Part shown: one piece after another, positions 1-64,000 of the stretch
Layout of the letters: the number at the start of each line of letters is the position of its first letter
Numbering within the stretch: position 1 is the stretch's first letter
Source of the DNA: a phage
Length of the DNA stretch: 64,000 bases
NCBI GenBank assembly: GCA_012441205.1
Contig: GCA_012441205.1_4705.1
Direction: 5' to 3' (one strand)
Made by a program: the position numbers and the translations under genes
Notes under the pieces: model-generated
What the model saw: only the letters and a program-made list of their open reading frames with translations
Database searches by the model: none
What the model was told of the DNA's origin: nothing

Positions 1-365
1 TCATCGCCCCTAACACCATCATGGTGAACAACGTCACGCCTGTACAATTTCCCCTGAGCCTACGCTGTTTCCTTGCCCACGATCCGGAACTTACCAACCT
101 CAGCATGGAGGTTTGGAACGACTTCTACAAACTCTGTTTATACGCCACGCAAAGTGACATCTACAACAGAACCGTTATCCGTCTCGATAGAGGTGTTACA
201 GCACAAGGACAAGAAGTCGGTGCATTCAAGGAATACATCGATCGCTTTGCTGATGCTGAAAACACATATCAGGAATTCCTGAACGAAACGTGGGCTGGCG
301 TTGCTGCCTGGAACGATCCACAAACTAAACGTCGCGCCATTCGACTACAAACCGGTTACTTCTGA
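1..365 (+). CDS. hypothetical protein, probably 5'-partial at window edge
   Basis: ORF 21..365 stays open in frame back to position 1 and has no convincing RBS before the ATG at 21, so the gene probably starts upstream of the window. Stop TGA at 363-365. Confidence 0.4.
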   Translation, partial: IAPNTIMVNNVTPVQFPLSLRCFLAHDPELTNLSMEVWNDFYKLCLYATQSDIYNRTVIRLDRGVTAQGQEVGAFKEYIDRFADAENTYQEFLNETWAGVAAWNDPQTKRRAIRLQTGYF

Positions 366-892
366 TTAACGACAGCTTCCTCCCTCGGTGTTTTCGAGGG
401 AGGTATTTGCCGTTTAAACACTTTCAGCACGTTCGCAAATTCAGCGGCAATAATACAGGCCGAGGTTGATAGCTTATTACTGAAAATGAGATCGTCCGGT
501 AAACAATCGAACTGAATACCGTATTGCGTCTTTGTCTCATCAACGATCAATGACGGTGTCGATCTTGTCTTCGCGATGTCGGTGATATACAAACGTAGAA
601 ATAATTCACCGTCTTCGCTATCCATAAAACGATAGGCGTTACCAGAAAACGCAACACATGGCGTAACGATAAATTGAACACGATCGTCGGTCGGATGGAT
701 ATTTAACCAACGTTCGATATCATTACTACTCACATTTCGCATATTTACTACGGTAAAAGCAAATAGCGTATCGTGATGTTTGGAATAATGCAGCACGTAC
801 GCCGCACCTTTCTTTCTGTGAATCCCTTCAATGTATTCTATTGTCGTATAGCCGGATTTATATAGCTTTACTTGCGGTTTATCACTCATCAT
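356..892 (-). CDS. hypothetical protein
   Basis: ORF track 356..973; I prefer the ATG at 892 (MMSDKPQV...) because it forms an ATGA overlap with the stop of the upstream 99-aa gene and has AAGGG about 8 nt upstream. Confidence 0.5.
   Translation of the reverse strand: MMSDKPQVKLYKSGYTTIEYIEGIHRKKGAAYVLHYSKHHDTLFAFTVVNMRNVSSNDIERWLNIHPTDDRVQFIVTPCVAFSGNAYRFMDSEDGELFLRLYITDIAKTRSTPSLIVDETKTQYGIQFDCLPDDLIFSNKLSTSACIIAAEFANVLKVFKRQIPPSKTPREEAVVNQK
379..403. terminator. GC-rich hairpin between convergent genes, putative intrinsic terminator
   Basis: CCTCCCTCG-(7 nt loop)-CGAGGGAGG followed by TATTTGCCGTTT on the plus strand; overlaps the last codons of the minus-strand ORF ending at 356. Confidence 0.4.
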
Positions 893-1188
893 AACAACCC
901 TTCCCGTTTCATCGCAGCACGCATACTTGCGTAAAGCGCATTCTTCATCGCACCTGGACGCAACGGATAACAAATCTCATATCGACGTCCTTGTTTTACA
1001 GCAATTTTCCTTCCATTCAGAAACAACGTGCCATTATCCAGCAACAACTCACCTTGTAGTACCATGAGTCCTGCTTTAACATGACGTCCTTCTTCTTTCG
1101 TTAAGACCTTATAGCCGTGTTTATCCAATAACCACAATTCGTAGATACCATGCGCAGCCTTCGGCATTACTTTCTTCTTCGTCGTCAT
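889..1188 (-). CDS. hypothetical protein (99 aa)
   Basis: ORF in same-strand operon; stop overlaps start of downstream gene. Confidence 0.45.
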   Translation of the reverse strand: MTTKKKVMPKAAHGIYELWLLDKHGYKVLTKEEGRHVKAGLMVLQGELLLDNGTLFLNGRKIAVKQGRRYEICYPLRPGAMKNALYASMRAAMKREGLL

Positions 1189-1200
1189 GGAAGATCCTCC

Positions 1201-1575
1201 TTAAACTCCTTGTCGGATCATCACCAACCGGAGCATGTTGTATTCCAATGTAGCGCTTTCTAATTCGAATTCATATCGATACCAGAAATTCGGCTCTAAT
1301 TGACCTACAACACATTTACGAACATCTGTCTGCACCTTCCTCGACAACACCTGTAACAGTTGTGTTATCTCCGGCTTGAAGTAATGCGCCAAACCTAACT
1401 GATCAGAATAAAACAGGCCACAATCAAAGATGGCCTGTAAAATAACATATTCAACCATCAGGTGACGCGCATCGGGGTCAGGGAATGGCGAACGTAAAGC
1501 GAGATCTAACACATCGACGATTGGGCCGACATAAATGGCGGCACGGTACTCACGAATAACACTGATGTTATCCAT
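1201..1575 (-). CDS. hypothetical protein (124 aa)
   Basis: ORF in same-strand operon, 13-nt spacing to the next gene. Confidence 0.5.
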   Translation of the reverse strand: MDNISVIREYRAAIYVGPIVDVLDLALRSPFPDPDARHLMVEYVILQAIFDCGLFYSDQLGLAHYFKPEITQLLQVLSRKVQTDVRKCVVGQLEPNFWYRYEFELESATLEYNMLRLVMIRQGV

Positions 1576-1588
1576 GATAACCTATTCG

Positions 1589-2413
1589 TTAACTATCGCT
1601 TTCTGACGTATCGACGTAGTTGAAAATACGATCCCGTAAACACTCGTAACGAGGCAACGCGCTAAGAATGATCATCTTCAACTGCATCGCGATCGATACA
1701 CGTTCTTCATTCGATGCATCGTCTCCCCATTTACCCGGCTTAACCTGAATGGGTTCGTGCGGATCCTGCGGGAATATAAAACTTAACAACAGATAATCTG
1801 TGCGGAACTCCCACACTTCTCGACCGTCGTTATCGGTTTCCTTACGCAACGTGAAGAGTTGACGTTCGGTGGTTGGATCCAACATCAGCGGTCGGCCACG
1901 AACAATCTCCAGTTTACGTGGGCTGACGAACGTCGTACGTTCAGGAAGGTATTTTTCAACATCATCCGTATCCAACAAGAACAAAATGATGTCGTCGAAA
2001 TACTTCGGTGCGTACGTGTGTATCGGTTCACCGTCGCTATACGAAGAGATCTCTTGAAGTATTGGTGTCTTACACGAAAAGTTCTGGCATGAGCCGCGGG
2101 TGATCGGTAAGGTGGTCCATTGATGTTCTGTAGACAATTCAACAGGCACTAACGGATAGTCATCAATGAAAACCACACACGTTGTACTAATGGGTATTCT
2201 TCCATCATTACCGGGTTCAAAAACCAAACGTATCTTACCGGTAATCAACGCCATCTCATCTGGCATTAAATGGCTTGCTGAACGGGCAAGTCTGAAACCG
2301 CTCGCCTGTTTATAAGGTTCGGGTTTATAGCCACGGACAATAAGAGACACATCCGCAAGTTCAACGCTCACGAATGCATCTTTGATGTCTTCATTGTTCG
2401 TCGTTAACGTCAT
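1589..2413 (-). CDS. hypothetical protein (274 aa)
   Basis: Long ORF, same-strand operon; exact start uncertain because it overlaps the 3' end of the upstream gene. Confidence 0.5.
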   Translation of the reverse strand: MTLTTNNEDIKDAFVSVELADVSLIVRGYKPEPYKQASGFRLARSASHLMPDEMALITGKIRLVFEPGNDGRIPISTTCVVFIDDYPLVPVELSTEHQWTTLPITRGSCQNFSCKTPILQEISSYSDGEPIHTYAPKYFDDIILFLLDTDDVEKYLPERTTFVSPRKLEIVRGRPLMLDPTTERQLFTLRKETDNDGREVWEFRTDYLLLSFIFPQDPHEPIQVKPGKWGDDASNEERVSIAMQLKMIILSALPRYECLRDRIFNYVDTSESDS

Positions 2414-3428
2414 TGTTCATTTTCTCCATTGCAACGAATCGTTCAAGCTCGCGTAATAAACGCTCTTTTAACGCAGGATCAACTTCCGGAGCATGTTTAT
2501 CACGATACCACTCTGTCCCGTTGTATTGCAGGCTAACATGCCATGTTCCTAACGGGCTTTCCTCTGCAGCGGCGATGAAATTCTTAACGCCGGTTTTGGT
2601 AGGATACTCCATGATAGGAATAGCCTGCTTCAGATCCATTACGGTAAGATCCTGGAAGTTATAATCCAGGAGCGTTAATGCACGTTTGTCGCGTAACAGT
2701 AACCCGCAATCCAAGATAGTGAAATCGATACCCCAAAATTGTAGCTTACCGCCCGTACTGATAGGAATATGACCGCGATAAACCGCGAGATAAATCTCAC
2801 CTTTATCGGTTTCTTTATTGTATCCTGCGATGAATGCTGCGGTAATTAACGGCTGATCGCCTTTCGCAAAGAAAACAGGATGCGTACGATAAAGCCAATC
2901 ATTACGGATTAAATCGGATACCTGACCTAAACGTGCCGTGGGCACCATTGTCGATCCTAAGTCACTATTACTAACTTCGAATTGGTAATATTCAAACAGA
3001 ACACCGTCGACTTCTTCTTTAGCGTATGGTTCACGATCCGGATTAGCGAGTATATAACGCAACTTATTATCGATTTCGGCTACGCGTTCCTCATGGGTAT
3101 CCATAAGGCTAGTGACGACGAAAGCAGCCAGATTACGTACGCTAAGGAACACGTCGTCTTTCTCCTGGTCGCTTAGTCCTTCTTCATCTGCTAGCGTTGT
3201 CCAATGCAGTGGTCCCTCCACCATTTTCAACCATTTGTCTTCACGCTCTGGGTAAACAAAGGGCTTGTGTACAGGAACGCTGGTATGCTGCACACGCAAT
3301 AGTAACGAACAAGGGGATTGCATTATCGACTCCCATGGCACTATACCACTCGTGACAGCGATGACGTGACGATTAAGAACAAGAGAAGCTGAATAAGTAA
3401 TGTTATCTAATCCTGGTAATTGATCCAT
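2391..3428 (-). CDS. hypothetical protein (345 aa)
   Basis: Long ORF immediately downstream of an AT-rich intergenic region; no recognisable motif. Confidence 0.55.
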   Translation of the reverse strand: MDQLPGLDNITYSASLVLNRHVIAVTSGIVPWESIMQSPCSLLLRVQHTSVPVHKPFVYPEREDKWLKMVEGPLHWTTLADEEGLSDQEKDDVFLSVRNLAAFVVTSLMDTHEERVAEIDNKLRYILANPDREPYAKEEVDGVLFEYYQFEVSNSDLGSTMVPTARLGQVSDLIRNDWLYRTHPVFFAKGDQPLITAAFIAGYNKETDKGEIYLAVYRGHIPISTGGKLQFWGIDFTILDCGLLLRDKRALTLLDYNFQDLTVMDLKQAIPIMEYPTKTGVKNFIAAAEESPLGTWHVSLQYNGTEWYRDKHAPEVDPALKERLLRELERFVAMEKMNNDVNDEQ

Positions 3429-3736
3429 GATAGAAATCCTTAGTATGTTTGATATGTTGTTTAATTAACATATTAAGTTTAAAAGAGGTTATGTTTTACG
3501 TATTGTTAATAACGTATTCTTATCTCTATTAAGTTATGTTCTATCTAAAGATAGTAAACAGATATAATGCTCCCCACCTCCCCATTCTCCCAAGTAATAC
3601 TGGCCTACCGGCCCTCTCCTTTTTAAGGGAGAGAGTAAGCATTCAGTATTGCTCAAATGAATAAGCAAAACAGTATAAACTTACCGTCTCGAGTTATCTC
3701 GAGACGGCGTAGTAGTATCTGTTTATCTCTTTTATG
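3429..3736 (-). promoter_or_regulatory. AT-rich intergenic regulatory region with several hairpins
   Basis: 308-nt non-coding, AT-rich stretch between two minus-strand genes; contains C-rich/G-rich inverted repeats around 3585-3640 and the terminator hairpin at 3684-3707. No confident -35/-10 assignment. Confidence 0.4.
3684..3707 (-). terminator. intrinsic terminator
   Basis: Perfect 10-bp inverted repeat CCGTCTCGAG-TTAT-CTCGAGACGG, followed on the minus strand by TAAGTTTATACTGTTTTGC; sits just 3' of the stop of gene 3737..4090. Confidence 0.6.
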
Positions 3737-4090
3737 CTAACAGCCTATTTCTGCATGAACCTTTAACGATTCGAATACATCTTGCTTCTTTATCATCGTC
3801 TTGTATAAACGTGATTGAGCAATGATCTTTATCCATTGTTGTGGATCGCGTAAATTCACATTTTCAAAACGGGGTGGGGTATTATCTCCGTCGAGTCGGA
3901 TATACCCTAAGAGCAATCCTTCATGGTCTCCTCGACGGATTTCGATATGCGGTTTGAGGAAGACATGATTGTCTGGTGGATACCAGCTTACGGTGTAGTA
4001 ATGGTTTCCTGAAACAACGAATTCGTGAACGGCTTTTGTCTCATCGTCAATGACCGCATTTACGCTGGGAATCATTAATTTTTGAAGCAT
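3737..4090 (-). CDS. hypothetical protein (117 aa)
   Basis: ORF followed by terminator hairpin; start overlaps the upstream gene's stop. Confidence 0.45.
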   Translation of the reverse strand: MLQKLMIPSVNAVIDDETKAVHEFVVSGNHYYTVSWYPPDNHVFLKPHIEIRRGDHEGLLLGYIRLDGDNTPPRFENVNLRDPQQWIKIIAQSRLYKTMIKKQDVFESLKVHAEIGC

Positions 4091-4674
4091 GGGACATAAA
4101 CCTCCATCAACATCGCATAAAGCGCACCAAGCCCATGCAGGACTTGGTTAGGTGCAAAGGTCGGAGTGTAGCATACTTGTTCGGTTGGTGCTTGTTGACG
4201 TAAGTCTAACGGATCTCCGTTGATAAGCATCTGCAGGAGATCAGCATCATCTTGCAATGTGTCTTCATCGATATACGCATCAACACAAAGCAGTCGGTGT
4301 AACTGTTCTGGTTTAATTGAAATACCTACAACCATGCAGTTGTTGTAGGTGGCGTTGTCCAGAAAGAAGTGAATGACGCCCGCTTGAGGATCGCCACCGT
4401 AGTGGAGCCAACGCGTAAAACCAGCCGACATCATCCATAGCGGGTTGTGTTGTAACGCACTGACGACGCGGGTCTCGAAATCCAAACCAAACTTCTGGAA
4501 GATTGCGCCCATCTGGAAACGATCTTCATCGAGACGGTAACGGAATATACAGGCATCCGATCCCGTTGAGTTATCATACACCGAAAGATACCCACGATGG
4601 ATTTCCACGGTAACATTGTTGTCGTCAAGCGTGGCGCTCGCAACGCCGTTAGAAAAGGTTGGAACAAAGCTCAT
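4075..4674 (-). CDS. hypothetical protein (199 aa)
   Basis: ORF, start/stop overlap with neighbours (4671-4674). Confidence 0.5.
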   Translation of the reverse strand: MSFVPTFSNGVASATLDDNNVTVEIHRGYLSVYDNSTGSDACIFRYRLDEDRFQMGAIFQKFGLDFETRVVSALQHNPLWMMSAGFTRWLHYGGDPQAGVIHFFLDNATYNNCMVVGISIKPEQLHRLLCVDAYIDEDTLQDDADLLQMLINGDPLDLRQQAPTEQVCYTPTFAPNQVLHGLGALYAMLMEVYVPCFKN

Positions 4675-5222
4675 CTTGTAATCCTTAATTTACCTGAATG
4701 AATTATCGTTGATGGGTCCACGACGCGACCGTATTTCGCGTTACGTAATACACGATGCCCAAAGAAGTCAGCGGTTTCCAAAACAACCGTGTAACAACCC
4801 AGCTGATGTTGATGTCCCCAAAACCGTTCAATGGGAATCCAGCAGGGCGACATGCCTTTGTGTCGCCAATCCGTAACACAGCCGAATTCAGCAAACTGTT
4901 CAGTAAACCACTCGTCAATGTCGGTATCCGTAAAGAGAAACACGTGGTTTTTAACCAGATAAGCGAACCCAGGATAAAAAAGCTGAGGGTCATCTGGGTC
5001 ACGGAGATAAACACGAAGTTTGTCTAGCGTACCCTCGACAACGATTGTATCGGGTAATCCTGGCGGCGTGAACCGAAGTTGGAAGTTATCCTCGTTTGCC
5101 GAGGCGTTAACCAAATACCCCAGTTGAAGGGGTCGATGCAATTCGAAAAGGTTAAACGTTAATGCATATTCGATATACTCTAATCCTATATTCATGTCTG
5201 ACCTATGTGGTATGGACGGCAT
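4671..5222 (-). CDS. hypothetical protein (183 aa)
   Basis: ATG at 5222 with GGAAGG about 8 nt upstream; first gene of the minus-strand block. Confidence 0.5.
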   Translation of the reverse strand: MPSIPHRSDMNIGLEYIEYALTFNLFELHRPLQLGYLVNASANEDNFQLRFTPPGLPDTIVVEGTLDKLRVYLRDPDDPQLFYPGFAYLVKNHVFLFTDTDIDEWFTEQFAEFGCVTDWRHKGMSPCWIPIERFWGHQHQLGCYTVVLETADFFGHRVLRNAKYGRVVDPSTIIHSGKLRITR

Positions 5223-5333
5223 TGCATTGCCTTCCGCGAGTGTAATCAGGAAGGTAATGTAGGTTTATTTTAATCTCCATTTCGCGATGATATGACAGTC
5301 TTTATTACGTTTACCATCTGAGGGAGCATGCTC

Positions 5334-6572
5334 ATGTCTTCTATTTTACAGGTGTTTAATGCGCATGCGGAAGGCATTGACATCGACGAGTATTTTGTTA
5401 ATCAGGTTATCCGTTACGCGACACGCTTCCGTACGCAAGACCAAGAACACATGCGTTTTTTCGGTGGGGTTCTGTTAGGTGTACAGAAAATCCGATTCAC
5501 AACAAGACATAACGATACATGGTTTTCCGACGTCTTGATGATGGATGAAGAAAGCTTACGGCGCGATTTGAGTAAACTACCCTTCTACAATACGCAGACC
5601 AACCGTGTTGCCTCAAACGCCTTTAACCTAAGTTGCTGTTGGTTGCTTTATGCGATCTTCCACAGCAAACAAATCAAAAAAGAAAAGGTTCGTGAAGCCG
5701 GGATGCTTGCAGCAATGCAAGTCCTCCATTATAAATTCATTTGCGGTCTGGTAGCACGACGTTATCCTTATAACGCCGATCCGGCTATCGCCATTAAGGC
5801 GTACGATGAGTTAACCCTCAAATCAGGCATCAAGCGCATGAATAGCTGGAATGAGTACATCGACGAACGCTGTAACGCCATCATTGCGCGCAATAGCACG
5901 CATTTCAGTCGCTGGTCAACCCTGGAACCAGATAGTGTCGCCGAACGTTTTGTGCGTGATGTGAATACCGGAATCCGTAAGGTTATCAACCGTATCACCG
6001 ATACGTACTATGCGATGTATGAAGAGGGTAAGAAGATAGGCACGTCCTCTCAAACTGTAGAATTAGACGACGGCCTCGCTGTTCGCGATATCAAACGCAA
6101 CGAAACCACTTATCGTCAATATCTGTTCGAAATCGCTTATGACCGAACAAGTTTCGTTAAACGTGAACTCATGGTCGTCATCCTCGACGTGCATCATACT
6201 ACCAATCTTTTATCCCTTGAGCGAGCGTTAAGCTATATCAGCGCTAACGTAGAACGACCGACAAGAGACGGAAAACAGGTCTCTCAGATGTTGCGGCTTG
6301 TAATGGAGCATGCTATCGAGTATATCATCTTGAATAAGGTCGATATGCGCGATCTTACGTTCTTATTCTACATGCGTAACGTGTACACGTCCAACCGTAC
6401 CAGCAACCCGAAACTGTTAGAACTGCGTAAACTTGGCTCTGAAGTCATTAAGAAAGCAACCAACGCGAGAAACGACGCTGAAGCTGCAGCGACACGTACC
6501 GGTGTCTTTCTGTATATCCTGCTTCGTGTGTTTAGCCGTAACTATTACGTTCGACGTGCGATGTCACGTTAA
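5334..6572 (+). CDS. hypothetical protein (412 aa)
   Basis: ORF track starts at 5328; the second ATG at 5334 has better spacing (7 nt) to the GAGGGAG RBS at 5320-5326. Plus-strand gene between minus-strand blocks; no motif recognised. Confidence 0.5.
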   Translation: MSSILQVFNAHAEGIDIDEYFVNQVIRYATRFRTQDQEHMRFFGGVLLGVQKIRFTTRHNDTWFSDVLMMDEESLRRDLSKLPFYNTQTNRVASNAFNLSCCWLLYAIFHSKQIKKEKVREAGMLAAMQVLHYKFICGLVARRYPYNADPAIAIKAYDELTLKSGIKRMNSWNEYIDERCNAIIARNSTHFSRWSTLEPDSVAERFVRDVNTGIRKVINRITDTYYAMYEEGKKIGTSSQTVELDDGLAVRDIKRNETTYRQYLFEIAYDRTSFVKRELMVVILDVHHTTNLLSLERALSYISANVERPTRDGKQVSQMLRLVMEHAIEYIILNKVDMRDLTFLFYMRNVYTSNRTSNPKLLELRKLGSEVIKKATNARNDAEAAATRTGVFLYILLRVFSRNYYVRRAMSR

Positions 6573-6714
6573 CAATGTAACGGTAAAACTTTACTGACGT
6601 TGGTTATTATTTGAAGCATAGGGCTTCACCCAGGAGTACCATCCCTTTAAGTCGTTTGTCCTCTCCTGGTTAACTGTCGTTCTCTCACAGTGCTCGACAG
6701 ACCAAAAATGCTCA

Positions 6715-6743
6715 GGCCTCATAGCCTCCTCTGGGAATGGAAC
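6715..6743. terminator. bidirectional hairpin terminator between convergent genes
   Basis: CCTCCTCTGGG-AATGGAA-CCCAGAGGAGG (11-bp stem) followed by ACTATGTTTGCC on the plus strand. Confidence 0.5.
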
Positions 6744-6765
6744 CCAGAGGAGGACTATGTTTGCC

Positions 6766-7086
6766 TTAAAATTCAACGCGACCTTTTGTCGTAAACAATA
6801 CACCTCTTTGCCAACAGAAAAGATCCTCCGATTGAGCGCAAACACGAATACCCGCATCGAATAGATGTTTTGTTCTAGCGCTTAAACAATCAGGATCTTC
6901 TACATACAACAGAAGACGTTGGCATTTATTTTGAATGCGTTCGACAAGGATGTTCTTATCGCTTAAAATAAAATGCGCGTTATCTGTTAAGTTATCGTCG
7001 GTTTCCAGCTGCTTGACAAGTTTGATTAAAATACGTAATTGCTCAAGTGTGTCATGATCAAGTGAATCACCCATGGCGTACCTCAA
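6766..7086 (-). CDS. hypothetical protein (106 aa)
   Basis: ATG at 7086 with GAGGT RBS about 6 nt upstream; lies downstream of the terminase gene after a hairpin-rich spacer. Confidence 0.45.
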   Translation of the reverse strand: MRYAMGDSLDHDTLEQLRILIKLVKQLETDDNLTDNAHFILSDKNILVERIQNKCQRLLLYVEDPDCLSARTKHLFDAGIRVCAQSEDLFCWQRGVLFTTKGRVEF

Positions 7087-7159
7087 CGTTATACGTCGTT
7101 TGTATTATAATACGCTATCGTCTCCCCGCCAGTATTAACGGGGAGTCTGCAGACTACTC

Positions 7160-9391
7160 TTAGAAAAAACCGCCCGGGCGGTATTGGCCCATCGTCATCC
7201 ACGCATTACGAGAAATATTCCGTTCATTCGAAGAGCGGCTTATTTGACGATAAGTATTCGCTCGTTCCTCCCTTGCTTTCGTGATCATCGCATCAATAGA
7301 AACAGCCGCTGAATCCTCCCCACGTATTTTTCCTTTATACGTAAGAAGCTCTGCCTCCAATCGATCCAAGATAAGGCCGTTGGTTTCGGTCTTAAGCAAC
7401 TCATAGATTTCAGCAACGCGTTGACGTAGCTTCGCCTGCTGTTGGTTAAGATACGCTTCATACGGATCGATTTCACCCGTTACAGATGCTGGTAAACGAC
7501 TCATGACTTTAAGTGGATCGATACCGTAATGGATCTGTTTCTTAGCACGCTTGATGAACCACATCGCTAACATCCATGCGAACGTCATGTCATCGTGCAT
7601 TCCATCCTGGTGATCGACACGCCCATCTTTGATAACCAATCCGAGGATCTCGGAACACAGCATCTTGTCACGTAACTGCCCGCGGGTTTCTACAATACCT
7701 TCCATCAAGATGTCGGAATACAACTCCATACGTTTGCGCGCATCCGTTGTGAAGCCTAAATGCCGTTTACGTTGAGCATACCAACTTTCATCACGCATGC
7801 TCAATGGTAATTTCAGGTCTTCGAACATCGCTGGATTATCAGCATGCCTGTCTACAATCGTGTTGTATACGCGTTTGAACACGTCGATGCCCGCTTGCCG
7901 CAAGAACTCTTCAATTGCGTCTAACAGCATGATTGCACTGCTTTTACGTTCAGGAATCAACGTAACGTTCTTAAAACGCATCATGAAGTTGGCCATCCAA
8001 CGAGCAAAAGAAAGCAGACTCAGTTTATTAAAACGTCCTGTCGCAACAACTTCTGCTGTTTCTACATCCACCATCACCAAACCGATAGCGTCACGACCTA
8101 TTGCATCGCTGGTGTCTAAACCAGCAACCACCTTATTGTTCTGCATGTATGTCTCGATTTTACCTCGAGGTATATACCAGTTAATGCAGTAGCCTTCAGG
8201 TGAGATCTCGATATGGTCGATTTCACGTTGTCCCGCCATGATCATCTCAACCATCTCAGCGGTTAACGGGCTTTCTGCTGAACCGTTGGTCCAGATGTTC
8301 ATGTAGTCGCGGTCTTTCTGAAGTTTATCACCTTCCGTTTCGTTCATGGTTTTTGCTAACCATTCATCACTGAAGCCCAGCTGAGCGTGGTTCCATTGTG
8401 CCCCGATCCTGACGGTTGCTTTGCTGAGCTCGCACGGCACGTTGTTCAATACCGTCTGATGCAGATGCTTTTCATTACGGCAGTCAAAGAAACTTTCAGA
8501 GAACGGCGCTGAACGCATGAAAACTTCATAAGCCCATTTGCCTTCGCGTTTATCCAATTCACCTGCTGTTGTCGTATAGATGATACTCGTCAGGTCGCCG
8601 TTGCTTAATGCTTCATCGCGTGCCGCACCCATCGCACCGATACCAGCAGGAACAATGATTTCGATGTATTTCGTAAACGCGGTTTCGTCGCTATGGAATA
8701 GCGGGGTTGTTAGACCACGGCCGATGTTTGTTGCTTGTTTCTTATCCGAACGTGGAATCTTTACCGATAACTTGTTCTTGAAACGTGTGTAGGTTACGTT
8801 CTCTTTGTTCGATGAATCACGGCTATCCAGCGTCCAGAGATACGCAGGCAGCAGATCACGTATACTACGCACATCTTCTACTGTTTTCGTACGGGCATCA
8901 CCGTCTTTTGTTAACTGAATAACCTCGGTGTTTCGACTACGAACATAGGTTAGATAGCAGAACAATCCTAACATGGTCATGGATTTACCCGTCTGACGTA
9001 TCTGTATCTGATACCAGTTCGTTCGGGTAAATATTCCCCAGAGCATCGGAATGTTACCGCGGTTAGCACGGAATGAAATTTTGTTATCACCCGCTTTAGC
9101 CGGAACACGCATCACTTCACGGAAGAAGTACCATGGATTAAGATAGCATTCCGCACTGATCATCTGAATCTGTTCTGACGTCAAATTCGGTGCATGAGGA
9201 TCAACACCAATCAATCTTGGGTTTAATAACGCCATGAAAAACGCAGAGTTTCGGACACCGAATTCACGACGATACAAGATCGCTAAATCACGCCAACTTG
9301 TGTTTGTTGTTTCCCAGTGTGGAACAGCCTGAGGAAAATAATCCCAATCTTCCTCAAACAGGATGATTTTCTTCGGATCGACAATCGACAT
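7160..9391 (-). CDS. terminase large subunit (putative)
   Basis: 743 aa; Walker A-like IRQTGKSMTMLGLF resembles the terminase-type SRQLGKTT pattern (recalled from T4 gp17); strong GGAGGAG RBS; adjacent to large structural-looking genes. The last codons (RPGGFF-stop) coincide with a CCGCCCGGGCGG hairpin plus T-run. Confidence 0.6.
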   Translation of the reverse strand: MSIVDPKKIILFEEDWDYFPQAVPHWETTNTSWRDLAILYRREFGVRNSAFFMALLNPRLIGVDPHAPNLTSEQIQMISAECYLNPWYFFREVMRVPAKAGDNKISFRANRGNIPMLWGIFTRTNWYQIQIRQTGKSMTMLGLFCYLTYVRSRNTEVIQLTKDGDARTKTVEDVRSIRDLLPAYLWTLDSRDSSNKENVTYTRFKNKLSVKIPRSDKKQATNIGRGLTTPLFHSDETAFTKYIEIIVPAGIGAMGAARDEALSNGDLTSIIYTTTAGELDKREGKWAYEVFMRSAPFSESFFDCRNEKHLHQTVLNNVPCELSKATVRIGAQWNHAQLGFSDEWLAKTMNETEGDKLQKDRDYMNIWTNGSAESPLTAEMVEMIMAGQREIDHIEISPEGYCINWYIPRGKIETYMQNNKVVAGLDTSDAIGRDAIGLVMVDVETAEVVATGRFNKLSLLSFARWMANFMMRFKNVTLIPERKSSAIMLLDAIEEFLRQAGIDVFKRVYNTIVDRHADNPAMFEDLKLPLSMRDESWYAQRKRHLGFTTDARKRMELYSDILMEGIVETRGQLRDKMLCSEILGLVIKDGRVDHQDGMHDDMTFAWMLAMWFIKRAKKQIHYGIDPLKVMSRLPASVTGEIDPYEAYLNQQQAKLRQRVAEIYELLKTETNGLILDRLEAELLTYKGKIRGEDSAAVSIDAMITKAREERANTYRQISRSSNERNISRNAWMTMGQYRPGGFF

Positions 9392-9403
9392 ATAAACTCC
9401 TCC

Positions 9404-9430
9404 GATGGAGGGTGCCGAGCACCCTCCATC
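9404..9430 (-). promoter_or_regulatory. stable hairpin in the 47-nt spacer upstream of the terminase RBS
   Basis: About 11-12 bp stem GATGGAGGGTGC / GCACCCTCCATC with a short loop, directly followed by GGAGGAGTTTAT-ATG. No U-tract, so more likely a processing or attenuation element than a full terminator. Confidence 0.35.
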
Positions 9431-9441
9431 GTTGTATTACC

Positions 9442-11175
9442 TTATGCGACTTTACTAATAACGACTGCTGTGATACCGAGATGTAGGTCGACGCCATTCT
9501 GTACTTTAATCCAGCGGATATACAGGTTAGCGTTATCCTGTCCCGTACCACCTGGGACGTTATTGTTCCTATTCCATTGCGAGATTTCGAAACGTTTCTG
9601 CACGTTAGGACCAACCATGATTTCAAAGTGGGTCGGTTCTGGTGCTTTCGATTCCGTTTTCTCAAGATAGAGCGGATGTGTCGCGTAGTAAAGTTGGTTC
9701 AACCATTCACCCAGATCTGAGTGTTTGTTCGTCAAGTCAACATACGCGTTACCAGCAACATCGTAAGTAAACAACGCTTTCGTGTTACGACCGTACACAT
9801 CCGTTGTCGTCGGCGTTGTTTGCGAGCTGAACGTTACTGTCCAGTAATCACCGGATGTTGCCGAACCTGCTTGCAATAGCGTCATTCGAATAGTCTGCGT
9901 ATGACGTACGCGTTTGTAAACGGTAGGATCGACTTCATCTAACCAGATGTTGTACGCAAATTCCTGAGGTTGTCCGTATTTCTTCGGATTAAACTCAGGG
10001 CTGTTCAGCGCCAATTGTACTTTATCGGTTACGTTGTAGTAACGTTCACGGTCGACGTTGTACAACCAGAACACCAGCTCGTATCCCACAGCATCAGATA
10101 CCCATTGCGGATAGCAGAACAGTTTAACACTGTAAGCCCCTTTCGCTTCTTTAGAAACGACGGTATAAGGCACACTGATGTGTTTCACCGCTCCTGGTAA
10201 CGCGTAGGATGTGTCCTCATCGTCGTCCAGGTAGTAGTGTAACGCCAGCGGATGTTTGCTGTTGATGACCTGGGACGTGAAGACGTTAAGGCCGTCCAAC
10301 ACAACCTTGTTACCAGTAACCGGCCAATGTTTAATGGAACCATCACTGTAAGTGACTTCAGCCTGAAGGTCGACGGAATCCAGGTTGACGTTGATCGGTA
10401 ACTCAAGCAGTTTGGTATCGCTGCTGCTCAGCCACGTTGATTTCAGTCGTACCCCGTCTTCCAGAATATATTTAATACCCTGGTCTGGGGTGCGTACATA
10501 GTCAGTGATACGAACGATCATGCGTTTCATGGATAGCGGCTGCGGACCGTCACCATAACCTACTACCATCACCTGCTCAAAATCTTCGACAGGCTTAATG
10601 CAGTAACCTTCACGAGGTGCCCAGATAGCTTTATTCGTTCCGTCTTTGTAAGCGATAAGCTGACACGGAATGAAATCGCTGATCTTATTCCCGCTGTTGT
10701 CATACATCGCACTGATGATTTCGCCTTTGGCGCTGATATCAGAACCGCGGAACACTGCGATACGTCGAATATCCGAGCCATGCAGATGGAAACGACGATC
10801 GATGTTCATTGTAGCAGGGATCGTGTTCGTATTAATCAATACACGCCATGTATCGTACGACCACGTCGGGTCAATACCTTCAAAGGTTGTCGTCCCATCG
10901 CCCTGACCATCGAACGGAGCAGACAGCTGACCGATAAGTTTAAGGGTACTTAGTTTTGTGCGATCGTCTACGGCGATAACACGGTACACCGCATTCGTAT
11001 CCCAGTCTTCAACTTTATCGTCCACGTTGGGGACGTAAAGTTTCCAGTCTTCTTCAACGCCATTATAGATCTCTTTATACGCATAGGTGGTATAGCGTCT
11101 GTCGAGATCCTGAATAGCGAGTTTATCCGGATGCTGTTGTGCATAAAGCACCGGATTGGTAATCTCTCTTCCCAT
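9442..11175 (-). CDS. hypothetical protein, possibly virion structural
   Basis: ORF track starts at a GTG (11181) that overlaps the upstream stop (GTGA); the ATG at 11175 has AAAGGTGAG upstream. About 577 aa, no recognisable motif; function guessed only from neighbourhood with the terminase. Confidence 0.45.
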   Translation of the reverse strand: MGREITNPVLYAQQHPDKLAIQDLDRRYTTYAYKEIYNGVEEDWKLYVPNVDDKVEDWDTNAVYRVIAVDDRTKLSTLKLIGQLSAPFDGQGDGTTTFEGIDPTWSYDTWRVLINTNTIPATMNIDRRFHLHGSDIRRIAVFRGSDISAKGEIISAMYDNSGNKISDFIPCQLIAYKDGTNKAIWAPREGYCIKPVEDFEQVMVVGYGDGPQPLSMKRMIVRITDYVRTPDQGIKYILEDGVRLKSTWLSSSDTKLLELPINVNLDSVDLQAEVTYSDGSIKHWPVTGNKVVLDGLNVFTSQVINSKHPLALHYYLDDDEDTSYALPGAVKHISVPYTVVSKEAKGAYSVKLFCYPQWVSDAVGYELVFWLYNVDRERYYNVTDKVQLALNSPEFNPKKYGQPQEFAYNIWLDEVDPTVYKRVRHTQTIRMTLLQAGSATSGDYWTVTFSSQTTPTTTDVYGRNTKALFTYDVAGNAYVDLTNKHSDLGEWLNQLYYATHPLYLEKTESKAPEPTHFEIMVGPNVQKRFEISQWNRNNNVPGGTGQDNANLYIRWIKVQNGVDLHLGITAVVISKVA

Positions 11176-11177
11176 TA

Positions 11178-13772
11178 TCACTCACCTTTGATTGTGTAAA
11201 ACTTCGTGAAGTCCACGCGATCTTTCAAGAACTCACGACTGACGCGTTCTAAGAACCGCAGTTGTTTAACCGTAACTTCAAGCGGCGTCCAACTGTCGTG
11301 TGGATGAATAGAGACCATCCGCCAATCGTAATTACGTAACGCAGGATCGTAGTCATAGAACCATTTATACGGCTCCATGAAATCCATCAGTTTAACGTCC
11401 TGCATATCAGGATCGGGATCGATAACACCATTGATAAGATCGTACGTTACCGCCATCAACGTTGGGCTGATAAGCTGGTATTTGTTTTCAATCGTTACCG
11501 GCGTATCGTACTTCACACGAGGGAAATACAAGGACATATAGTCTTCAACGCGTTTATCGGTTTCAAGACTTTTGTCGCGTAGATAATACGTGTCTGTGTT
11601 CACGAGACCACGGATAGGGGCAATAACATGGTAAATCGCATAAGGCACCCCATCGTTGACTTTGATGTCGGCAGGGTATTGCGTGTCCTCTGCGGTAACC
11701 ACTTCGCTACGATCGTAAATACGTCCACCAACCACAATACGAACAACATGGTCGTCACGAACATTAAACACGTCGTCGTAAGAAAGCTGATTATGCATCG
11801 TCCAACCGGTATCGTAAACGGTTTCACCGGTTAAGTCCGTACGTGGAAAACCAGTACATCTCACGGTAACCGTGTGCGTGTTCCCTTCACTGAAATACCG
11901 TTTCGCGTTGATCATGATCGTTGGCCATTTTACGATATAATCGATATCGCGTACCAAGCTGTAGCTTTTGGTTGCTCGCTCGTCACCTAACCATACTTCG
12001 ATTTGACCAGGTTCGAAAGGCAGCGGATATTCAACATCAATACCCGTCGTAACATCCAACCATACGGTGTGGTTACGATGTTGTATTGTGGTCTTATACG
12101 CTAAGAAGTAGGTGTCGAACAATACTAAACCGGTTTGCTTTCTTCCATCCAACGACCATTTTATTACCCCGTTCTCTTCCGTTACCACAGAAGCATCGTC
12201 GGTAACATCCTTCCATGTGTTCGCGACAGGTTGTCCGTTACGAAGATTTACGCTATAACAGCGGTAACTCGCCCATTCACGGATTGGGACGTCGGCAACA
12301 CCCATCACGTAATCAAGCGTTCTCCCACCAACACCCGATCGACCCTCAACATAGGACGTGGTTTCATATTGCGGATAAAAATGTCGGCCTGCCGGATGTT
12401 GCGTGATACCCAATAATAGACCGTCACTGTCGTACTCAAAGAACGTCGCATTTGCACGTAAACCCCATGGTACTTCAGCGGTAGGGGTACCCATATCGTC
12501 AGTAACGCGTTGTGGACTATCTGCAACCAGTTTTGCCATCGCGTTATACCCGTAAGCGGAGGTCACCATGTCGATCGTGATATTGCTTTCCTTATTACGC
12601 ATGATGCGTGTATAATCACTGGCTTCAAGCGTGCGTGCAAAGAACTCGGGTATATTAGCGTTCTGTTCTAACATCGCACCGACGATGACGTCGTCTGGAA
12701 GTTTATACAGTTCGTGGATGCGGTTATGTTCGAAGGTTAACTGCGTTTTCAAACCGCTATCACGGACAACCACTTCCAGGGTTAAATCACGAAGCGATTC
12801 TGCTCCATCAACCCGTTCAACGAAGTAGCTGACATAATCAACAGGAATCCCGTAATCACGATGCGTGAGCATGCGGATACTATTTTCCTGGTTGGTATGG
12901 TAATAACGTCCTTTTCCGTTAGGCCCTTTCACGTAGATATCAACGTCATCACGATACCGGATTTTAGTATCCGCTTCATCTTTCGGCGGATGAATAAGAT
13001 ACTTCACTTTTTTGTCCAGATCGCCGTTGTACGTTTTAAGATCTTCTACACGGAAGCTGTACCGATGAACAACGGTACCGTCATAGACGACCTGAATGCT
13101 ATCACCGATCTTAAAACTTGTCGGCGGAATGTCTTCAACCGCTTCACCATTGATACTGCAGTGCGTCCAGCCGATACCGGTTTCCTGAATCTTTTTACGC
13201 CAGGCGTATAGCTGACGCTGCCACTGTAGAACCTGTGTCGAGCTGGTTACAATCCCCCCAAGGACATGCACTTCACGCCCCGTCGGTTTCGTGTATGACG
13301 GATAGCCTTCTGCGAAGTCGGCGTTGAGATAGGTGCGCCAGTAATAATCACCAACGCCAAGGTCAGCGATATTCGGTTGGTCGAGCACACAGACCAGCAT
13401 CGTTTCGTTTTCCAGATTACCCGTCCACGTTAATGTCAACGGGAATTCTTTACCGTCCTCGGTATAGATATTGTAATACGATCCCTTCACCTCACAGAAC
13501 TTGCTGAGTTCTCGCCACCACAACCGACCCGCCCCGACATTAAAATCCTCCCCCATATGTCGTCCAATAACAAACACATGGAACGTATTGGTATCATCAG
13601 GAAGATTGAATGTACGATGCCAAGCCGTAAAGTTTTTTACTGCGCCGGTCTTTCCGGTAATACGACGCATCTTGATACGATGCTGGTTGTCCATTAATGG
13701 ACGGCAGTTCACATTCAGCGCAGCATGATTTATCAAGTATTGCGCTGTAGGATTAGAAGCGTTCAACACCAC
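11178..13772 (-). CDS. hypothetical large protein (about 860 aa), possibly virion structural
   Basis: Very long ORF in the terminase block; the ORF-track start is a GTG overlapping the upstream gene, so the true start is uncertain. Confidence 0.45.
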   Translation of the reverse strand: MVLNASNPTAQYLINHAALNVNCRPLMDNQHRIKMRRITGKTGAVKNFTAWHRTFNLPDDTNTFHVFVIGRHMGEDFNVGAGRLWWRELSKFCEVKGSYYNIYTEDGKEFPLTLTWTGNLENETMLVCVLDQPNIADLGVGDYYWRTYLNADFAEGYPSYTKPTGREVHVLGGIVTSSTQVLQWQRQLYAWRKKIQETGIGWTHCSINGEAVEDIPPTSFKIGDSIQVVYDGTVVHRYSFRVEDLKTYNGDLDKKVKYLIHPPKDEADTKIRYRDDVDIYVKGPNGKGRYYHTNQENSIRMLTHRDYGIPVDYVSYFVERVDGAESLRDLTLEVVVRDSGLKTQLTFEHNRIHELYKLPDDVIVGAMLEQNANIPEFFARTLEASDYTRIMRNKESNITIDMVTSAYGYNAMAKLVADSPQRVTDDMGTPTAEVPWGLRANATFFEYDSDGLLLGITQHPAGRHFYPQYETTSYVEGRSGVGGRTLDYVMGVADVPIREWASYRCYSVNLRNGQPVANTWKDVTDDASVVTEENGVIKWSLDGRKQTGLVLFDTYFLAYKTTIQHRNHTVWLDVTTGIDVEYPLPFEPGQIEVWLGDERATKSYSLVRDIDYIVKWPTIMINAKRYFSEGNTHTVTVRCTGFPRTDLTGETVYDTGWTMHNQLSYDDVFNVRDDHVVRIVVGGRIYDRSEVVTAEDTQYPADIKVNDGVPYAIYHVIAPIRGLVNTDTYYLRDKSLETDKRVEDYMSLYFPRVKYDTPVTIENKYQLISPTLMAVTYDLINGVIDPDPDMQDVKLMDFMEPYKWFYDYDPALRNYDWRMVSIHPHDSWTPLEVTVKQLRFLERVSREFLKDRVDFTKFYTIKGE

Positions 13773-14700
13773 GGCATGCCTCCAGGAGGTATTTCATGTT
13801 GGCTTGGAAATCATTGACGTCACGCGCCATACGACGCTGATCCGCCATGAGACGAGCCAACACGGTATCACGGTAACCACGATCGTGGTCAGCAGCAGAG
13901 CATAAAAGAATAAATGTTGGTGGATGCTCTAAAGCAATCCCAGCAACTTCTTTACTATAACCCCCAACCCAGCTGTAAGCGGTGATTTCAAACAACAACG
14001 CTTGGGTTAACGTGTTCAAACGGGGACTAATATTACTTTCTTTTAATGCTGTTACGAAAGCTGCCATGTTAGGGATATAACCCAGGTTTTCGGTTACGAT
14101 ACCGATGCTCGCAAAATCGTAACGAAGCGTTGTCTGGATGGTGCGCACCATAGTTAGTCTTTCATTATTTGTAAGGCTATCTTTAAACAGGCAAAGATAA
14201 TACCATGCTGTTATGATGGCAACATCACGACGTTGTTGAAGGTCCAGCCCTAAACGTTGTGTGATTTGTCCGCTAATCCAATCACAAAAGACACGCATCG
14301 GGATAGGGCCAAGACGTTCAAAAGGACGTGTGCCCAAGGATTCCCATCCTACCTGAAGATACGCACGTGATTGAAGAAAGTTATATTCACGTTCGTTAAC
14401 AACGGTAGTACGCGATCCTGGGCGTGAAGTATCTGTTGGGGTGCGCGCGTAAGCGCGTTGGTCGATAACAACGCGCTGTCCGTCCATCACTGTTTTAATG
14501 ACCAACGGATGACCAAAAGAAGGGATATCGTCCAACGTATTTTTGTTGCCGATGACTTCGAGAACGGGAGTGTTTACGCCACTTTCTTCACCGGGTGCAC
14601 TTAACAATCCGCCGACGTAAGCAACTTCGATAGCGGTTCGGATACGGTCAATGCCTTTTAGTTTTGTTCCAACAGTTGTGTCGTAAGGAGAGATGAACAT
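13753..14700 (-). CDS. hypothetical protein (315 aa)
   Basis: ATG at 14700 with AAAGGAA RBS; first gene of the minus-strand block that runs through the terminase. Confidence 0.5.
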   Translation of the reverse strand: MFISPYDTTVGTKLKGIDRIRTAIEVAYVGGLLSAPGEESGVNTPVLEVIGNKNTLDDIPSFGHPLVIKTVMDGQRVVIDQRAYARTPTDTSRPGSRTTVVNEREYNFLQSRAYLQVGWESLGTRPFERLGPIPMRVFCDWISGQITQRLGLDLQQRRDVAIITAWYYLCLFKDSLTNNERLTMVRTIQTTLRYDFASIGIVTENLGYIPNMAAFVTALKESNISPRLNTLTQALLFEITAYSWVGGYSKEVAGIALEHPPTFILLCSAADHDRGYRDTVLARLMADQRRMARDVNDFQANMKYLLEACRGVERF

Positions 14701-14762
14701 ATGTAATTCCTTTATTACGGCATATAAGAAAACGGGTTAAGCACACAGATTTACGCATAATT

Positions 14763-14774
14763 GTAATATTTTAC
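14763..14774. promoter_or_regulatory. quasi-palindromic promoter-like motif in divergent intergenic region
   Basis: GTAATATTTTAC reads as AATATTAC on the minus strand and TATTTTAC on the plus strand; a second copy TTTATTACG lies at 14711-14719. Both resemble the recurring CTATATTAC motif. Confidence 0.3.
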
Positions 14775-14843
14775 GTTATGCCTATGACATTGTGTCACGT
14801 GTGCAATTATGTCATACAATTTCCTTAAATTAAGGAGAGTTCC

Positions 14844-16916
14844 ATGAGGCTTAAGAATAGCACGCCTCGCGCGATTTTTACGGGCTTTAAAGAGGGTCTT
14901 ACCACGGATCCGGTTACAGCCCCAGAGATCACGCCCATTCACCTCCCGTATGTTTTCATTCAGGGTGGTCGTGGTAAAGAGGACACCTTGCTGTTAACAG
15001 GGGACGCCCTGTCTACAGTCTACGGTGAAGATATGCTGAACTACCGCAGTAAGTACGCTTCTCCAGCAACACTGATTGCTCGCCAGGCGGCTTCTACAGG
15101 TAGCGCGATCTTCACAAAACGTTTGGTTGCGCCGGATGCAACGGCAGCACGCATCCGTATCGGTGTTGAAGTGGTCGCCGATAAACTGGTCGTTTACCAG
15201 CGTAACGCTGACGGGTCCTTTATGAAGGACACCGACGGCAACAAAATCCCTGACGGCGATAAAACCGTTGACGGGGTGAAAATGCGTTGGATTGTTAACC
15301 ACGACAAAGATGCCGTAGCGCCTAACGCCTTCGGTAAAGATGAAGTGGTTATCGGACAAATGACCGCAGCTGATGGTACCCAGAGCAACTACTATCCTAT
15401 TCTGGATGGAATGGTGAGCTGGCGTGGTGCTGAAGGGGACAACATCGGCTTACGTCTGGAAGCACCGACCGCGCTGAGCAGCAACCCTACCCGTACCGAT
15501 ATCATCGAACGTATCGGTGCTTTCCTGTACCGCATTCAGTTCGTGGAACGTAAGTCTTCACGAACTGCGCCGACGGTCATTCGTACGATCAGCGGTATGG
15601 AACAAGAAACCTTCGCGTTGCAGGAAGGTGTTATCCAGCCTGATGACGAAACCGATCTGTCCTTCGGTAAAGTGGTCGTTGATGCCTACGAGTATAATGA
15701 AACGGGTAACACCCCGATCTTTGCTCCGATGGATCAGATGCATCTTTATCAGAAGAACATCGATGAAGTCGTCAAGAAGCTGTACGAATCTGAAAGCAAA
15801 GTTAACAAAGATCTGTTAACCGACGTTGAATTCGTCGAAGGTCAGATGAACATCTTCACCGGTGTCGATTACAACGGCATCCCGTATCAAACCATCGAAG
15901 TTCTCGATGCGGATCAGGGCGGCGTCATCTTTGATGGTACCAGCACCTTCTACGCAATTGATGGTAGCGACGGTGACGTCGACTGGGATACCTTCGACGC
16001 GTTAGCGAAACAGCAGTTCGAATCGTTCGGCAGAATGGGCGAAGATCTGGAAGACATGGCTTTCTATCCGTTCTCCATCGTGTATGATATTGGTTACAAA
16101 GTCGACACGAAGAAAGCGATGGCAAACGTCTTGTCTCTGCGTCCGGATGTCATGATCATTGCGTCAACCCATACCTGGAAGGGTGTGGAACTGAATGTCG
16201 ATGAAGAAAGCTCCATGGGCGCGATGCTGCGTAACTACTATCGTCTGCATCCAGAAAGCGTGCTTTACAATACCCCAGCTTGCCGTGCTGCGGTATTCAT
16301 GCAATACGGTGAAAGCATCGAAGCGCCAAGCCTGGGTAAAGTTCCGTTGACGCTGGAAGTTGCTAATAAACTTGCAACTTACATGGGTGCTTCGGATGGT
16401 GTTATCCGCGGTACCCGCATCGATAACAACCCTGGTAACGTTGTCACAACGATGCGTAAAATCAACAAGACGTATCGTAACGCAACGGTCCGCGATCGTG
16501 ATTGGGAAAACGGCTTGAACTATGTTCAGACCTACAACCGTAATTCCAACTTCTTCCCGGCTTGGGGCACGATCTACAATAACGACCGTTCGGTATGGCG
16601 TTCGTTGATCAACGTGATCATCGGTTGCGATCTGACTCGCGTGTGCTATCGTCTCTGGGCAGAAACCACCGGTACTACAGGAATGGATGAAACCCTGTTC
16701 CTGAAACTGATGGGCGAACGCTTCCTGGAATACACCACGGGCCGTTACAACGACCATGTGACTGTTAAGGGACGTTTCTACCTGGATAAAGAAGACGGTT
16801 ACAACGGCTTCAGCTATCACGGCGATATCAGCCTGATCGGCGATCCAGGCATGACCGTGGGTACGTTTACCATCACCGGGCTGCGTCGTAACACCGAAGC
16901 AGCAGAAGCGGCGTAA
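14844..16916 (+). CDS. putative tail sheath protein
   Basis: 690 aa, consensus RBS AAGGAGAG, own upstream region and downstream terminator; size and the following about 296-aa gene fit a jumbo-myovirus sheath/tube pair. No diagnostic motif, so a capsid or other abundant protein is possible. Confidence 0.4.
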   Translation: MRLKNSTPRAIFTGFKEGLTTDPVTAPEITPIHLPYVFIQGGRGKEDTLLLTGDALSTVYGEDMLNYRSKYASPATLIARQAASTGSAIFTKRLVAPDATAARIRIGVEVVADKLVVYQRNADGSFMKDTDGNKIPDGDKTVDGVKMRWIVNHDKDAVAPNAFGKDEVVIGQMTAADGTQSNYYPILDGMVSWRGAEGDNIGLRLEAPTALSSNPTRTDIIERIGAFLYRIQFVERKSSRTAPTVIRTISGMEQETFALQEGVIQPDDETDLSFGKVVVDAYEYNETGNTPIFAPMDQMHLYQKNIDEVVKKLYESESKVNKDLLTDVEFVEGQMNIFTGVDYNGIPYQTIEVLDADQGGVIFDGTSTFYAIDGSDGDVDWDTFDALAKQQFESFGRMGEDLEDMAFYPFSIVYDIGYKVDTKKAMANVLSLRPDVMIIASTHTWKGVELNVDEESSMGAMLRNYYRLHPESVLYNTPACRAAVFMQYGESIEAPSLGKVPLTLEVANKLATYMGASDGVIRGTRIDNNPGNVVTTMRKINKTYRNATVRDRDWENGLNYVQTYNRNSNFFPAWGTIYNNDRSVWRSLINVIIGCDLTRVCYRLWAETTGTTGMDETLFLKLMGERFLEYTTGRYNDHVTVKGRFYLDKEDGYNGFSYHGDISLIGDPGMTVGTFTITGLRRNTEAAEAA

Positions 16917-16931
16917 TGAGAGGAGTCCATA

Positions 16932-17822
16932 ATGCGTCCTGATAATACCCTACTCGGTGAACAGGGTGTTGGTGCTCTTAGCAACGCGGCTATGGTCGAT
17001 ATTCGTGCAGGTGCCCAAAACGGGTACATCAGCAATATCGGTACGTACGTTGCTAACGCCAACTACATTCCGAACCAAATGTTCTGTCTCCTGCTGGAGG
17101 CACCACGTGGTTTCAACTATCTACCTAACCCGGATGTACAGATTGGTTATCTGAAGGCGTTGGTAGAAGAAGTTGCGCATTCGATTACCGGTCTGCAACG
17201 CGGATTGGAAGTTGAATTCGTTAGCGTCCCGGTTTCTGGTTCCGGTGAAATCCAGGAAGAAGTCTCTGACGTTAAACGTCCTCGCTCTAACCCGACTTTC
17301 GGGATCTATGAGAAAGAAGGTCGTTCCGTTAGTTACTTCCTGGAACAATGGATCACGTATCTGTTGATGGATCCGGATGCCAAATACCCGATGTTGTCGT
17401 CTATCGTATCCACTGGTGGTCCAACCGACCTGCTGGCGGATTATCGTAGCGCAACAATGCTGTTCGTTGAGCCAGACCGCCAACACAAAAAAGTGGTTAA
17501 CGCCTGGCTGTGCACGAACATGATGCCTCACGGTACCGGTGACTGGACATCACGTCGTAACAAGAACGATGCGCCAAACGTGGTAGAATTGAGCATTCAG
17601 TTCACAGCGTTAACACAGACCAACTACGGCGTGCGTGCTTTTGCACAACGTCTGCTGGATAAGATGAACCTGCTCAAAGTGAACCCGGATTTCCGTCCGG
17701 CTTATCTGAGCGACATCGATCCGGCTGTGGCAGCGCAGAAGGTTGGCTACACCTTCGACTTTGATAACAACGATACCTTTGAGGTACCGAATACTTATCA
17801 AAACGTAACACCTCGCGTGTAA
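16932..17822 (+). CDS. putative tail tube protein
   Basis: 296 aa, starts 15 nt after the sheath candidate with GAGAGGAG RBS; followed by an A9 run and a hairpin terminator. Confidence 0.3.
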   Translation: MRPDNTLLGEQGVGALSNAAMVDIRAGAQNGYISNIGTYVANANYIPNQMFCLLLEAPRGFNYLPNPDVQIGYLKALVEEVAHSITGLQRGLEVEFVSVPVSGSGEIQEEVSDVKRPRSNPTFGIYEKEGRSVSYFLEQWITYLLMDPDAKYPMLSSIVSTGGPTDLLADYRSATMLFVEPDRQHKKVVNAWLCTNMMPHGTGDWTSRRNKNDAPNVVELSIQFTALTQTNYGVRAFAQRLLDKMNLLKVNPDFRPAYLSDIDPAVAAQKVGYTFDFDNNDTFEVPNTYQNVTPRV

Positions 17823-17847
17823 CGTAAAAAAAAAGCATATTAACCTC

Positions 17848-17884
17848 CCTTCCTTCCCCGGCCTTGACGGCTAGGGAAGGAAGG
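17848..17884. terminator. hairpin terminator between convergent genes
   Basis: CCTTCCTTCCC-(15 nt)-GGGAAGGAAGG followed by TTTATGGTTTATTT. Confidence 0.55.
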
Positions 17885-17896
17885 TTTATGGTTTAT

Positions 17897-18436
17897 TTAC
17901 TGTTTGTTCGTGGCTTCACGAATGAAAATGACATCAGGATATTCTTGAGATTCAATGAATTCAGGATTACGATAACGACGAATATGACGCATCGTTGTAC
18001 AAGCAAGTTTGTAAAGATGTTCCTCCTCACGTTGTGTTAATAACATCAGTTGCGCGTCTGGAATCACGAATGGGAGTCTTTCATTCACGTATTCCCGAAG
18101 GTCATCGAGATCATCGTGATGAATGCCCTCTGAGAGCTTATATAACGCTTCCAGCAATTCTAATCCACCGAACTGGTAACTTCCTATTGTCGTCTTAAAC
18201 AATGCGCCAGAACGCGTGGTGGATGCTCTATCGGCGACATCGTATTGTTCTAACATATATCCGTAGACCATGCTACGTCGATCCAGTGTATCCGTAACGA
18301 GATTACGCCACCGTTCCAGTCTTTCGAGCGCTTTGTCGATAGAGTAAACGATCATGCCATGTTCATCCAACTCTTCCGCAATACCCAATAGTTCATTGTT
18401 GTTAGGTTTTGCTGCACCGATAAGAAAAACACTCAT
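17897..18436 (-). CDS. hypothetical protein (179 aa)
   Basis: ORF; stop/start overlap with the upstream gene at 18436. Confidence 0.45.
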   Translation of the reverse strand: MSVFLIGAAKPNNNELLGIAEELDEHGMIVYSIDKALERLERWRNLVTDTLDRRSMVYGYMLEQYDVADRASTTRSGALFKTTIGSYQFGGLELLEALYKLSEGIHHDDLDDLREYVNERLPFVIPDAQLMLLTQREEEHLYKLACTTMRHIRRYRNPEFIESQEYPDVIFIREATNKQ

Positions 18437-18897
18437 TACTCAAACTCCTTATTCCAAAACTCGATTAATGAATCGAGCTGTTCCTTACTGGTTATCTCAC
18501 CTCCCCTAACAAAATGAAATCGTTCTTGAATGGCGATCTTTTCAAGGATATCGGTAAGCAAATGACGGTGACAGAAATTTCCTGCAGGACAATAACACCC
18601 TAACACCACAACCGGATGGGAGAATAAAGCCAACCATTCCGGTGTATGATCAACAAAGCTTTTGCGCATAAGCGCGTAGTAGCCTATGGTATATTCATCC
18701 TCGGTTAACGTTTTTGATTTGATTCCTGTAACAAGTTCCCATGAAGGTGCGAAGAGTGGGTTACCTGTTTTCACCGTCGTGTCCAGTAGAAACGCTCGTG
18801 TGTCTGAAAGCCAACGATATTTGGCTAATTGAAGGGTGTATAAAAACACAGCGCTAACCCCAAAGGATAAAAAATAAAACCTTGACATAACCACCAC
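18436..18897 (-). CDS. hypothetical membrane-anchored protein with Cys/His motif
   Basis: 153 aa; hydrophobic N-terminus (FYFLSFGVSAVFLYTL) and a conserved-looking VVLGCYCPAGNFCHRHLL motif. Confidence 0.45.
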   Translation of the reverse strand: MVVMSRFYFLSFGVSAVFLYTLQLAKYRWLSDTRAFLLDTTVKTGNPLFAPSWELVTGIKSKTLTEDEYTIGYYALMRKSFVDHTPEWLALFSHPVVVLGCYCPAGNFCHRHLLTDILEKIAIQERFHFVRGGEITSKEQLDSLIEFWNKEFE

Positions 18898-18953
18898 CGC
18901 AACCCCATACAGGGCTACGGTGGGGTCATACAGAGAGACGTGTTAAGTTACAA

Positions 18954-19433
18954 TCAGTCTTTCAGCAGCTCAGCTGCATACGCACTGATGTTGTCGCGAA
19001 TATGCTTAACCTGAGTTGTTGGGAAAGATTTCTTATACGCGGTGGTCAGGCGTCCGTAAACCTGTTTCTTCTCGTTAGAGCCGAAACCAACTTCAGCGCT
19101 ACGTTGAACCGTTGCGGACACAACGTCTTTGCCCAGCGGCAGGGTTACAGAAACAACGTCAACCTGCTTGTTATCCGCCATGAACTGCGCGCCAACGCGA
19201 CCTACCGCCAGACCATGAGCCAGACCGATATCGGTGGTCAGTTTCTGTGCTTTTTCCAGGATTTCTTTTTCTTCCGGCGTTACCAGAGTACCCAGGAAAT
19301 CACTGCCTAACTTCTGGCTACCAGATTCGTCCAGTTTAATACCAGCGGCGATTTTATCAGAAAGAGCCTGAACTTCCGGACGTACGTTAGAAGTGGTTTC
19401 AGTCGCTACGGTGGTTTCTACAGCTTCAGACAT
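18954..19433 (-). CDS. hypothetical protein (159 aa)
   Basis: ATG at 19433 with GGAG about 9-12 nt upstream; the CTATATTAC motif lies about 125 nt upstream. Confidence 0.5.
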   Translation of the reverse strand: MSEAVETTVATETTSNVRPEVQALSDKIAAGIKLDESGSQKLGSDFLGTLVTPEEKEILEKAQKLTTDIGLAHGLAVGRVGAQFMADNKQVDVVSVTLPLGKDVVSATVQRSAEVGFGSNEKKQVYGRLTTAYKKSFPTTQVKHIRDNISAYAAELLKD

Positions 19434-19555
19434 GTTAATACTCCAATTAGTTTTTTCGATCGATCAAAAGGATAAAATCAGAAGATTCTTTCTTCATAGG
19501 GAAAACACAAGTCGGTTAAGGTTTACTTCTTAAACTCCTTGCGTTCTATCAGTTA

Positions 19556-19568
19556 GGTAATATAGACC
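19556..19568 (-). promoter_or_regulatory. putative phage promoter motif (GGTCTATATTACC on minus strand)
   Basis: Plus-strand GGTAATATAGACC; near-identical copies at 44242-44254 and 57368-57378, each 30-125 nt upstream of a minus-strand gene start. Confidence 0.4.
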
Positions 19569-20369
19569 TCAACTTTTTTCCAATAATGCTGCAACGTTCC
19601 GCGCGAAACGAATTACCTTGTAATTGCGGGTCTGTTTGATATCTTCTTCCCCATCACTGTCACCTTCAGACGGATCTTCCCACATGAAGTCTTGTTCGTC
19701 CGCTTTCTGTAAGTAGCGGTATAACTGCACCATGCTGCGTGCGGTCGGAGAGATAGCGCGAAGCTCATCCAATTCTTCATCCGTGAGCAGAACATGCGGT
19801 GAACGCAGTGGTTCCATTGTTGTATTACACAACAGACGAATCAGCAGATCGACGCACGGAATAACCGAACCTGGTGAGGCGATTTCTGGGTGTAATGTAT
19901 AACCCCAATATACGGTGTTAAAATACGTCAAAACAGCAGGTAGTGACGGATGTTCCATCGCACGGCCAATTTGCTGTCTTACGATAGATGCACGATCGTT
20001 CAATACATCGAAAGTAATCTGCTGCGGTTCCATAACCGCAAGTGAAATACCGTATGCGTCAGCCACACCCAGGATTTCATGAAGGGCCGAACGTTCTTCT
20101 TCGGTGGATATTGTCCCGATTGCCTTACGCCCTGCAAGGTCAATCAGCATCGGTGAAACAGCTTCTTTAACCGCATTAAAAGAAGCCTGGTAAGCGTGTT
20201 TGTGAATATACAGTGTCCACGCTAATGCGCGCTCAGCCGCATGAAGCAGATCGACATAAGACAGTTCTTGATGGCATGGGCCATACACACTCACAGCAAG
20301 CTTGGTGGCTTTCTCAGAGGCTTGCATAATAACATCTGGTGATTTAGGCATATCGCGTTCTTCTTGCAT
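19569..20369 (-). CDS. hypothetical protein (266 aa)
   Basis: Long ORF; no motif recognised. Confidence 0.5.
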   Translation of the reverse strand: MQEERDMPKSPDVIMQASEKATKLAVSVYGPCHQELSYVDLLHAAERALAWTLYIHKHAYQASFNAVKEAVSPMLIDLAGRKAIGTISTEEERSALHEILGVADAYGISLAVMEPQQITFDVLNDRASIVRQQIGRAMEHPSLPAVLTYFNTVYWGYTLHPEIASPGSVIPCVDLLIRLLCNTTMEPLRSPHVLLTDEELDELRAISPTARSMVQLYRYLQKADEQDFMWEDPSEGDSDGEEDIKQTRNYKVIRFARNVAALLEKS

Positions 20370-20471
20370 CTTTTAAATTCCTACTTAACAATAAAGTTCA
20401 TATACGGCGTATGTATCCGTAGAATAATGGGTTCTGGTAAGATCTTACATCAAAATGACGGCATAAAAAGT

Positions 20472-20499
20472 ACCTCCTTACCCACATGGGTAAGGAGGT
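20472..20499 (-). terminator. intrinsic terminator
   Basis: 12-bp stem ACCTCCTTACCC / GGGTAAGGAGGT with a 4-nt loop, followed on the minus strand by ACTTTTTATGCCGTCATTTTG. Confidence 0.55.
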
Positions 20500-20651
20500 T
20501 CGTCCATCACGACGAAAGGACGTTATGTGACGCGGTGTCCATAACGGCCCTGGTAGCAGGCATCAAAGATAACAAAAAGGATGTAAGTTGAGCTAAACCA
20601 CCTAAATACGGTAACGATTACTTCCGTACACAATATAACGCAACATCTTTT

Positions 20652-21461
20652 TTACCAATGATTAAAGCTGCCCGCTTTAACGACATCACAACGTAGGTGG
20701 TTACGTAACTGATCCAGGAAGACAACCGGACTGTCGCCAGACAACATAGCCAGCGCGTGTTGGCCACCGGAACGAACAACAAGCTCATCGACCATTGGTG
20801 CTGTAATCGGGAGATCATACGCATCCATGATTGCTTTGGCTTCCTGTTCTACGTCTTTCTGGAACCCTTCCATCGTCGGAGAGTCATATTTGGTTGCAAA
20901 CTCGATCCCAGGCAAGTTAACGTAATCGTAAGTCATGACACGGGTCATAACACGACGGCGCTCACGTTGCCAGATCTGAGGATCGGTTAACGCGCGAACC
21001 GAAAAACACACGTTCACCAACGGCGTTTCAAAATCTTTACGTAATGGATCACCGTACGGCCCGCAAGGAATAACATCCCCCATCACCATCACGACAGGAC
21101 GACCACGACGATCGCGTCCCGCTTCTTCTAACCAAATCTTAGAAAAGCAATGGCTTACCTTCGTTTCTTCGATTCGTAACGCTCGCTGCAAAAAGCTGGT
21201 TGCATCCTGACCGATCTCTGGTTTAGGGTGACCGTATTCACCTTTCAACGAACGATTGCGTGCGTTTGTTTGCAGTAAGCTGTTTTCCAGAAACAGCGGT
21301 TTCGAACGCTCAAGTTCGTAATATTCTTCGGTATTGTTAAAACAGTTAAATCCGCCGATAACACAGGTGTAGGCACCGTCAGCATTAGGACGGATAATAC
21401 CTTTCTTATTCACACCAAGATAACTGGTGCAAACAAGATTACTAATTGGTGGTTGCATCAT
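20652..21461 (-). CDS. hypothetical protein (269 aa)
   Basis: ORF followed about 150 nt downstream by a terminator hairpin. Confidence 0.5.
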   Translation of the reverse strand: MMQPPISNLVCTSYLGVNKKGIIRPNADGAYTCVIGGFNCFNNTEEYYELERSKPLFLENSLLQTNARNRSLKGEYGHPKPEIGQDATSFLQRALRIEETKVSHCFSKIWLEEAGRDRRGRPVVMVMGDVIPCGPYGDPLRKDFETPLVNVCFSVRALTDPQIWQRERRRVMTRVMTYDYVNLPGIEFATKYDSPTMEGFQKDVEQEAKAIMDAYDLPITAPMVDELVVRSGGQHALAMLSGDSPVVFLDQLRNHLRCDVVKAGSFNHW

Positions 21462-21539
21462 AACCCCTTTATAAGCAACTGAATGAAAAAAGCGTTACAT
21501 TCCCGCTTTTACGTCAGAAGGTGACGCGTAAGCGTTATA

Positions 21540-22271
21540 TCACCATTCATACGATCCGGCGCACTGATGCCCCAACAGTACCAACGCGTCGTCTTTGGCA
21601 GCTAGGTATTTCTCTAACGTTATCCGTGAAACAGACACATTAGAGAAATCCATCACACCTAAGCGATGATCGTAATGGTTAATTTGCATCCGGTAATAAC
21701 CTTTCTTTACCACCAGAAACTCGCCTTGACGCAACCATAGCGGAACGTTATCAACCTCCGCATGGATATAAAACACCGGACATTCTGTCGTAACGGAGTT
21801 TTCCTTCCCATCGCTATCTGTAATCTTCCCTTTGGGAACAGCCGCGATAAAACATTCTCCGATACGCTCGGTTTGATACCCGTTTGGATAGCGCGGATCG
21901 TGAAATAACCAGTGCTCATCGCTAATATCAACATCGGATAATAACGTACGATGTGGACGTAAGGCGATATCAAACGGAACACGATAAATAACGTACCCGC
22001 CTAACCAATGGGCTAAGTGACCGCCAGAAAAATACTGCTTGATTGCGGTACTGTAACCGTATATACAACCCATCAAACTGCTGGACACACAGATCCTTGG
22101 AAACGACCCGTCTTCCATACGCAAGGTACGTTGAGGGATACGTGGCATCATCGTTTTCAGTTCGGTATCGGTGCTAATATGCAATAAACCGAAAGGAAGC
22201 GTTTTGCTCGGCACCCACACACAACGTTCCATAATCGCTCTTGGGACAATAGTCTCGATAGACGATAACAT
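21540..22271 (-). CDS. hypothetical protein (243 aa)
   Basis: ORF in minus-strand block. Confidence 0.5.
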   Translation of the reverse strand: MLSSIETIVPRAIMERCVWVPSKTLPFGLLHISTDTELKTMMPRIPQRTLRMEDGSFPRICVSSSLMGCIYGYSTAIKQYFSGGHLAHWLGGYVIYRVPFDIALRPHRTLLSDVDISDEHWLFHDPRYPNGYQTERIGECFIAAVPKGKITDSDGKENSVTTECPVFYIHAEVDNVPLWLRQGEFLVVKKGYYRMQINHYDHRLGVMDFSNVSVSRITLEKYLAAKDDALVLLGHQCAGSYEW

Positions 22272-22272
22272 A

Positions 22273-22983
22273 TCACCCCCTCAGAATCGCTTCTGTTTCG
22301 CTGATCGTATCCGCAGGATAAACCAAACTACTATCGATTGCGTTATTCACGTAACCACCCATTAAGTTGGTGATGGTGTTTGTACCACTATCGATAATGT
22401 TTCGTAATCCGATATCGATGGCTTTTAACGTGCTGCGTTCCTCATCCGAAAGCAAACGCCATGCTCGACGACGATCGTTGGGGTCACGTGTGGTGATAGA
22501 AGCCAGAACAGAATAGATGCTGCTATCCGCATTCAGTTTAACGCCTGCCAATTTCGCTGACGTGTAGAGCAGCTGATATTTTTCTTTCTCAGTGTACCAC
22601 CATGGCACTTTACCGAGCGTATAGATCTCGTTATACATCAGCCATGGGAAAGAGTTTCGCATCACGACATCGGTTGACACCAACACCGTGTCACCGGGAA
22701 GAAACACAAACTCATAAAACGGCTGGCCATCCATGGTAATTTCACGGATGTCAGACGGGTCGATATGGAGCTGGGTCAATGCGTGGCTGACACCATACTG
22801 ACCATCGGGAAGAATAATCGGGCAGCACGCACAAACCCGGTTCTCACTCCCGATGATAGATAAACCCAATCCCTCGTAACGGACGGGTGTCAGAATCGAA
22901 CACCCGCCACGAGTAACAACAGATTTATCTTCTTGTATGTCCCAGTCCGCAAGCACCGCAGCACCGTTGCGGACAAGCGCCAT
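22273..22983 (-). CDS. hypothetical protein (236 aa)
   Basis: ORF, 1-nt spacing to neighbours. Confidence 0.5.
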   Translation of the reverse strand: MALVRNGAAVLADWDIQEDKSVVTRGGCSILTPVRYEGLGLSIIGSENRVCACCPIILPDGQYGVSHALTQLHIDPSDIREITMDGQPFYEFVFLPGDTVLVSTDVVMRNSFPWLMYNEIYTLGKVPWWYTEKEKYQLLYTSAKLAGVKLNADSSIYSVLASITTRDPNDRRRAWRLLSDEERSTLKAIDIGLRNIIDSGTNTITNLMGGYVNNAIDSSLVYPADTISETEAILRG

Positions 22984-24507
22984 TTACACCTCGCTAATCT
23001 GGATAACGTAAAGCTGCTGGGCCACGTAATCGGTGGTCAGATGCATCGTTGCGATGGTCGCTGCTTCGAACACCGTGAGTTCAGGACGTTCACGCATAAT
23101 CAAATCGATCTCATCGATGAGACGGTTAACGCCTTGAGCGTCTTCGTGATGCATGGTTTTCACGTACAGCGTACGGAAATACTGCTGGAAGTTAGCTACG
23201 TCGGTATCGGTAAGGGTAGCAACTTCACCACGTACGATTTCCATAACCTTCTTACGGGTATCTTCATCGAGGTCCACTGTAATCAGGTCAGCAAATACGC
23301 CCTGCAATGCCAACGCGTATGCACGTAAGCGGTTTGCGGCCTGCTGACTGGCTTTCATGTTGATGTAGTTACGGTAATGCTGCATGAAGCCTGCACCGTT
23401 AGCCAACAGCTCATCTTTACTGATGAGTTCACGTTCTAACAGGACAGCTGCGGTCAGTGCTTCCGGCGAACCACCTTCTTGCAGATAACCCATGTAGACA
23501 TCTGCGTTAACGAAAATCGTCATCGTTGACGCATCTTCAGCACGTTGAATCTGAGAAGCCGACGGTGCAGAAAGAATCAGCTCACCACGCTCCATACGCA
23601 GGATACGATCACGACCGACGCGGGCCATCCCGTTGATCGCCGCAGCGCGAGCTTGTTGCATTTTAGCGCGGTAGTTTTCAAGCATCATGTCGTTGCCGTC
23701 CTGGATATCTTCCAGCAGGTTAACGGCCCACATATAGCAGAGGAATGCAGGAGTTGCCGCAGCGCGGGAACCGTGGAATGCAACGTTATCGCTATCCGGA
23801 TATGTAATCAGATAAGCGGTGTTGTTCGAAGAAGGAGCGGAACCACGGAAGAAATAGTTGTAGATGTCTTCCAGTGCCTGATCGCTCATCCCTTCCGTTG
23901 CTTGCTGTACAAAACGATCCAGGTTTTCATTACCGGTATACAGCAACGTACGCAGCTTATCACCGGTGATAAACGCAAGCTTTCCGGTTGGAGTGAAATC
24001 GTTATTAATCGAAATCAAGCCATTGAGGTCATAATCGCTAACTAAGGCCTGGTACTCTTCGGAGTTATAAAACTCAGGATAGTAACTCAGACTTACTGTC
24101 GGGATCAGTTTCGGTGCCAGGATGATCGAATCGATGCGTTTTTCCAGTTCCGGGTACAGCGCACGGCATTTCGGCAGGATGGTATTACGCGCCAACTCTT
24201 TGGCATACACCACTTTTTCCACCACGTCTTGAACTGCGGTCTGTAAAACTTCATCGTGGATATAAACCTCGCGTTCGCTGGCAGGTGCTACAACGCCATC
24301 TTCGGTTTCATCAAGTGTTTCAGCAACAACCATACGTTCAGCACTAAGCTGCACCAACGCATCCGCGTCTTCCGGCGGCTGGTTCCAGTGCATGGTTTCA
24401 CAAACCGCGGCTAACGGCGTGCCCGGAATGGCTGCGACGATTTGGTTACGTTTGATAAACCCTTCGACAATAGGCTCAACAGCATAAACGGTTTTATTGG
24501 TGATCAT
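22984..24507 (-). CDS. hypothetical protein (507 aa)
   Basis: Long ORF; start overlaps the stop of the upstream 77-aa gene. Confidence 0.5.
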   Translation of the reverse strand: MITNKTVYAVEPIVEGFIKRNQIVAAIPGTPLAAVCETMHWNQPPEDADALVQLSAERMVVAETLDETEDGVVAPASEREVYIHDEVLQTAVQDVVEKVVYAKELARNTILPKCRALYPELEKRIDSIILAPKLIPTVSLSYYPEFYNSEEYQALVSDYDLNGLISINNDFTPTGKLAFITGDKLRTLLYTGNENLDRFVQQATEGMSDQALEDIYNYFFRGSAPSSNNTAYLITYPDSDNVAFHGSRAAATPAFLCYMWAVNLLEDIQDGNDMMLENYRAKMQQARAAAINGMARVGRDRILRMERGELILSAPSASQIQRAEDASTMTIFVNADVYMGYLQEGGSPEALTAAVLLERELISKDELLANGAGFMQHYRNYINMKASQQAANRLRAYALALQGVFADLITVDLDEDTRKKVMEIVRGEVATLTDTDVANFQQYFRTLYVKTMHHEDAQGVNRLIDEIDLIMRERPELTVFEAATIATMHLTTDYVAQQLYVIQISEV

Positions 24508-24740
24508 TACTGCGCTCCCTCCAACGCATTACTACCTACGGGTTCTTTGGTTTCCAGACGGCTGTTTAAGCGCGCAGCAACCGCATCTTCCAATCCCAAC
24601 GGCATAACCTTTTTGTTCACGTCAGGATCGGCGGCATCATTACCAACGGTTTGACGTACGACCTCAGCAACCAACGTTACCGCGTTCGTCAGCGCAACAA
24701 AGCTCGCTGCCCGAGCCGTGTTAAGTTGTTCTTGGTTCAT
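24507..24740 (-). CDS. hypothetical small protein (77 aa)
   Basis: Short ORF preceded by a terminator and a 20-bp perfect palindrome. Confidence 0.4.
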   Translation of the reverse strand: MNQEQLNTARAASFVALTNAVTLVAEVVRQTVGNDAADPDVNKKVMPLGLEDAVAARLNSRLETKEPVGSNALEGAQ

Positions 24741-24771
24741 TCACTTTTCCTTTTAATGTCAGAGCATCGCA

Positions 24772-24791
24772 TTCTTGACGTACGTCAAGAA
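24772..24791. promoter_or_regulatory. 20-bp perfect palindrome, putative operator or regulatory hairpin
   Basis: TTCTTGACGTACGTCAAGAA equals its own reverse complement; lies about 35 nt upstream of the start of gene 24507..24740 and just downstream of the beta-gene terminator. Confidence 0.4.
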
Positions 24792-24815
24792 GGTACTGCG
24801 TTCAGCGAAATAAAC

Positions 24816-24841
24816 GAGCAGGGGCATGAAGCCCCCTGCTC
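24816..24841 (-). terminator. intrinsic terminator after the RNAP beta-like gene
   Basis: 10-bp stem GAGCAGGGGC / GCCCCTGCTC with loop; on the minus strand it begins right after the TAA stop and is followed by GTTTATTTCGC. Confidence 0.6.
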
Positions 24842-27800
24842 TTATTTGGCGTCGTTAAAATAAATATCAACAGCTCGTTCCGTTGCGTAGAGGAGACCAA
24901 GATTCACAGTCCCAACCACTTCCGGTGAACCGATGATACGGTTAGCGATACTGGTGCCACTGAAGATAGCATCAAGGGTGTGCCCGTCTTCGGTTTTGTT
25001 CACACCATGACCCACGGAAGAGACAACGGATTTCGCTTGAGCTGCGAAGGTACCTTTATCGCCCATCCCCGCACCAAGGTCGTAACGCATGAAAATACGG
25101 ATTGCGATCTGGTTCTCGCCTAACGGATTACCGTCTATTCTCACGTTACTGTTATTGATACGCCCCGTAGTTGCTTCGTTGAGTTTCAGTTCCTTAACGC
25201 GTTTAGCTCGCGCTTTATCTGCATCACCGACGAGCGCCGCCATGGTTTCACTCATATCCTCAATCTGAGCGCGGTACAGCACATCGATCTGTACAACTTC
25301 ACCATGAACGTCAGCACGTGGGTTATACTGACTCATACGACGTAATGCTTCAACGGCTTCCTGACTCTCATCACTCAGATCGGTCGCAATCGGTTCTTCC
25401 AGTGTTGCAAGGATCGTTCGTGGTTCAACATGATCGCCGATTTTCACGAGACCACGAATGTTGAGATGGGCGTCAACGATGAGCGTACGGCTCTTAATCG
25501 ATGGTGTTACGAGACGATCGGCAAGATTGTCGAAGATATACGAACTGTCCTCGTGAGTCTCTGGAATATCCAGAATACCGACAAGAGACAGAACACCTGC
25601 GCGCCAAACAACCTGACCTGGGTTCCACCAATCGCGTTTAAAATAAAGACGATGGAAGACCACCACATCCTGATCCTTAACGCGATCCCCGACTTTATAA
25701 TCGGTAATGAGATCGTGAGGATAATACTTACCTGGTCCTTTCCCGATTATCGTACCGAGCTGGAAAACCTCTTCCCCTAACTCTGGATCGTCGTATTGTA
25801 TCGTCAGCGCAGTTTTGGTGACCTTCTTAACAACACCGTCACCTTGGGCGGCAGCTGCAAAGAGTTTACCAACACGATGCGCGATGACAGTCTCACCGCC
25901 GGTGCGCCACGGTTGTACATCGTAACCCTCAGCGGCAATCATGCGGTTGTGTTGGATCCCGACGAAGACCAGACGTTTTCCATCATCACGGTCTACAGCC
26001 GGAACAGCTAACGCTGACGTACTCATTACCGATGAGATGCCGTCTGTCTTTTCATCGAATGGTCGTGTTTCACCATACACCGACACGATATTAGCATTAG
26101 GTGCAAGGTAAGCAGAGATACCCACATCCCCACTATCTTTCGTACCCTCTGACACAATACCAACATCGGACTTGTCGTATTCACGATCACGTGCGCGTCG
26201 AAGCGATGTCTTTGAACGACCCCCGATACCGGTCATCGTTGCTTCTTCACCCTGCTTGATATCCAGCATCGGGTTGGTTTCATCGATCACGATGGACGCG
26301 CTGTCGTCGAGAATTTGGTTCCAGACACTTACCGGACTGATTGAGATTTTCTGGCGGTTTCCTTGACTGCTGTTCTCATTCTGACGAATAGCGCCAACCA
26401 GATCCTTATACACCAATTCAGCGAACTTATCGTACGTTTTAAAACGTTGGTAGTTCACATCGTTCGTGTTAGGTGCCCAATCATCCAGAAGCAGTTCAAC
26501 AGCACGCAGTAACAACATGGCGAAATCGGTAGGTTCTCCCATGTTCTGTAGCAACGTACGGCTTACCGGATCAACGAAAAGACGCTCCATGAGTTCAAGT
26601 TCGCGTAAATGGCGAACCTTAAGTCCGGCACCATCGACAACGTTAAAATAGATATCTCGATTGTCGAAAGCACCGCGAGCGTAACCGATGTAGTTACGGT
26701 ACTCGTTAAATCCGCCCAGCAACAACGTCGTCATGCGATCGTCTTTACTGAAGATCAAACTTTCGTCATCAAAGCTCACCGCGAATTCATCGGGTGCTAG
26801 ACCCATACGAGAACCGCGAGGTACCGTACGATAGTTCGCTTTAAGATGTTCTAATAACGGGGTAAGTCCACCCAGATAACTTAGAACAACACCAACCGGA
26901 ATACGTACACCCATGAATTCAAGATCGGCGGCTTCGATCGGCATCTTAGCCGCATTGATACCGAAGAAATCAGGGAACGTCCCTACAGGTGTTGGTGTTT
27001 GTCCTGACTGACAGATATAGAGCTGATTGCGTTTATCGATTGCTAAGAATTCACCCAGCGTGTTACGCGCAAACGTCAGGAGCCCTTCGGCTAACTGTTC
27101 GTTGAACCGATCTTCCCCGATGAACTCCGGTAGCGTTTTTATATCGAGACGTATATCCCAATCAGCAAATTGGATTTGGGTATAGTTGCGTGCAAGCACA
27201 GCGAAGTAATACGGGACTTTGACGGCCGGATCAAAGACGTTACCACGTTTTAACGTGGTTAAGGGTGAGGACTTATCGTAATACATCGCTGTAAGTTGGC
27301 GTGTTAACCAACGACCGGCGTTATTAACGACACGCTCTGAACGTTTAACAAACACCTTACCGTAGGCGGTACTCAACGCAACTTCGGATGATGATACCTT
27401 TCTAATAGGTTTATCAACACGTTGTTTACGCATCCGGTATTTGATGCCGTTAACGACATAAATGCCGTCCTTACGAACCTTCGGCAACATCACCGGGAAC
27501 GTGGTTGGGACACCGCCTACAGGGGCCAGTTTAATCGTGATGACTTGATAATCCCCCATCACGTCAACAACATCTTCAACTTTATATCCCGTGACAGGGT
27601 AACCTGCCTGTTGTACGGCAACAACAGCGGCTGCGATGTCCTTTTGCATCACGTGTTCAACGTAATGTTTATCCCACACCGCAAGCGTCGATTTACATAG
27701 GCTCTTATCGACGATAACATCCGCTTCCGGCATAACCTTTGCTGGCGCTAATTTCGCGGCTTTTGGTTTAACTTCAACATACTCAGCAAGTGTTAATCCA

Positions 27801-29188
27801 GAACCGTCGGGTGCTTCGATTTCATGGATGGCGTCAGCATTACGCATCGCTGCTTTATATTGGACGCCGCTTAACTGACCCGCATCAGCCAGATCGCTCG
27901 CGCGTACCAACACCGCATCCGATAACGACTGAATATATTCACCGTGCGTTTTTGGTAACGTTGCCGCGTCAAAGACATCAACCTTTTCTTCTTCGGTATC
28001 GTCGGTAACGACTTCGAAGAGATCGTCGGTAATGTCCTGATCTTCATCAGGTTGAAAATCCGGCTGTACTTCTACCCCGGGTACTTCACGGACATCTTCG
28101 AACGAGCGTTCTACAATGGCGTTCCACGCATCAGCGTCATCGTCTTCATCCGACCCACCAACCAACTCCGCTTCTAACTCATCGGAATCAAGAACAGTGG
28201 CCAGATCCTCACCGTTAGGAAGCACGACGTCGCGATCATCGTACTCTGCATCCGGGCTGTCCGCAAGAATATCTCGCTCTTGACGAAGAACCTGTTCCTC
28301 TTCTTGTTTCTGTTCTTCTTCATTCGCGCTCTGCGACCATAGACGTGTTACCGCCATCATCCAACGACGCTGGAAGGTTTCGAGTGTCGTTTTATCGAGT
28401 TCTTCCCCTTCCTTTACAAGCCCGGTACGCCATTCTTCCAACAGGCCGAGATTCAGCGTAAAGAAGTACACACCGTCTGTAAATACAACGTTAAGCTTAT
28501 CCAGCGTGGCTCTGTCTAACGAAGCCATTGTGCTGTTCTCACGATCGGTTCCCAACCAGCGGAAGAAGTCAAAGAACGACAGCTCCTCCGGCGTGGCGAA
28601 ATTCATGAGGTTGTTACGGGTCGGTGCCTGTTGCGTGGTACGCATCAACGAAATCTTCGGCAATGTTGACGGTATACGGAACAACAAAAAGTGTTGGCGA
28701 TCGCTTTGCTGCGCGATTTCGTTGGCTTTCGACCAAATTGTTTTACGTACGTTGAACCATTCATCATACCAACGGGTGAGCGTTGGACGATAGATGTACA
28801 TGTGGTTAAGATGTGCGTAGTTAGCAACGATCTGAGCGTTGATGTTTTTCTCCACCGTACTTAGATCGGTAACCAAACGAAAACGACGATGTGACGCACG
28901 ATAATCCAATTTCGCTCGTGGGAGCTGGAATCGCTGATCACGTCGAGGTGCACCCTGTTTGGTTGCGAGATCATCAGCAAACGAAATCCATAGTTGAGCA
29001 CTTTCTTTACTCAACATGTATTCGTTTTCTGGAGGACCTATCAATGAAGGATCCGTTGCGGTGTAATGATAGACAGCATAACGTGGCAGCTGCAATAGCT
29101 GCACTAAACGTAATCTCGGTGACAATAGCTCTTGGTATCGTCTGACGCCAAACTGTCGGTAGTAATCAAGGTATTTAAGTTTTGCCAT
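24842..29188 (-). CDS. multisubunit RNA polymerase beta-like subunit (divergent)
   Basis: 1448 aa. GIGGRSK...DVGIVSEGTKDSGDVGI parallels the bacterial beta region GPGGLTRER...GRVCPIETPEGPNIGL, and GMGDKGTFAAQAKS...DAIFSGTSIANRIIG parallels GDKMAGRHGNKGVIS...DIVLNPLGVPSRMNIGQ (E. coli beta recalled from memory). Contains a long acidic insertion. GGAG RBS 8 nt before the ATG at 29188. Confidence 0.65.
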   Translation of the reverse strand: MAKLKYLDYYRQFGVRRYQELLSPRLRLVQLLQLPRYAVYHYTATDPSLIGPPENEYMLSKESAQLWISFADDLATKQGAPRRDQRFQLPRAKLDYRASHRRFRLVTDLSTVEKNINAQIVANYAHLNHMYIYRPTLTRWYDEWFNVRKTIWSKANEIAQQSDRQHFLLFRIPSTLPKISLMRTTQQAPTRNNLMNFATPEELSFFDFFRWLGTDRENSTMASLDRATLDKLNVVFTDGVYFFTLNLGLLEEWRTGLVKEGEELDKTTLETFQRRWMMAVTRLWSQSANEEEQKQEEEQVLRQERDILADSPDAEYDDRDVVLPNGEDLATVLDSDELEAELVGGSDEDDDADAWNAIVERSFEDVREVPGVEVQPDFQPDEDQDITDDLFEVVTDDTEEEKVDVFDAATLPKTHGEYIQSLSDAVLVRASDLADAGQLSGVQYKAAMRNADAIHEIEAPDGSGLTLAEYVEVKPKAAKLAPAKVMPEADVIVDKSLCKSTLAVWDKHYVEHVMQKDIAAAVVAVQQAGYPVTGYKVEDVVDVMGDYQVITIKLAPVGGVPTTFPVMLPKVRKDGIYVVNGIKYRMRKQRVDKPIRKVSSSEVALSTAYGKVFVKRSERVVNNAGRWLTRQLTAMYYDKSSPLTTLKRGNVFDPAVKVPYYFAVLARNYTQIQFADWDIRLDIKTLPEFIGEDRFNEQLAEGLLTFARNTLGEFLAIDKRNQLYICQSGQTPTPVGTFPDFFGINAAKMPIEAADLEFMGVRIPVGVVLSYLGGLTPLLEHLKANYRTVPRGSRMGLAPDEFAVSFDDESLIFSKDDRMTTLLLGGFNEYRNYIGYARGAFDNRDIYFNVVDGAGLKVRHLRELELMERLFVDPVSRTLLQNMGEPTDFAMLLLRAVELLLDDWAPNTNDVNYQRFKTYDKFAELVYKDLVGAIRQNENSSQGNRQKISISPVSVWNQILDDSASIVIDETNPMLDIKQGEEATMTGIGGRSKTSLRRARDREYDKSDVGIVSEGTKDSGDVGISAYLAPNANIVSVYGETRPFDEKTDGISSVMSTSALAVPAVDRDDGKRLVFVGIQHNRMIAAEGYDVQPWRTGGETVIAHRVGKLFAAAAQGDGVVKKVTKTALTIQYDDPELGEEVFQLGTIIGKGPGKYYPHDLITDYKVGDRVKDQDVVVFHRLYFKRDWWNPGQVVWRAGVLSLVGILDIPETHEDSSYIFDNLADRLVTPSIKSRTLIVDAHLNIRGLVKIGDHVEPRTILATLEEPIATDLSDESQEAVEALRRMSQYNPRADVHGEVVQIDVLYRAQIEDMSETMAALVGDADKARAKRVKELKLNEATTGRINNSNVRIDGNPLGENQIAIRIFMRYDLGAGMGDKGTFAAQAKSVVSSVGHGVNKTEDGHTLDAIFSGTSIANRIIGSPEVVGTVNLGLLYATERAVDIYFNDAK

Positions 29189-29191
29189 GGG

Positions 29192-29380
29192 TTAGGCTCC
29201 ACGAGGTCCCGTTAAGTTGCGTAATAGGAACGCAACCGTATCGTAACCAATATCGATGTTGAATTTATTTTTACCACTTACCCAGAAAGCTCGCTTCTTG
29301 TGCGAGTTGGTAATTTCGTCAATAGCTTCCATGGAATAAAGAACGTTAACCGAGACCGTATCACCGTCGAACCTTATCTT
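29192..29380 (-). CDS. predicted exon 2 of the RNAP beta-prime-like N-terminal subunit gene (contains the DFDGD-type catalytic motif)
   Basis: Minus-strand frame between an in-frame TAG and the TAA at 29192-29194 translates to ...AKIRFDGDTVSVNVLYSMEAIDEITNSHKKRAFWVSGKNKFNIDIGYDTVAFLLRNLTGPRGA-stop. FDGD (codons at 29360-29371) matches the beta-prime NADFDGD active site. It has no ATG start, so it is not in the ORF track. The 5' boundary (3' splice site) is approximate. Confidence 0.55.
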   Translation of the reverse strand, partial: KIRFDGDTVSVNVLYSMEAIDEITNSHKKRAFWVSGKNKFNIDIGYDTVAFLLRNLTGPRGA

Positions 29381-29450
29381 CGCCTCAGGTCGCTACGCTG
29401 AGACCGCCTGCATGGATACGTACATCACAGGCTGCTTGCACTTTCATGCA

Positions 29451-29756
29451 AGAGGAGACTATATCAAACCGGCAGCACAACCTGCTACGGTAACCTACAC
29501 TTCGAAGACGCTCGTCCTCTACAGGGTGGTAAATCCCTTAGTCGTTGAACCTGCGTTGTTTCCCATTCTTGCAAACAAGAATGCCGTATTGCTACGCAAC
29601 AACCAGGCTGCTGATTGCCCATTGTTTCGCACCTTAGCACCGCTTACGCGGCTTTTCTTTCAGCCTAAGCCTCTTACGGAGTTAGTGCATCTCAACTGTT
29701 GTTTCTGCCTTTCGGCACCTCATGGGTCGTTGAGCTTTAGGGGTTCCCAGCAATTC
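29451..29756 (-). ncRNA. group I intron catalytic core (P3-P9 region)
   Basis: P, Q, R and S elements as above; GNRA-loop hairpins flank the core (CCCGAAAGGG near 29775-29790 and CTTGCATGAAAGTGCAAG near 29435-29452). Confidence 0.7.
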
Positions 29757-29805
29757 GTAGGTTTTTCAAGCACTCCCTTTCGGGAATACCGGACTCATTA
29801 TTAGC

Positions 29806-31278
29806 TTATTTATTCAAGTATCTGAAATCCCACTTATCTTTACGTCGTTTATCGCACTTAATGTCAGGATGATTAACACGATGCCTAATAGTTGTTGCCG
29901 ATAGCTGGCTGAGATTCTCAGCAGATCGTGCGCCAAGAACAACGAGTTTTGTGTCGTCTGGACGCGTAACTTCTACTGCCCGATAATGCTTACGTAACAC
30001 ATCACGCCAATATTCACGACGTTCTGGTTCAGCATACTCAAGCATGTAACCGTTAACATCTACTAAACCGTAGCTTTCGTTTAATCGAGAGGTAGCGGCT
30101 GGTTTACTAATACCGATTGCTTTAGCCGCATCGACCACGGTTTTATACGGGGTCTCATTACCGTCTCTATCTACAACCACAATGAAATCTGGACGTGAAT
30201 CGAGTAGCTGCTGTCTGCGTTCGACGGCTTGTTGATGAAGCACCATGTTAACGTGTTCGAACCCGTAACCTTCTGGGCCACGCCATCCTGGATTGTTGTT
30301 CGCTCGATAAAGTATCGTCGATGATTTCACTCCAGTCTGACGCGATGCCTCGTTTGCGCTATGAACAACCGTGGTAGAGCCATCAGGATGATATATCCGT
30401 ATCTGGTTCATTATACCGGAACCAATGAAGTTACCATCGGCTGATTTAATGTCCGGCCATGGTTGCGGGTCATCTTTGAATTTAACCACCCAGCGGTTGT
30501 TAAACAGCTTAACTTTTCGAACATGTTTGCCTAATGTCGTATCCGTAACACCTGCGACCACTGACGCTTGTGTAATGCTCAGGTACTCAGTAACGGTATC
30601 GTTCCAAGTATCCCAGAGCAGAACCGGTTTATTGTCGTCACGTAAACCATGTTCGATAGCATGCAGGACATTACGACTTCTGGTTGCCCATTCCAGATTG
30701 TCAAGAGAATAGTTCCACTTATCAGCATCAAGATGATTAACGTCCATCTTATCGACATTAGCCGGATATTCCCGCCACGCCAACATCAAGCAGCGATGTA
30801 AAACCTTAGTTCTCGTTGTATCTCGACAATCGTGACGTAGACTAATGAATACGTAGTTATCCTTTTTCGGATACGATCTGCATTCCTGTCCATCCTTGCG
30901 GGAGATAACTCGCCCTTTCTCATTTATCAGATAACGAGTATGTCCAGGAATAACACGATAACCAGGGTACTTAGCGATCTCATAAGCAGGCTCGAAACGA
31001 TAGGATAAGTTATCAACATCCCAATTAGATTCGTCGCCGTCAACAAACATCGCTTTGACGTACTTCTGTGTTTCAATATCAACCAGGATGTTTTTGTGTG
31101 CGATACAAATCAATGCTGGGATATTGAATTCGCGACCAGCTAAAGTAACAGTGTCGCCGTTTCTCGGTATCGCGACGTGGGTATCACGATACCGTAAGTT
31201 TCCATAGCCGTCTATTTCAATCCAGCTCAGAAACGGAATAGATATAAATTCTTTTTCAGATACTCGCCATTTAAACAT
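29806..31278 (-). CDS. HNH homing endonuclease (intron-encoded)
   Basis: 490 aa; HNH motif VNHLDADKWNYSLDNLEWATRSRNVLHA and an N-terminal NUMOD4-like segment YPGYRVIPGHTRYLINEKGRVIS; own ATG at 31278 with AGGTG RBS; located in the 5' peripheral region of the intron. Confidence 0.8.
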   Translation of the reverse strand: MFKWRVSEKEFISIPFLSWIEIDGYGNLRYRDTHVAIPRNGDTVTLAGREFNIPALICIAHKNILVDIETQKYVKAMFVDGDESNWDVDNLSYRFEPAYEIAKYPGYRVIPGHTRYLINEKGRVISRKDGQECRSYPKKDNYVFISLRHDCRDTTRTKVLHRCLMLAWREYPANVDKMDVNHLDADKWNYSLDNLEWATRSRNVLHAIEHGLRDDNKPVLLWDTWNDTVTEYLSITQASVVAGVTDTTLGKHVRKVKLFNNRWVVKFKDDPQPWPDIKSADGNFIGSGIMNQIRIYHPDGSTTVVHSANEASRQTGVKSSTILYRANNNPGWRGPEGYGFEHVNMVLHQQAVERRQQLLDSRPDFIVVVDRDGNETPYKTVVDAAKAIGISKPAATSRLNESYGLVDVNGYMLEYAEPERREYWRDVLRKHYRAVEVTRPDDTKLVVLGARSAENLSQLSATTIRHRVNHPDIKCDKRRKDKWDFRYLNK

Positions 31279-31344
31279 ATTAACACCTATTAAATAGGAA
31301 ACATCATATTAATAGGTTTAAAAGTTAAAAATGACAGAAAATGG

Positions 31345-32820
31345 CTAAATTGAATCACCACCAAGTCCGGCGAGGTATGGCGCAGGGACAATAGTCGTTT
31401 CTACGAACGAAGCATTAGGTAACCAGTCGGGGTATTCCCATGCGATAAATCGTTCATCCGTTATTGGTTCCCAGTTACTATCCAGTTCGGTTTTCGGTTT
31501 TGCGGCGACGGTTGTACGTGCGTAACAGGTTAACGGGATAACGGATTGCATACCTGATACCGGATAACGTGTTACCATCGCAGCCAGGTTATTCCAGTAC
31601 TTATATCCGGCAATATAGATAAGCTCGGTGTAAGTAATGGGGTGAACATCCGCGCCAGGTTTATTCAACATCTCCGGGGGTAATTCACTCATGTCACGGA
31701 ATAACCGAAACGAATCGTTGTTCACATAGACGAGGCAAAGATATCGTCCATTGACCATGATAGGCTCGTTACGCACGCCAGGATCGCTTAAGGTGTTCAG
31801 TAAACGTTCTATTCCGTCCCATGTTGTAAAGTCATCGATGGTGTCTGGATCAAGCGTGACGCGCTCACGTTCCATCGTTTCGGTATCAATAAGTTCAACT
31901 TCTGTAACATCACGGACAAATATTTCCTGCAAAATACCGGTACGTAACGCATGTTGCGTTACTGGGAGAGCGGCTTTACTCATCTGGTATAACCCTAACT
32001 GAACCGCGGTACAGGAAGGCTGGTTAGGCGACCCTAATACCTCCGTTGTGGGGTTAATTGCCGAAATAACGTTACGGGTTGAGTTCCAAACGCGACGTGA
32101 ACCAAACTTACCTTGGAAGATCCCTTTCTTACCCTGGAACATATCCAACAGTAAAGCGTAGATATCGTTGAATGTTCTCTGTAAGCTCCAGCGCTGGCCG
32201 TCGTAAACGGGATCGGAATAATCTTTTAATCCATCAGGGACGGTGTTAGAAATTGCAAGGAAACGACGATACAACTCCGTGATTTCTTGCTCGCTTTCAT
32301 ACCCACCTTCTTTTACTTCTATTTCACGTAAGCCTGCAGGCAATACCAGTAAGTGACGGGTCATCGCTTTGAACATGTTCTCTTCGACAACTTTAATTCG
32401 TAGCTCTCGTTGAGCTGAACCCGTTGAAACGAACTTGATATCCGCGACGTGTTGTGCAAAGAACCCGTATCCTGTTTGTCCTGTTAATGCATCAGACGCA
32501 ACGAAGTCGCGTTGTTCGGGATCCCACCGAGCGTACGCCTTCCCCGACATGATATCGCCATAGAGGTGTTTTAATCGAATGAGACGGTCGTAAATGACAG
32601 GATGCAGGATTTCAACCTTGCATTCAATCACCGCAAATCGACGGTCTCGATCTTCACTACCCGCACTACCAAAGATGGTGTAAGAATAGAAACCATCATC
32701 GTGGAAATTACCGGTGCTTGGGTCACGAATGCTCATGCTCGTGATCTTGGGGAGAAAACGTAACTGCTGTTTATCGAGGTGTAAAATACTAATATTAAAC
32801 GGCTCTCTGACTTTAGCCAT
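31345..32820 (-). CDS. RNAP beta-prime-like N-terminal subunit, exon 1 at ORF level (last about 57 codons are probably intron sequence)
   Basis: Start moved to the ATG at 32820 (MAKVREPF..., AGAGGAG RBS about 9 nt upstream). MFQGKKGIFQGKFGSRRVWNSTRNVISAINP matches the beta-prime [27 protein letters not shown] region, and TRYPVSGMQSVIPLTCYA matches NRAPTLHRLGIQAF...HPLVCAA. The ORF then runs into a stop at 31345 without the expected DFDGD; the likely 5' splice site is near 31516. Confidence 0.65.
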   Translation of the reverse strand: MAKVREPFNISILHLDKQQLRFLPKITSMSIRDPSTGNFHDDGFYSYTIFGSAGSEDRDRRFAVIECKVEILHPVIYDRLIRLKHLYGDIMSGKAYARWDPEQRDFVASDALTGQTGYGFFAQHVADIKFVSTGSAQRELRIKVVEENMFKAMTRHLLVLPAGLREIEVKEGGYESEQEITELYRRFLAISNTVPDGLKDYSDPVYDGQRWSLQRTFNDIYALLLDMFQGKKGIFQGKFGSRRVWNSTRNVISAINPTTEVLGSPNQPSCTAVQLGLYQMSKAALPVTQHALRTGILQEIFVRDVTEVELIDTETMERERVTLDPDTIDDFTTWDGIERLLNTLSDPGVRNEPIMVNGRYLCLVYVNNDSFRLFRDMSELPPEMLNKPGADVHPITYTELIYIAGYKYWNNLAAMVTRYPVSGMQSVIPLTCYARTTVAAKPKTELDSNWEPITDERFIAWEYPDWLPNASFVETTIVPAPYLAGLGGDSI

Positions 32821-33065
32821 GGAGACACTCCTCTTTACCACCACCGGCTGCGGCGGTATCATCTGAACACACGAGAGACGTAATGGGTGATGGCGTCACC
32901 CATCGCTTCCTTGCTTGAGGCGAGGAAGTTATTAGGTTACGTACCTGCCTGATTTTATCAGGTGGGCGATGTGTGAAGTTACGCTTCAACATTATCAATG
33001 CCGAAGGTAAACTTCGTGCATCACGTTCCAACGTAACATGGGAACGTATCGAACTGGAGGTATAC

Positions 33066-36000
33066 ATGGTAGATAAAACCCGTGTTGAGGGTGATGATAA
33101 TTGGGACAACTGGGATGAAGACTTCTCCCTGGATCTCGATTTTAACGAACCCAAAGACGATCGTAAACCGATAACACGCTTTGCGATAGGAGCGGTTAAA
33201 GGTGCTGCTGAGGATCTTACTTCCTACGAAAGAATGAAGGAGATCGCCAGAAACGCATTGCCTAAGGGCTACAGCGACGGTATGGATCTTATTGATTCCG
33301 CCGTCGGATCCACGAAGGAACTATACAATGAAGCCGTTCGTGACGTTCTTCCTAAGGTCCAAAGCTCAAAACGGTTAGCCGCACAACTGACCAAGAAATA
33401 CCGTGCGAGCATGCCCGATTTCTCGAAGAAAATTCTTGAACAATGGGAGCGAGAAGCCAAGGAAGAAGACGAACGTAAACAAGCTGAAGAAACCCTTCGT
33501 CAACGCATGGCGAGCGCGGGGGACGATGAGATCGCCCGCAAGGTTGCCGAGGCATTAGGCGAATCAGCAAACCAAAGCGCGGATCAGTTCGCTGAACAGC
33601 AAGCGAAAGAGAGTATCCGTGACGATATCGCTGACAAACGGTACGCTGTAACCAACAAACAAATGAGCGCGATGCAAGAAGGCGTCGCCAAGATGGTTGG
33701 TTTCAACAACGAATTCGCTGCACGCTACATGCGTAAAAGCCTGGAACTGAAATATCGTTCCTTAGCGATTCAACGTGCAAGTTTTGATCAGCATAAAAAG
33801 TTAGCCGAAGTCTATATCGGTTTATTACAAAACATCCAGAAGAATACGGCTTTACCTGATGCGGCTAAAGCAAAAATGTCGGAAGAATTCCGCCGTAGCG
33901 CGTACCAACGTTTCTTTGGTAATGCGTTAGATGCGATGAGTTCTTTCGAGAACCGTTTCTTTGCCGATGTTAAGAAGAACCTTGCCACCAACGCATTAGG
34001 CGCTTTAAAAGGTGTCGTGTCCGGCGCAAACGATGCGTTATACGGTTTAAACGAAGCGCGTGACTCGATGTCCATGATGGACGGGATGGGGTCAGAAGGC
34101 GATATTAAGGAAATGCAAGGAAAGATGTTGGGTCAGTTCATTGGCTCAACTGTCGCGCCGTGGATGGCTAATAAAGGCAGGATGGCGTTACGCGATTTAG
34201 CAAAACGTCACCCCAATGCTAAATTCGCTAGCGCATTAAAAGCCGTGGATCAAGGTGGTGAGGCTGCCGCTTACACGACGCGTAATCTCGGTAAACTGCT
34301 CCAGGAAGATATTCGTAAAAACGAATTCAATCTTAGCGATCCGTTTTACAAGCAATTGTTACGCGGTGCAGGGCGTTGGGCGTTCAACATGGACAGCGGA
34401 CGTAACTTCCGCGTGATGAACGACACCGCTGAAACACTGGCGGAGCAAACATCTTTCGACGGTTTAACTTACCGCAGTATCAATGAAGTTATTCCTGGTT
34501 TTCTTGCACGCATTCTGAAAAGCAGTGAAGGTATCCGCACCGGAAACAGCGATCCTGACTACGAGGTCTATGACGGCATCAGCGGACAATTCGTGTCTCA
34601 GCGCACGCGTGAACAAAGCGTCAATGACACGCTGTTTAACAAACGTACATTTGGTTATTACGCCAGCCGTTTCAACGAGGTTATCTCGGTCATCGATCCC
34701 GATAAGCAATTATCGGAAAAAGCCAGAAAGGCGCTGGCCAAGCAGTTGGCGCGAGATAGCGACGCGAACATCGCATTCGACCCGGCTCGTTTTACGGATG
34801 AAAGCAACTTCGATCGTAGTATTGACCGCGACGCTATTAAGGAACTTTCCACGTACTTTCGTGACCGTTACGGTATTCGTGATGATGTCAACGATAAGGG
34901 CGAACGTCATCAGGTCATTGGAAACCGCGGGCAATATTACACGGAACGTAACCGAGCCGATCTTCGTTACGGTCATCTGAAATCTTTACAACCGGATATC
35001 CAGCGTAACCTTAACCTGCTGAAACGTACTGGTGACGTCCAATATCTGGAACGGATTGGGATTGTAACGAGAAATAGCGACGGAAGCTACTCGGTTAATC
35101 ACGATCGGTATTTCTCTGAAATCGATCAATACATCGACCGACCGGAGTACGCTGACCGCGGCGATGTCAATACGCGATTAACCGCTCAGGAAACAAGAGC
35201 GCTGGCGCTGGGTTATCGTGACGCAAAACCATCAGCTGGTGACGTCCAAAATGTCGGCCTGCCGAACATCGGTCGTAAGGCTGCTGGAACAGTAACCGTT
35301 GATGAAAACATCGGCTACGATAAATGGTGGAACGACACAGGTGTTATCACCACATCGCTTGAAGAACAGAATCGAGCGTGGCAAGAGCTTTATCTCGAGG
35401 CGTTGTCCGAAGCATCCGAACAACGTGTTGAAATGCTTGCGCTGCTGAAAGCCATTTCTGAGAAAGACTGGTCTAATAACGTTTCGCTGGATGGTGAAGA
35501 TGTACCTGAAGGTACAGCACCCATTTCATTTATCGATCGTGCCAAACAAAAACTCGGCGGACGCAACCTGTTTAAAGGCGGCCGCAATCTCCTCTGGAAA
35601 GGAATTAAAAATACCGCACGTTTAGGTGTTAAAGGCGCACGCTGGGGTGCAGAACGCACGTTGGGTAGTTTGGTAAATTCTGGCCGACGCATTATCAATT
35701 TCAACCGCTTCGTGTTCGGCGCATTATCCAAGGTTGATCAGGTTCCGTTTGACATTTACGTTAAAGGGGAATCCCAACCACGCATACTGGCTGCCAAACT
35801 TCGTCAGGGGTTATACTTCGACGAAGCGACAGGAAAAGCCGTAAAACGGATGAAGGATATCAAAGGCCCACTCGTTGATGCGGATGGAAACATCGTAATC
35901 AGCAACGAGGATATCGAGAAAGGGTTGGTCACTCGCGCTGGTCGTGCCTTTGAGAATTCAGGACTTAAAGCATGGGCACGTGAAGGTCTTAATGGAATAA

Positions 36001-39000
36001 CGACGGCATTAAGTCTCCCACGGATGTTAAAACGCGGTGCGGTTGAGATCTACAAACAGCTTGACAAAACACCCGACGTTTACGTCAAGGGAGAATCAAC
36101 GCCTCGTCTGTTGTCCATGGTGTTAGCAGCGGGTGGGTATTTCCGTCGCTCGGATGGACAAGTCATCAAAAATCTTGAAGACATCGATGGTGATGTTGTT
36201 GATGCACAAGGTAACGTCGTACTTACGCTTGCCGACATGCAGAAAGGACTTGTCGATAAATACGGTAAAGCGATTCGTCGTTTAAAAGAAAAGCTCATCA
36301 ACTTCGGTGTAAAAGCTTTTACGTTACCGTTAACGTTGCTACGTAAGACAAAGGACATCCTTAAAGCCCTTCCAGGTAAAACCGTTAACGGTCTACGGCG
36401 GATGGGATTAAATTTCCAATCACCCGACGCATTACTGGTGGGAACAACGTCGAGCATGGTAGATCGCCTCGATGCTATTTACCAGCTTCTTGACCAGCGT
36501 ATGCCGGGAGGTGATAAGGATTACCGCGATTGGAATGGCGATGGTGTTCGAGAAGGATCGTTGGAAGACCTGAAACGTAAGCGTGAAGCCAAGGAAAACG
36601 GTAAGGATGACATCGGCAAAGATTCCAATAAAGGAGAAGAAAAGGAGAAGAAACGAGGGTTACTCGGAAGCCTTTTCGATATGCTCGGTGATACCGCAAT
36701 AGGTAAACGTCTCATGGCGAGTCCGCTTGGAAAAATTCTGGGTGGTCTTGGGGCGGTGTTAAGCGGCGGTGCGTCGTTAACTGGGTTGTTGGGCAAAGGT
36801 CTCATTAGAGGAACCGGCGCGCTGGTCAAGGGAGGACTAAGTGCGGCAGGATGGTTAGGACGTGGTGCGTTAATGGCGGGTGGGGCCGCGTTGAACGCCG
36901 TTGGTGGGTTATCGGGATTAGGTGCATTCCTCATCTCACCTGTTGGGCTTGCTATCGCTGGCGGTGCGTTGGCTGCTTATGCTGGATGGAAGATCTATCA
37001 GCATTTCGCCGAGAAGCCTGACCCGATGCAGAAGCTCCGTCTTATTGCATACGGTGCAAAAGGGGATGATAAAGACTTCAATAAGAAGCTGCTTGCGACA
37101 GAAACATACCTCACCGACCATGTGGTCATGACCGGGGATACCATCGGATTCGATCCGAAAGCCGATTCTGAAAAGATTCTCGAAATCTGGGAATTGTCTC
37201 TGGAAGATTCCGACCGAATGAACGAATGGAAACGCTGGTATCTGCATCGTTTTATTCCTGTTTTCGCTCGTGCGTACAAACTCTGGAAAGAGCATATGCC
37301 GGACGAGAAGAAATACATGGAAATGGATAAATATCCGAACGGTGAGAACAAAGTGAAATGGTCGGAAGCGTTTATCTGGCCTTCCGATAGTCCTGATGGT
37401 CCGTATTACGTCGAAGCTAACCCGTTGGGTTCTTCTGGTGCGACGCGTTATATTGCTGGTCAAGACGTCAAAACCTTGATGCTGAAACAGCTCGAAGCCA
37501 TCAAGAAAGAGTACCAGAATCAGATTAAGCAATACACTCATGATGAGGCTATTGCTGATTGGTCACGGATGTCTGACACACAACGTAAATCCGTTGCGCC
37601 TAACGCATTACGTGGTCAGAAAGCGTCATTACGTTTTAACGATAAACGTTACAACAGCGCTGGTGCTAAAGGACGACAGAAACTGGATGCAACCGCGGTT
37701 ATTGAAAGCGTAGACCGTCGTGGTAGAAAATGGGTTGCCGGTGGATACATCGATGAACTCACCAGTCTCCGTGTTCGTGCGTACGGTATTAAGGTTCCGT
37801 TGTTAAGTCAGATAAAAGTGCTGATGGAACTCGAAGACGCTGTAGAACCTGGCGTTGTCGCTGAAGGTAAAGGTGTTAAATACGGTGGCGATCTTGTCGC
37901 GCTCTACAAGAAATTCGCGACGAAGTTCGGAAGAGACGTTAACAGCAAGCATGATCAGGATATCTGGTTTGCTTGGATGAACAACCGTTTCCTGCCCGTC
38001 TTTTTAACCTATTACCAACAAGTTAGCGACATGGGCGGTCAAGGACTTCTGTCCGACGTGGTACAGAACCTGAAAGACAGCCAACGTTGGGAAATCGGTG
38101 AAGAACTTGTCGCAGCGCAATACCGTGATGAGAAAGGTACACTGCAGCCCGTATGGTCGTGGAACAGTTGTGGTTTCTCCGGTACTGAAGCTAACACCAC
38201 CAGCAGTTCAACAAAGAGTCAGCTCGATCTGTTAAAAGAATATGCGGATAAAGAGAAGGTTCGTGAGAAGAACGCGGAAGCATCGCAAGAGGATACCGAT
38301 AAATTATCGAAGATCCAAGAGCTGATGATGAAGCAGGCTGGGTACGAGAAGAAAGACGGTGTCTGGCAGAAGAAATCTCGCATTACCGGCGGGATGAGTA
38401 ACTCCGAAGCGAATTACAACCCCAATGGGAATAAGGTCGGTGCAAGCAGCTTTACTGCTTCAGCTACTTCCAGTGCGGGATTGGGGTCAACCGGCGATCT
38501 TACCGGATTGCCTAACATGGGCTTACAGAAACCTGCAACGGGGCCAGGTCCCGAAGCTGGACGTCGTGCGCTTGTTAAATCCGCTGTGAAACGCGGTATT
38601 ACCGATCCAATGGAAATGGCGATGTTCCTTGCAAACATCGAACATGAATCGGGGAACTACACTCACGTACGTGAGGGGAACTATAAGACACCAGAGCATC
38701 TTAAACAGGTCTTCCCTTACAAATTCCGTGACGTGCAGGATGCAGCGCAGACGATTAGCATGGGGCCGGAAGCGGTGTTCGAACGCGTGTACGGTAATCG
38801 TAAAGACTTAGGGAACACGCAGAAAGGAGACGGGGCGAAGTATTTAGGACGTGGCTTCATTCAGGTTACCGGTAAAGCTAACTACGCTCGTCTGTCCAAG
38901 ACCTTGAATAAAGATCTTGTCAGCGATCCATCATACCTGGAAACGCCGGAAGGTGCGGCGGAAGGTAGTGTCGCGTGGTGGCTCAACCGAGGCAATGTGT

Positions 39001-39731
39001 TACGCGATCCTGCGAAACGGGGTGATGTGCGCCAAGTTCGTTATCTGGTTAACGGTGGCTATAATGGATTACGTGACGTTGAACAGCGCTCTGCTTATTG
39101 GATTCAGGCGGCTAAGAATGGCACCCTGAAGAAAATGATGGATGAGTTATCGGGATCAACATCAGGCGATCAAGCTGAAGGACCGACTACCGCCGAGCAG
39201 GTGAAGAATGAAGCAGCCCAAGAGGCAAACGGAACGCCAACTGTAAGCAACGATCCGCAAGCCCCAGCACCTTCAACCACCCCTGAAGCTAAACCGTCTG
39301 CGGCTGCCGGTACGGCTCCAGCACCCGGAGAAGCATCACCAGCGCCTGGAAGTTTCGAAACAGCGAAAGCTGCGGCAGGACAACCGACATCAACGCCAGC
39401 ACTTAGCGATTTGCCGTCAAACCCTGGCGCAAATCGAGGGATATCGGTTCCGAATACGCCTGCACAGGTCGCGCAGTCTGCGACACAAACATCGGCCGCG
39501 AGTGAGAACTTCTACGGTAGCGCAGGTGAAATTCTCCGACAGCAGCTGACCACGCAGCAGAACATCGAGAAGAACACCGGTAGAACGAATGAACTTATTT
39601 CGGAATTAATCCAAGCCGTTAAGGGTTCTTCTATCGGTAAGGGTTCTGCAAGTCCTTCTCAACAACAGGCGATGTCGCTACCTAATCGTCCGCAAGGAAT
39701 CTCTCCAACACGGACAAGGTACGCGCAGTAG
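33066..39731 (+). CDS. giant virion-associated protein with C-terminal GH19 lysozyme domain (phiKZ gp181-like by size and architecture)
   Basis: ORF track starts at a GTG (32973); the ATG at 33066 has GGAGG about 5 nt upstream, giving 2221 aa. Near the C-terminus MAMFLANIEHESGN and YLGRGFIQVTGKANY match the GH19 catalytic region (AFLAQTSHETTG and YYGRGPIQLS patterns). Also a Gly/Ala-rich hydrophobic segment (about 36650-37000), two tandem ~105-aa repeats (about 35745-36380) and a Pro/Ala/Thr-rich C-terminal linker. Confidence 0.7.
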   Translation: MVDKTRVEGDDNWDNWDEDFSLDLDFNEPKDDRKPITRFAIGAVKGAAEDLTSYERMKEIARNALPKGYSDGMDLIDSAVGSTKELYNEAVRDVLPKVQSSKRLAAQLTKKYRASMPDFSKKILEQWEREAKEEDERKQAEETLRQRMASAGDDEIARKVAEALGESANQSADQFAEQQAKESIRDDIADKRYAVTNKQMSAMQEGVAKMVGFNNEFAARYMRKSLELKYRSLAIQRASFDQHKKLAEVYIGLLQNIQKNTALPDAAKAKMSEEFRRSAYQRFFGNALDAMSSFENRFFADVKKNLATNALGALKGVVSGANDALYGLNEARDSMSMMDGMGSEGDIKEMQGKMLGQFIGSTVAPWMANKGRMALRDLAKRHPNAKFASALKAVDQGGEAAAYTTRNLGKLLQEDIRKNEFNLSDPFYKQLLRGAGRWAFNMDSGRNFRVMNDTAETLAEQTSFDGLTYRSINEVIPGFLARILKSSEGIRTGNSDPDYEVYDGISGQFVSQRTREQSVNDTLFNKRTFGYYASRFNEVISVIDPDKQLSEKARKALAKQLARDSDANIAFDPARFTDESNFDRSIDRDAIKELSTYFRDRYGIRDDVNDKGERHQVIGNRGQYYTERNRADLRYGHLKSLQPDIQRNLNLLKRTGDVQYLERIGIVTRNSDGSYSVNHDRYFSEIDQYIDRPEYADRGDVNTRLTAQETRALALGYRDAKPSAGDVQNVGLPNIGRKAAGTVTVDENIGYDKWWNDTGVITTSLEEQNRAWQELYLEALSEASEQRVEMLALLKAISEKDWSNNVSLDGEDVPEGTAPISFIDRAKQKLGGRNLFKGGRNLLWKGIKNTARLGVKGARWGAERTLGSLVNSGRRIINFNRFVFGALSKVDQVPFDIYVKGESQPRILAAKLRQGLYFDEATGKAVKRMKDIKGPLVDADGNIVISNEDIEKGLVTRAGRAFENSGLKAWAREGLNGITTALSLPRMLKRGAVEIYKQLDKTPDVYVKGESTPRLLSMVLAAGGYFRRSDGQVIKNLEDIDGDVVDAQGNVVLTLADMQKGLVDKYGKAIRRLKEKLINFGVKAFTLPLTLLRKTKDILKALPGKTVNGLRRMGLNFQSPDALLVGTTSSMVDRLDAIYQLLDQRMPGGDKDYRDWNGDGVREGSLEDLKRKREAKENGKDDIGKDSNKGEEKEKKRGLLGSLFDMLGDTAIGKRLMASPLGKILGGLGAVLSGGASLTGLLGKGLIRGTGALVKGGLSAAGWLGRGALMAGGAALNAVGGLSGLGAFLISPVGLAIAGGALAAYAGWKIYQHFAEKPDPMQKLRLIAYGAKGDDKDFNKKLLATETYLTDHVVMTGDTIGFDPKADSEKILEIWELSLEDSDRMNEWKRWYLHRFIPVFARAYKLWKEHMPDEKKYMEMDKYPNGENKVKWSEAFIWPSDSPDGPYYVEANPLGSSGATRYIAGQDVKTLMLKQLEAIKKEYQNQIKQYTHDEAIADWSRMSDTQRKSVAPNALRGQKASLRFNDKRYNSAGAKGRQKLDATAVIESVDRRGRKWVAGGYIDELTSLRVRAYGIKVPLLSQIKVLMELEDAVEPGVVAEGKGVKYGGDLVALYKKFATKFGRDVNSKHDQDIWFAWMNNRFLPVFLTYYQQVSDMGGQGLLSDVVQNLKDSQRWEIGEELVAAQYRDEKGTLQPVWSWNSCGFSGTEANTTSSSTKSQLDLLKEYADKEKVREKNAEASQEDTDKLSKIQELMMKQAGYEKKDGVWQKKSRITGGMSNSEANYNPNGNKVGASSFTASATSSAGLGSTGDLTGLPNMGLQKPATGPGPEAGRRALVKSAVKRGITDPMEMAMFLANIEHESGNYTHVREGNYKTPEHLKQVFPYKFRDVQDAAQTISMGPEAVFERVYGNRKDLGNTQKGDGAKYLGRGFIQVTGKANYARLSKTLNKDLVSDPSYLETPEGAAEGSVAWWLNRGNVLRDPAKRGDVRQVRYLVNGGYNGLRDVEQRSAYWIQAAKNGTLKKMMDELSGSTSGDQAEGPTTAEQVKNEAAQEANGTPTVSNDPQAPAPSTTPEAKPSAAAGTAPAPGEASPAPGSFETAKAAAGQPTSTPALSDLPSNPGANRGISVPNTPAQVAQSATQTSAASENFYGSAGEILRQQLTTQQNIEKNTGRTNELISELIQAVKGSSIGKGSASPSQQQAMSLPNRPQGISPTRTRYAQ
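35745..36380 (+). repeat. internal tandem duplication (two ~105-aa protein repeats) inside the giant gene
   Basis: Protein segments PFDIYVKGESQPRILAAKLRQGLYFDEATGKAVKRMKDIKGPLVDADGNIVISNEDIEKGLV... and TPDVYVKGESTPRLLSMVLAAGGYFRRSDGQVIKNLEDIDGDVVDAQGNVVLTLADMQKGLV... align position by position. Confidence 0.6.
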
Positions 39732-39742
39732 TCATTAGTTAA

Positions 39743-39761
39743 GGGCGGGAATCTCCCGCCC
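39743..39761 (+). terminator. short hairpin after the giant gene
   Basis: GGGCGGGA-ATC-TCCCGCCC followed by TCTTCTTG, then RBS and the ATG at 39781. Confidence 0.4.
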
Positions 39762-39780
39762 TCTTCTTGAGGAATGTTAC

Positions 39781-41922
39781 ATGGGTATTCTTGTTCAAAA
39801 CGCCCTAATCACCAAACAGGCGTTTTTATTACCGGGCGATAGCAGCACGCTTAGTGCTGACATGATTAAAGCGAGACATACACCGTATTCCTACGATAAC
39901 GTCGATGATACCACCTTAGGCGGGAACTGGGTGCTTAACCCACCACCGCAATATACCAAATTTGCCGACATCAAGGAACGCCGACGTGCGGTTATGCCTG
40001 GATCAACGGGCATGGGCCGAGGCTATAGTGAAAGCATTAACAGCTTTAAAGAGGTCGTTACGTTACGATTCGGTAAACCTCGCTTTACAGGCGCAAGTAT
40101 CTTCTTTACTGATTTCTACGATGCCGATGTTGCCGTAACGGTTAAAACCGGTCGCGATCCCGGTATTCTTTATTACGCAGCCAAAGCGTATACCACCGTT
40201 CTTTCTTACCTCACACCTCTACCCTACTTGTATATGGTTGGACGTATCGGTCGATATTTCCTGGGTAAGCCTACCAGTCAATATTACTATCAAGTACCAA
40301 CCATGCACGTGTATTGGGCGTCTTTCCAAACGCTGGTAAACCAAACAGCGATAAACATGGGTCTTATCGCCGGTGCCGGTAAAGATAAAGGCTATGTGGA
40401 AGAAGGGGGTACCGTACTCCACCAATATTCAATCGGTGGTCAGAACGTTGAAGAATTCATCAACTACGCCTCTAAGACGCTACCGGGGATTTATAAGAAA
40501 GGTGGTGGGATCGATATCTACCAGATCGCAACACGACGTCAGCGCATACAGAACGCATGGGTACGTCGTATTCAATCCATGATGGAAAACGATTACTCGT
40601 CTTACGAGGAGTTCTGGAACGATCTTGATAAACGACTTGATAGCGGAGCATTTCCATCGGATGTAACCGGCCGTACGTTAACGCAGTATCTCGCCGACAC
40701 GCAGAAGTCTGCTGTTTACAGTGCGACAGCTGGTGATAATAAACAAACGATGGACGACCTTTTATTTGGAAGAGCCTCGTACACCAATAAAGATGCCGAT
40801 GCTAACTTCAATGTCTCAGCGGCTACCTCCGACGGCGGTACGTCAACACAGAGTCAGGGTACAACAGCCAATGTCGGTAATTCGACGTCAGGGACAACGC
40901 AGGCTTCAACAACAGCATCAACGGCTGGAGGCGCGAACGTACAGAGCAAAGGAATCGGTCAAACGAACGCAGCCGAAGAAGCTACGTTTCTTGATCTGAT
41001 GGATGCTGAACTGGCCGATGGTGCTCAGTTTATCAGTTTTCGAGTCGACTCTGTCACCAGTGTAACCGAAACGTTTTCAAACAGCGCTTCAGAAAGTTCA
41101 ATCGCACAGACGATGAATAGCCGTGCACAAGCGAACATCGAACGTCGTTTCACCCTCTCCGGTGGTAATACAGGTTGGGCTGTACTAGACGAAGCCATCA
41201 AAGCCGGTTCCGATCTCGTTAATGGTGCTATTTCCGGGATGGGCCTGGATGGTATTTTTGGTGCCTTCATGGGTTCCGGCTTCGCCGACATTCCGAAATT
41301 CTATTCCGGATCATCGGTAAGTCTTCCGCGTGCAGATCTGACGATGGAATTGCGTTCCTGGAGCGGGGACCGCTGGTCGATCTTTACGAACCTCATGGTA
41401 CCTCTTTTAGCGATCCTTGCAGGTGGTTTACCTCAGGCTACCGGTAAATCGTCCTACGGGATGCCGTTCATGTGTGAGTGTTATATTCCAGGTAAAGTCC
41501 AGATTAAAATGGGCCTTATCGATAATATCACTGTGACGCGCCATGTTGGAAACGTACCATCAACACGCGAGCGATTACCGTTGGGGATCGACGTCAGCTT
41601 CAGCGTTTATGACCTGTCGTCTATCGTCGCCATGCCGATCACAACGACGGCCGCATCGATCGCAAAATTGGATCCTCGTGGCTTCTTAAGCGATCTTCTT
41701 GCTGACGATACGCCGCTCAACAACTATCTTGCTGTATTATCAGCATTGACACTTACGGAACAAGTTTACATGATTCCGGATTTAAGTCGTCGCATGCATA
41801 AAACCATGGCTGATATCGATAGTTTCTGGAGCAAAGGTAATTTTGCTAGCTGGTTGTCTGACACCATGCCTGGCAGGATAGCATCAGGGCTGTTATGGAA
41901 ACGTACAGAACGGCCGTTCTGA
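39781..41922 (+). CDS. hypothetical protein, possibly virion structural (713 aa)
   Basis: Follows the giant gene on the same strand; contains a Ser/Thr/Gly-rich linker; no catalytic motif seen. Confidence 0.5.
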   Translation: MGILVQNALITKQAFLLPGDSSTLSADMIKARHTPYSYDNVDDTTLGGNWVLNPPPQYTKFADIKERRRAVMPGSTGMGRGYSESINSFKEVVTLRFGKPRFTGASIFFTDFYDADVAVTVKTGRDPGILYYAAKAYTTVLSYLTPLPYLYMVGRIGRYFLGKPTSQYYYQVPTMHVYWASFQTLVNQTAINMGLIAGAGKDKGYVEEGGTVLHQYSIGGQNVEEFINYASKTLPGIYKKGGGIDIYQIATRRQRIQNAWVRRIQSMMENDYSSYEEFWNDLDKRLDSGAFPSDVTGRTLTQYLADTQKSAVYSATAGDNKQTMDDLLFGRASYTNKDADANFNVSAATSDGGTSTQSQGTTANVGNSTSGTTQASTTASTAGGANVQSKGIGQTNAAEEATFLDLMDAELADGAQFISFRVDSVTSVTETFSNSASESSIAQTMNSRAQANIERRFTLSGGNTGWAVLDEAIKAGSDLVNGAISGMGLDGIFGAFMGSGFADIPKFYSGSSVSLPRADLTMELRSWSGDRWSIFTNLMVPLLAILAGGLPQATGKSSYGMPFMCECYIPGKVQIKMGLIDNITVTRHVGNVPSTRERLPLGIDVSFSVYDLSSIVAMPITTTAASIAKLDPRGFLSDLLADDTPLNNYLAVLSALTLTEQVYMIPDLSRRMHKTMADIDSFWSKGNFASWLSDTMPGRIASGLLWKRTERPF

Positions 41923-41939
41923 TATTCACTGCATAAACC

Positions 41940-41971
41940 CCCTCTCCCTTCCCTGCTGGGTTGGGAGAGGG
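41940..41971. terminator. hairpin terminator between convergent genes (conserved family)
   Basis: CCCTCTCCC-TTCCCTGCTGGGTT-GGGAGAGGG followed by ATTATGTTAACC; near-identical to the element at 54803-54834 with compensatory stem changes. Confidence 0.55.
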
Positions 41972-41977
41972 ATTATG

Positions 41978-43045
41978 TTAACCTAACGTCACCGTCGGTA
42001 AATCAGGATAAAGTTTCTTCAAGCCTGCCATCGTGGTGGTAGTTGTATAATTCTTACCCATCGCAGCAAGAGATGCGTATTTCCTACTGCGAGAGAAAAG
42101 AGAATAGAACCCACTGGATGTTTCCATCCACATCGTGAGGAGTTCTGCATCGTTACCGTGATAGTTCGTTTTACCCCATCCAGGTTTAAACGCATCGGCA
42201 AAATCAATTAAACGCGAGGCTTCAGCGTCGTATTCTTTAAGGGTAAGGTACGATGGAATGCGGTAGTTACGAAACAGTAACGTAATGAGTTCAGGGACAA
42301 CGCTACGGGCACGTTCAGCCGTGATAAGTTCGGTGATCACAGCAGCTGTACGGAAATCGCCGTTAAGACCAACGCTGCTTAACGATTCCGCTAAAGTGGT
42401 CGCCATCGCCACTTTATCCTCCGCTGACCCAGAGTCATACAGACTACGCACATCGATGTAGTTGCCTGCTAATGCGGCTTGACGAATCAACGATGTGACA
42501 ACTGTCCGGTTCGTCTTATAGTCGTTGTAACTGAATTCGGTTCGCGTTTTCCCTTGATCGTCGAGATACCGATCGACAATCGTTGAAAGTTTATAATACT
42601 CATCGCCCGACATCAGACTATCGAGAAGCTTAACGTTTCCATCTTTATCAATAAGCTTCCCTAACGCACCATTGGATTGCTGGTTAATGGTACTGTAAAT
42701 CTGGTCTTTTACTTGCGATAGAATGTTATCGGTTGACGATATATTCAGGCCAGTAACATCTTTGATCTTATTCATCAACGCGTTTTCATTCAGGGAGATT
42801 TTGCCTCCGCTGATATCGATGAAAGAATTAAGATCGCTTATGGAAATCAGGTTTCCTGTTAACGCCGATAATGTACTATTGATACTGTTCGTAATACTGC
42901 TGCGAAAACTGGTTAACGCATCCGCCGCTGAAACAGCGGTACCGCTAACCGCTTTAAGGAGCGTATCACGCCCTGTCGAAAAATCGCTGGTGATGGTTTT
43001 GATCTTGGACGTATCTATACTCGGCAGTTTGTCGTAAAGACTCAT
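41978..43045 (-). CDS. hypothetical protein (355 aa)
   Basis: ORF track starts at 43096; the ATG at 43045 (MSLYDKLP...) has AGGAGG 6 nt upstream and sits just after a terminator hairpin. Confidence 0.5.
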   Translation of the reverse strand: MSLYDKLPSIDTSKIKTITSDFSTGRDTLLKAVSGTAVSAADALTSFRSSITNSINSTLSALTGNLISISDLNSFIDISGGKISLNENALMNKIKDVTGLNISSTDNILSQVKDQIYSTINQQSNGALGKLIDKDGNVKLLDSLMSGDEYYKLSTIVDRYLDDQGKTRTEFSYNDYKTNRTVVTSLIRQAALAGNYIDVRSLYDSGSAEDKVAMATTLAESLSSVGLNGDFRTAAVITELITAERARSVVPELITLLFRNYRIPSYLTLKEYDAEASRLIDFADAFKPGWGKTNYHGNDAELLTMWMETSSGFYSLFSRSRKYASLAAMGKNYTTTTTMAGLKKLYPDLPTVTLG

Positions 43046-43083
43046 CACGTCCTCCTGAAAAAGAAAAAAGAAATACGGCATAA

Positions 43084-43111
43084 AGCCTACCCACACAATG
43101 GTGGGTAGGCT
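43084..43111 (-). terminator. intrinsic terminator
   Basis: 10-bp stem AGCCTACCCA / TGGGTAGGCT, followed on the minus strand by TTTATGCCGTATTTCTTTTTTC. Confidence 0.55.
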
Positions 43112-43127
43112 AAGATCAACATCGATG

Positions 43128-43640
43128 TTAAACTTCTTCGTTTTCTGAACCTAATGATTCAGCATCTGGATCGTCAACAGGAATGGTTGCATCAAAATAC
43201 CGTTTCGTATGCGTGGTTGTATATCCTACGCTATCTGTGATGGAAATCGTAAACGTGACTTCCCTTGCACGGATTAAGCGTAGTTTATTCATGAAGTTAC
43301 GGAACGGCATCGATCCCCGATTCAACTCCTTAATGACGTTTCCCCGAATACTGGAAATGTCTTTATTCGTTTTATCAGGGTGTCGTTTCTTCACATCACG
43401 CATATGTCGGGTAATATACGAATTGAGCTGATTTGCGCCGATCCCTCTCTCCGTATAAATCTGCAACAGGAACTCCGTAAGGAAATCCTGTCTACCCGTA
43501 GGCGTCCAGAAATTGTTACCGTGATTGTAGTTAGTCGCTCGTCCTCGATTGCTTTGAGGATTTTCATCATCGCTTTCATCACGACGCTTAAGCGGATTAA
43601 TGCGTGCGCGGAAAGAGACTTCATTATATTTATTTGTCAT
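43128..43640 (-). CDS. hypothetical protein (about 170 aa)
   Basis: The ORF-track start at 43685 is a TTG; the ATG at 43640 forms an ATGA overlap with the upstream gene's stop. Confidence 0.45.
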   Translation of the reverse strand: MTNKYNEVSFRARINPLKRRDESDDENPQSNRGRATNYNHGNNFWTPTGRQDFLTEFLLQIYTERGIGANQLNSYITRHMRDVKKRHPDKTNKDISSIRGNVIKELNRGSMPFRNFMNKLRLIRAREVTFTISITDSVGYTTTHTKRYFDATIPVDDPDAESLGSENEEV

Positions 43641-44152
43641 AATACACCAGTGTACTGACTGAGTGCGAAGGTTAGGAGTTCGCAACAGTCTCTCGCTAGT
43701 TTCCTTGTTTTGCGTAATCCATAAGCCGCATCCAAATCGTCACGTTCCGCCAGCGCGTCTAACCACGTCGCAAGTATGCGTCCATACTCGATAACGTCAC
43801 GCATGAGAACGTCGAACCGGATAACACGACCATCGGCATCAGCAAGCCAACGATTGAACGTGATTTGTGGTGCTAGTATTGCATATGTTCTCTCCTCTAA
43901 TGCGATTATGTTTATGTTGCCTTCGTTATCGAACGCTTGATGCCAACGGCGAAGGTCAAGCATCAACGACTCAGCGTCCATATACCACAACGGTAAATAC
44001 GTTTTACGTGCAACGCGTATATCGTAGATGTTGTGAACCCAGGACGTTGTTTTGTAAAGCAACAAGAGTTCGTTTAACCGTTGCCTATCATCTTGAAACG
44101 TCTTCCTTTTATAACGTTGGAACGCACGCCTCAAGAAAAAGCGATGTAACAT
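43637..44152 (-). CDS. hypothetical protein (171 aa)
   Basis: ORF; the CTATATTAC motif lies about 95 nt upstream. Confidence 0.45.
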   Translation of the reverse strand: MLHRFFLRRAFQRYKRKTFQDDRQRLNELLLLYKTTSWVHNIYDIRVARKTYLPLWYMDAESLMLDLRRWHQAFDNEGNINIIALEERTYAILAPQITFNRWLADADGRVIRFDVLMRDVIEYGRILATWLDALAERDDLDAAYGLRKTRKLARDCCELLTFALSQYTGVL

Positions 44153-44241
44153 GGCATCACCTATGTATCATTCTTGCAGGCATCAATGAAGCCATCACAA
44201 GAAGGTAACGTTATACGTCGCCTTCATGACTGTCATCATGA

Positions 44242-44254
44242 AGGTAATATAGTC
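44242..44254 (-). promoter_or_regulatory. putative phage promoter motif (GGACTATATTACC on minus strand)
   Basis: Plus-strand GGTAATATAGTCC in a divergent intergenic region; same motif as at 19556 and 57368. Confidence 0.4.
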
Positions 44255-44285
44255 CTGTTATTTTTTTCAATACGGAGAATGTAAA

Positions 44286-44915
44286 ATGAGCGAATATGGT
44301 GTTGCCCCCGTAGATGATGAACCGCAAGAAGCACCTGATAAATTCGAGGTCCGTCTTGACGAAACCCGTAATATCCGCCAACGATTTATTCAACGCCTTG
44401 AAATGCTGTTAGATAGCGAATTCAAAGATTTCGAGCTTAATCCTGGCGCTGATAACAAAGCCATCGTCGACGTCGAAAACGTCGACCGAATAGGTAAGCT
44501 GTTGTTGAAATCGTTGGGCGATAACGACAAAGTCGACTTAACGTTGAAACGTATCAGTGCCGACCAGGCCATGAATGACAGCGCACTGAAAACAGCACAA
44601 GCCCTAACCGAAACCATGCTGCGCCGCTTAGGTCAGATGGATCAACATCCTCTCGCAGCAGGGGCTGTTTATGAAGGCGAAGTCGTGAAGCCAGTCACGC
44701 CTGAAGAACGTGATCGTCGACTTGGTTTTGCGTCATTGGAAGAGTTCGATAGCAAGGAGTTCTCACCAGGCGTTCTCATCCAGGGACGTGTCGAAGAAAC
44801 CAGCGATGCTTTCTATGCTAGAATGGCTCAACTGACGGCGTCGGTTCGTGAGGAGGTATCTCAGAAGATGGCTGCAGATCATCAGTCTTCGGAGGCGTCA
44901 CACGAGGAGGAATAA
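44286..44915 (+). CDS. hypothetical acidic protein (209 aa)
   Basis: ATG with GGAGAA RBS; acidic C-terminal tail; its 3' end overlaps the convergent gene 44818..45606 by about 98 nt. Confidence 0.5.
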   Translation: MSEYGVAPVDDEPQEAPDKFEVRLDETRNIRQRFIQRLEMLLDSEFKDFELNPGADNKAIVDVENVDRIGKLLLKSLGDNDKVDLTLKRISADQAMNDSALKTAQALTETMLRRLGQMDQHPLAAGAVYEGEVVKPVTPEERDRRLGFASLEEFDSKEFSPGVLIQGRVEETSDAFYARMAQLTASVREEVSQKMAADHQSSEASHEEE

Positions 44916-45606
44916 AATAACTGAACCATTTTATTCCAAAGAACCGCATGAACATCACAGGCGCGTTAGAAAGTTCGATTGCTTCGTAAAGTTTGTCATA
45001 AGCCAGATCGGAATCAGGGATGGTTTCACTGATTCGTCTGGCTACAACCAATACGTTACAAATCGGATTGTCTTCTAACAGCATCTGATTGGGGAGGTGC
45101 CAGCGTTTGAAATCGTAAAAGAACATCGCATTATACGTCTTACGGATTTCTGACGGATGCAGTGTGGCCGGATGACGGTAAATAATCTCAACGCTATCTT
45201 GCGCGCCGAGGTATTGCTGGATGCCTTCTTTTAACGCAATTGCAGCATCTCCCACAAATTCAAACGGGTACGTATTCACATGAACCGAAAAATCCGGTGC
45301 GGCAATCCCTGTCAAGCGGTCTTTCATGTAGTCCGCAACCACGTAACATAATCGCCACATCAACTCCGTCGGAATACATTTATCAAGAATGGTTTCATCG
45401 ATATTTGCCAACGCACCCTTAAACTCTTCGTAAGTGTAAGTAACACCCGCCTGCTTTTCCGGCTCCAGGTTATAGGGTCGGTAATGCCATTTCTTCCCCC
45501 ACTTTCTGATAGCCTCAGGATCCAACGTTGTTGCTACCGCCATTTCGATATCAAGCAGCGCCTCGAGTTCTACGTACACCGTCACTAACGCCGCATTTCC
45601 AGTCAT
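44818..45606 (-). CDS. hypothetical protein (262 aa)
   Basis: Long ORF with a Pro-rich C-terminal tail lying in the overlap with the convergent plus-strand gene. Confidence 0.45.
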   Translation of the reverse strand: MTGNAALVTVYVELEALLDIEMAVATTLDPEAIRKWGKKWHYRPYNLEPEKQAGVTYTYEEFKGALANIDETILDKCIPTELMWRLCYVVADYMKDRLTGIAAPDFSVHVNTYPFEFVGDAAIALKEGIQQYLGAQDSVEIIYRHPATLHPSEIRKTYNAMFFYDFKRWHLPNQMLLEDNPICNVLVVARRISETIPDSDLAYDKLYEAIELSNAPVMFMRFFGIKWFSYFIPPRVTPPKTDDLQPSSEIPPHEPTPSVEPF

Positions 45607-46310
45607 CGTTGCTCTCCAGCTTCACCGGTTAACATCTGCATATCGGGAGACGTTTTAATTTTCTTCTCGTACTCTTTTGTTTGTTTGAATACCAACTCAC
45701 CGATTTCTTCCAATTCTTCAACGGTGACGGTATGCAAATAAAGCAACGGAATAATCCAGGTATTCGCACGAAGCATATCCCGAATATCATCAATGGTGGG
45801 TAATTCCGTAAAGAACTGTTCGTCTACCGCGAATAAATCCCGGGCGATACCATCCACCAGTTTATGATTGCTTTCATGGATCCATGCAAAACTTCCAGCA
45901 AGATGATCGATAAGCATATCGATGTCATCGACAGTTGAGAACACTGTACGCCGAACGTGCGTTGTGAGGTCCATCGTAAAACCCATTAACGAAGGGGTTT
46001 CCTCAGAACGGAGTTCACGCCAAAGACGGATCATGTTTTCAGGGATAAACAAATCATGGATGAACGTCACACTGAATTTCGTAACCCAGTCACGAATTGT
46101 TGCCCCTTTGGAATATTGTTGCGGTGGGGAATACAAATACACCCAGCGTTTCGTGTACGCGATAACTTCCTTTCGCATCGCCGCATCTAAAACAAGCACG
46201 TAACGATCGGAAGCAAGCTCTTCTAATAAAAGCTCGAACGCAGTATCACTCTCTGGGGAGAACGATCGTTTTATTTCTGCGATACGTCGTGATAACCGAC
46301 CACGTAACAT
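45603..46310 (-). CDS. hypothetical protein (235 aa)
   Basis: ORF, start/stop overlap with neighbours. Confidence 0.5.
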   Translation of the reverse strand: MLRGRLSRRIAEIKRSFSPESDTAFELLLEELASDRYVLVLDAAMRKEVIAYTKRWVYLYSPPQQYSKGATIRDWVTKFSVTFIHDLFIPENMIRLWRELRSEETPSLMGFTMDLTTHVRRTVFSTVDDIDMLIDHLAGSFAWIHESNHKLVDGIARDLFAVDEQFFTELPTIDDIRDMLRANTWIIPLLYLHTVTVEELEEIGELVFKQTKEYEKKIKTSPDMQMLTGEAGEQR

Positions 46311-46312
46311 AA

Positions 46313-46987
46313 TTAGCCCTCATCAAGGTTATTCTGGAGATGCATCGCGGTGAGGATAACGCCAACCGCCGAAACCGATTTTGCCTTGCTGTCTTCAGGG
46401 AGCTGCTCCAAGCTTACGGTACCTGTTTCTAACAGCATGCGGTTCATCGCGTTGAACTTCTTATCGTCACCACCACGAGCCTGCATCAGCTCTCGGTTCA
46501 CGTTCGGCATCGACCGTCCTAACGTCGCTTGCATTTCCGGCTGGCTCCAAGTGGAACCTTTACTATCACCCGTCGGCTGATTGGTGAGCTGGTCCTTGGT
46601 GTTGTTGTTTTTCGGAATCGAAATTTTAGCACTCAACGTTTCGGCTTGTCGGCGGTTTGGAATCAGGTACAATCTGGTTGGGCGGTCACGAAGCACCAAT
46701 TGCCCTGTTTTCTGGTCGGTGAGATAAATGCGTTGGAAGAAAGGGAAACCGTATTTCTTACCGACTTCCAACGCACGTTTTATCGTCACCTCGTTTTTGT
46801 TCATGTTGGGTACCCAGATGGGTAGAATCTCTTTCTTATCCCGACATAAACGCATATAGGCATCAAACGTCTCATCATCGATTTCAGCAAAACGTTTTTT
46901 GTAAATAGCGTAAGTCGGGCTCGATTCACCCACCAGGTCTTTGATATACCCAAGAATGAATTTTTCTGCTGCAGCGCGGTTGGACAT
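46313..46987 (-). CDS. hypothetical protein (224 aa)
   Basis: ORF in minus-strand block. Confidence 0.5.
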   Translation of the reverse strand: MSNRAAAEKFILGYIKDLVGESSPTYAIYKKRFAEIDDETFDAYMRLCRDKKEILPIWVPNMNKNEVTIKRALEVGKKYGFPFFQRIYLTDQKTGQLVLRDRPTRLYLIPNRRQAETLSAKISIPKNNNTKDQLTNQPTGDSKGSTWSQPEMQATLGRSMPNVNRELMQARGGDDKKFNAMNRMLLETGTVSLEQLPEDSKAKSVSAVGVILTAMHLQNNLDEG

Positions 46988-46996
46988 AAACGTCTC

Positions 46997-47338
46997 CTAT
47001 TGTCGTGTCTGTTGCGGAAATACCCGAAACACCTGGACAATGATGTTCTTGTCCTCGCGGTTGGCGATGTCGATCATGTGTTTTGTTCCAGGACTTTTGA
47101 AATCCCAGAACGCAATTAAATGCGTAATGACATCGCCCATCCACTCATTGCGTCTGAATCCAGCACCTTTACGATAAGGACCATCCCAATCGGCAGGAAA
47201 CGTGGTGTATTTAAACCCGTAATCCTTCGCGTAGCGGCGCACATGCAAATCAGCGCCTGAATGCGCACCGCCAGCAATGAGATGAACTTTGTCGTGAGGA
47301 AGGTTGTGTAACATCTGGTTCATACGCTTTTCGAACAA
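46997..47338 (-). CDS. hypothetical protein, possible SLOG/DprA-like Rossmann-fold domain
   Basis: 113 aa; LIAGGAHSGADLH resembles the GGAxGxD glycine-rich loop of SLOG/LOG/DprA-type proteins. Weak, motif-only call. Confidence 0.3.
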   Translation of the reverse strand: MFEKRMNQMLHNLPHDKVHLIAGGAHSGADLHVRRYAKDYGFKYTTFPADWDGPYRKGAGFRRNEWMGDVITHLIAFWDFKSPGTKHMIDIANREDKNIIVQVFRVFPQQTRQ

Positions 47339-47391
47339 GGGATAATCATCCCAGTAGCGTGATCCCGATACCCCTACACGATAGGGTTCGC

Positions 47392-47712
47392 TTATCTTCC
47401 ACCGCGCAATGACTTTACGTTGCGTGCGATAAAGGGTGCAACGTAATCACGGAAATTATGGATCCATCCTTTAATGGGTTGGTTGTCTAGTAAGCACTCA
47501 CGTACCGAAAACGTACTTACTTCTAATACACCAAACTGTAGTCGCCAATAGCGATTGATTTCAGCTTGGGTATGTTCTAATGTCATGTACTCAGGAACAC
47601 GAGCCAATAGGTCGTGTTTAAATTGCTCAGCAATCGCTGGTTGATGTGACGCAATTGTCTGCGTGATAACATCAATCAGTTCATGTGCATGCTTGATAGC
47701 AGGTGCGGTCAT
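47392..47712 (-). CDS. hypothetical protein (106 aa)
   Basis: ORF downstream of the RecA-like gene. Confidence 0.4.
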   Translation of the reverse strand: MTAPAIKHAHELIDVITQTIASHQPAIAEQFKHDLLARVPEYMTLEHTQAEINRYWRLQFGVLEVSTFSVRECLLDNQPIKGWIHNFRDYVAPFIARNVKSLRGGR

Positions 47713-47724
47713 TTATTTAGCCTT

Positions 47725-49215
47725 TTATTTTTTACTCGGACGATTCAATGCGGGTACCGGGTTCTTTGGTTGCTTTGTCTTTTCATCCATCCAGTACGGG
47801 AAGTACTCACCAGTACGCATACGCAATAAGTCCATTGTGGACAGGAACGGCAGCGGGTTAGGATCGTCCAGATACGTCCAGTAACCACGCGTGTTTAACA
47901 ATACATCCCAATCGAAACCTTTTGCTTTAAGATCGTCGTACAGTTCCTGTGGGGTGCAATACAGCTGTGGGTTTTCGTAAACCTCTTGACGCCAGAGATT
48001 ATGCATTTGACACAGCTCCGACGTAATTTCCAGAGCACGCTGTAAATACTCATCCTCTTCGCAGAGAGAACGAATGGTCGTACGCTGCAACGCAACATCC
48101 GGATAAATATCCAAATATACCGTTGAAGCACCATCAGCTGACTTACCACCTGACGCATGCATACCCCAACCACGCATCCAATCTTTATCACGCAGGTAGT
48201 GGTATTCCGTTAATGATGGTTTAACCCCTTCGCTCTGACTAACCACAATCGGGAACGGTAAGCCGGTGGGTCCGTTTTTAGCGCGCATGTTAAAGACTTG
48301 AATCAACTGCAGATCGGTATCCCCGATAAGGTTGTCACCAGGCCCACGCGGATAAAGGACGCGTTTATCCGCGTTCTGAAGAATCGTCAGTTTATCGATT
48401 TTCCAGAGGTTATTCGTATAAAACGTGAAGCGTTCCGGGACGTTCTTAAACTTCTCATCGCCCTTAAACCCTTTCAGTTTTCGTACCGGTTGCTGTCCCG
48501 GCATACCACCAACGTTTACACCGTCACCAAGGTGGGCGGTCATGGTAATGTAGATACCCGCCGACGCTGTGAGTACTGGCATCTGTGATAGAATCTGGCT
48601 TTTCGCAGCTGCTGAACGCATCGCTTCAGCATTCAGTTTTGCGCCACCCGCGGTTTCTTTATCGAACAGTGCATCAACGGCATCGATTGGTAATCCAGAG
48701 AAACTGTCGATGAGTACAACGGTCGGCAACCACCAGGTATAGTTCTCACCGTGTTTATTAATAAACGGAACGGCTTTGCGTTGAGATTTATCTTTGACCT
48801 TGTCGTCACGGAATTTCTTAATCGCATCAAACCAAATGTTACCGCTCATCTGAACAGCATCGGTGATAAACACACGTTCTTCTTCGAAAAGATCGACACC
48901 TGCGATATTAGACATGTTCATCGCAAGCGTTAAGATACGTGTTGTCGTTAACGACATTTCTGTGTCGTAAACGCTACTATTGCTGTTTGCGTAACGATCG
49001 ATAACGCGTAACAAGCGAAACATTATGAACGTGGTTTTGTTCATGTTGCCGCGAGCGCCTGCGCCCTCAACAAGCATCATGCCGCCGTTACAAATGCTTT
49101 CACCGTGTTTACCGACATAGTACCGACCACCAGATGTGGGAATATCCATTAAGCAACCAATGTTGAGATTAAAACGCATCTCTTCACCAGGAGAAAGGTA
49201 CTTATTAAGATTCAT
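47725..49215 (-). CDS. RecA/UvsX-like ATPase with deviant P-loop (putative recombinase)
   Basis: 496 aa; NGGMMLVEGAGARGNMNKTTFIMF aligns to the RecA P-loop region (GRIVEIYGPESSGKTTLTL) and TVVLIDSFSGL to the RecA Walker B (VIVVDSVAAL). The P-loop reads GNMNKTT rather than SSGKTT. Confidence 0.45.
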   Translation of the reverse strand: MNLNKYLSPGEEMRFNLNIGCLMDIPTSGGRYYVGKHGESICNGGMMLVEGAGARGNMNKTTFIMFRLLRVIDRYANSNSSVYDTEMSLTTTRILTLAMNMSNIAGVDLFEEERVFITDAVQMSGNIWFDAIKKFRDDKVKDKSQRKAVPFINKHGENYTWWLPTVVLIDSFSGLPIDAVDALFDKETAGGAKLNAEAMRSAAAKSQILSQMPVLTASAGIYITMTAHLGDGVNVGGMPGQQPVRKLKGFKGDEKFKNVPERFTFYTNNLWKIDKLTILQNADKRVLYPRGPGDNLIGDTDLQLIQVFNMRAKNGPTGLPFPIVVSQSEGVKPSLTEYHYLRDKDWMRGWGMHASGGKSADGASTVYLDIYPDVALQRTTIRSLCEEDEYLQRALEITSELCQMHNLWRQEVYENPQLYCTPQELYDDLKAKGFDWDVLLNTRGYWTYLDDPNPLPFLSTMDLLRMRTGEYFPYWMDEKTKQPKNPVPALNRPSKK

Positions 49216-49314
49216 TGGGTAAAGACTCCTTCGATTCTTCGACTAATTCTTAGTGTTCAGAGAATAACTATTTTTTAGTTAAGACTGACAACCGCTATTT
49301 CCACGAGGACAATC

Positions 49315-50157
49315 ATGCATAAATTTACCATTCCTGAAGACCCGATTACACTGCAGACCCTTTGGGATTCACATCGTGCTTTATCAATGGAAGGCTTTGC
49401 GCAAGACTTCGCTTCACTTACCGCAGTAACGAATCTTCGCAGTATGTTTACCAACGGTAAGAAGTTTGTTACCGATTGGCTTAAGAAACGTGATGTGACG
49501 GTTTATCCTAAAGTTTTCGATGACCTCGATACGATTTTTAGCAACAACGCTTACAGCGATCTCATTGGGTATCGTGCTTTTATTCCGAATGGTTTAAATG
49601 CGCCGATGTCAGATTATGTTGTTGCTTTAACTCAGAGCCTGGATAGCGTGATTGGCACCATCCTACCTGATTTGGATAAGCTGACCGTAACGTGCGCTAA
49701 AGCCGTCAACGACGTTAACTTCCGTCGTAGTAGTGGTATGGCTCAAACGCTACCTAAAAACGATCCAGAGAACGTTCTAGAGACGTTACGTGCGATGTTC
49801 AAACAAGGGACGGTAACACAGACCACTGTAGGCCGTGCATATAAGAACGAAGATGATATTCGTCAGATCGGAAAAGATCTGGATGCTTCCCGTATCCGTG
49901 CGCTTGACGTTAATCCTAAAGACGTGAAGAAGGCAATCGAACGTTTCATGGAGGTAGCTGACCGTTTAACCGAAATCCTGGTTCAAGACTACAATGAAGG
50001 TGCGGTGAGCAACGCGATGATTCGCGATATTAGTGACGCTATCTACCAAACAGCCAAGCAGGCTGAACTGTATGCGTTTCTCGTGAACGCTTTGGCTGAG
50101 GCGATCATCGCATATAACGACACTTGGGACGCCGTTAAAAAGAACGCGAAAAAATAA
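49315..50157 (+). CDS. hypothetical protein (280 aa)
   Basis: ATG at 49315; followed by a terminator hairpin. Confidence 0.5.
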   Translation: MHKFTIPEDPITLQTLWDSHRALSMEGFAQDFASLTAVTNLRSMFTNGKKFVTDWLKKRDVTVYPKVFDDLDTIFSNNAYSDLIGYRAFIPNGLNAPMSDYVVALTQSLDSVIGTILPDLDKLTVTCAKAVNDVNFRRSSGMAQTLPKNDPENVLETLRAMFKQGTVTQTTVGRAYKNEDDIRQIGKDLDASRIRALDVNPKDVKKAIERFMEVADRLTEILVQDYNEGAVSNAMIRDISDAIYQTAKQAELYAFLVNALAEAIIAYNDTWDAVKKNAKK

Positions 50158-50165
50158 CATAATAA

Positions 50166-50201
50166 CCCACCCTACTACCCCGTTAAGGGCGGTAGGGTGG
50201 G
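50166..50201. terminator. bidirectional hairpin terminator between convergent genes
   Basis: CCCACCCTAC...GTAGGGTGGG (10-bp outer stem plus inner pairing), followed by GATAAGGTTTATTTGCCG on the plus strand and by TTATTATGTTATTTTTTCG on the minus strand. Confidence 0.5.
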
Positions 50202-50208
50202 ATAAGGT

Positions 50209-50640
50209 TTATTTGCCGTATAGTTGTACCACTCGTTGTGTCGTAGGAACGCAGACTCTTACCAGAAGCTTTTTAATCTCCTGACGAATCGTTGCTTTAT
50301 CATCATAATAAAGCCATGGCGGAACGCGTTGCATTATGCACTGCACGGCTTCATCGTAGTTCGTCGTCTCATTAAGTAACGTCTCACTATCCAGATCTTT
50401 CCATGCAGTAATACCAAGTCGCGCAGCAAACATCAACGCTGAAACCGACTCAGCTATCTCCAATCGCTCATTCATATCCGCAAGACCTTTTAGCATGATG
50501 TAATTATCGTCATGCTGGTGCAGGGTACCATACAAACTTCCGAAGAGAAGTATGCGTTTAGCTTTTGCGGTTAAGAGGAACGATAGGAGAGCGTGTTTCA
50601 ACGGTTGTTTCTCACGTTCTACCTGTTCGACCATCACCAT
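50209..50640 (-). CDS. hypothetical protein (143 aa)
   Basis: ORF immediately downstream of the RNase H gene. Confidence 0.45.
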   Translation of the reverse strand: MVMVEQVEREKQPLKHALLSFLLTAKAKRILLFGSLYGTLHQHDDNYIMLKGLADMNERLEIAESVSALMFAARLGITAWKDLDSETLLNETTNYDEAVQCIMQRVPPWLYYDDKATIRQEIKKLLVRVCVPTTQRVVQLYGK

Positions 50641-50643
50641 TGA

Positions 50644-52170
50644 TTACTCCAACACATAACGTGGGTTACTGTATATGTTAGCCCATATACCAACGTCGTC
50701 TCCCGACTCAATAATCACAGCGAAACGAAACGCAACATCAGACTCGCGATATGTTACCGCGTACGCTTTCGTTTCCGGTGATGCTAAATAGCTCAAGTTC
50801 AGACGTTGAGGCAGGTCTAACCCCAAGGACATGGTACAAGACGTAACGCCCTGCTTATCGGGGGTCAGTCTGTAATTCACGTCCACCTTCAAGCTTTTCG
50901 TAACCTGCGTAATCGCACTATGCACTTTGGTAACCGTTTTGCCTTTCTTATCCTTTTCTGTTTCGAAAAGAACGTCGGTAATTTCGGTTACGACTAGACG
51001 CGGTGTGGATTCGCGGTTAGCGTCAAGCCATTCATCCAGTAACGTCTTTAAGAAGTTCAAGGAATCAATCGCACGCCAAGCAAGGTTAGGCGGGTTGCAC
51101 GCTTCCATTAAAATGGCTGTGTTGGATCCACCTAGCGGAAGATGCACGCTCTTACCGAGGCCTGTCGGACGCATCGTAAGATCGCACTCACCCTCAAGAA
51201 TATCGCGATGATATTGACGATGATGAAGGTTATCCGTGTATGCGATATACACTGACTCCGTTGTCCCATGCTCTAATACCCGAGATGCATGCGTACGCAT
51301 AATCTCAACAGCATCATCCGGCTTGCTTAGATAGATAACACTGTACGCACTATCGCTAATCCTTTTCCCTAACTCAAGACGTCCCTTGTTGTCTTTATCG
51401 GTGTTACCACCGAAATAGATGTAGCGGCCATCTTTCGCACGCTCTTGCTGCTGGTTGGTGGTAAAGTAGCAGCGTGAGAACGTAAAGAACGGGCTTATTT
51501 CCGGTTCGGGGCTCCAATACCCCTTAGCCGGAAGTTCGCGGCGTATTTGGGTTCTTACAGCCCAGTCCTGGTTTTGTGATAGATATGTTCCACGCGTTGC
51601 CAACATATCCGCACGTTCGTTACCAACATTGCCCTCATGTCCAGGAACATAGCGCAGCGAAATATCGATAGCGTCGCGCTTCGCATCCCTTATCGCGCTA
51701 TCGAGTTTCCGCCACCGTTCCGCATTCATTAACGGTTTATTGTCGGATTTAACCCAGTTGTTCTCTCGCCAATTAGCAAGATGGTTGGTGGCACCTACAA
51801 CAACATATTGGCTGTCCGACAACAGCTGGATCCGTTTTGCCCCCTTTGCTTTTCCAAGTTCAATCGCACGTATTGCGGCATCCAACTCAGCCTGATTGTT
51901 CGTTACATTGAAACCCAAAGCCTCTAACTCATCCACGTATTCCTTGGGTTCGACCAGCACAGCGTCTTTAGGAAAGTCGAGTTTAGGGTCAACATAACCG
52001 TATTGCGTTGGTTTGGGCTTCCCACTTTTTGAAGGTTCCAAGGTGCCTTTTATTTCTTTCACCATATCGTAGGTGTAGCCATGCACGCCATAGCCACCAT
52101 ACCCACTCGATGTTGGACGGGATCCTCCATCACAGTAGAAAACGGCACCAAGCTCAGTATTTCCTGCCAT
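50644..52170 (-). CDS. RNase HI domain protein fused to an uncharacterised ~330-aa C-terminal domain
   Basis: Start set to the ATG at 52170 (TGAGG RBS). The N-terminal about 180 aa match RNase HI: FYCDGGS (catalytic Asp), TNNQAELDAAIRAIE (catalytic Glu), LLSDSQYVV (catalytic Asp), YVPGHEGNVGNERADMLA (His/Asp), with a roughly 45-aa insertion after the first strand. Confidence 0.8.
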   Translation of the reverse strand: MAGNTELGAVFYCDGGSRPTSSGYGGYGVHGYTYDMVKEIKGTLEPSKSGKPKPTQYGYVDPKLDFPKDAVLVEPKEYVDELEALGFNVTNNQAELDAAIRAIELGKAKGAKRIQLLSDSQYVVVGATNHLANWRENNWVKSDNKPLMNAERWRKLDSAIRDAKRDAIDISLRYVPGHEGNVGNERADMLATRGTYLSQNQDWAVRTQIRRELPAKGYWSPEPEISPFFTFSRCYFTTNQQQERAKDGRYIYFGGNTDKDNKGRLELGKRISDSAYSVIYLSKPDDAVEIMRTHASRVLEHGTTESVYIAYTDNLHHRQYHRDILEGECDLTMRPTGLGKSVHLPLGGSNTAILMEACNPPNLAWRAIDSLNFLKTLLDEWLDANRESTPRLVVTEITDVLFETEKDKKGKTVTKVHSAITQVTKSLKVDVNYRLTPDKQGVTSCTMSLGLDLPQRLNLSYLASPETKAYAVTYRESDVAFRFAVIIESGDDVGIWANIYSNPRYVLE

Positions 52171-52220
52171 TGTAAACCTCATTAATCATTGTCCGTATGA
52201 TAGCCCAAAGTTGTACGGTA

Positions 52221-52772
52221 TTACCGATTACCGTCAGTTGACGTTGGTTGATTGCGATCGATTTTCATTGACCGTAATTTTCCACCATTAGTTACACACT
52301 GATTGCGCTGTTCGACGGAGGCCAGACTGTTACAGACATAATAAGTATCGATAAAACGCTCAACGCGTTCTTGAAACTTCCTCCCGGCAACTTGCTCTTT
52401 TTCAAAAGTTCGTAATGCACGATCGACCTCACCTTGGAGAATCCGGTTCTGTTCAACCATACTGTCTATTAAACGGCCTCGCACTTCGTTCGATGTGTAG
52501 AGTTGATGAATCAGTTCTCGGTTGGTGTCTCGCGCATAACGCAATGTTGCATTTTCCTGACGTAAACTACTCACGTCAGCCATCAAGGTAATGATTTTTT
52601 CGCCAGCGAATAACGTCACGATACCCAATACGATGAAAAAGCCCGTAATCAAGAATATCGAGGACTGTCGAGCTCCATCTCGACGATAGCGTGTGGGCGG
52701 TCGCTTACTTCGCCGAAACAACTCGCGAAGAAAAGGGAAAAGCCAGGGCAACGCCTTGAGTGTAGTAAACAT
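52221..52772 (-). CDS. hypothetical membrane protein with coiled-coil region
   Basis: ORF track starts at 52916; the ATG at 52772 gives a 183-aa protein with one predicted transmembrane helix (IFLITGFFIVLGIVTLFAG) and a heptad-like C-terminal region. Confidence 0.4.
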   Translation of the reverse strand: MFTTLKALPWLFPFLRELFRRSKRPPTRYRRDGARQSSIFLITGFFIVLGIVTLFAGEKIITLMADVSSLRQENATLRYARDTNRELIHQLYTSNEVRGRLIDSMVEQNRILQGEVDRALRTFEKEQVAGRKFQERVERFIDTYYVCNSLASVEQRNQCVTNGGKLRSMKIDRNQPTSTDGNR

Positions 52773-52826
52773 GCGTGTGTCCTTGATAGTATGAAATTTC
52801 CAATACAACTTAACCGAGGACGTCGA

Positions 52827-54167
52827 ATGATTAGTATTTTTGGTTTTTATACGTACAAAGGGTACGCTAATAACCACCCAAAAACCACGGCGAAATTCGG
52901 TGAGTTCAGTCAGCACAGTGCTACGTTCAGTCGCGAAATCGGCATCTATACCAACACGGCGTACGCACGTACGACCTTATTAGTGTTGAATGCCGAAAAC
53001 GAAGCTGGTGAAGCACAAACGCTGAATGACGACACCGCAGGCCGCATTCTTCAGGTTGGTCAATGGTTGCTGGAAAAAGCCTCATCAGGCGAAATCCAGG
53101 ATGACCGAGACCAGGTTATCGGCTACCTAAAAGACGACTTCACAACGTATCTGGATTCTATCGACATCCCAACACCCACCACCGATGGTACCGTCTATCT
53201 ACCGGCGTGGATCAGTTTCAAGATAACCGCCACCGGCGATGTCGTCAAGATTTGGTTGTCTGATAGCGTATTCCAAAGTCAATATCCAAAATACGAATAT
53301 GAAGTCGTTCCCCCTGTTCCTAAGGATCAGTTAGATACCTTCTTCGAAGATCTGGCAACATTGAAGAAACTGGTTGACAGTCGAAGCAGCGAGAAACTGA
53401 CCGAAGAAATCAACGAGGTGCGCGACCAATTCCCAGACACACAATTGTGGACGAAAACATATAAAGCGTACGATTACACCGACGATTCGAAATATATTAA
53501 TACCGATTGGACGGTGATTATCTACGGTGCAGCAGGTAACAACATTGATAATATCAAGGAGTTCCTGCAAAACTGGATTCTTAGCAATAGCACGCACGGA
53601 CGTCCAGACTGGGAAATCGTTCTGCCGGATCTTTTTATTCCGACGGAACACATCTTCATTCCAATCTGGAACCGCCACAGTGCGCCAGAAATGACCAATC
53701 AGGCACGTATCTATAGTCCTATATTCGATGATTCGTTGATGGATACCTACCTGAAAAACTTTGCTGATGGTTACGGCGAAACCGCCGAAGTCCGTAAATC
53801 GCTTCAAGCGGTGCCGACGTTGTGGCGCTCGATCGGTTTCTTAAGCGTTGGTAACTCACGTAACCGAGACGGTAAACTTAAGTTCTACGATCGTTGGCCG
53901 CAATACGCGCTCATCAGCACAACCAGCATCGATATTAACCGTATCGATGATGCGACACGTGAATTCATCACGTTCACTTACGAAATGCTGAAACTGGCAG
54001 AATCGCTGACCGAAGACGACCCGGTACCGTTGGGTTATAGTCGTGTTACGCGTGGTAGCAATAGCTTCTTAGCGAAAAGCCACAACGATGTTCAGTATCT
54101 CTTCTTAACAAAAGAAGCGTTCCTGAAGAAAATGCCGGATGAAGCCGACACGCCTGTTGGAGGTTGA
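52827..54167 (+). CDS. hypothetical protein (446 aa)
   Basis: ATG at 52827 with GAGGA RBS 6 nt upstream; stop overlaps the RBS/start of the next gene. Confidence 0.5.
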   Translation: MISIFGFYTYKGYANNHPKTTAKFGEFSQHSATFSREIGIYTNTAYARTTLLVLNAENEAGEAQTLNDDTAGRILQVGQWLLEKASSGEIQDDRDQVIGYLKDDFTTYLDSIDIPTPTTDGTVYLPAWISFKITATGDVVKIWLSDSVFQSQYPKYEYEVVPPVPKDQLDTFFEDLATLKKLVDSRSSEKLTEEINEVRDQFPDTQLWTKTYKAYDYTDDSKYINTDWTVIIYGAAGNNIDNIKEFLQNWILSNSTHGRPDWEIVLPDLFIPTEHIFIPIWNRHSAPEMTNQARIYSPIFDDSLMDTYLKNFADGYGETAEVRKSLQAVPTLWRSIGFLSVGNSRNRDGKLKFYDRWPQYALISTTSIDINRIDDATREFITFTYEMLKLAESLTEDDPVPLGYSRVTRGSNSFLAKSHNDVQYLFLTKEAFLKKMPDEADTPVGG

Positions 54168-54169
54168 TT

Positions 54170-54796
54170 ATGGCTGTAACACGCATGACGCCAAGTCCCG
54201 GTGCGGTCGGGGTATTCACAGTATCAGCGCCGTTTACCGTTGGTGCGTCAACGCTATATACCGTTACAGCGTTGCGAAGATTCAGCGAAGTCATCGGTAG
54301 TGGAATCGATCTATTTACGGAACTGTACGAACCGTTATCAATAGACAAATCCACATTCGAAGCGCATCTCGAAGCGAATGCTTATCTCGTCACGTTGCAA
54401 CCGGATTACGGTGCACCCGTACTGGTACCTGATACGTATATCACGTCGTACCCAAAGAACGATTCATTGCGGTATCGTCGCATTATTCTGGGTATCGATT
54501 TCGGGCCTCTTCCTCCCGGTCTTGACCTTTCGTATTTAACAACGATATTGAAAGGTAAGGCCAGTGATATTCTTGGTGTCGAACCTGAAGTTAAAACGAT
54601 GGAAATCACTCTCGATGATACCGTTACTCAGGAACAACATCAGATAAACGAAGCCCGTCGTCAGGCCGCGATAAAAGAGCGAGATACCATATACGCACGT
54701 TGTGAAACGCAAGAGAAGCAGATAACGGCTTTACTTGCAACCCAAAAGCAACTTATCAAATTGCTTCAAGACGCCGGTATCAATCCGACACCTTAA
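54170..54796 (+). CDS. hypothetical protein (208 aa)
   Basis: ATG at 54170 with GGAGG 8 nt upstream (ORF track starts at a TTG at 54164); translationally coupled to the upstream gene. Confidence 0.5.
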   Translation: MAVTRMTPSPGAVGVFTVSAPFTVGASTLYTVTALRRFSEVIGSGIDLFTELYEPLSIDKSTFEAHLEANAYLVTLQPDYGAPVLVPDTYITSYPKNDSLRYRRIILGIDFGPLPPGLDLSYLTTILKGKASDILGVEPEVKTMEITLDDTVTQEQHQINEARRQAAIKERDTIYARCETQEKQITALLATQKQLIKLLQDAGINPTP

Positions 54797-54802
54797 CATA
54801 TT

Positions 54803-54834
54803 CCCTCCTCCTTCCCTGTTGGGTTGGAGGAGGG
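54803..54834. terminator. hairpin terminator (conserved family)
   Basis: CCCTCCTCC-TTCCCTGTTGGGTT-GGAGGAGGG followed by TTATGCTGTC. Confidence 0.55.
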
Positions 54835-54848
54835 TTATGCTGTCAAGC

Positions 54849-54864
54849 AAAAAAAAAAAAAAAA
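54849..54864. repeat. 16-nt poly(A)/poly(T) homopolymer tract
   Basis: A16 on the plus strand between two hairpins in a convergent intergenic region; reads as T16 downstream of the minus-strand gene ending at 54910. Confidence 0.8.
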
Positions 54865-54875
54865 TGATAGTCACA

Positions 54876-54897
54876 GGCTCTCCAATGAAGGAGAGCC
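54876..54897 (-). terminator. hairpin after minus-strand gene 54910..55611
   Basis: GGCTCTCC-AATGAA-GGAGAGCC; on the minus strand it is followed about 11 nt later by the T16 tract. Confidence 0.45.
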
Positions 54898-54909
54898 GTG
54901 ACCGTCAGT

Positions 54910-55611
54910 TTAAGATGCAGATAATCTCGCGTACTTCTGGCGAACATGGTTCTTACGGCGAACTTCGTCGTCCTCGTCGCGCCATTCGAGGTAAGCAACG
55001 AATCGACGTAACTGCGCCGCCGTCATCGTTGACGAGCGGTCTTCTACGTCTAGAACAACGTAACGAACATCACCAACGCCATCGCAATCAACGTAACTGA
55101 ATACCAAAAGGCCATCGCCGTACTCAACGATGGTAACTTCGAATCGTTTATCGAACAAATAAAACAGTTCCGATTCAATGATCATCGGAATGACGCATAA
55201 ATCAGCACGATTGAGGATTTCCATCATCACCCGTAACGCGCGAGGAGTATGGCGAGCGAACTGGTCGTTAAAACGTTGTTTCATCGCTTGTTCCACGCCA
55301 TCTGTTTTTGTTCCAAACCACGGACGTACTACAGATTTCGGTGGTGTAAGACGAAAGCGATATGCTTGTATAAACAACAGAATATCAGCGACGTTAGGAA
55401 ATTCTTCCTGGTCTTCGTATATCTTGCGGATAATATCCGGAATCGTAACCATCAAGTATTTCTTATCGCCTCCCACTTTCTCGAGATTAGCAATATGTCC
55501 TTCTACCACAGGCTGGTAAACGAAATTATACCAATGACGGTATCTTTCAGTACGTTGGTAGTTTGGGATAAAATTAAGAATAATACTCACTGCGCGTTTT
55601 AATGGGTTCAT
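54910..55611 (-). CDS. hypothetical protein (233 aa)
   Basis: ATG at 55611 with AGAAGGA RBS; last gene of a four-gene minus-strand operon. Confidence 0.5.
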   Translation of the reverse strand: MNPLKRAVSIILNFIPNYQRTERYRHWYNFVYQPVVEGHIANLEKVGGDKKYLMVTIPDIIRKIYEDQEEFPNVADILLFIQAYRFRLTPPKSVVRPWFGTKTDGVEQAMKQRFNDQFARHTPRALRVMMEILNRADLCVIPMIIESELFYLFDKRFEVTIVEYGDGLLVFSYVDCDGVGDVRYVVLDVEDRSSTMTAAQLRRFVAYLEWRDEDDEVRRKNHVRQKYARLSAS

Positions 55612-55625
55612 CGGAAGGATCCTTC

Positions 55626-56039
55626 TTATGTTTTAATATGCACATCGTCAATCCCCTCGGTAATCCAGCCGATGGGAAGGACAATCGTTGTTATCCTGTT
55701 ATGGGTGTAGTGGTTGAGAAAATGGAAATAGTAATTTTTGTTAGACTGTTCGATCCGCAGGTCGAGATGCGCGTCTTCAGGTAACCGTAACCAAGCACCG
55801 TACAGTTCATTAAACTTACGCTGAATTTTACCGGGGTTCATTGGAACCCCACGACCACGACGATGTAGCTGACGTAATGATTCAATCAAACACTCAGAGA
55901 TACCCGTTGTCGTTCCGTTATCGCTTGTATCAATAACGATGAACTCTCGTGACCCACGACCGAGATAAAAGCCAGCGACAAAAGCTGCAGCAACAAAAAT
56001 TATCGTACCGATACCAATATACCAATAGTAAGTATCCAT
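55626..56039 (-). CDS. hypothetical membrane protein (N-terminal transmembrane anchor)
   Basis: ATG at 56039 (MDTYYWYIGIGTIIFVAAAFVAGFYLG...) with GTGAGGT RBS; 137 aa. Confidence 0.45.
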   Translation of the reverse strand: MDTYYWYIGIGTIIFVAAAFVAGFYLGRGSREFIVIDTSDNGTTTGISECLIESLRQLHRRGRGVPMNPGKIQRKFNELYGAWLRLPEDAHLDLRIEQSNKNYYFHFLNHYTHNRITTIVLPIGWITEGIDDVHIKT

Positions 56040-56050
56040 AACGACCTCAC

Positions 56051-56578
56051 TTATACCCAATAGTCGGCAAGCGGTTTTACCTTATTAATGGGCAACTGTA
56101 CTTTACCGATGTTCTCTACATCCGCATCAGCGTAGAGAACAATTTTATCACCGTCTCTTTCCCAACGAATAATGAATCGACCAGGAAGAAGATTACTCTG
56201 TTCAAGAGACGCAGTAACCTGTTGTGTTAAAACAGACAACCAAGCAGGCATCAGTGTTGCAACATCTAAGTCATTTGACCATTCAGCGCGTTGCTCCACT
56301 GGACGTAACATACGTTCGACGGTGCGTTGAACTGTTGCGGTGATATAGCCTTTATCTTCGTCACTGATTGGATCAGGACGAGACACAAAACGTTCAGCAG
56401 GCTTGTGGGTAATATATTCATGCAAATCGATGAGTGGTGTTGTCATAGTACTCGCTCCATCAGAATGTAATTGGGTAACCCGTAGGGTTGTCTGCATGCT
56501 ATTCAGCAGCGCAAAAGCGCCATAAACAACAACGATACCAAGTATAGCCAAAACAGAAATCATTAACGTGTATTGCAT
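56051..56578 (-). CDS. hypothetical membrane protein (N-terminal transmembrane anchor)
   Basis: ATG at 56578 (MQYTLMISVLAILGIVVVYGAFALL...) with GGGGAG 6 nt upstream; 175 aa. Confidence 0.45.
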   Translation of the reverse strand: MQYTLMISVLAILGIVVVYGAFALLNSMQTTLRVTQLHSDGASTMTTPLIDLHEYITHKPAERFVSRPDPISDEDKGYITATVQRTVERMLRPVEQRAEWSNDLDVATLMPAWLSVLTQQVTASLEQSNLLPGRFIIRWERDGDKIVLYADADVENIGKVQLPINKVKPLADYWV

Positions 56579-56679
56579 TGTCATCTCCCCTACATACGCA
56601 TCTTGAAGATCGGTTAAAAACAACAAAAGAAAAAACGATATAAAGCAAGGTCCTCTGATATCAGAGGACCTTGGATCAA

Positions 56680-57336
56680 TTAGCTTGCAGCTTCTTCATT
56701 TGTATCAGGTTTGCTTCCCCCTAACAAACCGTCAAACAGACCCGTATGTTTCAGGTAGAAGAGAGCGATAGCGCCCATTGCTGCTGCGCTCGTCGCCGTT
56801 AACGCAACCCCGGCACGATACTGCCATTTACGGTCAGGCTTTTGATCAAGAGCCATACGACGCATGTATTCAGCCTCTGCTTCATTCCGATGAATTTCGG
56901 ATTCAGCCAAGCGGGCTAAGGTATCGCGGTCAAGGTTATCATAACGTACGTTCATGGTGGTTTCCTCTTGTTTGGAAGTTGATTGCTTAGTGGATTCTTG
57001 GTCAACAGTCGTTTCAGATGGTTCAAACGGCTGGTTGTTCATTTTCTGATCTTTATTGGTCATGATAGACTCCTTCGATTTTTGAGACGAAATTGATTTA
57101 AACCATCGTGGATGGCGGTATTCAGTTTTACATGTGCAGTTAAGTTTCTCGTGCAGGAAAGCGTAAAAACGTTTTGCGCCTACACGTAAGGCTTTCAGCA
57201 TTACCCATCCACGAGCACTCAAACGGTGTAGCTGTTGCGGTATGTCGAGTTTCCTAGCCAAGCGAAAGTATCTTTCAATCACTTCGATAGGAAACCATTG
57301 TTGTTCCACATCGGTGAGACTGAAAGTCTTATCCAT
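56680..57336 (-). CDS. hypothetical protein with C-terminal transmembrane segment; alternative internal start at 57063
   Basis: 218-aa ORF from the ATG at 57336 (weak RBS, about 30 nt after the promoter motif). The in-frame ATG at 57063 has a strong GGAG RBS 7 nt upstream and would give a 127-aa tail-anchored protein (C-terminal ALTATSAAAMGAIALFYL). Confidence 0.45.
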   Translation of the reverse strand: MDKTFSLTDVEQQWFPIEVIERYFRLARKLDIPQQLHRLSARGWVMLKALRVGAKRFYAFLHEKLNCTCKTEYRHPRWFKSISSQKSKESIMTNKDQKMNNQPFEPSETTVDQESTKQSTSKQEETTMNVRYDNLDRDTLARLAESEIHRNEAEAEYMRRMALDQKPDRKWQYRAGVALTATSAAAMGAIALFYLKHTGLFDGLLGGSKPDTNEEAAS

Positions 57337-57367
57337 GATTGAAATCTCGCTGGCTTACTTCACTTAA

Positions 57368-57378
57368 GTAATATAGCC
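57368..57378 (-). promoter_or_regulatory. putative phage promoter motif (GGCTATATTAC on minus strand)
   Basis: Plus-strand GTAATATAGCC, about 30 nt upstream of the ATG at 57336. Confidence 0.4.
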
Positions 57379-57486
57379 GTGAAAAATGTTGGATTAAGTT
57401 AAATACCGCAACCGCAGCTAATTTTATAGGCTTTTAGCCTAAACCAATCATCTTCGGAATCATCATCTTTGAAACAGGAATCTATC

Positions 57487-58308
57487 ATGGAAAAAGTATT
57501 TGTTTGTAAGTTGTTTACCAACGGCAATAGCCAACCAATGTATCTGACCGATCCTGTTCTAGGTAATCGGAACAGTACCGTATTCAAAGAGGCTTTCGAA
57601 TACGCTAAAAATAAAGCCGTGAGAACACTGACGTCTGATGACTGTATCAACGGTATCACGTGGGCAGAGTTAATCGGTGATGCCGTTCGACACTTCGTTC
57701 GGGATGCGAGAAAACGGGAAATCTGTCTCACGACTATTGTTGTGCGTGAAAACGCAGAAATTTTATCAAACGTTTTGGTTGATTTTAATGACGTTTGTGT
57801 GTTTAATCCAGAGAACACGTTTGAACAATACCTTACTGCCCTGAACAACCAGCTCGGTAAAGATATTCATCCCGAATTCGCCAAGTTAACATATCAGTTA
57901 CTTTTTGACGACGTCGATCCAAATACGAAGATCGATACCAGCTTATCGCCCCTGGTAAAGAAATACGGATCGGTTCTCGCTACGGCAACACCCACCACCG
58001 ATGGTGGTTATGATATCGAATTGGATGATCCATTAAAAGAACAAGAGCCTACTGGGGTTAGGGCGGTACATCACAACCTCGTCGTTAAATCTGATGGATG
58101 CGATGAACATTACGCTATGATAAACGATGAAAACAATTACCGTTTAAGTCAAGCGATTGGTGTTCTACGCTATACCGAACCCACTGTTGTAGACGATTAT
58201 ACATCGACAACAACGCACACCACGTGTTTCATTTTCATCTATCCCAATGAAAGTGTGTACATTACCGACTGCTATGGCAATACCGTAGATAGCTTACGTC
58301 GTTATTGA
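57487..58308 (+). CDS. hypothetical protein (273 aa)
   Basis: ATG at 57487 (ORF-track start 57469 is a TTG); followed by a classic terminator. Confidence 0.5.
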   Translation: MEKVFVCKLFTNGNSQPMYLTDPVLGNRNSTVFKEAFEYAKNKAVRTLTSDDCINGITWAELIGDAVRHFVRDARKREICLTTIVVRENAEILSNVLVDFNDVCVFNPENTFEQYLTALNNQLGKDIHPEFAKLTYQLLFDDVDPNTKIDTSLSPLVKKYGSVLATATPTTDGGYDIELDDPLKEQEPTGVRAVHHNLVVKSDGCDEHYAMINDENNYRLSQAIGVLRYTEPTVVDDYTSTTTHTTCFIFIYPNESVYITDCYGNTVDSLRRY

Positions 58309-58314
58309 TTATCG

Positions 58315-58345
58315 AGCCTGTCCTTCGGGGCAGGCTTTTTATGCT
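58315..58345 (+). terminator. rho-independent terminator
   Basis: 9-bp stem AGCCTGTCC / GGGCAGGCT with TTCG loop, followed by TTTTTATGCTGTT. Confidence 0.65.
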
Positions 58346-58411
58346 GTTAAATATCAGGAATAAGAATTAACAAAATAGGAAAATGGTGTGTATATAACAC
58401 AAAGGAGGGAG

Positions 58412-58534
58412 ATGATTATGTTACTCATTCTAATGGAGAGAGCATTGCTGGCGGGTATCTGCGCATTCTCTGTTAAACACGCTGTTGCTATCATGGCTGA
58501 AGAAAGGCGTAATACGCATAATGTATTACGCTGA
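58412..58534 (+). CDS. small hydrophobic protein (38-40 aa) not in ORF track
   Basis: AAAGGAGGGAG RBS (58401-58411), then ATG at 58412 or 58418. Translation MIMLLILMERALLAGICAFSVKHAVAIMAEERRNTHNVLR-stop, with a hydrophobic N-terminal half and basic C-terminus. Preceded by TGTATATAACAC and a TTAACA hexamer about 18 nt further upstream. Confidence 0.4.
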   Translation: MIMLLILMERALLAGICAFSVKHAVAIMAEERRNTHNVLR

Positions 58535-58644
58535 AAACACTGTGTGCATTAGTGTATGACGAGAAATCGTCGAGGCCCCCGTCTTCACGAGGGCCAACAC
58601 CTATGCATGATTATTCATCGTCTGTTAAACAAAAGGTTATAAAC

Positions 58645-58953
58645 ATGAGCAATTTGAACGTTGAATTTACTTCAACAACGCCTGTCATGAATGGTGTTGG
58701 CACTGAAACCAAAATCGTATTAGAACCCATTCCAGGGTTACGCGATCTCGGTGATTTTTATCCACTGATGCCGCGTATACGGAAGGCCTTAAACAGTATC
58801 GATCTTGATTCCAATAAAGATTTCCAACACGATACAGAAAATACCGATCATGTATTGCTGCCATCAGGGATCGCAAAATTCACCTACACGCAAACATTGA
58901 AAGCCTCTGATGGTGAAATCCGTCGTTTTATCGTTGAAGTAGAAAGCGCATAA
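58645..58953 (+). CDS. hypothetical protein (102 aa)
   Basis: ATG at 58645 with AAAAGG about 9 nt upstream (ORF-track start at 58552 looks too early). Confidence 0.45.
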   Translation: MSNLNVEFTSTTPVMNGVGTETKIVLEPIPGLRDLGDFYPLMPRIRKALNSIDLDSNKDFQHDTENTDHVLLPSGIAKFTYTQTLKASDGEIRRFIVEVESA

Positions 58954-58957
58954 AAAC

Positions 58958-58989
58958 CATCCTCCCAACCCGTAAGGGAAGGGAGGATG
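58958..58989. terminator. bidirectional hairpin terminator (conserved family, inverted orientation)
   Basis: CATCCTCCC-AACCCGTAAGGGAA-GGGAGGATG; followed by AAATATGCCGTT on the plus strand and by GTTTTTATGCGCT on the minus strand. The loop is close to the reverse complement of the loops at 41949 and 54812. Confidence 0.55.
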
Positions 58990-59006
58990 AAATATGCCGT
59001 TAAACG

Positions 59007-59636
59007 TTATTCAACAAACCCTGCATTCAACAGATTGTCGTAAACACGATTAGCGACATCAACAGGAGAATGTGTGTTACTGGTATCTATACGCAGCGTT
59101 TTCGCGTCGCCGAGATAGTCCATAAAATCCATGTAACGATAACGTCGTTTATTGAATGTCGCTTCATCGATGTTATCAAACATCTGATGTTTAGCGTGAC
59201 GAACACGGAACCGCCTTAAATACGTAGGATAGTCGATATCCAGATAAACATAGTAAGACGGCATGATAATCGACGGTAGGTTCGGCAACAATGCGTCAAA
59301 CAACTTAACGTTGGCATCATTAACCTGATAAACATACGTCGAAGCAATCGAACGATCGCTAAGCACAGTCTTCCCTTCGTTAAGGGCTGGATGAATCACC
59401 TTGTTGAAGAGATGATTACGTTGCGACATCATCGCCAATAGTTCAGTTTCTGGATCGAATCTGTTCGTTGGTGTCTGATCTTCCAGGATAAGTTTACGAA
59501 TGGCTTCTCCGTAGAGCGTACCACCGGGTTCACGTACGACACAGACGTTGTTTAAACGACTGTGTAAAGACGAGATAACCGAACTCTTTCCTGAATAATC
59601 CAGACCTTCAATAACGATATATTTATTACGAGACAT
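59007..59636 (-). CDS. tmk: thymidylate kinase
   Basis: Start set to the ATG at 59636 (GGAG RBS). YIVIEGLDYSGKSS (P-loop), REPGGT and IHPALNEGKTVLSDRSIASTYVYQ match the Tmk P-loop, REPGGT and DRY/lid regions. Confidence 0.85.
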   Translation of the reverse strand: MSRNKYIVIEGLDYSGKSSVISSLHSRLNNVCVVREPGGTLYGEAIRKLILEDQTPTNRFDPETELLAMMSQRNHLFNKVIHPALNEGKTVLSDRSIASTYVYQVNDANVKLFDALLPNLPSIIMPSYYVYLDIDYPTYLRRFRVRHAKHQMFDNIDEATFNKRRYRYMDFMDYLGDAKTLRIDTSNTHSPVDVANRVYDNLLNAGFVE

Positions 59637-59652
59637 TCCCCGCTCCAATTAA

Positions 59653-60879
59653 CTACTTCGTTTTCGCCGTTATCGGCTGCGATACTGTAATCTCGACCCG
59701 ATCGACATCGGTACGTTTAACGATGATAAGGCTGCGTTCATCACCGAATGGTTCTGAGATCTTACAAGCCTCTTTAAGATTTTCGAGAATCGTGCCATGG
59801 GGTTCAAACACCGCAAAACCGGAACTAGCGTCGATTCTTATTAAATATACACGCACATTGTTTACGGTAATGGTGTCATCCGTCTTGAACCCACAGCAGG
59901 AGGGTAGACAGAACTGACCATTAACGCAATTAGCTAAGTATGCCTCACCACCGAACATTTCTATTAACGTCACCGGTTTAAATGTTTTCTCTGGGAAAGC
60001 ATTATTAAGAATATCGTTTCCATTCACAAACCAGATCGTTACTTTATCTTCGGAATACGCTAGTCTGTATGGTTGGGTTGCGGACGCCTGCGCTTTATGC
60101 TGGTTAAATAACTTTGATTTTGTCGCAATCACAGCACGACCTTGGGCGTCAAAGTACAGAACTTCATACCCAACACATCCGATAAACACGCGACGGTTAT
60201 TAAGTTCCGGAATTCTGACTACTAACGCATTACCATCTTCCGTCGGTGTAATACCACGTAGGATGATAGATTCGTTGTTCAATGTTGAGTTGCTCACGAT
60301 GACGCTTCGCATTACCGCTGGCGACACTATTTCATCTGCTGCAGGTTCAAGTTGCTCCGCTGTTACAGTCACGGATCTGTCTTCCTTTTCAACTGGCCAG
60401 TTGAAAAGGATTGTTTTATTAAGACAAACAATTGGGGTAATTTCGCCGATACTCCGTATCTTGACTGAGGGGCAATTGCACACATACGGAACAAAAACAT
60501 CAATATCGTTGGTCGCTTCTTCAAGCATGCTAGCATACGCCATTGCTTCGGGACGATCGGTGAGATGAATAACAGCATAGACGATATCGTCTTTTAACCA
60601 CGCACGTTTCACTCGTCCTATAACACGATTGATGTCTACAATAACTCTCTGAGCTTTCATCTCCCATTTTACTGCATCAGTACCACCCGCAACCACGTTC
60701 GGTTTATCCGTGTTTACACGATGAAGGAAACTATTGATTATTTCCTCATCGATCTGGATATCCTTTCTCGCAAAATTCAACAACGGAATAACGAACTCAT
60801 TGTTACCGCACTTCTCTGCTCCGCGAATGATAGGAGTACACTTCTTGTTCTCATCTGATCCCCAGATAACTTTAGTCAT
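59653..60879 (-). CDS. hypothetical protein (408 aa)
   Basis: Start set to the ATG at 60879 (GAAGGAAA RBS); Cys-rich in places; no nuclease or phosphoesterase motif recognised. Confidence 0.45.
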   Translation of the reverse strand: MTKVIWGSDENKKCTPIIRGAEKCGNNEFVIPLLNFARKDIQIDEEIINSFLHRVNTDKPNVVAGGTDAVKWEMKAQRVIVDINRVIGRVKRAWLKDDIVYAVIHLTDRPEAMAYASMLEEATNDIDVFVPYVCNCPSVKIRSIGEITPIVCLNKTILFNWPVEKEDRSVTVTAEQLEPAADEIVSPAVMRSVIVSNSTLNNESIILRGITPTEDGNALVVRIPELNNRRVFIGCVGYEVLYFDAQGRAVIATKSKLFNQHKAQASATQPYRLAYSEDKVTIWFVNGNDILNNAFPEKTFKPVTLIEMFGGEAYLANCVNGQFCLPSCCGFKTDDTITVNNVRVYLIRIDASSGFAVFEPHGTILENLKEACKISEPFGDERSLIIVKRTDVDRVEITVSQPITAKTK

Positions 60880-60912
60880 TTTCTGTTTCCTTCTTGGGTT
60901 TTGCACAAGTTT

Positions 60913-61527
60913 CTAACGGCGTTTTGTACCGACCTTCCCATTTCGATGGTCATCAAGAATACGCCATTCTTCGAACAGGAGTTCGGCTGCGAAATAACCT
61001 ACAGCGATGCTGTCTATCGCATGCTCATCAAGATTCGCTAACACAACACCGTTTCTGGGTGTGATGTTCATGAGGTTCAACACTTTCTGGCGAACATCGT
61101 CCTTACCAACACGGGACGTCATAATCCCAACAGCGCGTTTTGCGCTTCGGTTATCAACCCCTAAGAAAGATACCGTAGGATCAAAATCGATAACCGTTGT
61201 ATGAATCGCTGAAAACAGCTCGCTGAGCGCCATACCGCTTTGCTTGAAACGACCGATGAATGGCGTCTCACAAGCGACCGCTTGCGGCTGGTACTCTTGC
61301 AATAACGTTGTCAGTGAACGACGGTGTTCTTGGATACGTGCGGCACGATTACCGTATCCAAGCGCAATATCGCCATCGGGATCATATCGACGTGAAGCGT
61401 GCCATGTCCCTGCATACAGCAGTTCAATATCTTCGACACGCACGTCCAAACGTAGTAACGACGCACCGAGTGTATCGGTGCCAGGGTCGATTGCCAGAAT
61501 ATCGTAAGCGTATTCTGGTGGGATCAT
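60913..61527 (-). CDS. RuvC-like Holliday junction resolvase
   Basis: Start set to the ATG at 61527 (ATGA overlap with the upstream stop). ILAIDPGTDTLGASL, QPQAVACETPF, KRAVGIMTSRVGKDDV and DEHAIDSIAVGYF parallel RuvC ILGIDPGSRVTGYGV, QPDYFAIEQVF, KQTVVGIGSAEKSQV and ADAADALAIAITH. Confidence 0.8.
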   Translation of the reverse strand: MIPPEYAYDILAIDPGTDTLGASLLRLDVRVEDIELLYAGTWHASRRYDPDGDIALGYGNRAARIQEHRRSLTTLLQEYQPQAVACETPFIGRFKQSGMALSELFSAIHTTVIDFDPTVSFLGVDNRSAKRAVGIMTSRVGKDDVRQKVLNLMNITPRNGVVLANLDEHAIDSIAVGYFAAELLFEEWRILDDHRNGKVGTKRR

Positions 61528-62339
61528 GGTGTTACAACAGCCTCTACTGACCATGGGAAGGTTTTCGCAACAACACCTTCCAGGAAGCGTTCAACTTCCG
61601 ATTGCTCATACACCGAAAGCTTTTCGAACGGCGTTTGGTCTTCGGTTAAACCTATCGCGTGAATAGGACCCAGGTCTTTAACCAGAGTGACTTCGCCTTT
61701 AACGCCTTCGCGTTTAACGATGATCGCATGATCATTAACCTTGGGATCATACAGCACGCGCATCATGGTTACCGCGTCATCCGGTTCATGACCGAAATCG
61801 ATGGCAACACGAGCATTCGTCCCTTCATCATCCAGAAGCTTGCTCAGCGCTTTACAACGGTCTTCAATCCAATCCAACGCAACCACGGTTTCTTGGCGTA
61901 GCTGAACCTCAACTTCTTTTCCTTGTTCGTCGATACGTTTCACGGTAACAAAATCGTGTAATAGGCGGTCAGGAAGGAGGGAAGCAATAAGCTCAATGTT
62001 GGGTTCAGGTTTTTCGTTTTCCAGAATGATGGTCGCTTGTGCGTCCAGATGTTCTTTAAAACGGATGTAGCGCGTTAATCGCAGAACTTCATCTTGGGAT
62101 TTTGCGTCTTCGGGAATAATCTCCGTCATGACGTTATAAATCTTTTCAGCGAACGTCGGAATTACGGTGATTGTAATTCGTGCTGGTGTACCACGCTCCT
62201 GGTACTCATCGGCTAACTTCTTCGCCATCCCGTTAAAGTAGGTCTGGAGAAACGGTTGCTGCGTTAAAAACATTTTCTCCAGATCGGAATAGCGATGCTT
62301 GCGTGCATGGCCTAGCTTCTTCATGGGTTTTTTCATCAA
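61524..62339 (-). CDS. hypothetical protein (271 aa)
   Basis: Lies between the SbcC-like and RuvC-like genes; lacks the metallophosphatase motifs expected of an SbcD/Mre11 partner. Confidence 0.45.
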   Translation of the reverse strand: MMKKPMKKLGHARKHRYSDLEKMFLTQQPFLQTYFNGMAKKLADEYQERGTPARITITVIPTFAEKIYNVMTEIIPEDAKSQDEVLRLTRYIRFKEHLDAQATIILENEKPEPNIELIASLLPDRLLHDFVTVKRIDEQGKEVEVQLRQETVVALDWIEDRCKALSKLLDDEGTNARVAIDFGHEPDDAVTMMRVLYDPKVNDHAIIVKREGVKGEVTLVKDLGPIHAIGLTEDQTPFEKLSVYEQSEVERFLEGVVAKTFPWSVEAVVTP

Positions 62340-62357
62340 CAGAAATCCTTATTTGTC

Positions 62358-64000
62358 TTAAATAATCGTGACGTGTTCGTTATATGTTTCAGGGAGAATG
62401 ATGTTCGTTTTATCAAGAACCATACACTCGGCTTTACGGAATGATGCATGGTTGATCACATAGTGACTGATGAACCACACCTGGCTTACGCGGTGACCAT
62501 CAACCAGACGACGAACAAAATCCATGGCATTAGATTGGTGCTGCGGATCAAATGTTGATGCGAATTCATCTAACATCAACGGATAATCCGTAAACCCCTT
62601 GTAATGCATCATCGCGATGATGAACGCGATATTGATAATTTCCTTTTGTCCCTTACTCCCATAAACAATATCTTTTCGCGGTGTCGGATACTTCTCAGTT
62701 AAAAGCGGAAAACGATAGTTCAATCCTTGCGCGTCGATAGCACACGGGAGTATCTGAAGTTGGTATTCCCAAATACTCGCAATGATGCCGTTCATGTACT
62801 CAACGAACGCGTTGATGGGACCCGCAATTGTTTCGGCAATCAGTCCGTTGGATGGACTCAACTCATCCAGAACAAGTTGTGCGTAACTGAGCTGTTCTTC
62901 CACCTCTTTTTGTGTCGTTTCCAACTGAGCCAGAAGCTGCTGGTCGGTTTTAGCTTCCTGTAGTTGCTGTTCGACATGACTTATTCGGCGAACTGTATCA
63001 GACATCGCAGCACGTAACGATTTCGTGTAGAGGTGTTGCAGATACTCTAACCACAGTTGCGTTAACGCTTTATCGCTGTTATCAGAACGTACCTGATCTT
63101 CCATAATCGCCGTAATGGTTTCCAATCTACCTTCCGTAGCTGTGATGGCTTGTGTTAACCGCTCAACGGTTGTTAACAACTCTGTCCTGTTCTTATAAAG
63201 CAATTCTCGACGTTGCTGTAACGGTTCAACATCAACCGCTTGTACACGTTCGAGCATGCCTTGAAGATGTTTACGTTCTTGTTCGGCTTGTGTATAACGT
63301 GCGAGTTTCTCGAATGCAAGCAACCAATCATTAATGATTCCAATGCTGCGGAATCCTAATCCGTTTTTACGTCCTTCTTCCAGCAGATTGTCCCACATGG
63401 GTTTAATGGCGTAATAATCCTTCGTCCAACGTGTTAACTGACGATGTTGTTCCATCCAGAGCGTATAACGCTGAACCTTCTCGCTAAGCTCAGCTAACGA
63501 TTTCTCTTGTTCTTCAACCCAAGCACGGCCTTTCTGAATGCGTTGTTCAATACTCGCTTTGCTGGTCTTTTCCGTTTCACCAACATGAAAGCGATAATTG
63601 CATTTTGGACAGCTGGTCTGGGGTTGATGATTCAGATGGTCGAGATGCGCTTCCAAATCGGCTAACGCATGTTTCGCGTTACGCAAACGCATTCTTGCTG
63701 CCTCTTCCTCCTTGATGTAAGCTTCAGCATCGTAAACATGATAGGTGTTGTCGGTATCAATCCATTCTTGCAATAGTTCCGTTAACGGAGCCTGAACTTG
63801 TGTGAGCTGTTGTAAACAAACCGCAGCGTCCAGATTCATCGTTAAAAGCTCACCTGGATGATCTTGCTGAAGTTGTTCGTCCAAACATGCAATGCGGGCT
63901 TTAATTTGATCGATATCACCTTCGCCAGACTGTTTCAACTGGTCAAGGATATTATCGATACCCAACAGCTCGTCAACCTGACTTTCGAGTTTTGCATTCG
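62358..64000 (-). CDS. SbcC/Rad50-like SMC-family ATPase, 5'-partial (N-terminal Walker A lobe lies beyond the window)
   Basis: C-terminal ABC lobe: degenerate signature motif YGSKGQKEIINIAF, Walker B LMLDEFAS, H-loop VWFISHY; long coiled-coil region with a CPKC zinc-hook-like motif. The reading frame is open to the window end. Confidence 0.7.
   Translation of the reverse strand, partial: NAKLESQVDELLGIDNILDQLKQSGEGDIDQIKARIACLDEQLQQDHPGELLTMNLDAAVCLQQLTQVQAPLTELLQEWIDTDNTYHVYDAEAYIKEEEAARMRLRNAKHALADLEAHLDHLNHQPQTSCPKCNYRFHVGETEKTSKASIEQRIQKGRAWVEEQEKSLAELSEKVQRYTLWMEQHRQLTRWTKDYYAIKPMWDNLLEEGRKNGLGFRSIGIINDWLLAFEKLARYTQAEQERKHLQGMLERVQAVDVEPLQQRRELLYKNRTELLTTVERLTQAITATEGRLETITAIMEDQVRSDNSDKALTQLWLEYLQHLYTKSLRAAMSDTVRRISHVEQQLQEAKTDQQLLAQLETTQKEVEEQLSYAQLVLDELSPSNGLIAETIAGPINAFVEYMNGIIASIWEYQLQILPCAIDAQGLNYRFPLLTEKYPTPRKDIVYGSKGQKEIINIAFIIAMMHYKGFTDYPLMLDEFASTFDPQHQSNAMDFVRRLVDGHRVSQVWFISHYVINHASFRKAECMVLDKTNIILPETYNEHVTII

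Follow-up and report, generated by a model that had tools for sequence, protein, structure and literature searches.

Nucleus-forming jumbo phages start infection inside a membrane vesicle, and the locus described here raises the question of what a compact group of four minus-strand genes contributes to the infection by such a phage. The window (the whole stretch of DNA that was analysed, 64,000 nucleotides) belongs to a Goslar-like chimallivirus, its DNA being 97% identical to that of Escherichia phage vB_EcoM_Goslar. A preliminary description, made from the letters alone, had seen an operon of small membrane proteins with a possible dual start in its first gene, and had suggested a lysis cassette, a superinfection-exclusion module or a host-takeover module. 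The cluster is a genuine early-expressed unit of a Goslar-like nucleus-forming jumbo phage. It is fairly probable that it forms an early accessory operon, a membrane module for host takeover or for protection of the infected cell, and among the alternatives offered earlier host takeover is the preferred reading over superinfection exclusion.

The four minus-strand open reading frames are real, as had been claimed: each is under purifying selection, judged from synonymous versus non-synonymous codon differences, and each has a homologue in Goslar, where all four are annotated as hypothetical.

56680-57336, minus strand: ORF1, 218 aa, homologue of gp004
56051-56578, minus strand: ORF2, 175 aa (taking the ATG whose SD is best spaced), homologue of gp003
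55626-56039, minus strand: ORF3, 137 aa, homologue of gp002
54910-55611, minus strand: ORF4, 233 aa, homologue of gp001

Homology to described families was sought in Pfam, PHROG, NCBIfam, PADLOC and PDB and was not found: the four proteins and their family alignments gave nothing below E 0.01 against the profiles of the first four collections except scattered single-member matches, and the ORF2 and ORF3 family profiles had no match among PDB sequences. ORF2 and ORF3 have no mutual similarity, and the idea that they are paralogues was dropped. A search for gp001-gp004 in the Goslar papers found nothing, and the locus was not found in 5,426 complete E. coli genomes. When ORF1-ORF4 were compared by tblastn with 50,697 GenBank phages at E <= 1, only Goslar was returned, and an exhaustive HMMER search with ORF1 of 1.84 billion representatives gave 7 proteins, all but one doubtful case from Goslar-like contigs; with no homologues found across Chimalliviridae by either method, the genes are not members of the chimallivirus core genome. 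One hit, P0013 (139 aa, E 6e-4), matches only the helical part of ORF1, has a DnaA-C-like HTH look and was treated as spurious.

Relatives of the cluster occur in a sister clade (L017, L018, L020, L021 and L023) and in L016, with the same arrangement and in synteny, between an SbcC-like gene and a DUF7194/RNase H block. The sister clade retains the promoter, the internal SD and ATG, the terminator and the ORF2- and ORF3-like genes at a protein identity of 26-31% (26-29% for the ORF2 homologues), compared with 59% between the clades for the RNase H protein encoded alongside. The sister clade's own fourth gene, of 173 aa, has no detectable relation to ORF4 (BLASTP E 4.4, hhalign probability 0.1%), which was accordingly not kept as a member of the conserved core; ORF4 is soluble, with a maximum KD of 1.26 and no TM segment, and is specific to the Goslar clade.

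The expression of the unit can be read from its promoter. The CTATATTAC-type motif reported upstream of the operon is indeed present, as GGCTATATTAC at 57368-57378 on the minus strand, and lies within a longer block.

57360-57397, minus strand: early promoter block TTAATCCAACATTTTTCACGGCTATATTACTTAAGTGA of the virion-RNA-polymerase type, with the core TATATTAC at 57368-57375

Transcription would start a few nucleotides downstream of the core, near a conserved GTGA. The block is unchanged in six Goslar-clade genomes with varying flanks. The extended motif derived from it scores 56 bits as a PWM, where shuffles reach no more than 7.2. Goslar has 12 copies of this motif, all of them on the minus strand and each preceding minus-strand genes, among them that of chimallin, gp246. 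It also precedes the ORF1 homologues of distant clades by 39-66 nt and is kept in three clades overall; the window itself holds three strong sites and one weak one. By itself, the string TATATTAC shows no significant excess in the window (5 occurrences for 2 expected), and a literature search on it found nothing. A sigma-70 promoter scan of the region gave fewer sites than shuffles and none positioned to drive ORF1-ORF4. A TATG-type late promoter before ORF2, present in this phage, is absent from Goslar itself and was dropped.

The early-promoter core of phiKZ is one that we take to be TATATTAC as well. Early promoters of jumbo phages have been described as AT-rich motifs of about 10 nt centred near -10 (PMC7598289), a description that the block fits, and the phiKZ chimallin gp054 likewise has an early promoter (PMC8244752). 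Shared with the phiKZ-type early promoters (Ceyssens et al. 2014; PMC7598289; PMC8244752) are a conserved AT-rich core (TATATTAC or TACATTAC) that measures about 10 nt and immediately precedes early genes, the presence of conserved flanks, the placement of one such site before the chimallin gene, and expression of the genes without need of the phage nucleus. The flanks here are, in contrast, specific to the Goslar lineage, with TCCAAC-N5-TTTCA-N3-C before the core and YTA-N2-TGA after it. The result is an explicit early-promoter consensus for Goslar-like phages, of use in annotation and engineering.

Published RNA-seq made it feasible to follow the timing, using gene-level counts at 30 min (Armbruster et al., Suppl. 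Table 2) that pertain to Goslar, to which the phage studied here is 97% identical. On knockdown of ChmA, gp004 changed by a log2 (knockdown/control) of +1.2 to +1.3 and gp003-gp001 by +0.2 to +0.6, compared with -2.8 to -7.6 for gp005-gp013 and -6 to -9 for gp187-gp188 on the flanks. Other Goslar genes that bear the motif showed +0.5 to +1.3 and fall in the early class. In Goslar, gp004-gp001 therefore belong to the early, nucleus-independent class and form an island amid late genes by these data. Timing discriminates poorly between functions, since the early class takes in 175 of the 249 Goslar genes, the putative endolysin gp098 included.

The four genes had been described as translationally coupled. 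This fails for the step from ORF1 to ORF2, where a 101-nt spacer with a hairpin terminator intervenes; ORF2/ORF3 and ORF3/ORF4 are close-packed, with gaps of 11 and 14 nt, but do not overlap, and each gene has its own SD. Two terminators shape the unit.

56620-56673, minus strand: T1, a 12-bp hairpin (56646-56673) with a T-rich tail, between ORF1 and ORF2
54850-54907, minus strand: T2, a strong hairpin with 15 consecutive T behind it; it ends the unit and is common to the convergent plus-strand genes

The T1 hairpin (dG -22.7, z -5.2) is annotated as a terminator in Goslar's record, and all distant homologous loci have a hairpin of different sequence and a T-run at its position; T2 (dG -28.2, z -8.3) is kept in relatives with variation in the loop. 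In the early-arrested state, Goslar reads per kb were about 1187 for gp004 versus 441, 490 and 370 for gp003, gp002 and gp001, which means that the level past T1 is about 31-41% of that before it. T1 is probably a leaky intrinsic terminator or attenuator, and the mRNA of ORF2-ORF4 appears to arise by read-through of it; a promoter of their own in the conserved spacer after the hairpin could be an alternative source. It is proposed that termination after ORF1 is partial and that ORF1 is therefore made in excess; an attenuator inside an early unit would then control the relative amounts of its products.

ORF1 has a conserved helical N-domain (aa 1-83), joined by a polar and disordered linker (aa 84-135) to a helix (aa 137-164), and a C-terminal part in which a Gly/Ala-rich hydrophobic segment is followed by a short acidic tail. 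AlphaFold modelled the N-domain with a pLDDT of 78-90 and the linker below 50, and the remote homologues P0011, P0012, P0014 and P0016-18 have the same architecture. It was guessed from sequence that the N-domain might be an excisionase/MerR-like HTH; models and fold searches gave no support.

56752-56808, minus strand: C-terminal hydrophobic segment of ORF1, VALTATSAAAMGAIALFYL, aa 177-195 of 218

The 127-aa product of ORF1 had been described as tail-anchored. The segment does exist, and it carries 4-5 K/R on its N-terminal flank, but its hydropathy is borderline: the KD of aa 177-195 is 1.76 here and 1.82 in L016, against 1.0-1.1 in the distant homologues of the sister clade, where it lies under the usual TM thresholds. 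AlphaFold modelled a helix at 169-197 with low confidence (pLDDT <50). With this borderline hydropathy, the segment is a probable tail anchor.

Upstream of these elements, within the reading frame, lie two further candidate starts, the second of which had been missed in the preliminary description.

57061-57075, minus strand: internal start 1, SD AAGGAG (57070-57075), a 6-nt spacer and the ATG of M92 (57061-57063), giving a 127-aa product
56953-56968, minus strand: internal start 2, AGAGGAA (GAGGAA-N7-ATG) and the ATG of M128 (56953-56955), giving a 91-aa helix+TM product

The claim that the ATG at 57063 has a stronger RBS than the first one held up, with an anti-SD duplex of -8.3 versus -3.6 kcal/mol; the SD duplex of the M128 start is -6.0 kcal/mol. 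The SD and ATG of start 1 are invariant in the Goslar clade. In L022 (76% identical) AAGGAG and ATG are kept, with both intervening codons changed non-synonymously (S-I to L-T), and L016 has AAGGAAgtaatcATG at the position aligned to the M92 start. An equivalent of the M128 start, (R)RGGAAAC-N5-ATG, is found in all five sister-clade loci, again with variable codons in between (T-T, I-T, T-P or T-I), so that an internal SD and ATG has equivalents in 9/9 loci from three clades, including homologues at 26-31% protein identity. The dual-start idea gains comparative support from this retention.

The alternative is that ORF1 yields a single product from the first ATG, the SD-like strings merely encoding a conserved K/E-E-x-x-M peptide, and we regard this as a real possibility, if one we lean against. 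The N-domain is the most conserved part of ORF1, and it is clearly translated: codons 1-91 have synonymous/non-synonymous differences of 8/1 versus L008 and 5/0 versus Goslar, a mark of purifying selection, which in turn means that the N-terminal extension is translated. An in-frame SD and ATG pair with dG <= -8 is seen for 0.9% of internal ATGs and is carried by 11 of 215 Goslar genes, so that a site of this strength, found in 5% of the genes, is unusual and by itself not decisive. The first ATG of the sister clade has an equally good SD (-6.2), any acidic linker would yield SD-like strings from its GAG, GAA and AAG codons, and selection may act on the conserved K/E-E-T-x-M peptide as protein sequence and not as an SD. 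Against this, the SD core and ATG are retained while the codons between them change non-synonymously, both in L022 and at the M128-type site; the start is placed in a disordered linker whose sequence is otherwise little conserved, and three clades have it at one and the same domain boundary; and the first ATG of the Goslar clade has a weak SD (-3.6 and -2.7). As judged from this comparative pattern, ORF1 probably yields both a long and a short product, and the cluster offers a well-supported candidate for an internal translational start. T7 gene 4A/4B, phiX174 A/A* and lambda S107/S105 likewise have an in-frame internal ATG with its own SD, conserved among homologues; unlike lambda S, whose forms differ by 2 residues, the predicted short form of ORF1 would lose a whole domain, of 91-127 residues.

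The next two proteins each start with a TM helix, as had been suggested, and both helices are strongly hydrophobic. In ORF2 (175 aa) it spans aa 7-25 (nt 56504-56560), with a 19-residue Kyte-Doolittle mean of 2.67 and conservative substitutions, and is followed by a soluble domain of about 145 aa; in ORF3 (137 aa) it spans aa 8-26 (nt 55962-56018), with a mean of 2.24, and is followed by an alpha/beta domain of about 105 aa. AlphaFold modelled residues 4-25 of ORF3 as helical at low confidence (residues 1-30 pLDDT <50). The proposal of a small-membrane-protein operon thus stands in that a transcription unit lies under a CTATATTAC-type promoter, and falls short in that ORF4 has no TM segment. 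All 12 of the ORF2 and ORF3 homologues examined have no K/R before the TM helix and 1-3 after it (1-2 in the ORF2 members). From hydropathy and charge rules only, ORF2 and ORF3 are predicted to be N-out/C-in with their soluble domains in the cytoplasm, and the charge distribution predicts that all three conserved proteins, ORF1-ORF3, face the cytoplasm.

These features bear directly on the suggestion of a lysis cassette, in which ORF1 would be a two-start holin/antiholin pair and ORF2 and ORF3 would act like spanins or, in the manner of T4 holin T, control the disruption of the envelope. Like holin/spanin cassettes, the cluster consists of small proteins with single TM segments; the two in-frame starts are reminiscent of lambda S105/S107, the hydrophobic segment of ORF1 is Gly/Ala-rich and glycine-zipper-like, and early transcription is compatible with lysis in Goslar, where gp098 (a SleB-like hydrolase) belongs to the early class too. 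Such cassettes differ, however, in several respects. No endolysin lies in or next to the cluster: a name search of the four proteins found none, the genes alongside code for a virion protein, DUF7194 and a late protein of 279 aa, and the annotated endolysins of Goslar, gp024 and gp098, lie at distances of 15 kb and 110 kb. There is no lipobox, ORF2 having no Cys in this phage and C50 of ORF3 (in a SECL motif) and C67 and C69 of ORF1 being far from any signal sequence, and therefore no o-spanin or u-spanin. The predicted topology of ORF2 and ORF3 is opposite to that of an i-spanin (N-in, with a periplasmic coiled coil) or of T4 T/RI. The ORF1 isoforms would differ by 91-127 residues rather than 2-3, its conserved 83-aa cytoplasmic domain is unlike holins, and PHROG lysis families were unmatched (best E 0.43). 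A more plausible lysis cluster of Goslar is formed by gp098 with its signal- or SAR-like N-terminus, gp100 with four TM-like segments and gp101 with two. Transcription from the early vesicle stage, as an island of the early class, also speaks against lysis, only weakly, because gp098-gp101 are early as well. Taken as a whole, the lysis reading is very improbable, and the cluster is almost certainly not the lysis cassette of this phage.

The preferred reading, an early accessory module for host takeover or cell protection, can be put as a sequence of events. The virion-packaged RNA polymerase would initiate from the TTCACGGCTATATTAC-type promoter, the genome being still inside the early infection vesicle, and transcribe ORF1, and the conserved hairpin terminator would pass roughly a third to a half of the transcripts into ORF2-ORF4. 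ORF1 would then be present as a cytoplasmic helical domain, a disordered linker, a helix and a C-terminal Gly/Ala-rich membrane segment, with the conserved SD and ATG, located inside the linker or at its end, probably adding a short helix+TM form that has no N-domain. ORF2 and ORF3 would be held by their uncleaved N-terminal TM helices with the soluble domains in the cytoplasm, and the three conserved proteins would most probably come together at the inner membrane, on its cytoplasmic side, where they may interfere with a membrane-associated host process or defence, as early host takeover or protection of the cell rather than lysis. Both the formation of a complex and the biological role of ORF1-ORF3 are what we infer from the features above.

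Some of the same features suit superinfection exclusion or an injection block, in which early proteins alter the envelope against the DNA of later phages, the T4 examples being Imm and Sp. Expression of the proteins is early, they are anchored in the membrane and confined to the lineage, and they evolve fast (26-31% identity versus 59% for a neighbouring core protein); exclusion genes are typically ORFans. Predicted cytoplasm-facing domains are, on the other hand, unlike an Sp-type periplasmic inhibitor, and searches of Pfam, PHROG and NCBIfam did not link the proteins to Imm, Sp or any other known exclusion protein. In the Goslar literature, the legend of Extended Data Fig. 3 describes the quantification of cells with several phage DNA objects, termed co-infections, and exclusion is therefore not absolute. 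We consider exclusion unlikely. With T4 Imm, Sp and RI and SPO1 gp56 the cluster shares small early single-pass membrane proteins in accessory clusters, which in those phages act on the host envelope or division machinery; it differs from them in having no sequence or fold similarity, in its larger (105-145 aa) and predicted cytoplasmic soluble domains, and in that three proteins are conserved jointly as a set.

The timing and the predicted orientation would also suit an organelle factor that is inserted into the early-vesicle membrane or anchors the nascent chimallin shell or PhuZ filaments, and takes part in passing the genome on from the vesicle to the nucleus. The cluster is expressed at the vesicle stage under chimallin's promoter type, a C-terminally anchored protein can be inserted after translation into whichever membrane is accessible, the soluble domains are predicted to face the cytoplasm, and a review describes both the transfer mechanism and the transport channels of the vesicle as unknown (PMC12908238). 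Yet the vesicle stage is family-wide, and the cassette lies outside the chimallivirus core, with no homologue in other GenBank phages at E <= 1; fold searches also found no structural similarity to membrane-remodelling proteins. This makes such a role a long shot. In its most specific form, equally far-fetched on present odds, the trio would be a cytoplasm-facing complex on the early vesicle instead of the bulk inner membrane, with ORF1 inserted post-translationally via its C-terminal glycine-rich segment, and would tether, mark or open the vesicle when the genome passes to the chimallin shell being formed, or else fix the PhuZ vortex peculiar to Goslar to a membrane, the ratio of long to short ORF1 from the internal start serving as a timer.

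An ordinary accessory module for host takeover or exclusion would be of routine interest. The cluster also provides three candidates, open to knock-down, for new phage proteins that act on membranes at the vesicle stage, being early, membrane-anchored, predicted to face the cytoplasm, and a set of the Goslar lineage under chimallin's promoter type. A known protein of similar build is phi29 p16.7, with an N-terminal TM segment, a coiled coil and a cytoplasmic DNA-binding domain, which is early and has the topology predicted for ORF2 and ORF3. It shows no homology to them, and chimallivirus DNA is enclosed and unexposed to the cytoplasm. A winged helix had been guessed for ORF3 from sequence, and found no support in models or fold searches; instead of a homeodomain-like helical structure, the ORF3 model has an alpha/beta fold like that of dynein light chain or gp25.

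The minus-strand cluster at 54910-57378 is well supported as an early, attenuated operon, transcribed by the virion polymerase, that encodes three membrane-anchored proteins with a predicted cytoplasmic orientation. Over the 2.9-kb region in which it lies, the DNA shares 97% identity with the first 2.8 kb of the genome of Escherichia phage vB_EcoM_Goslar, a jumbo phage of the Chimalliviridae that forms a nucleus, and the remainder of the window matches other Goslar regions, including those for the terminase, tail sheath, RNA polymerase subunits and RNase H. The coordinates, lengths and upstream motif given in the preliminary description were all confirmed, and each gene has a Goslar counterpart:

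56680-57336, minus strand: ORF1, Goslar gp004, 218 aa, "hypothetical protein"
56051-56578, minus strand: ORF2, Goslar gp003, 175 aa, "hypothetical protein"
55626-56039, minus strand: ORF3, Goslar gp002, 137 aa, "hypothetical protein"
54910-55611, minus strand: ORF4, Goslar gp001, 233 aa, "hypothetical protein"

The description of these as four translationally coupled genes had to be abandoned, as ORF1 and ORF2 are separated by 101 nt containing a 12-bp hairpin (dG -22.7, z -5.2) followed by a T-rich tail; the Goslar record has a predicted terminator annotated between gp004 and gp003. The remaining junctions (ORF2/ORF3 and ORF3/ORF4) measure 11 and 14 nt, each with a separate Shine-Dalgarno (SD) sequence, and the unit ends in a strong hairpin and a run of 15 T.

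The TATATTAC-type motif, with its core at 57368-57375, is an early-class promoter. The 237-kb Goslar genome contains 10 copies of TATATTAC, none on the plus strand; eight are intergenic and share the long consensus ~TCCAAC-N5-TTTCACGGC-TATATTAC-YTA-N2-TGA, and the variant TACATTAC adds four further sites. Each motif site lies directly upstream of a minus-strand gene (12/12 sites on the minus strand), and one of the genes so preceded is gp246, which encodes the nuclear shell protein chimallin. The early promoter core of phiKZ is also TATATTAC. Jumbo phages that encode their own RNA polymerases each possess a conserved AT-rich motif of ~10 nt centred near -10 of the early genes (PMC7598289), a generalisation that the Goslar pattern fits, and phiKZ transcribes its chimallin gene, gp054, from an early promoter (PMC8244752). 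The window holds three more copies, two of them strong (PWM 48-49) and upstream of the gp214 and gp200 homologues, the weaker one being the TACATTAC variant:

5254-5261, minus strand: early-promoter motif
19557-19564, minus strand: early-promoter motif
44244-44251, minus strand: early-promoter motif

The timing could be followed in published RNA-seq of Goslar, in which control cells were compared with chimallin-knockdown cells, where infection stops at the vesicle stage and transcription is by the virion polymerase only (bioRxiv 10.1101/2023.09.20.558163).

Goslar expression, log2 (knockdown/control); the values are gene-level counts and refer to Goslar, not to the window phage
gp004: +1.2 to +1.3
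gp003, gp002, gp001: +0.2 to +0.6
gp005-gp013, one flank: -2.8 to -7.6
gp187-gp188, opposite flank: -6 to -9
Motif-bearing gp021, gp040, gp047, gp075, gp105, gp159, gp175, gp182, gp214, gp246, gp200: +0.5 to +1.3

The cluster, which has a promoter and a terminator of its own, is thus an early island flanked by late genes. In the arrested state, Goslar gp004 has about 1187 reads per kb and gp003-gp001 have 370-490, a drop that is consistent with a leaky terminator. Instead of a leaky terminator alone, there could be a second promoter in the ORF1-ORF2 spacer, and an additional promoter dependent on the nucleus would agree with the relative abundance of gp003-gp001, which is lower under arrest than in control cells. 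A conserved element does lie between the terminator and ORF2 in all clades (56579-56645, minus strand, in the window; 1490-1580 in L016, a divergent lineage; 690-783 in L017, of a sister clade), consisting of TTTGAC or TTTAAC, ~15 nt, (A/G)TGTGAG or TATGTAG, and then AGGAG. Judged from its sequence, it could be this second (perhaps middle-class) promoter or a 5′-UTR element.

A tblastn search with all four proteins against 50,697 GenBank phage records gave no match beyond Goslar even at E <= 1, and none of 5,426 complete E. coli genomes contains the locus. Exhaustive HMMER searching with the ORF1 sequence recovered remote homologues of 26-31% identity, and a profile search added the sister clade (contigs of 100-220 kb) and L016. 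Their locus has the same layout at the syntenic place, with an SbcC-like gene on one side and a DUF7194/virion-protein/RNase H block on the other: the promoter motif stands 39-66 nt upstream of the ATG of an ORF1-like gene, followed by a hairpin of different sequence with a T-run, the conserved spacer, and ORF2-like (173 aa) and ORF3-like (148 aa) genes. No relationship between their fourth gene and ORF4 was detectable, which leaves ORF1-ORF3 as the conserved core. Between the clades, identity in the neighbouring RNase H protein is 59%, and the cassette changes much faster than the core genes, as is usual for accessory host-interaction genes. In L016, the most divergent locus, the ORF1 homologue is preceded by a gene (70-510) for a SUKH_5/SUKH_6 (immunity-protein-like) domain protein, with a hairpin and then the early promoter motif 3′ of that gene. 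Assemblies of Salmonella enterica and Escherichia coli include two Goslar-like ORF2/ORF3 sequences (P0003, P0028) among their hypothetical proteins, which shows that contigs of Goslar-like phages occur in bacterial isolate assemblies.

When the window was compared with five Goslar-clade genomes (Goslar, two contigs from IMG/VR and two from ENA, the latter with an ORF2 only 82% identical to that of the window), synonymous changes predominated in all four genes. Divergence over 54700-57600 is mosaic: the DNA difference from the Goslar-clade loci L008 and L009 is 18% in ORF2, only 1.5-6% in ORF1 and 4-8% in ORF4, and ORF1 and ORF4 also distinguish these two loci, whose ORF2 and ORF3 do not differ. 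This pattern suggests recombination among Goslar-like phages inside the cassette.

Transmembrane (TM) segments were assessed by Kyte-Doolittle hydropathy and topology by charge distribution. The N-terminal helices ascribed earlier to ORF2 and ORF3 are clear (2.67 and 2.24); the C-terminal hydrophobic segment behind the proposed tail anchor of ORF1 is present, but borderline (1.76), and ORF4 has no TM segment by this measure. AlphaFold, working from a shallow alignment of nine sequences, divided ORF1 as follows:

Residues 1-83: N-domain, helical, confident (pLDDT 78-90)
Residues 84-135: linker, disordered
Residues 137-164: long helix
Residues 169-197: hydrophobic helix, low confidence

The invariant residues of ORF1 (LT..E..WF, R.S.RG..M, LH.KL, RWF) are concentrated in the N-domain. 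Every ORF2 and ORF3 homologue has no Lys/Arg before the TM helix and 1-3 after it, and ORF1 has 4-5 on the N-terminal side of its hydrophobic segment; by the positive-inside rule, the bulk of all three proteins is predicted to be cytoplasmic. As the ORF2 and ORF3 segments are about 19 residues long and do not have the basic n-region that marks Sec signal peptides, we infer that they are anchors rather than cleaved signals. In sister-clade ORF1 homologues (e.g., L018 8001-8684), the C-terminal segment is the glycine-zipper-like GAGAIAGIGYAG (hydropathy about 1.1, basic residues on each side), which may form an oligomerising or re-entrant membrane helix, not a classical tail anchor.

It had also been proposed that ORF1 is started at two places, and the internal ATG (M92, 57061-57063) indeed has the stronger ribosome-binding site, AAGGAG with a 6-nt spacer and an anti-SD duplex of -8.3 kcal/mol, vs -3.6 for the first ATG. 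Similarly strong in-frame sites occur inside 11 of 215 Goslar genes, so that such a site alone is unusual, not decisive. The long form is real coding sequence, since synonymous/non-synonymous changes in the first 91 codons number 8/1 vs L008 and 5/0 vs Goslar. In each of the nine ORF1 loci (three clades), the poorly conserved linker contains or ends in an in-frame ATG that is preceded at SD spacing by an (A/G)AGGA(A/G) core (-6.0 to -8.3 kcal/mol). The window phage has two candidates, M92 (127-aa product) and M128 (56953-56955; 91-aa product), and the sister clade the M128-type only. The SD core and ATG are kept and the codons in between change non-synonymously, S-I becoming L-T at M92 in the 76%-identical L022, and T-T, I-T, T-P and T-I being found at the M128-type site. 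A working internal ribosome-binding site would be expected to leave this pattern, which supports the two-start proposal, and ORF1 is probably made in two forms; the pattern falls short of proof, as it could also reflect conservation of a K/E-E-x-x-M peptide.

The suggestion that the cluster is a holin/spanin-like lysis cassette was not upheld. No endolysin gene lies inside or adjoining it, a lipobox is absent, and the predicted topology of ORF2 and ORF3 is opposite to that of i-spanins, RI and the T4 holin T. A more convincing Goslar candidate lies outside the window (NC_048170, 110508-112126), where three genes resemble a lysis cluster: the SleB-like hydrolase gp098, whose hydrophobic N-terminus is signal- or SAR-like; gp100, which has four TM-like segments; and the 63-aa gp101, which has two TM. 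Early timing is a weak argument against lysis, because these three genes are also of the early RNA-seq class, which spans 175 of 249 Goslar genes. An accessory role in host takeover or protection at the inner membrane is favoured, because of the early expression, lineage specificity and fast evolution of the cassette, and because it encodes small interaction-type domains. Superinfection exclusion is possible. So is action at the early infection vesicle, the most interesting remaining reading, against which stands the absence of the cassette from other chimalliviruses.

Elsewhere in the window, one further feature was recognized:

29435-29821, minus strand: group I catalytic intron (Rfam RF00028, 57.8 bits)

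It is flanked by a 1448-aa RNA-polymerase beta-like ORF (24842-29188) and a 490-aa ORF (29806-31278), and the same intron is annotated in the Goslar record.

Follow-up and report, generated by a model that had tools for sequence, protein, structure and literature searches.

Bacterial proteins of about the size of the 38-residue peptide considered here commonly act in the inner membrane or against a partner protein, and the lambda products S105 and S107 are holins with a dual-start motif. The late promoters of phage phiKZ, which are recognized by the non-virion RNA polymerase, are defined by 5'-TATG-3' with the G as position +1 (PMC4666361, PMC12809450), and they additionally need sequence downstream of +1, for which no consensus is known (PMC4666361). 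For the nucleus-forming jumbo phage Goslar, which infects E. coli, mass spectrometry indicated approximately 8 copies of gp005 and 250 copies of gp007 per virion (bioRxiv 10.64898/2026.04.21.720040). The DNA analysed here, a stretch of 64,000 nt from phage contig GCA_012441205.1_4705.1 (hereafter the window), is a relative of Goslar at 97% identity and carries, between the counterparts of these two genes, the ortholog of Goslar gp006 (58418–58534, plus strand), which comprises 38 codons plus TGA and encodes the peptide MLLILMERALLAGICAFSVKHAVAIMAEERRNTHNVLR. The identical 38-codon coding sequence is found in Escherichia phage vB_EcoM_Goslar as Goslar_00006 / HOV27_gp006 (positions 3610–3726 of NC_048170; accessions QBO63799.1 and YP_009820691.1), where it is recorded as a hypothetical protein. 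The two peptides are 100% identical, with tblastn matching 40/40 residues, and both loci share the same nucleotides from 58393 to 58614, the same terminator and the same gp005–gp007 setting, differing only in flanking substitutions. The initial annotation had described the frame as unannotated, which is wrong beyond the ORF track it had at its disposal, given that this gene is Goslar gp006. The prediction of the gene is already known and adds nothing new, since the Goslar reference genome lists gp006. That record assigns no function, and no paper mentioning gp006 was found in the literature.

The upstream gene, gp005 (57487–58308, plus strand; 273 aa), encodes a low-copy virion-associated protein and is followed by an intrinsic terminator (58314–58345, plus strand), which consists of a stem at 58314–58337 and then TTTTTATGC. 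A classic terminator had been placed at 58315–58345, and the terminator scan recovered it with this stem and T run; it is likewise marked in Goslar, is invariant among relatives and contains a conserved TATG in its tail (58340–58343). The downstream gene, gp007 (58645–58953, plus strand; 102 aa), is 99% identical to HOV27_gp007, an abundant virion-associated protein in Goslar. The gap between the gp005 stop and the gp007 start (58309–58644) exists as first described, with a length of 336 nt instead of 335, and gp006 is separated from gp007 by 110 nt. Gene maps of at least 20 contigs showed gp006 in this same setting, with the gp005 terminator preceding it and gp007 and the convergent thymidylate kinase gene following it, and in one relative gp005 is deleted and the small gene is kept. 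In an index of public assemblies, the exact gp006 peptide is present in 814 blocks.

All of the bases previously described for the start of the frame are present, namely AAAGGAGGGAG at 58401–58411 followed by ATG (58412), ATT (58415) and ATG (58418); the 40-residue translation quoted for it is exact, and the frame is open until the TGA at 58532–58534. The Shine-Dalgarno sequence AAGGAGG (58402–58408, plus strand) has a GGAGG core that ends 9 nt before the ATG at 58418 and only 3 nt before the upstream in-frame ATG-ATT (58412–58417, plus strand). Its GAGG/GGAG core was kept in all relatives, and the conservation of both motif and start agrees with the strong ribosome-binding site originally proposed. 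The codon at 58415–58417 is unconserved, being ATT, ATC, ACT or AAC among relatives; GTG replaces the ATG at 58418 in one of them, and database gene calls in relatives gave 38 aa every time. Considering the spacing (9 nt, against 3 nt for the first ATG), the freedom of codon 58415–58417 and the uniform 38-aa calls, the second ATG (58418) is the likely start of the gene and the first (58412) is probably not. The ribosome-binding region (58340–58470) folds no better than shuffled sequences (z = +0.27), with the Shine-Dalgarno sequence unpaired in the centroid structure.

Promoter searches upstream of gp006 returned no sigma-70-like site by scan and no copy of the Chimallivirus early motif of the virion RNA polymerase, TTTCACGG-CTATATTAC-TTAnGTGA. 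The extended early motif occurs eight times in Goslar, with a true copy upstream of gp004; the sequence upstream of gp006, GGTGTG(T/A)ATATAACAC, resembles the early motif only partly and only in the core, and it varies among relatives. A phiKZ-middle-like AGAATTAAC (58363–58371) was considered as a gp006 promoter and rejected, as it had no support elsewhere in Goslar.

ORFs of 20–50 codons are common by chance, and only about 8 of the 18 GGAGG(4–10 nt)ATG sites in the window are located at long-ORF starts, the other 10 being away from them. By themselves, a Shine-Dalgarno motif and the length of an ORF are poor evidence of a gene, and it is the substitution pattern that carries the case. The frame could in principle be a chance, untranslated ORF within a non-coding leader, conserved through RNA or DNA signals only. 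Part of it is indeed under nucleotide-level constraint, as detailed below, and the peptide is missing from the mass-spectrometry data on Goslar virions, in which gp005 and gp007 are listed and which cover virions and not infected cells. A first selection test on 24 loci (10 synonymous versus 19 non-synonymous) was discarded as biased: variant peptides had served to fetch nine of the loci, and the exact peptide another ten. The sample was then defined as 11 relatives reached via gp007 or DNA similarity, never via the peptide. The test rests on 19 variable sites because only close relatives exist (at least 83% DNA identity).

In this unbiased sample, gp006 has 14 synonymous and 5 non-synonymous variable sites, distributed as 4/2/13 over the three codon positions, and gp007 has 34 and 10, respectively, in the same comparison. 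Random placement of the 19 changes in gp006 yielded a mean of 6.1 synonymous sites (P of 14 or more = 1e-4), the binomial P for the synonymous excess ranged from 4e-6 to 1e-4, and pairwise dN/dS was 0.13 and 0.15 in comparisons with the two unbiased lineages that have diverged most. One lineage, L009, runs against the trend, with six non-synonymous changes and one synonymous change. Of the five alternative reading frames, four have 2–4 synonymous versus 14–15 non-synonymous sites, plus stops. An antisense ORF (58354–58494) that is open in all relatives was rejected, as it has neither a Shine-Dalgarno sequence nor a conserved stop and mimics the codon pattern only in the overlap, where third positions are shared; outside it, there are 2 synonymous versus 11 non-synonymous sites. 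All 31 related sequences preserve the frame together with its start, stop and length, and neither indels nor stops occur within gp006 in these sequences, whereas the flanking spacers do show indels. These comparisons show that purifying selection on gp006 equals in strength the selection on gp007, the virion-protein gene next to it. As this selection acts on the amino-acid sequence, it implies that the gp006 peptide itself has a function.

The same data bear on the chance-ORF explanation, which does not account for the synonymous excess (P ~1e-4), for variation outside the structured part that is free at third codon positions (12/28) but not at the first and second, or for the absence of indels and stops in 31 sequences despite spacer indels, together with a conserved Shine-Dalgarno sequence and start. 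We regard it as very unlikely. The intact frame and the signature of purifying selection instead bear out the small coding gene of the initial annotation, and gp006 is very probably a real, translated gene.

The last nine codons of gp006 and the first base of its stop codon are contained in an 11-bp hairpin (58506–58532, plus strand), in which 1–2 of 26 sites vary. A Y-shaped three-way junction follows (58544–58608, plus strand), which is built from an outer stem, an inner stem, a hairpin with a GAAA loop (58558–58571) and a further hairpin (58574–58595), and which holds two invariant copies of TATG on the plus strand (58555–58558 and 58602–58605). Variation in the junction amounts to 1/62 sites among the unbiased relatives and 2/62 among all 31 sequences. 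The block as a whole (58506–58608) varies at 2/88 sites, compared with 22/37 just downstream (58607–58644; Fisher 1e-12), and folds with a z of -5.4 relative to shuffles, the consensus fold being retained in relatives. All changes at its paired positions are wobble-compatible on the plus strand, and compensatory changes were found at zero pairs. The conserved structure stops at 58608, and nowhere in the locus is variation higher than in the gp007 ribosome-binding region (58607–58644), which has no conserved pairing. The block is constrained at the nucleotide level; third codon positions of gp006 are free upstream of the hairpin, where 12/28 vary, yet frozen within it, where 1/9 varies. Outside the hairpin, gp006 has 13 synonymous versus 4 non-synonymous sites.

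Searches with Rfam 15 gave no match to 58506–58608 at E <=1 on either strand, and no tRNA-like gene was predicted in the block. The only Rfam match to reach the gathering score was a group I intron in another part of the window. No second copy of the block was found within the window, and a pattern search based on the stems alone retrieved three Goslar-like IMG/VR contigs only and zero GTDB genomes. A part in gp007 expression is the likeliest role of the block, at about even odds. If so, it would act as a phiKZ-type TATG late promoter, with the +1 G (58558) opening the 5' hairpin, and/or as a structure for mRNA stability or processing.

The location of the hairpin over the end of the gene also raises the alternative of a regulatory upstream ORF, for which the act of translation would matter: a ribosome at the stop would melt hairpin 58506–58532 and the 5' strand of the junction, thereby altering the gp007 message. 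The gp006 peptide would then be either incidental or a leader or arrest peptide, and the stability, processing or translation of gp007 would change. Consistent with this, the stop and last nine codons lie in the invariant hairpin with the invariant junction 10 nt later, the C-terminal NTHNVLR of the peptide is invariant in relatives, and the consensus fold pairs the gp006 and gp007 start regions through a weak long-range helix, at which the changes are one-sided and pair-preserving. A pure translation-act model, however, does not predict amino-acid selection across the peptide outside the hairpin. Moreover, the gp007 ribosome-binding region is highly variable and falls outside the conserved structure, 110 nt separate the two genes, and a DNA or RNA signal for gp007 explains the invariance of the last codons equally well. 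Regulation of gp007 by the translation of gp006 is thus judged improbable.

As with phiKZ late promoters, an invariant TATG (58555–58558) precedes an abundant virion-protein gene, here by 87 nt, and relative to its G, at which a transcription start is predicted, the conserved block spans approximately -52 to +49. The phiKZ promoter P119L differs in having no hairpin at +1, whereas the Goslar-type locus has both a +1 hairpin and the second invariant TATG (58602). Tested post hoc, a hairpin opening at the G of a TATG was present upstream of 6/10 abundant Goslar virion genes versus 7/121 others. Genome-wide, the combination of TATG and hairpin showed no enrichment over control 4-mers or other G positions, TATG being too short for specificity. 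Upstream of the major capsid gene, the available genomes are too alike for conservation to inform. An extended proposal treats the block as the whole of the gp007 late promoter and leader, defined by the hairpin opening at the +1 G of the TATG, and couples translation of the last gp006 codons, which would overlap this signal, to gp007 transcription or message stability. We rate this full version as having little likelihood; if it were true, the +1 hairpin and the flanking hairpins would be the undefined "downstream element" that selects which TATG sites work as promoters of the non-virion RNA polymerase in Goslar-like phages.

Residues 1–27 of the gp006 peptide are mostly hydrophobic and the last 11 (EERRNTHNVLR) are charged, and AlphaFold2 predicted one continuous helix over residues 2–37 with a pLDDT of 84. 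The Kyte-Doolittle mean of residues 1–19 is 1.97 and the hydrophobic moment is low. The hydrophobic stretch is split by two charged pairs, E7-R8 and K20-H21, which leave runs of 6, 11 and 6 residues. With no uncharged run longer than 11 residues, its hydrophobicity marks it as a borderline membrane span; the best insertion energy over 19 residues on the position-independent Hessa scale is approximately +2.3 kcal/mol, which is unfavourable. The single-helix membrane peptide proposed at the outset thus retains its predicted helix, its hydrophobic N-terminal two-thirds and its charged tail, and its membrane span is borderline. Insertion of the helix into the membrane is possible, if somewhat short of probable, and a soluble or partner-bound helix is rather unlikely. 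The segments ALLAGICAFSVK, HAVAIMAEER and NTHNVLR are candidate targets for proteomics.

The gp006 peptide matched no family in Pfam, PHROGs or NCBIfam. When 1.84 billion representative proteins were searched with a profile, only its own cluster was retrieved; the sole extra match, P0012, was rejected as a repetitive spurious ORF. Distant homologues were found neither by tblastn against phages nor in a search of 5.8 billion proteins, and Erwinia phages that carry a gp005 relative have no gp006-like ORF. Goslar gp128, which also has 38 aa, was considered as a relative and proved unrelated. Among small bacterial membrane proteins of fewer than 50 aa, AcrZ, MgtS and KdpF resemble gp006 in size, single helix, hydrophobic N-terminal part, basic tail and a strong ribosome-binding site of their own, but they have no sequence relationship to it, and the gp006 stretch is interrupted by charges and has an unfavourable insertion energy.

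A lysis protein with a lambda-S-like dual start (Met-Ile-Met), be it a small holin, an antiholin or a single-span lysis peptide, is suggested by the hydrophobic N-terminal part and charged C-terminal tail, by the two in-frame ATGs two codons apart, and by the placement among late and virion genes; the pair of ATGs and the charged tail are shared with S105/S107. Dual-start holins, however, have two or three spans, whereas gp006 has a single segment broken by charges, the residue between its starts is uncharged and variable (Ile, Thr or Asn), and its first ATG lies 3 nt from the Shine-Dalgarno core. In Goslar, the endolysins gp024 (17700–18335) and gp098 (110508–111005) are located approximately 14 kb and 107 kb away, the immediate neighbours of gp006 being virion proteins and thymidylate kinase, and gp101 (63 aa, two strong spans, Hessa -4.0), at approximately 1 kb from gp098, is a far better holin fit. 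Together with the lack of a holin family match in Pfam, PHROGs and NCBIfam, the distant endolysins and the better candidate speak against the holin-like assignment made initially, and a lysis function is highly improbable.

The other assignment, a type I toxin-like protein, would imply a toxic hydrophobic peptide restrained by an antisense RNA that covers the 3' end of its gene and is transcribed from the minus strand of the block. With 38 aa (below 60 aa) and a predicted helix, gp006 has the size of a type I toxin. It is comparable in hydrophobicity to TisB, a short helical hydrophobic peptide that also has charges within the helix, with a best 19-residue Hessa sum of +2.3 versus +2.0. The minus strand at 58500–58610 also folds well (z = -5.6), with a hairpin and then a weak T-rich tail. 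However, scanning of the nearby minus strand found neither a promoter-like site nor the phage early-promoter motif, and the structure is biased towards the sense strand, as four G-U pairs and the substitutions C58508T and A58607G preserve pairing on the plus strand only and the GAAA tetraloop is on the sense-strand hairpin. The Shine-Dalgarno and start region is unsequestered, in contrast to typical type I toxin messages, whose fold blocks translation, and the locus lies between virion genes of a strictly lytic phage. With the opposite strand lacking a promoter-like site, pairing maintained in the sense direction and an open ribosome-binding region, we regard the toxin-like assignment as extremely improbable.

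The explanation that we consider best overall, and on balance probable, is that of a translated gp006 ortholog that encodes a helical peptide and has its last codons embedded in a block that most likely serves gp007. Translation would begin at 58418 from the gene's own strong ribosome-binding site, yielding a single α-helix of approximately 36 residues. Expression would probably coincide with that of the late genes, because gp006 is flanked by two virion-protein genes, and the helix would probably reside in the inner membrane, with the N-terminus out and the basic tail in, or be packed against a partner protein.

For the biology of these phages, the analysis corrects the reading of gp006 as a holin or toxin and shows that an orphan gene of 38 codons, carried by a jumbo phage of the nucleus-forming type, is under protein-level selection, very short phage ORFs being seldom tested in this way. 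The invariant block of approximately 100 nt upstream of the gene for a virion protein of approximately 250 copies offers, in turn, a place to test for determinants of late promoters or stable messages besides TATG.

The 2.3-kb stretch around the small frame was 97.3% identical to Escherichia phage vB_EcoM_Goslar, a jumbo phage that infects E. coli and forms a nucleus, which was its only match in a search of the phage collection. Within this stretch, Goslar record coordinates equal window coordinates minus 54808. With genes named by their Goslar numbers, the local order is gp004 (minus strand), gp005 (57487–58308, +), a terminator recovered in the sequence check (stem 58314–58337), the small frame, gp007 (58645–58953, +), a bidirectional terminator and a thymidylate kinase gene (minus strand). 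The small frame runs from ATG-ATT-ATG (58412–58420), directly preceded by AAAGGAGGGAG (58401–58411), to TGA (58532–58534). On re-check, the ribosome-binding site, ATG-ATT-ATG, open frame and terminator described in the initial annotation were all correct, as was the presence of a spacer, whose length is 336 nt rather than 335 nt. The frame is not, however, unannotated as had been stated: the Goslar reference already lists it as a hypothetical protein (Goslar_00006/HOV27_gp006, 3610–3726), with 38 codons counted from the second ATG and an identical peptide. Window and Goslar DNA show no base difference across 58393–58614. Elsewhere in the window, a bidirectional terminator with TTATGCTGTCAA and 16 consecutive A after it (~54835–54864) coincides with the point of linearisation of the Goslar GenBank record, and the TTATGCTGT(T/C)AA found there also follows the gp005 terminator (58339–58350). 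The region of the RNA polymerase beta subunit contains a group I intron (29435–29821, −; Rfam RF00028, 57.8 bits), at the same place as the Intron_gpI annotated in Goslar.

We take 58418, the second ATG, as the start of the small gene. The first ATG follows the end of the GGAGG core by 3 nt and the second by 9 nt; of these spacings, only the latter is workable in E. coli initiation. The codon between the two ATGs varies freely in relatives (ATT, ATC, ACT or AAC), and every gene call of the frame in public assemblies is 38 residues long; in one relative, GTG replaces the ATG at 58418. Eighteen GGAGG(4–10 nt)ATG pairs occur in the window, several of them within terminator stems. Since only about eight lie at the starts of long ORFs, ORF length combined with a Shine-Dalgarno sequence cannot decide coding, and relatives were therefore collected.

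Nine variant clusters of the peptide were retrieved from a 5.8-billion-protein collection, and 814 assembly blocks index the exact peptide. A first count over 24 loci picked by the peptide gave 10 synonymous and 19 non-synonymous variants, and was set aside because choosing loci in this manner distorts exactly that ratio. The count was instead based on a set reached without the peptide, given as eleven sequences: the window, Goslar, which was reached by DNA similarity, and two IMG/VR plus six metagenome contigs found via gp007. Codons 2–38 contained 19 variable sites in this set, 14 synonymous and five non-synonymous, distributed 4/2/13 over the three codon positions; gp007 showed 34 synonymous versus 10 non-synonymous. 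When the same 19 base changes were placed at random on the same starting bases, a mean of 6.1 were synonymous, and at least 14 were in 1 of 10,000 trials. Pairwise dN/dS was 0.13 and 0.15 against the two most divergent lineages of the set. Four of the five other frames gave 2–4 synonymous changes, 14–15 non-synonymous changes and 2–3 stops. The fifth, which is antisense and shares third positions with the small frame, is an open 46-codon ORF (58354–58494, −) in all 31 relatives; it was rejected as a gene, with two synonymous versus 11 non-synonymous changes and no periodicity outside the overlap, no Shine-Dalgarno sequence and a variable stop. The sense frame is intact, free of indels and stops, across the 31 sequences; the spacers on both sides do carry indels. 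One lineage, L009, runs contrary (six non-synonymous versus one synonymous). This lineage notwithstanding, the overall synonymous excess and frame integrity lead us to conclude that the small frame is very probably translated, with its amino-acid sequence under selection, which bears out the coding assignment of the initial annotation.

The peptide, MLLILMERALLAGICAFSVKHAVAIMAEERRNTHNVLR, was predicted by AlphaFold2, with ten variants, to form one helix over residues 2–37 (mean pLDDT 84), in line with the single helix proposed earlier. Its membrane location is less clear. Residues 1–27 are mainly hydrophobic (Kyte-Doolittle mean of 1.97 for residues 1–19, with a low hydrophobic moment), but E7-R8 and K20-H21 interrupt this part, leaving runs of 6, 11 and 6 residues, and the best 19-residue, position-independent Hessa sum is +2.3 kcal/mol. 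For comparison on this scale, TisB, which serves as a yardstick only, scores +2.0, and two clear Goslar membrane proteins, gp128 and gp101, score −0.2 and −4.0. Because of the charge-split hydrophobic part and this sum, membrane insertion is possible rather than confidently predicted, and a helix that is instead buried in the contact with a partner protein would be an equally fair reading. Pfam, PHROGs and NCBIfam gave no family match for the peptide, profile searching returned only its own cluster plus a spurious repetitive ORF among 1.84 billion representative proteins, and Erwinia phages with a distant gp005 relative contained no counterpart of the frame. We class the peptide as an orphan of Goslar-like phages.

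Neither functional analogy proposed for it, with small holins or with type I toxins, is supported. The annotated Goslar endolysins, gp024 and gp098, lie ~14 kb and ~107 kb from gp006, and the Met-Ile-Met start, compared with the dual-start motif of holins, adds no charge and has an unconserved middle codon. A far better, plausible holin candidate is gp101 (Goslar record 111935–112126; 4335–4526, −, in the Goslar locus L043), a protein of 63 residues with two strongly hydrophobic spans and a basic tail, encoded ~1 kb from gp098. For a type I toxin module, promoter-like sites were sought on the opposite strand near gp006 and none was found, nor does the phage early-promoter motif occur there; the ribosome-binding region is not locked by structure (fold z = +0.27), and the conserved hairpins at the gp006 end fit the sense strand better.

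These hairpins belong to a near-invariant block comprising the final nine codons and the stop codon of the small gene and the next 74 nt. An 11-bp hairpin (58506–58532, +), whose last base is the first of the stop codon, is followed by a variable 12-nt linker and a Y-shaped three-way junction (58544–58608, +) that encloses a GAAA-loop hairpin (58558–58571) and a second hairpin (58574–58595). Folding of the 111-nt stretch gave −42.5 kcal/mol, and its shuffled versions gave −24.2 ± 3.4 (z = −5.4). Across the two structured parts, variation in the unbiased set is confined to 2 of 88 sites, versus 22 of 37 in the spacer 58607–58644 (Fisher 1e-12). The constraint in the block acts on nucleotides rather than protein: of the third codon positions, 12 of 28 vary over the first 29 codons versus one of nine within the hairpin. 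Invariance could also reflect a recent recombination tract; we argue for selection because L037, a relative with 87% identity, keeps the block intact with 13 of the next 38 bases changed, and because the linker within the block differs between lineages. No compensatory changes were seen in the block pairs, where almost nothing varies. The few changes at paired bases, C58508T, G58506A and A58607G, each keep a standard pair on the plus strand, two of the three would break the minus-strand pair, and four G-U pairs exist on the plus strand only. The block gave no Rfam match, no tRNA-like prediction and no second copy within the window; a pattern of its stems alone matched a single site in each of the three Goslar-like IMG/VR contigs and none in the GTDB genomes. 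L011 (ENA ERZ28649724, locus 2633–3001), a Goslar-like genome, has lost gp005 almost wholly and despite this retains the terminator, small gene, block and gp007. The consensus fold also pairs the gp006 and gp007 start regions (58410–58422 with 58641–58655); changes in this helix are one-sided with pairs mostly kept, and, being short, AU-rich and spanning 230 nt, it may well be due to chance.

The small gene is flanked on both sides by virion-protein genes, which suggests late expression. In the Goslar virion preprint (bioRxiv 10.64898/2026.04.21.720040), gp7 is among the proteins with >200 copies per virion, the protein table gives ~250 copies for HOV27_gp007 and ~8 for HOV27_gp005, and gp006 is absent from it. 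The gp007 product is called with 116 or 102 residues depending on the genome (window 58603–58645): whether the upstream ATG at 58603 is in frame is decided by a 1-nt indel within the A run 58627–58631. The conserved form is the shorter one, starting at 58645. Candidate sources of gp006 transcription are a conserved TATG in the terminator tail (58340–58343) and read-through from gp005. Exact CTATATTAC cores were observed at 57368–57376, 19557–19565 and 44244–44252 (all −), within the longer motif TTTCACGG-CTATATTAC-TTAnGTGA, which precedes minus-strand genes, gp004 among them; eight intergenic copies occur in Goslar, one upstream of the nuclear-shell gene chmA, and the motif looks like an early (virion polymerase) promoter.

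Late promoters of phiKZ, used by the non-virion RNA polymerase, carry TATG with G as +1 and require sequence 3′ of +1, where no consensus is visible (PMC4666361, PMC12809450). The block likewise combines an invariant TATG (58555–58558), its G opening hairpin 58558–58571, with conserved downstream sequence, conservation extending from about −52 to +49 around that G. Of the 10 abundant Goslar virion genes with an upstream region of their own, 6 are preceded by a TATG in which the G starts a hairpin of at least 4 bp, versus 7 of 121 other genes (Fisher 5e-5); this comparison is post hoc, as the pattern was first noticed in some of these genes. The six are gp007, gp023, gp041, gp088, gp214 and gp218 (Goslar genome L001 and loci L040–L044), with the element 37–86 nt upstream. 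A relative with a sheath protein of only 83% identity shows no change in the TATG ahead of the sheath gene or in the 43 nt that follow it. Genome-wide, TATG plus hairpin was not enriched over control motifs or other G positions, and the phiKZ promoter P119L has no +1 hairpin. Weighing these observations, our preferred reading of the block, at roughly even odds, is a late promoter with the structured leader of gp007; alternatively, it may be an mRNA processing or stability element, or may couple to translation of gp006, whose 3′ end it overlaps. The small gene itself is an ordinary, well-supported phage orphan micropeptide gene, and wider interest attaches only to the invariant structured block overlapping its end.

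Follow-up and report, generated by a model that had tools for sequence, protein, structure and literature searches.

At one end of the window, by which we mean the whole 64,000-nt stretch of phage DNA analysed (contig GCA_012441205.1_4705.1), lies part of a gene for a protein resembling SbcC/Rad50 ATPases, with an atypical signature motif and no recognisable SbcD gene beside it. The question raised by this locus is whether the ATPase works with an unusual nuclease encoded in the same block of genes, as a first, sequence-only reading had proposed, or with a conventional partner encoded elsewhere. Our comparisons favor the second answer: with a probability of roughly 0.85, the feature is predicted to be the 3’ two-thirds of a Rad50/SbcC-type ATPase gene belonging to a Goslar-like member of the nucleus-forming jumbo phages (Chimalliviridae), with its SbcD/Mre11-type partner encoded in another part of the genome.

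Identity and motifs of the ATPase

At the DNA level the window shares approximately 96% identity with Goslar, a jumbo phage of E. coli. On the minus strand, 546 codons without an internal stop run from the window edge down to a stop codon at 62358-62360, and because the gene is truncated at that edge the “TTG start” at 63965 in the list of open reading frames was rejected as an artefact. Goslar gp012 (818 aa), annotated as a “putative SbcC-like protein”, differs from the window fragment at 4 of 546 amino acids; its orthologues are phiKZ ORF165 and SPN3US gp186. The first 272 codons, with the Walker A motif among them, fall outside the window and were read from this Goslar orthologue, and residue numbers here refer to the full-length protein.

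The assignment to the SbcC/Rad50 family, and with it the CxxC hook, was borne out by profile searches. The window fragment matches the PHROG family phrog_77 (“SbcC-like subunit”) with E=3.3e-44, a profile built from 48 SbcC sequences finds P. furiosus Rad50 (3qku) as its top match in the PDB (E=1.1e-13), and an hhalign comparison with T4 gp46 gives 93% probability (E=2.6e-7). The assignment rests on profiles because the Pfam SMC_N model scores the protein at 24 bits, below its cutoff of 40, and a PDB search with the single sequence returned nothing significant. The gene is real, ordinary and already known, and it is present in nearly all phiKZ-like, nucleus-forming jumbo phages.

The LMLDEFAS, FISHY, SKGQKE and CPKC motifs picked out from the sequence were all located at the expected features (Table 1) and are conserved when counted over 48 SbcC homologues; as a set they lie far beyond chance. 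In the Goslar orthologue the Walker A P-loop reads LILGSNGSGKSS, and its residues G35, N37, G38, G40, K41, S42 and S43 are invariant in the 48 homologues. Walker B residues D749 and E750 and D-loop residue D756 are likewise present in 48 of 48. In the alignment of the C-terminal lobe with P. furiosus Rad50, the Walker B/D-loop stretch falls opposite LILDEPTPYLDE and the H-loop opposite “LVSH” of Rad50. Between the two ATPase lobes lie approximately 480 residues with few Pro and Gly and many E, K, Q, R, L and A, and the profile matches coiled-coil and SMC-arm structures; the insertion is a putative coiled coil. Both hook cysteines are found in at least 47 of the 48 homologues, and region 361-458 of the profile aligns with the Rad50 zinc-hook structure 1l8d (E approximately 1e-3).

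The signature motif had been called degenerate, and this holds insofar as it departs from SGGE: the first Gly of the canonical motif is missing throughout the family. Position +1 is Gly in none of the 48 homologues, position +2 is G in 23, S in 19 and A in 6, and position +3 is M in 27, Q in 15, I in 5 and L in one. The motif aligned with SKGQKE in T. maritima SMC is SGGEK. The signature of T4 gp46 is SEGEK, which shares an S-x-G-[Q/E]-K pattern with SKGQK, and the departure is therefore no sign of lost function.

Table 1. Positions of the ATPase gene, its motifs and its downstream neighbours in the window.
Feature	Position	Strand	Remarks
SbcC/Rad50-like ATPase, C-terminal 546 codons and stop	62358..64000	-	Orthologue of Goslar gp012
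CPKC zinc-hook motif, C402/C405	63600..63611	-	Midpoint of the helical insertion
Signature motif SKGQKE, S720-E725	62640..62657	-	Ser in 48/48 homologues
Walker B LMLDEF (62562-62579), then D-loop ASTFD (62547-62561)	62547..62579	-	
H-loop FISHY, H784	62460..62474	-	His in 47/48 homologues
271-aa ORF (Goslar gp011)	61524..62339	-	18 nt downstream of sbcC; clade-specific, not Mre11/SbcD
RuvC-like Holliday junction resolvase (Goslar gp010)	60913..61554	-	Pfam RuvC 26.0 bits (cutoff 22.2); phrog_159 E=1.9e-21
417-aa ORF (Goslar gp009)	59653..60906	-	Not Mre11/SbcD
Thymidylate kinase, Tmk (Goslar gp008)	59007..59648	-	Pfam Thymidylate_kin E=9.8e-28

The SbcD-like partner

That no SbcD gene lies near the ATPase gene was correct. 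The search for one elsewhere in the genome that the sequence-only reading had suggested was run in Goslar, and it found gp178, an SbcD-like metallophosphatase whose public annotation is “hypothetical”, approximately 81 kb from sbcC and approximately 18.6 kb before the point at which the window starts. Gp178 matches the SbcD-like family phrog_100 (E=1.8e-40) and is 28% identical to SPN3US gp27, the “SbcCD D subunit” (E=5e-23). The top 14 PDB matches of its family profile are all Mre11 or SbcD, and hhalign pairs the family with T4 gp47 at 90.6% probability. Here too the profiles carry the result: the Pfam Metallophos model by itself gives gp178 a sub-threshold 14.8 bits, and a single-sequence PDB search found nothing significant.

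The phosphoesterase motifs of gp178 read DIH, GDVFD, GTNLHD, MHG and GHIH. All eight SbcD homologues keep motifs II-V unchanged and seven of them have motif I, with G55, D56, G95, T96, H99, D100, H171, G172, G208, H209 and H211 invariant in all eight. Motif III in this family is GTxxHD rather than GNHD. A regular-expression scan for metallophosphatases in ORFs of at least 80 aa, run over the window and all of the Goslar genome, found neither a strict match nor a GNH[DE] motif; the strict pattern misses the Goslar SbcD because the family carries GTxxHD, whereas a loose DxH...GDxx[DEN] pattern does match gp178. Two other Goslar proteins were considered and set aside: gp157 (185 aa), labelled a “metallophosphoesterase”, is instead a small Metallophos_2/phrog_547 phosphoesterase, and gp147 is an unrelated 3’-5’ exonuclease of the Rv2179c family.

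Both genes are found together on a single 243,814-bp Goslar-like contig (locus tags LRN42_000220 and LRN42_000140), and they occur in the same jumbo-phage genera. Tblastn found SbcC in 287 phage records and SbcD (gp178) in 315, with equal counts for the two proteins in the phages of seven host genera (Pseudomonas 81, Erwinia 62, Salmonella 24, Serratia 21, Aeromonas 19, Klebsiella 16, Ralstonia 13). A gp178-like gene, seen in Goslar and in Goslar-like contigs, is probably present in the window’s own genome as well, because the window is so nearly identical to Goslar. Since an SbcD-type partner is encoded in Goslar, no unusual partner is needed, and the proposal of a non-canonical nuclease is not supported: gp178 is SbcD-like, it shares the genera of SbcC, and the split arrangement has been published. 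For annotation, the consequence is that gp178 and its near-identical copies, approximately 250 of them in public assemblies derived from E. coli, Salmonella and Shigella, all labelled “hypothetical”, are the SbcD-like partner.

The ATPase has a split ABC head, with Walker A in the N-terminal lobe and the signature, Walker B, D-loop and H-loop in the C-terminal lobe, the lobes being parted by a helical insertion of approximately 480 residues with the CxxC zinc hook at its centre. By homology, ATP and the hook would each mediate dimerisation, and the ATPase would act with the SbcD/Mre11-type metallophosphatase on DNA ends and hairpins. This processing would supply phage recombination and the replication that depends on it, as T4 gp46/gp47 does. 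For the chimallivirus proteins, the physical complex, the two enzymatic activities (ATPase and nuclease) and a part in recombination are inferred from these relationships.

The genes downstream of sbcC

The two uncharacterised proteins near sbcC had been said to have no metallophosphatase motifs, and this was confirmed: neither has a family match in Pfam, PHROG or NCBIfam, and neither is the divergent Mre11/SbcD that would have made this a standard adjacent pair. In the 271-aa protein none of phosphoesterase motifs I-V was found. An exhaustive HMMER search of 1.84 billion representative sequences yielded just three credible relatives, with none detected outside the Goslar clade; the other matches, an ankyrin-repeat protein (the matched region shows scattered sub-threshold Pfam matches) and one 103-aa protein, were rejected. 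An AlphaFold2 model from a four-sequence alignment was unusable (pLDDT 48.5), and in Foldseek nothing rose above noise (no match at E<=0.001). Within the Goslar clade the 271-aa gene always directly follows sbcC, and no similar gene was found beside sbcC in other chimalliviruses. The 275-aa ORF that follows sbcC in the distant relative L009 was examined as a counterpart and rejected, BLASTP finding no similarity.

The 417-aa ORF probably encodes a protein of 408 aa that starts at Met10. At E<=0.01 its relatives come from at least 181 distinct 90%-identity clusters, and the 120 listed relatives are 63-99% identical to it. The N-terminal domain is strikingly hypervariable and the C-terminal part conserved, per-column entropy peaking at residues ~40-160; a test for a diversity-generating retroelement acting on the hypervariable region found no template-like repeat in the window. 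In Foldseek, the confident part of the structural model matches the T4 gp21 protease (5jbl, E=6.5e-5), as well as numerous prohead proteases of phages, and the modelled N-terminal domain thus looks like a prohead-protease-like fold rather than a nuclease.

Alternative readings and comparison with known systems

The sequence-only reading would have made the block from sbcC to Tmk a self-contained recombination-repair cassette, in which the ATPase acts with a non-canonical nuclease of the same operon, whether the 271-aa, the 417-aa or the RuvC-like protein. In favor of this, the five genes are co-oriented and closely spaced, with only the short gap after sbcC given in Table 1 and no convincing minus-strand terminator inside the block, and a relative with an SbcC of only 51% identity also has sbcC, a ~275-aa ORF, RuvC, a small ORF and Tmk in this order. 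A sigma-70 promoter scan was uninformative because the phage has its own RNA polymerases. Set against this, the closest relative has a canonical-type SbcD with the genus distribution of SbcC, the genes downstream of sbcC in other chimalliviruses are unrelated, and the block is conserved only within the Goslar clade, which is also the range of the 271-aa protein’s detectable relatives. Neither unknown protein bears nuclease or metallophosphatase signatures, and the fold suggested for the 417-aa N-terminal domain belongs to proteases. We therefore regard a cassette of this kind as very unlikely.

Quite unlikely, in our view, is that SbcC serves mainly as a nuclease-independent, SMC-like tether or organiser of DNA in the phage nucleus, its relaxed signature reflecting an ATP turnover that is slow or regulatory, and the SbcD-like protein working separately. 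The family signature without its first Gly and usually with Met at +3, the lack of linkage between sbcC and sbcD, database names such as “SMC domain-containing” or “RecN-like” for several homologues, and the SMC3 and SMC6 structures among the SbcC profile matches would all fit such a role. The best structural relatives, however, are Rad50 and not SMC proteins, the near-invariant CxxC hook fits the Rad50 hook structure, the genus distribution matches that of SbcD, and the T4 protein of the genetically characterised gp46/gp47 complex likewise has no first Gly. The chance that the protein is no repair factor but the ABC-ATPase of an OLD, PtuA or Gabija-like system for defence or counter-defence is very small: the N-terminal P-loop does match retron PtuA ATPases weakly (E of ~1e-5 to 1e-6, over ~45 residues only), but these matches are confined to the Walker A strand, the long helical insertion with its hook is absent from OLD, PtuA and Gabija-like families, and the gene is a core gene of the whole phage family and essential according to the literature.

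A Rad50/SbcC-type ATPase with a dispersed SbcD/Mre11-type partner remains our reading, and within it there is room for departures from the textbook. The signature with no first Gly and mostly Met at +3, and GTxxHD in place of GNHD in SbcD, form the basis for supposing that the chimallivirus SbcCD is a mechanistically divergent Mre11-Rad50 machine, perhaps with the Goslar-clade 271-aa protein as an accessory or regulatory subunit, which we consider unlikely. In Mre11 the Asn of motif III GNHD is a metal ligand. Because GTxxHD replaces GNHD in motif III, the biochemistry of this SbcD could differ from that of textbook SbcCD. Both variants are family-wide and are relevant to DNA-end processing inside the phage nucleus. 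Beyond annotation, the significance of the locus is small, this being a known core gene of nucleus-forming jumbo phages that published genetics has found to be essential.

Practically all jumbo phages have SbcC and SbcD (PMC7824862). Dispersal of sbcC and sbcD is the normal state in phiKZ-related phages, and the genes were reported in 2016 to be “drastically separated” in phiKZ relatives (PMC5105663). The window gene resembles phiKZ ORF165 and the SPN3US pair gp186 and gp27 in its length of ~800-860 aa, its motifs and this dispersal (PMC5105663), and the divergently transcribed, phiKZ-gp164-like baseplate gene upstream of sbcC is also conserved in phages of the phiKZ/SPN3US type. By contrast, SbcC proteins of chimalliviruses other than Goslar are only 22-28% identical to it, and the downstream 271-aa ORF, RuvC, hypervariable ORF and Tmk are specific to the Goslar clade when compared with phiKZ/SPN3US. 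In SPN3US, gp186 (SbcC) is essential and gp27 is the SbcD (PMC5105663). In phiKZ, orf165 tolerated no transposon insertion and scored “+” in both columns of an antisense-knockdown essentiality screen.

Cellular E. coli SbcCD and archaeal and eukaryotic Mre11-Rad50 share the split ABC head, the metallophosphatase partner and a long insertion with a CxxC hook, predicted to be helical in the phage protein, and in the PDB the SbcC and gp178 family profiles match Rad50, Mre11 and SbcD structures best. The cellular systems differ in having the SGGE signature and both genes in one operon, and the similarity to them is detectable only by profiles. T4 gp46/gp47, the genetically characterised phage SbcCD (record note; PMC5105663), is remotely homologous in both subunits (hhalign probabilities of 93% and 91%). 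T4 gp46 has the hook CPTC where the window protein has CPKC, the signature SEGEK against SKGQK, Walker B LILDEVFDGSFD against LMLDEFASTFD and the H-loop FIISH against WFISH; it is shorter, at 560 aa, with a far shorter helical insertion. Motif III of T4 gp47 is canonical GNHD, in contrast to GTxxHD in the chimallivirus SbcD, and T4 genes 46 and 47 are nearly adjacent, with two small ORFs between them, whereas Goslar sbcC and sbcD lie tens of kilobases apart.

The sbcC frame and its family assignment

The minus-strand frame of sbcC, the SbcC/Rad50-like ATPase gene, is uninterrupted for 546 codons from the right edge of the window to its stop codon at 62358-62360. The gene is truncated at the window edge, and a 535-aa 'ORF' with a TTG start in the ORF tool listing is an artefact. 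By megablast, the only phage match of 56000-64000 is Escherichia phage vB_EcoM_Goslar (96% identity); this jumbo phage encodes a nuclear-shell protein and a PhuZ tubulin, and its positions 182,379-237,307 joined to 1-9,141 are collinear with the entire window. The Goslar orthologue of the window gene is gp012 (818 aa, annotated 'putative SbcC-like protein'), with 4 differences over the 546 residues. In gp012 the 272 N-terminal residues, whose counterpart is outside the window, contain the Walker A motif LILGSNGSGKSS. The linear Goslar record ends at 237,307, and at approximately 54810-54864 the window reads straight through from there to position 1. The source assembly thus has a different start point from the reference, which is what a genome with circular permutation or terminal redundancy would give.

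All of the motifs quoted in the sequence-only reading are found in the sbcC frame. We consider the predicted Rad50/SbcC assignment sound because of a PHROG match (phrog_77, 'SbcC-like subunit of palindrome specific endonuclease', E=3.3e-44), motif conservation, Rad50 profile matches and alignment with T4 gp46 (hhalign, 93% probability); Pfam SMC_N remained below threshold on the fragment (24 bits, cutoff 40). Database searching gave 49 homologues, all but one with lengths of 802-861 aa, and tblastn found 287 phage records, essentially phiKZ-like jumbo phages of Pseudomonas, Erwinia, Salmonella, Vibrio, Serratia, Aeromonas, Klebsiella and Ralstonia. An SbcC alignment of 48 sequences shows no variation in Walker A, the Walker B Asp-Glu, the D-loop Asp, the signature Ser or hook C405; hook C402 is kept in at least 90% of the sequences and the H-loop His in 47 of them. 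The best PDB match of the 48-sequence profile is P. furiosus Rad50 (3qku, E=1.1e-13), and over the CxxC region the profile finds the isolated zinc hook of Rad50 (1l8d) as well; the hook lies halfway along an insertion of ~480 helix-prone residues.

Features of sbcC, its neighbours and the SbcD-like gene (window coordinates unless marked)
Feature	Position	Strand	Remark
Hook CPKC	63600-63611	minus	motif read in translated frame
Signature SKGQKE	62640-62657	minus	motif read in translated frame
Walker B LMLDEF	62562-62579	minus	motif read in translated frame
D-loop ASTFD	62547-62561	minus	motif read in translated frame
H-loop FISHY	62460-62474	minus	motif read in translated frame
271-aa ORF	61524-62339	minus	directly 3' of sbcC
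417-aa ORF (Goslar gp009)	59653-60906, most variable ~60360-60886	minus	hypervariable
Palindrome	60383-60410		within 417-aa gene coding sequence
gp013 'baseplate assembly protein'	L001:9984-11072, just past window right edge	divergent from sbcC	phiKZ gp164-like
gp178	Goslar NC_048170.1 162609-163751 (L004:41610-42752)	minus	outside window; SbcD-like

Adjacent genes and a probable SbcD-like partner

Family, motif and fold searches bear out the earlier view that the two unknown neighbours of sbcC lack metallophosphatase motifs. No relevant Pfam, PHROG or NCBIfam match was found for the 271-aa protein, which matches a PHROG 'head scaffolding protein' weakly (E=0.006), and its credible relatives number only three among 1.84 billion representatives, all in the Goslar clade, the most distant found being 45% identical. 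A fold search gave no match from its AlphaFold2 model, which was unusable for this (pLDDT 48.5); the low-confidence model suggests repeated units of a helix plus three strands. For the 417-aa protein, family searches of Pfam, PHROG and NCBIfam gave no match, and its model is confident only in the N-terminal domain, which resembles prohead proteases and not phosphoesterases. Neither of these two proteins is a divergent Mre11, and so sbcC forms a standard pair with neither. The 271-aa ORF is confined to the Goslar clade, with no relatives detected elsewhere.

Looking for SbcD/Mre11 elsewhere in the genome, as had been proposed, led in Goslar to gp178 (380 aa, annotated 'hypothetical protein'). 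The genome of the closest relative encodes an SbcD-like candidate partner, and the idea of a missing or non-canonical one is not supported. Goslar gp178 matches phrog_100 'SbcD-like subunit' (E=1.8e-40) and SPN3US gp27, the SbcD of that phage (28% identity, E=5e-23), and has five phosphoesterase motifs, DIH, GDVFD, GTNLHD, MHG and GHIH, of which II-V are invariant across eight chimallivirus homologues. The top 14 PDB matches of the eight-sequence profile are exclusively Mre11/SbcD (best E=2.3e-6), and it aligns with T4 gp47 at 90.6% probability. Because motif III is GTxxHD in place of GNHD, as across the SbcD-like family, a strict metallophosphatase motif scan and Pfam Metallophos (14.8 bits, below threshold) both missed gp178. 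In Goslar coordinates the gene is ~81 kb from sbcC and precedes the start of the window by ~18.6 kb; among public assemblies, both genes are on one 243,814-bp Goslar-like contig (LRN42_000220 and LRN42_000140, 80 locus-tag numbers apart). By tblastn, gp178 is found in 315 phage records, with counts equal to those of SbcC in seven genera. Some 250 near-identical proteins, annotated 'hypothetical', come from E. coli, Salmonella and Shigella-derived assemblies; these and gp178 are predicted SbcD/Mre11-like nucleases. Separation of sbcC from sbcD in phiKZ-related phages has been published (PMC5105663).

The sbcC, 271-aa, RuvC-like, 417-aa and Tmk genes share one orientation and are tightly packed, and had been read as a possible recombination-repair cassette. 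Their order is retained in a relative with a 51%-identical SbcC, where the fourth gene encodes only 161 aa, but the genes 3' of sbcC are unrelated in a metagenomic chimallivirus, 201phi2-1, Eowyn and PhiEaH1; the module is thus local gene order and not a conserved functional unit. The only neighbour kept beside sbcC across chimalliviruses is the divergently transcribed upstream gene, Goslar gp013, whose homologue in Eowyn (E=4e-25) is a phiKZ gp164-like protein. This is a structural gene (baseplate or virion), and its junction with sbcC is without obvious functional link.

The hypervariable 417-aa gene

The SbcC sequences of Goslar-like phages fall into a single 90%-identity cluster (483 sequences), and for the 417-aa protein the matches at E<=0.01 comprise at least 181 proteins, each from a different 90%-identity cluster, with 63-99% identity to the window copy among the 120 listed. 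Variation is concentrated at residues ~40-160, the C-terminal part being nearly invariant, and the corresponding DNA, 60360-60886, is the sole stretch of the region without a megablast match to Goslar; the window and Goslar copies are 62% identical, with flanks at 96-98%. The variable N-terminal domain (~140 aa) is modelled as prohead-protease-like (T4 gp21, E=6.5e-5), and has no invariant His or Ser across homologues; the 161-aa ORF that stands alone at this position in the relative is its homologue (hhalign, 96%). No diversity-generating retroelement template repeat was present in the window. A perfect palindrome with a 12-bp stem, TCCTTTTCAACTGG/CCAGTTGAAAAGGA, lies at the edge of the segment diverging from Goslar. 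The pattern of variation suggests a candidate arms-race gene, which may merit separate study.

Predicted function and the signature motif

We observe SbcC homology, motif conservation and a matching distribution of sbcC and sbcD-like genes, and the window gene most likely encodes the ATPase subunit of a phage SbcCD / Mre11-Rad50 complex. The two proteins would form an active complex, possibly localised to the phage nucleus, in which ATP would drive head dimerisation via the signature Ser and Walker motifs, the zinc hook would link arm to arm, and the ATPase and the SbcD-like nuclease would together, as in T4, open DNA ends and resect them for recombination-dependent replication. Amber mutants indicate that SPN3US SbcC is essential (PMC5105663). 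The phiKZ orthologue, orf165, has no transposon insertions and scores '+' in both columns of an antisense-knockdown essentiality screen. SbcC is a recognised core family of jumbo phages (PMC7824862); this, the Goslar gene annotation and the sbcC/sbcD split were already known. New, at annotation grade only, are gp178 as an unlabelled SbcD and the description of family-wide motif variants.

The signature had been called degenerate, which is literally correct and holds family-wide, but this is no sign that the enzyme is defective or unusual. In the 48-sequence alignment the position after the invariant Ser is never Gly (S22, T6, D4, A4, K3, R3, E3, V1), the second is a small residue (G23, S19, A6), and the third is Met in 27, Gln in 15, Ile in 5 and Leu in 1. 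In a pairwise alignment with T. maritima SMC, S-K-G-Q-K falls opposite S-G-G-E-K. The gp46/gp47 complex of T4 is genetically characterised, and its ATPase, gp46, has in translation hook CPTC, Walker B LILDEVFDGSFD, H-loop FIISH and signature SEGEK, and the Goslar-type SKGQK therefore shares with it the common form S-x-G-[Q/E]-K.
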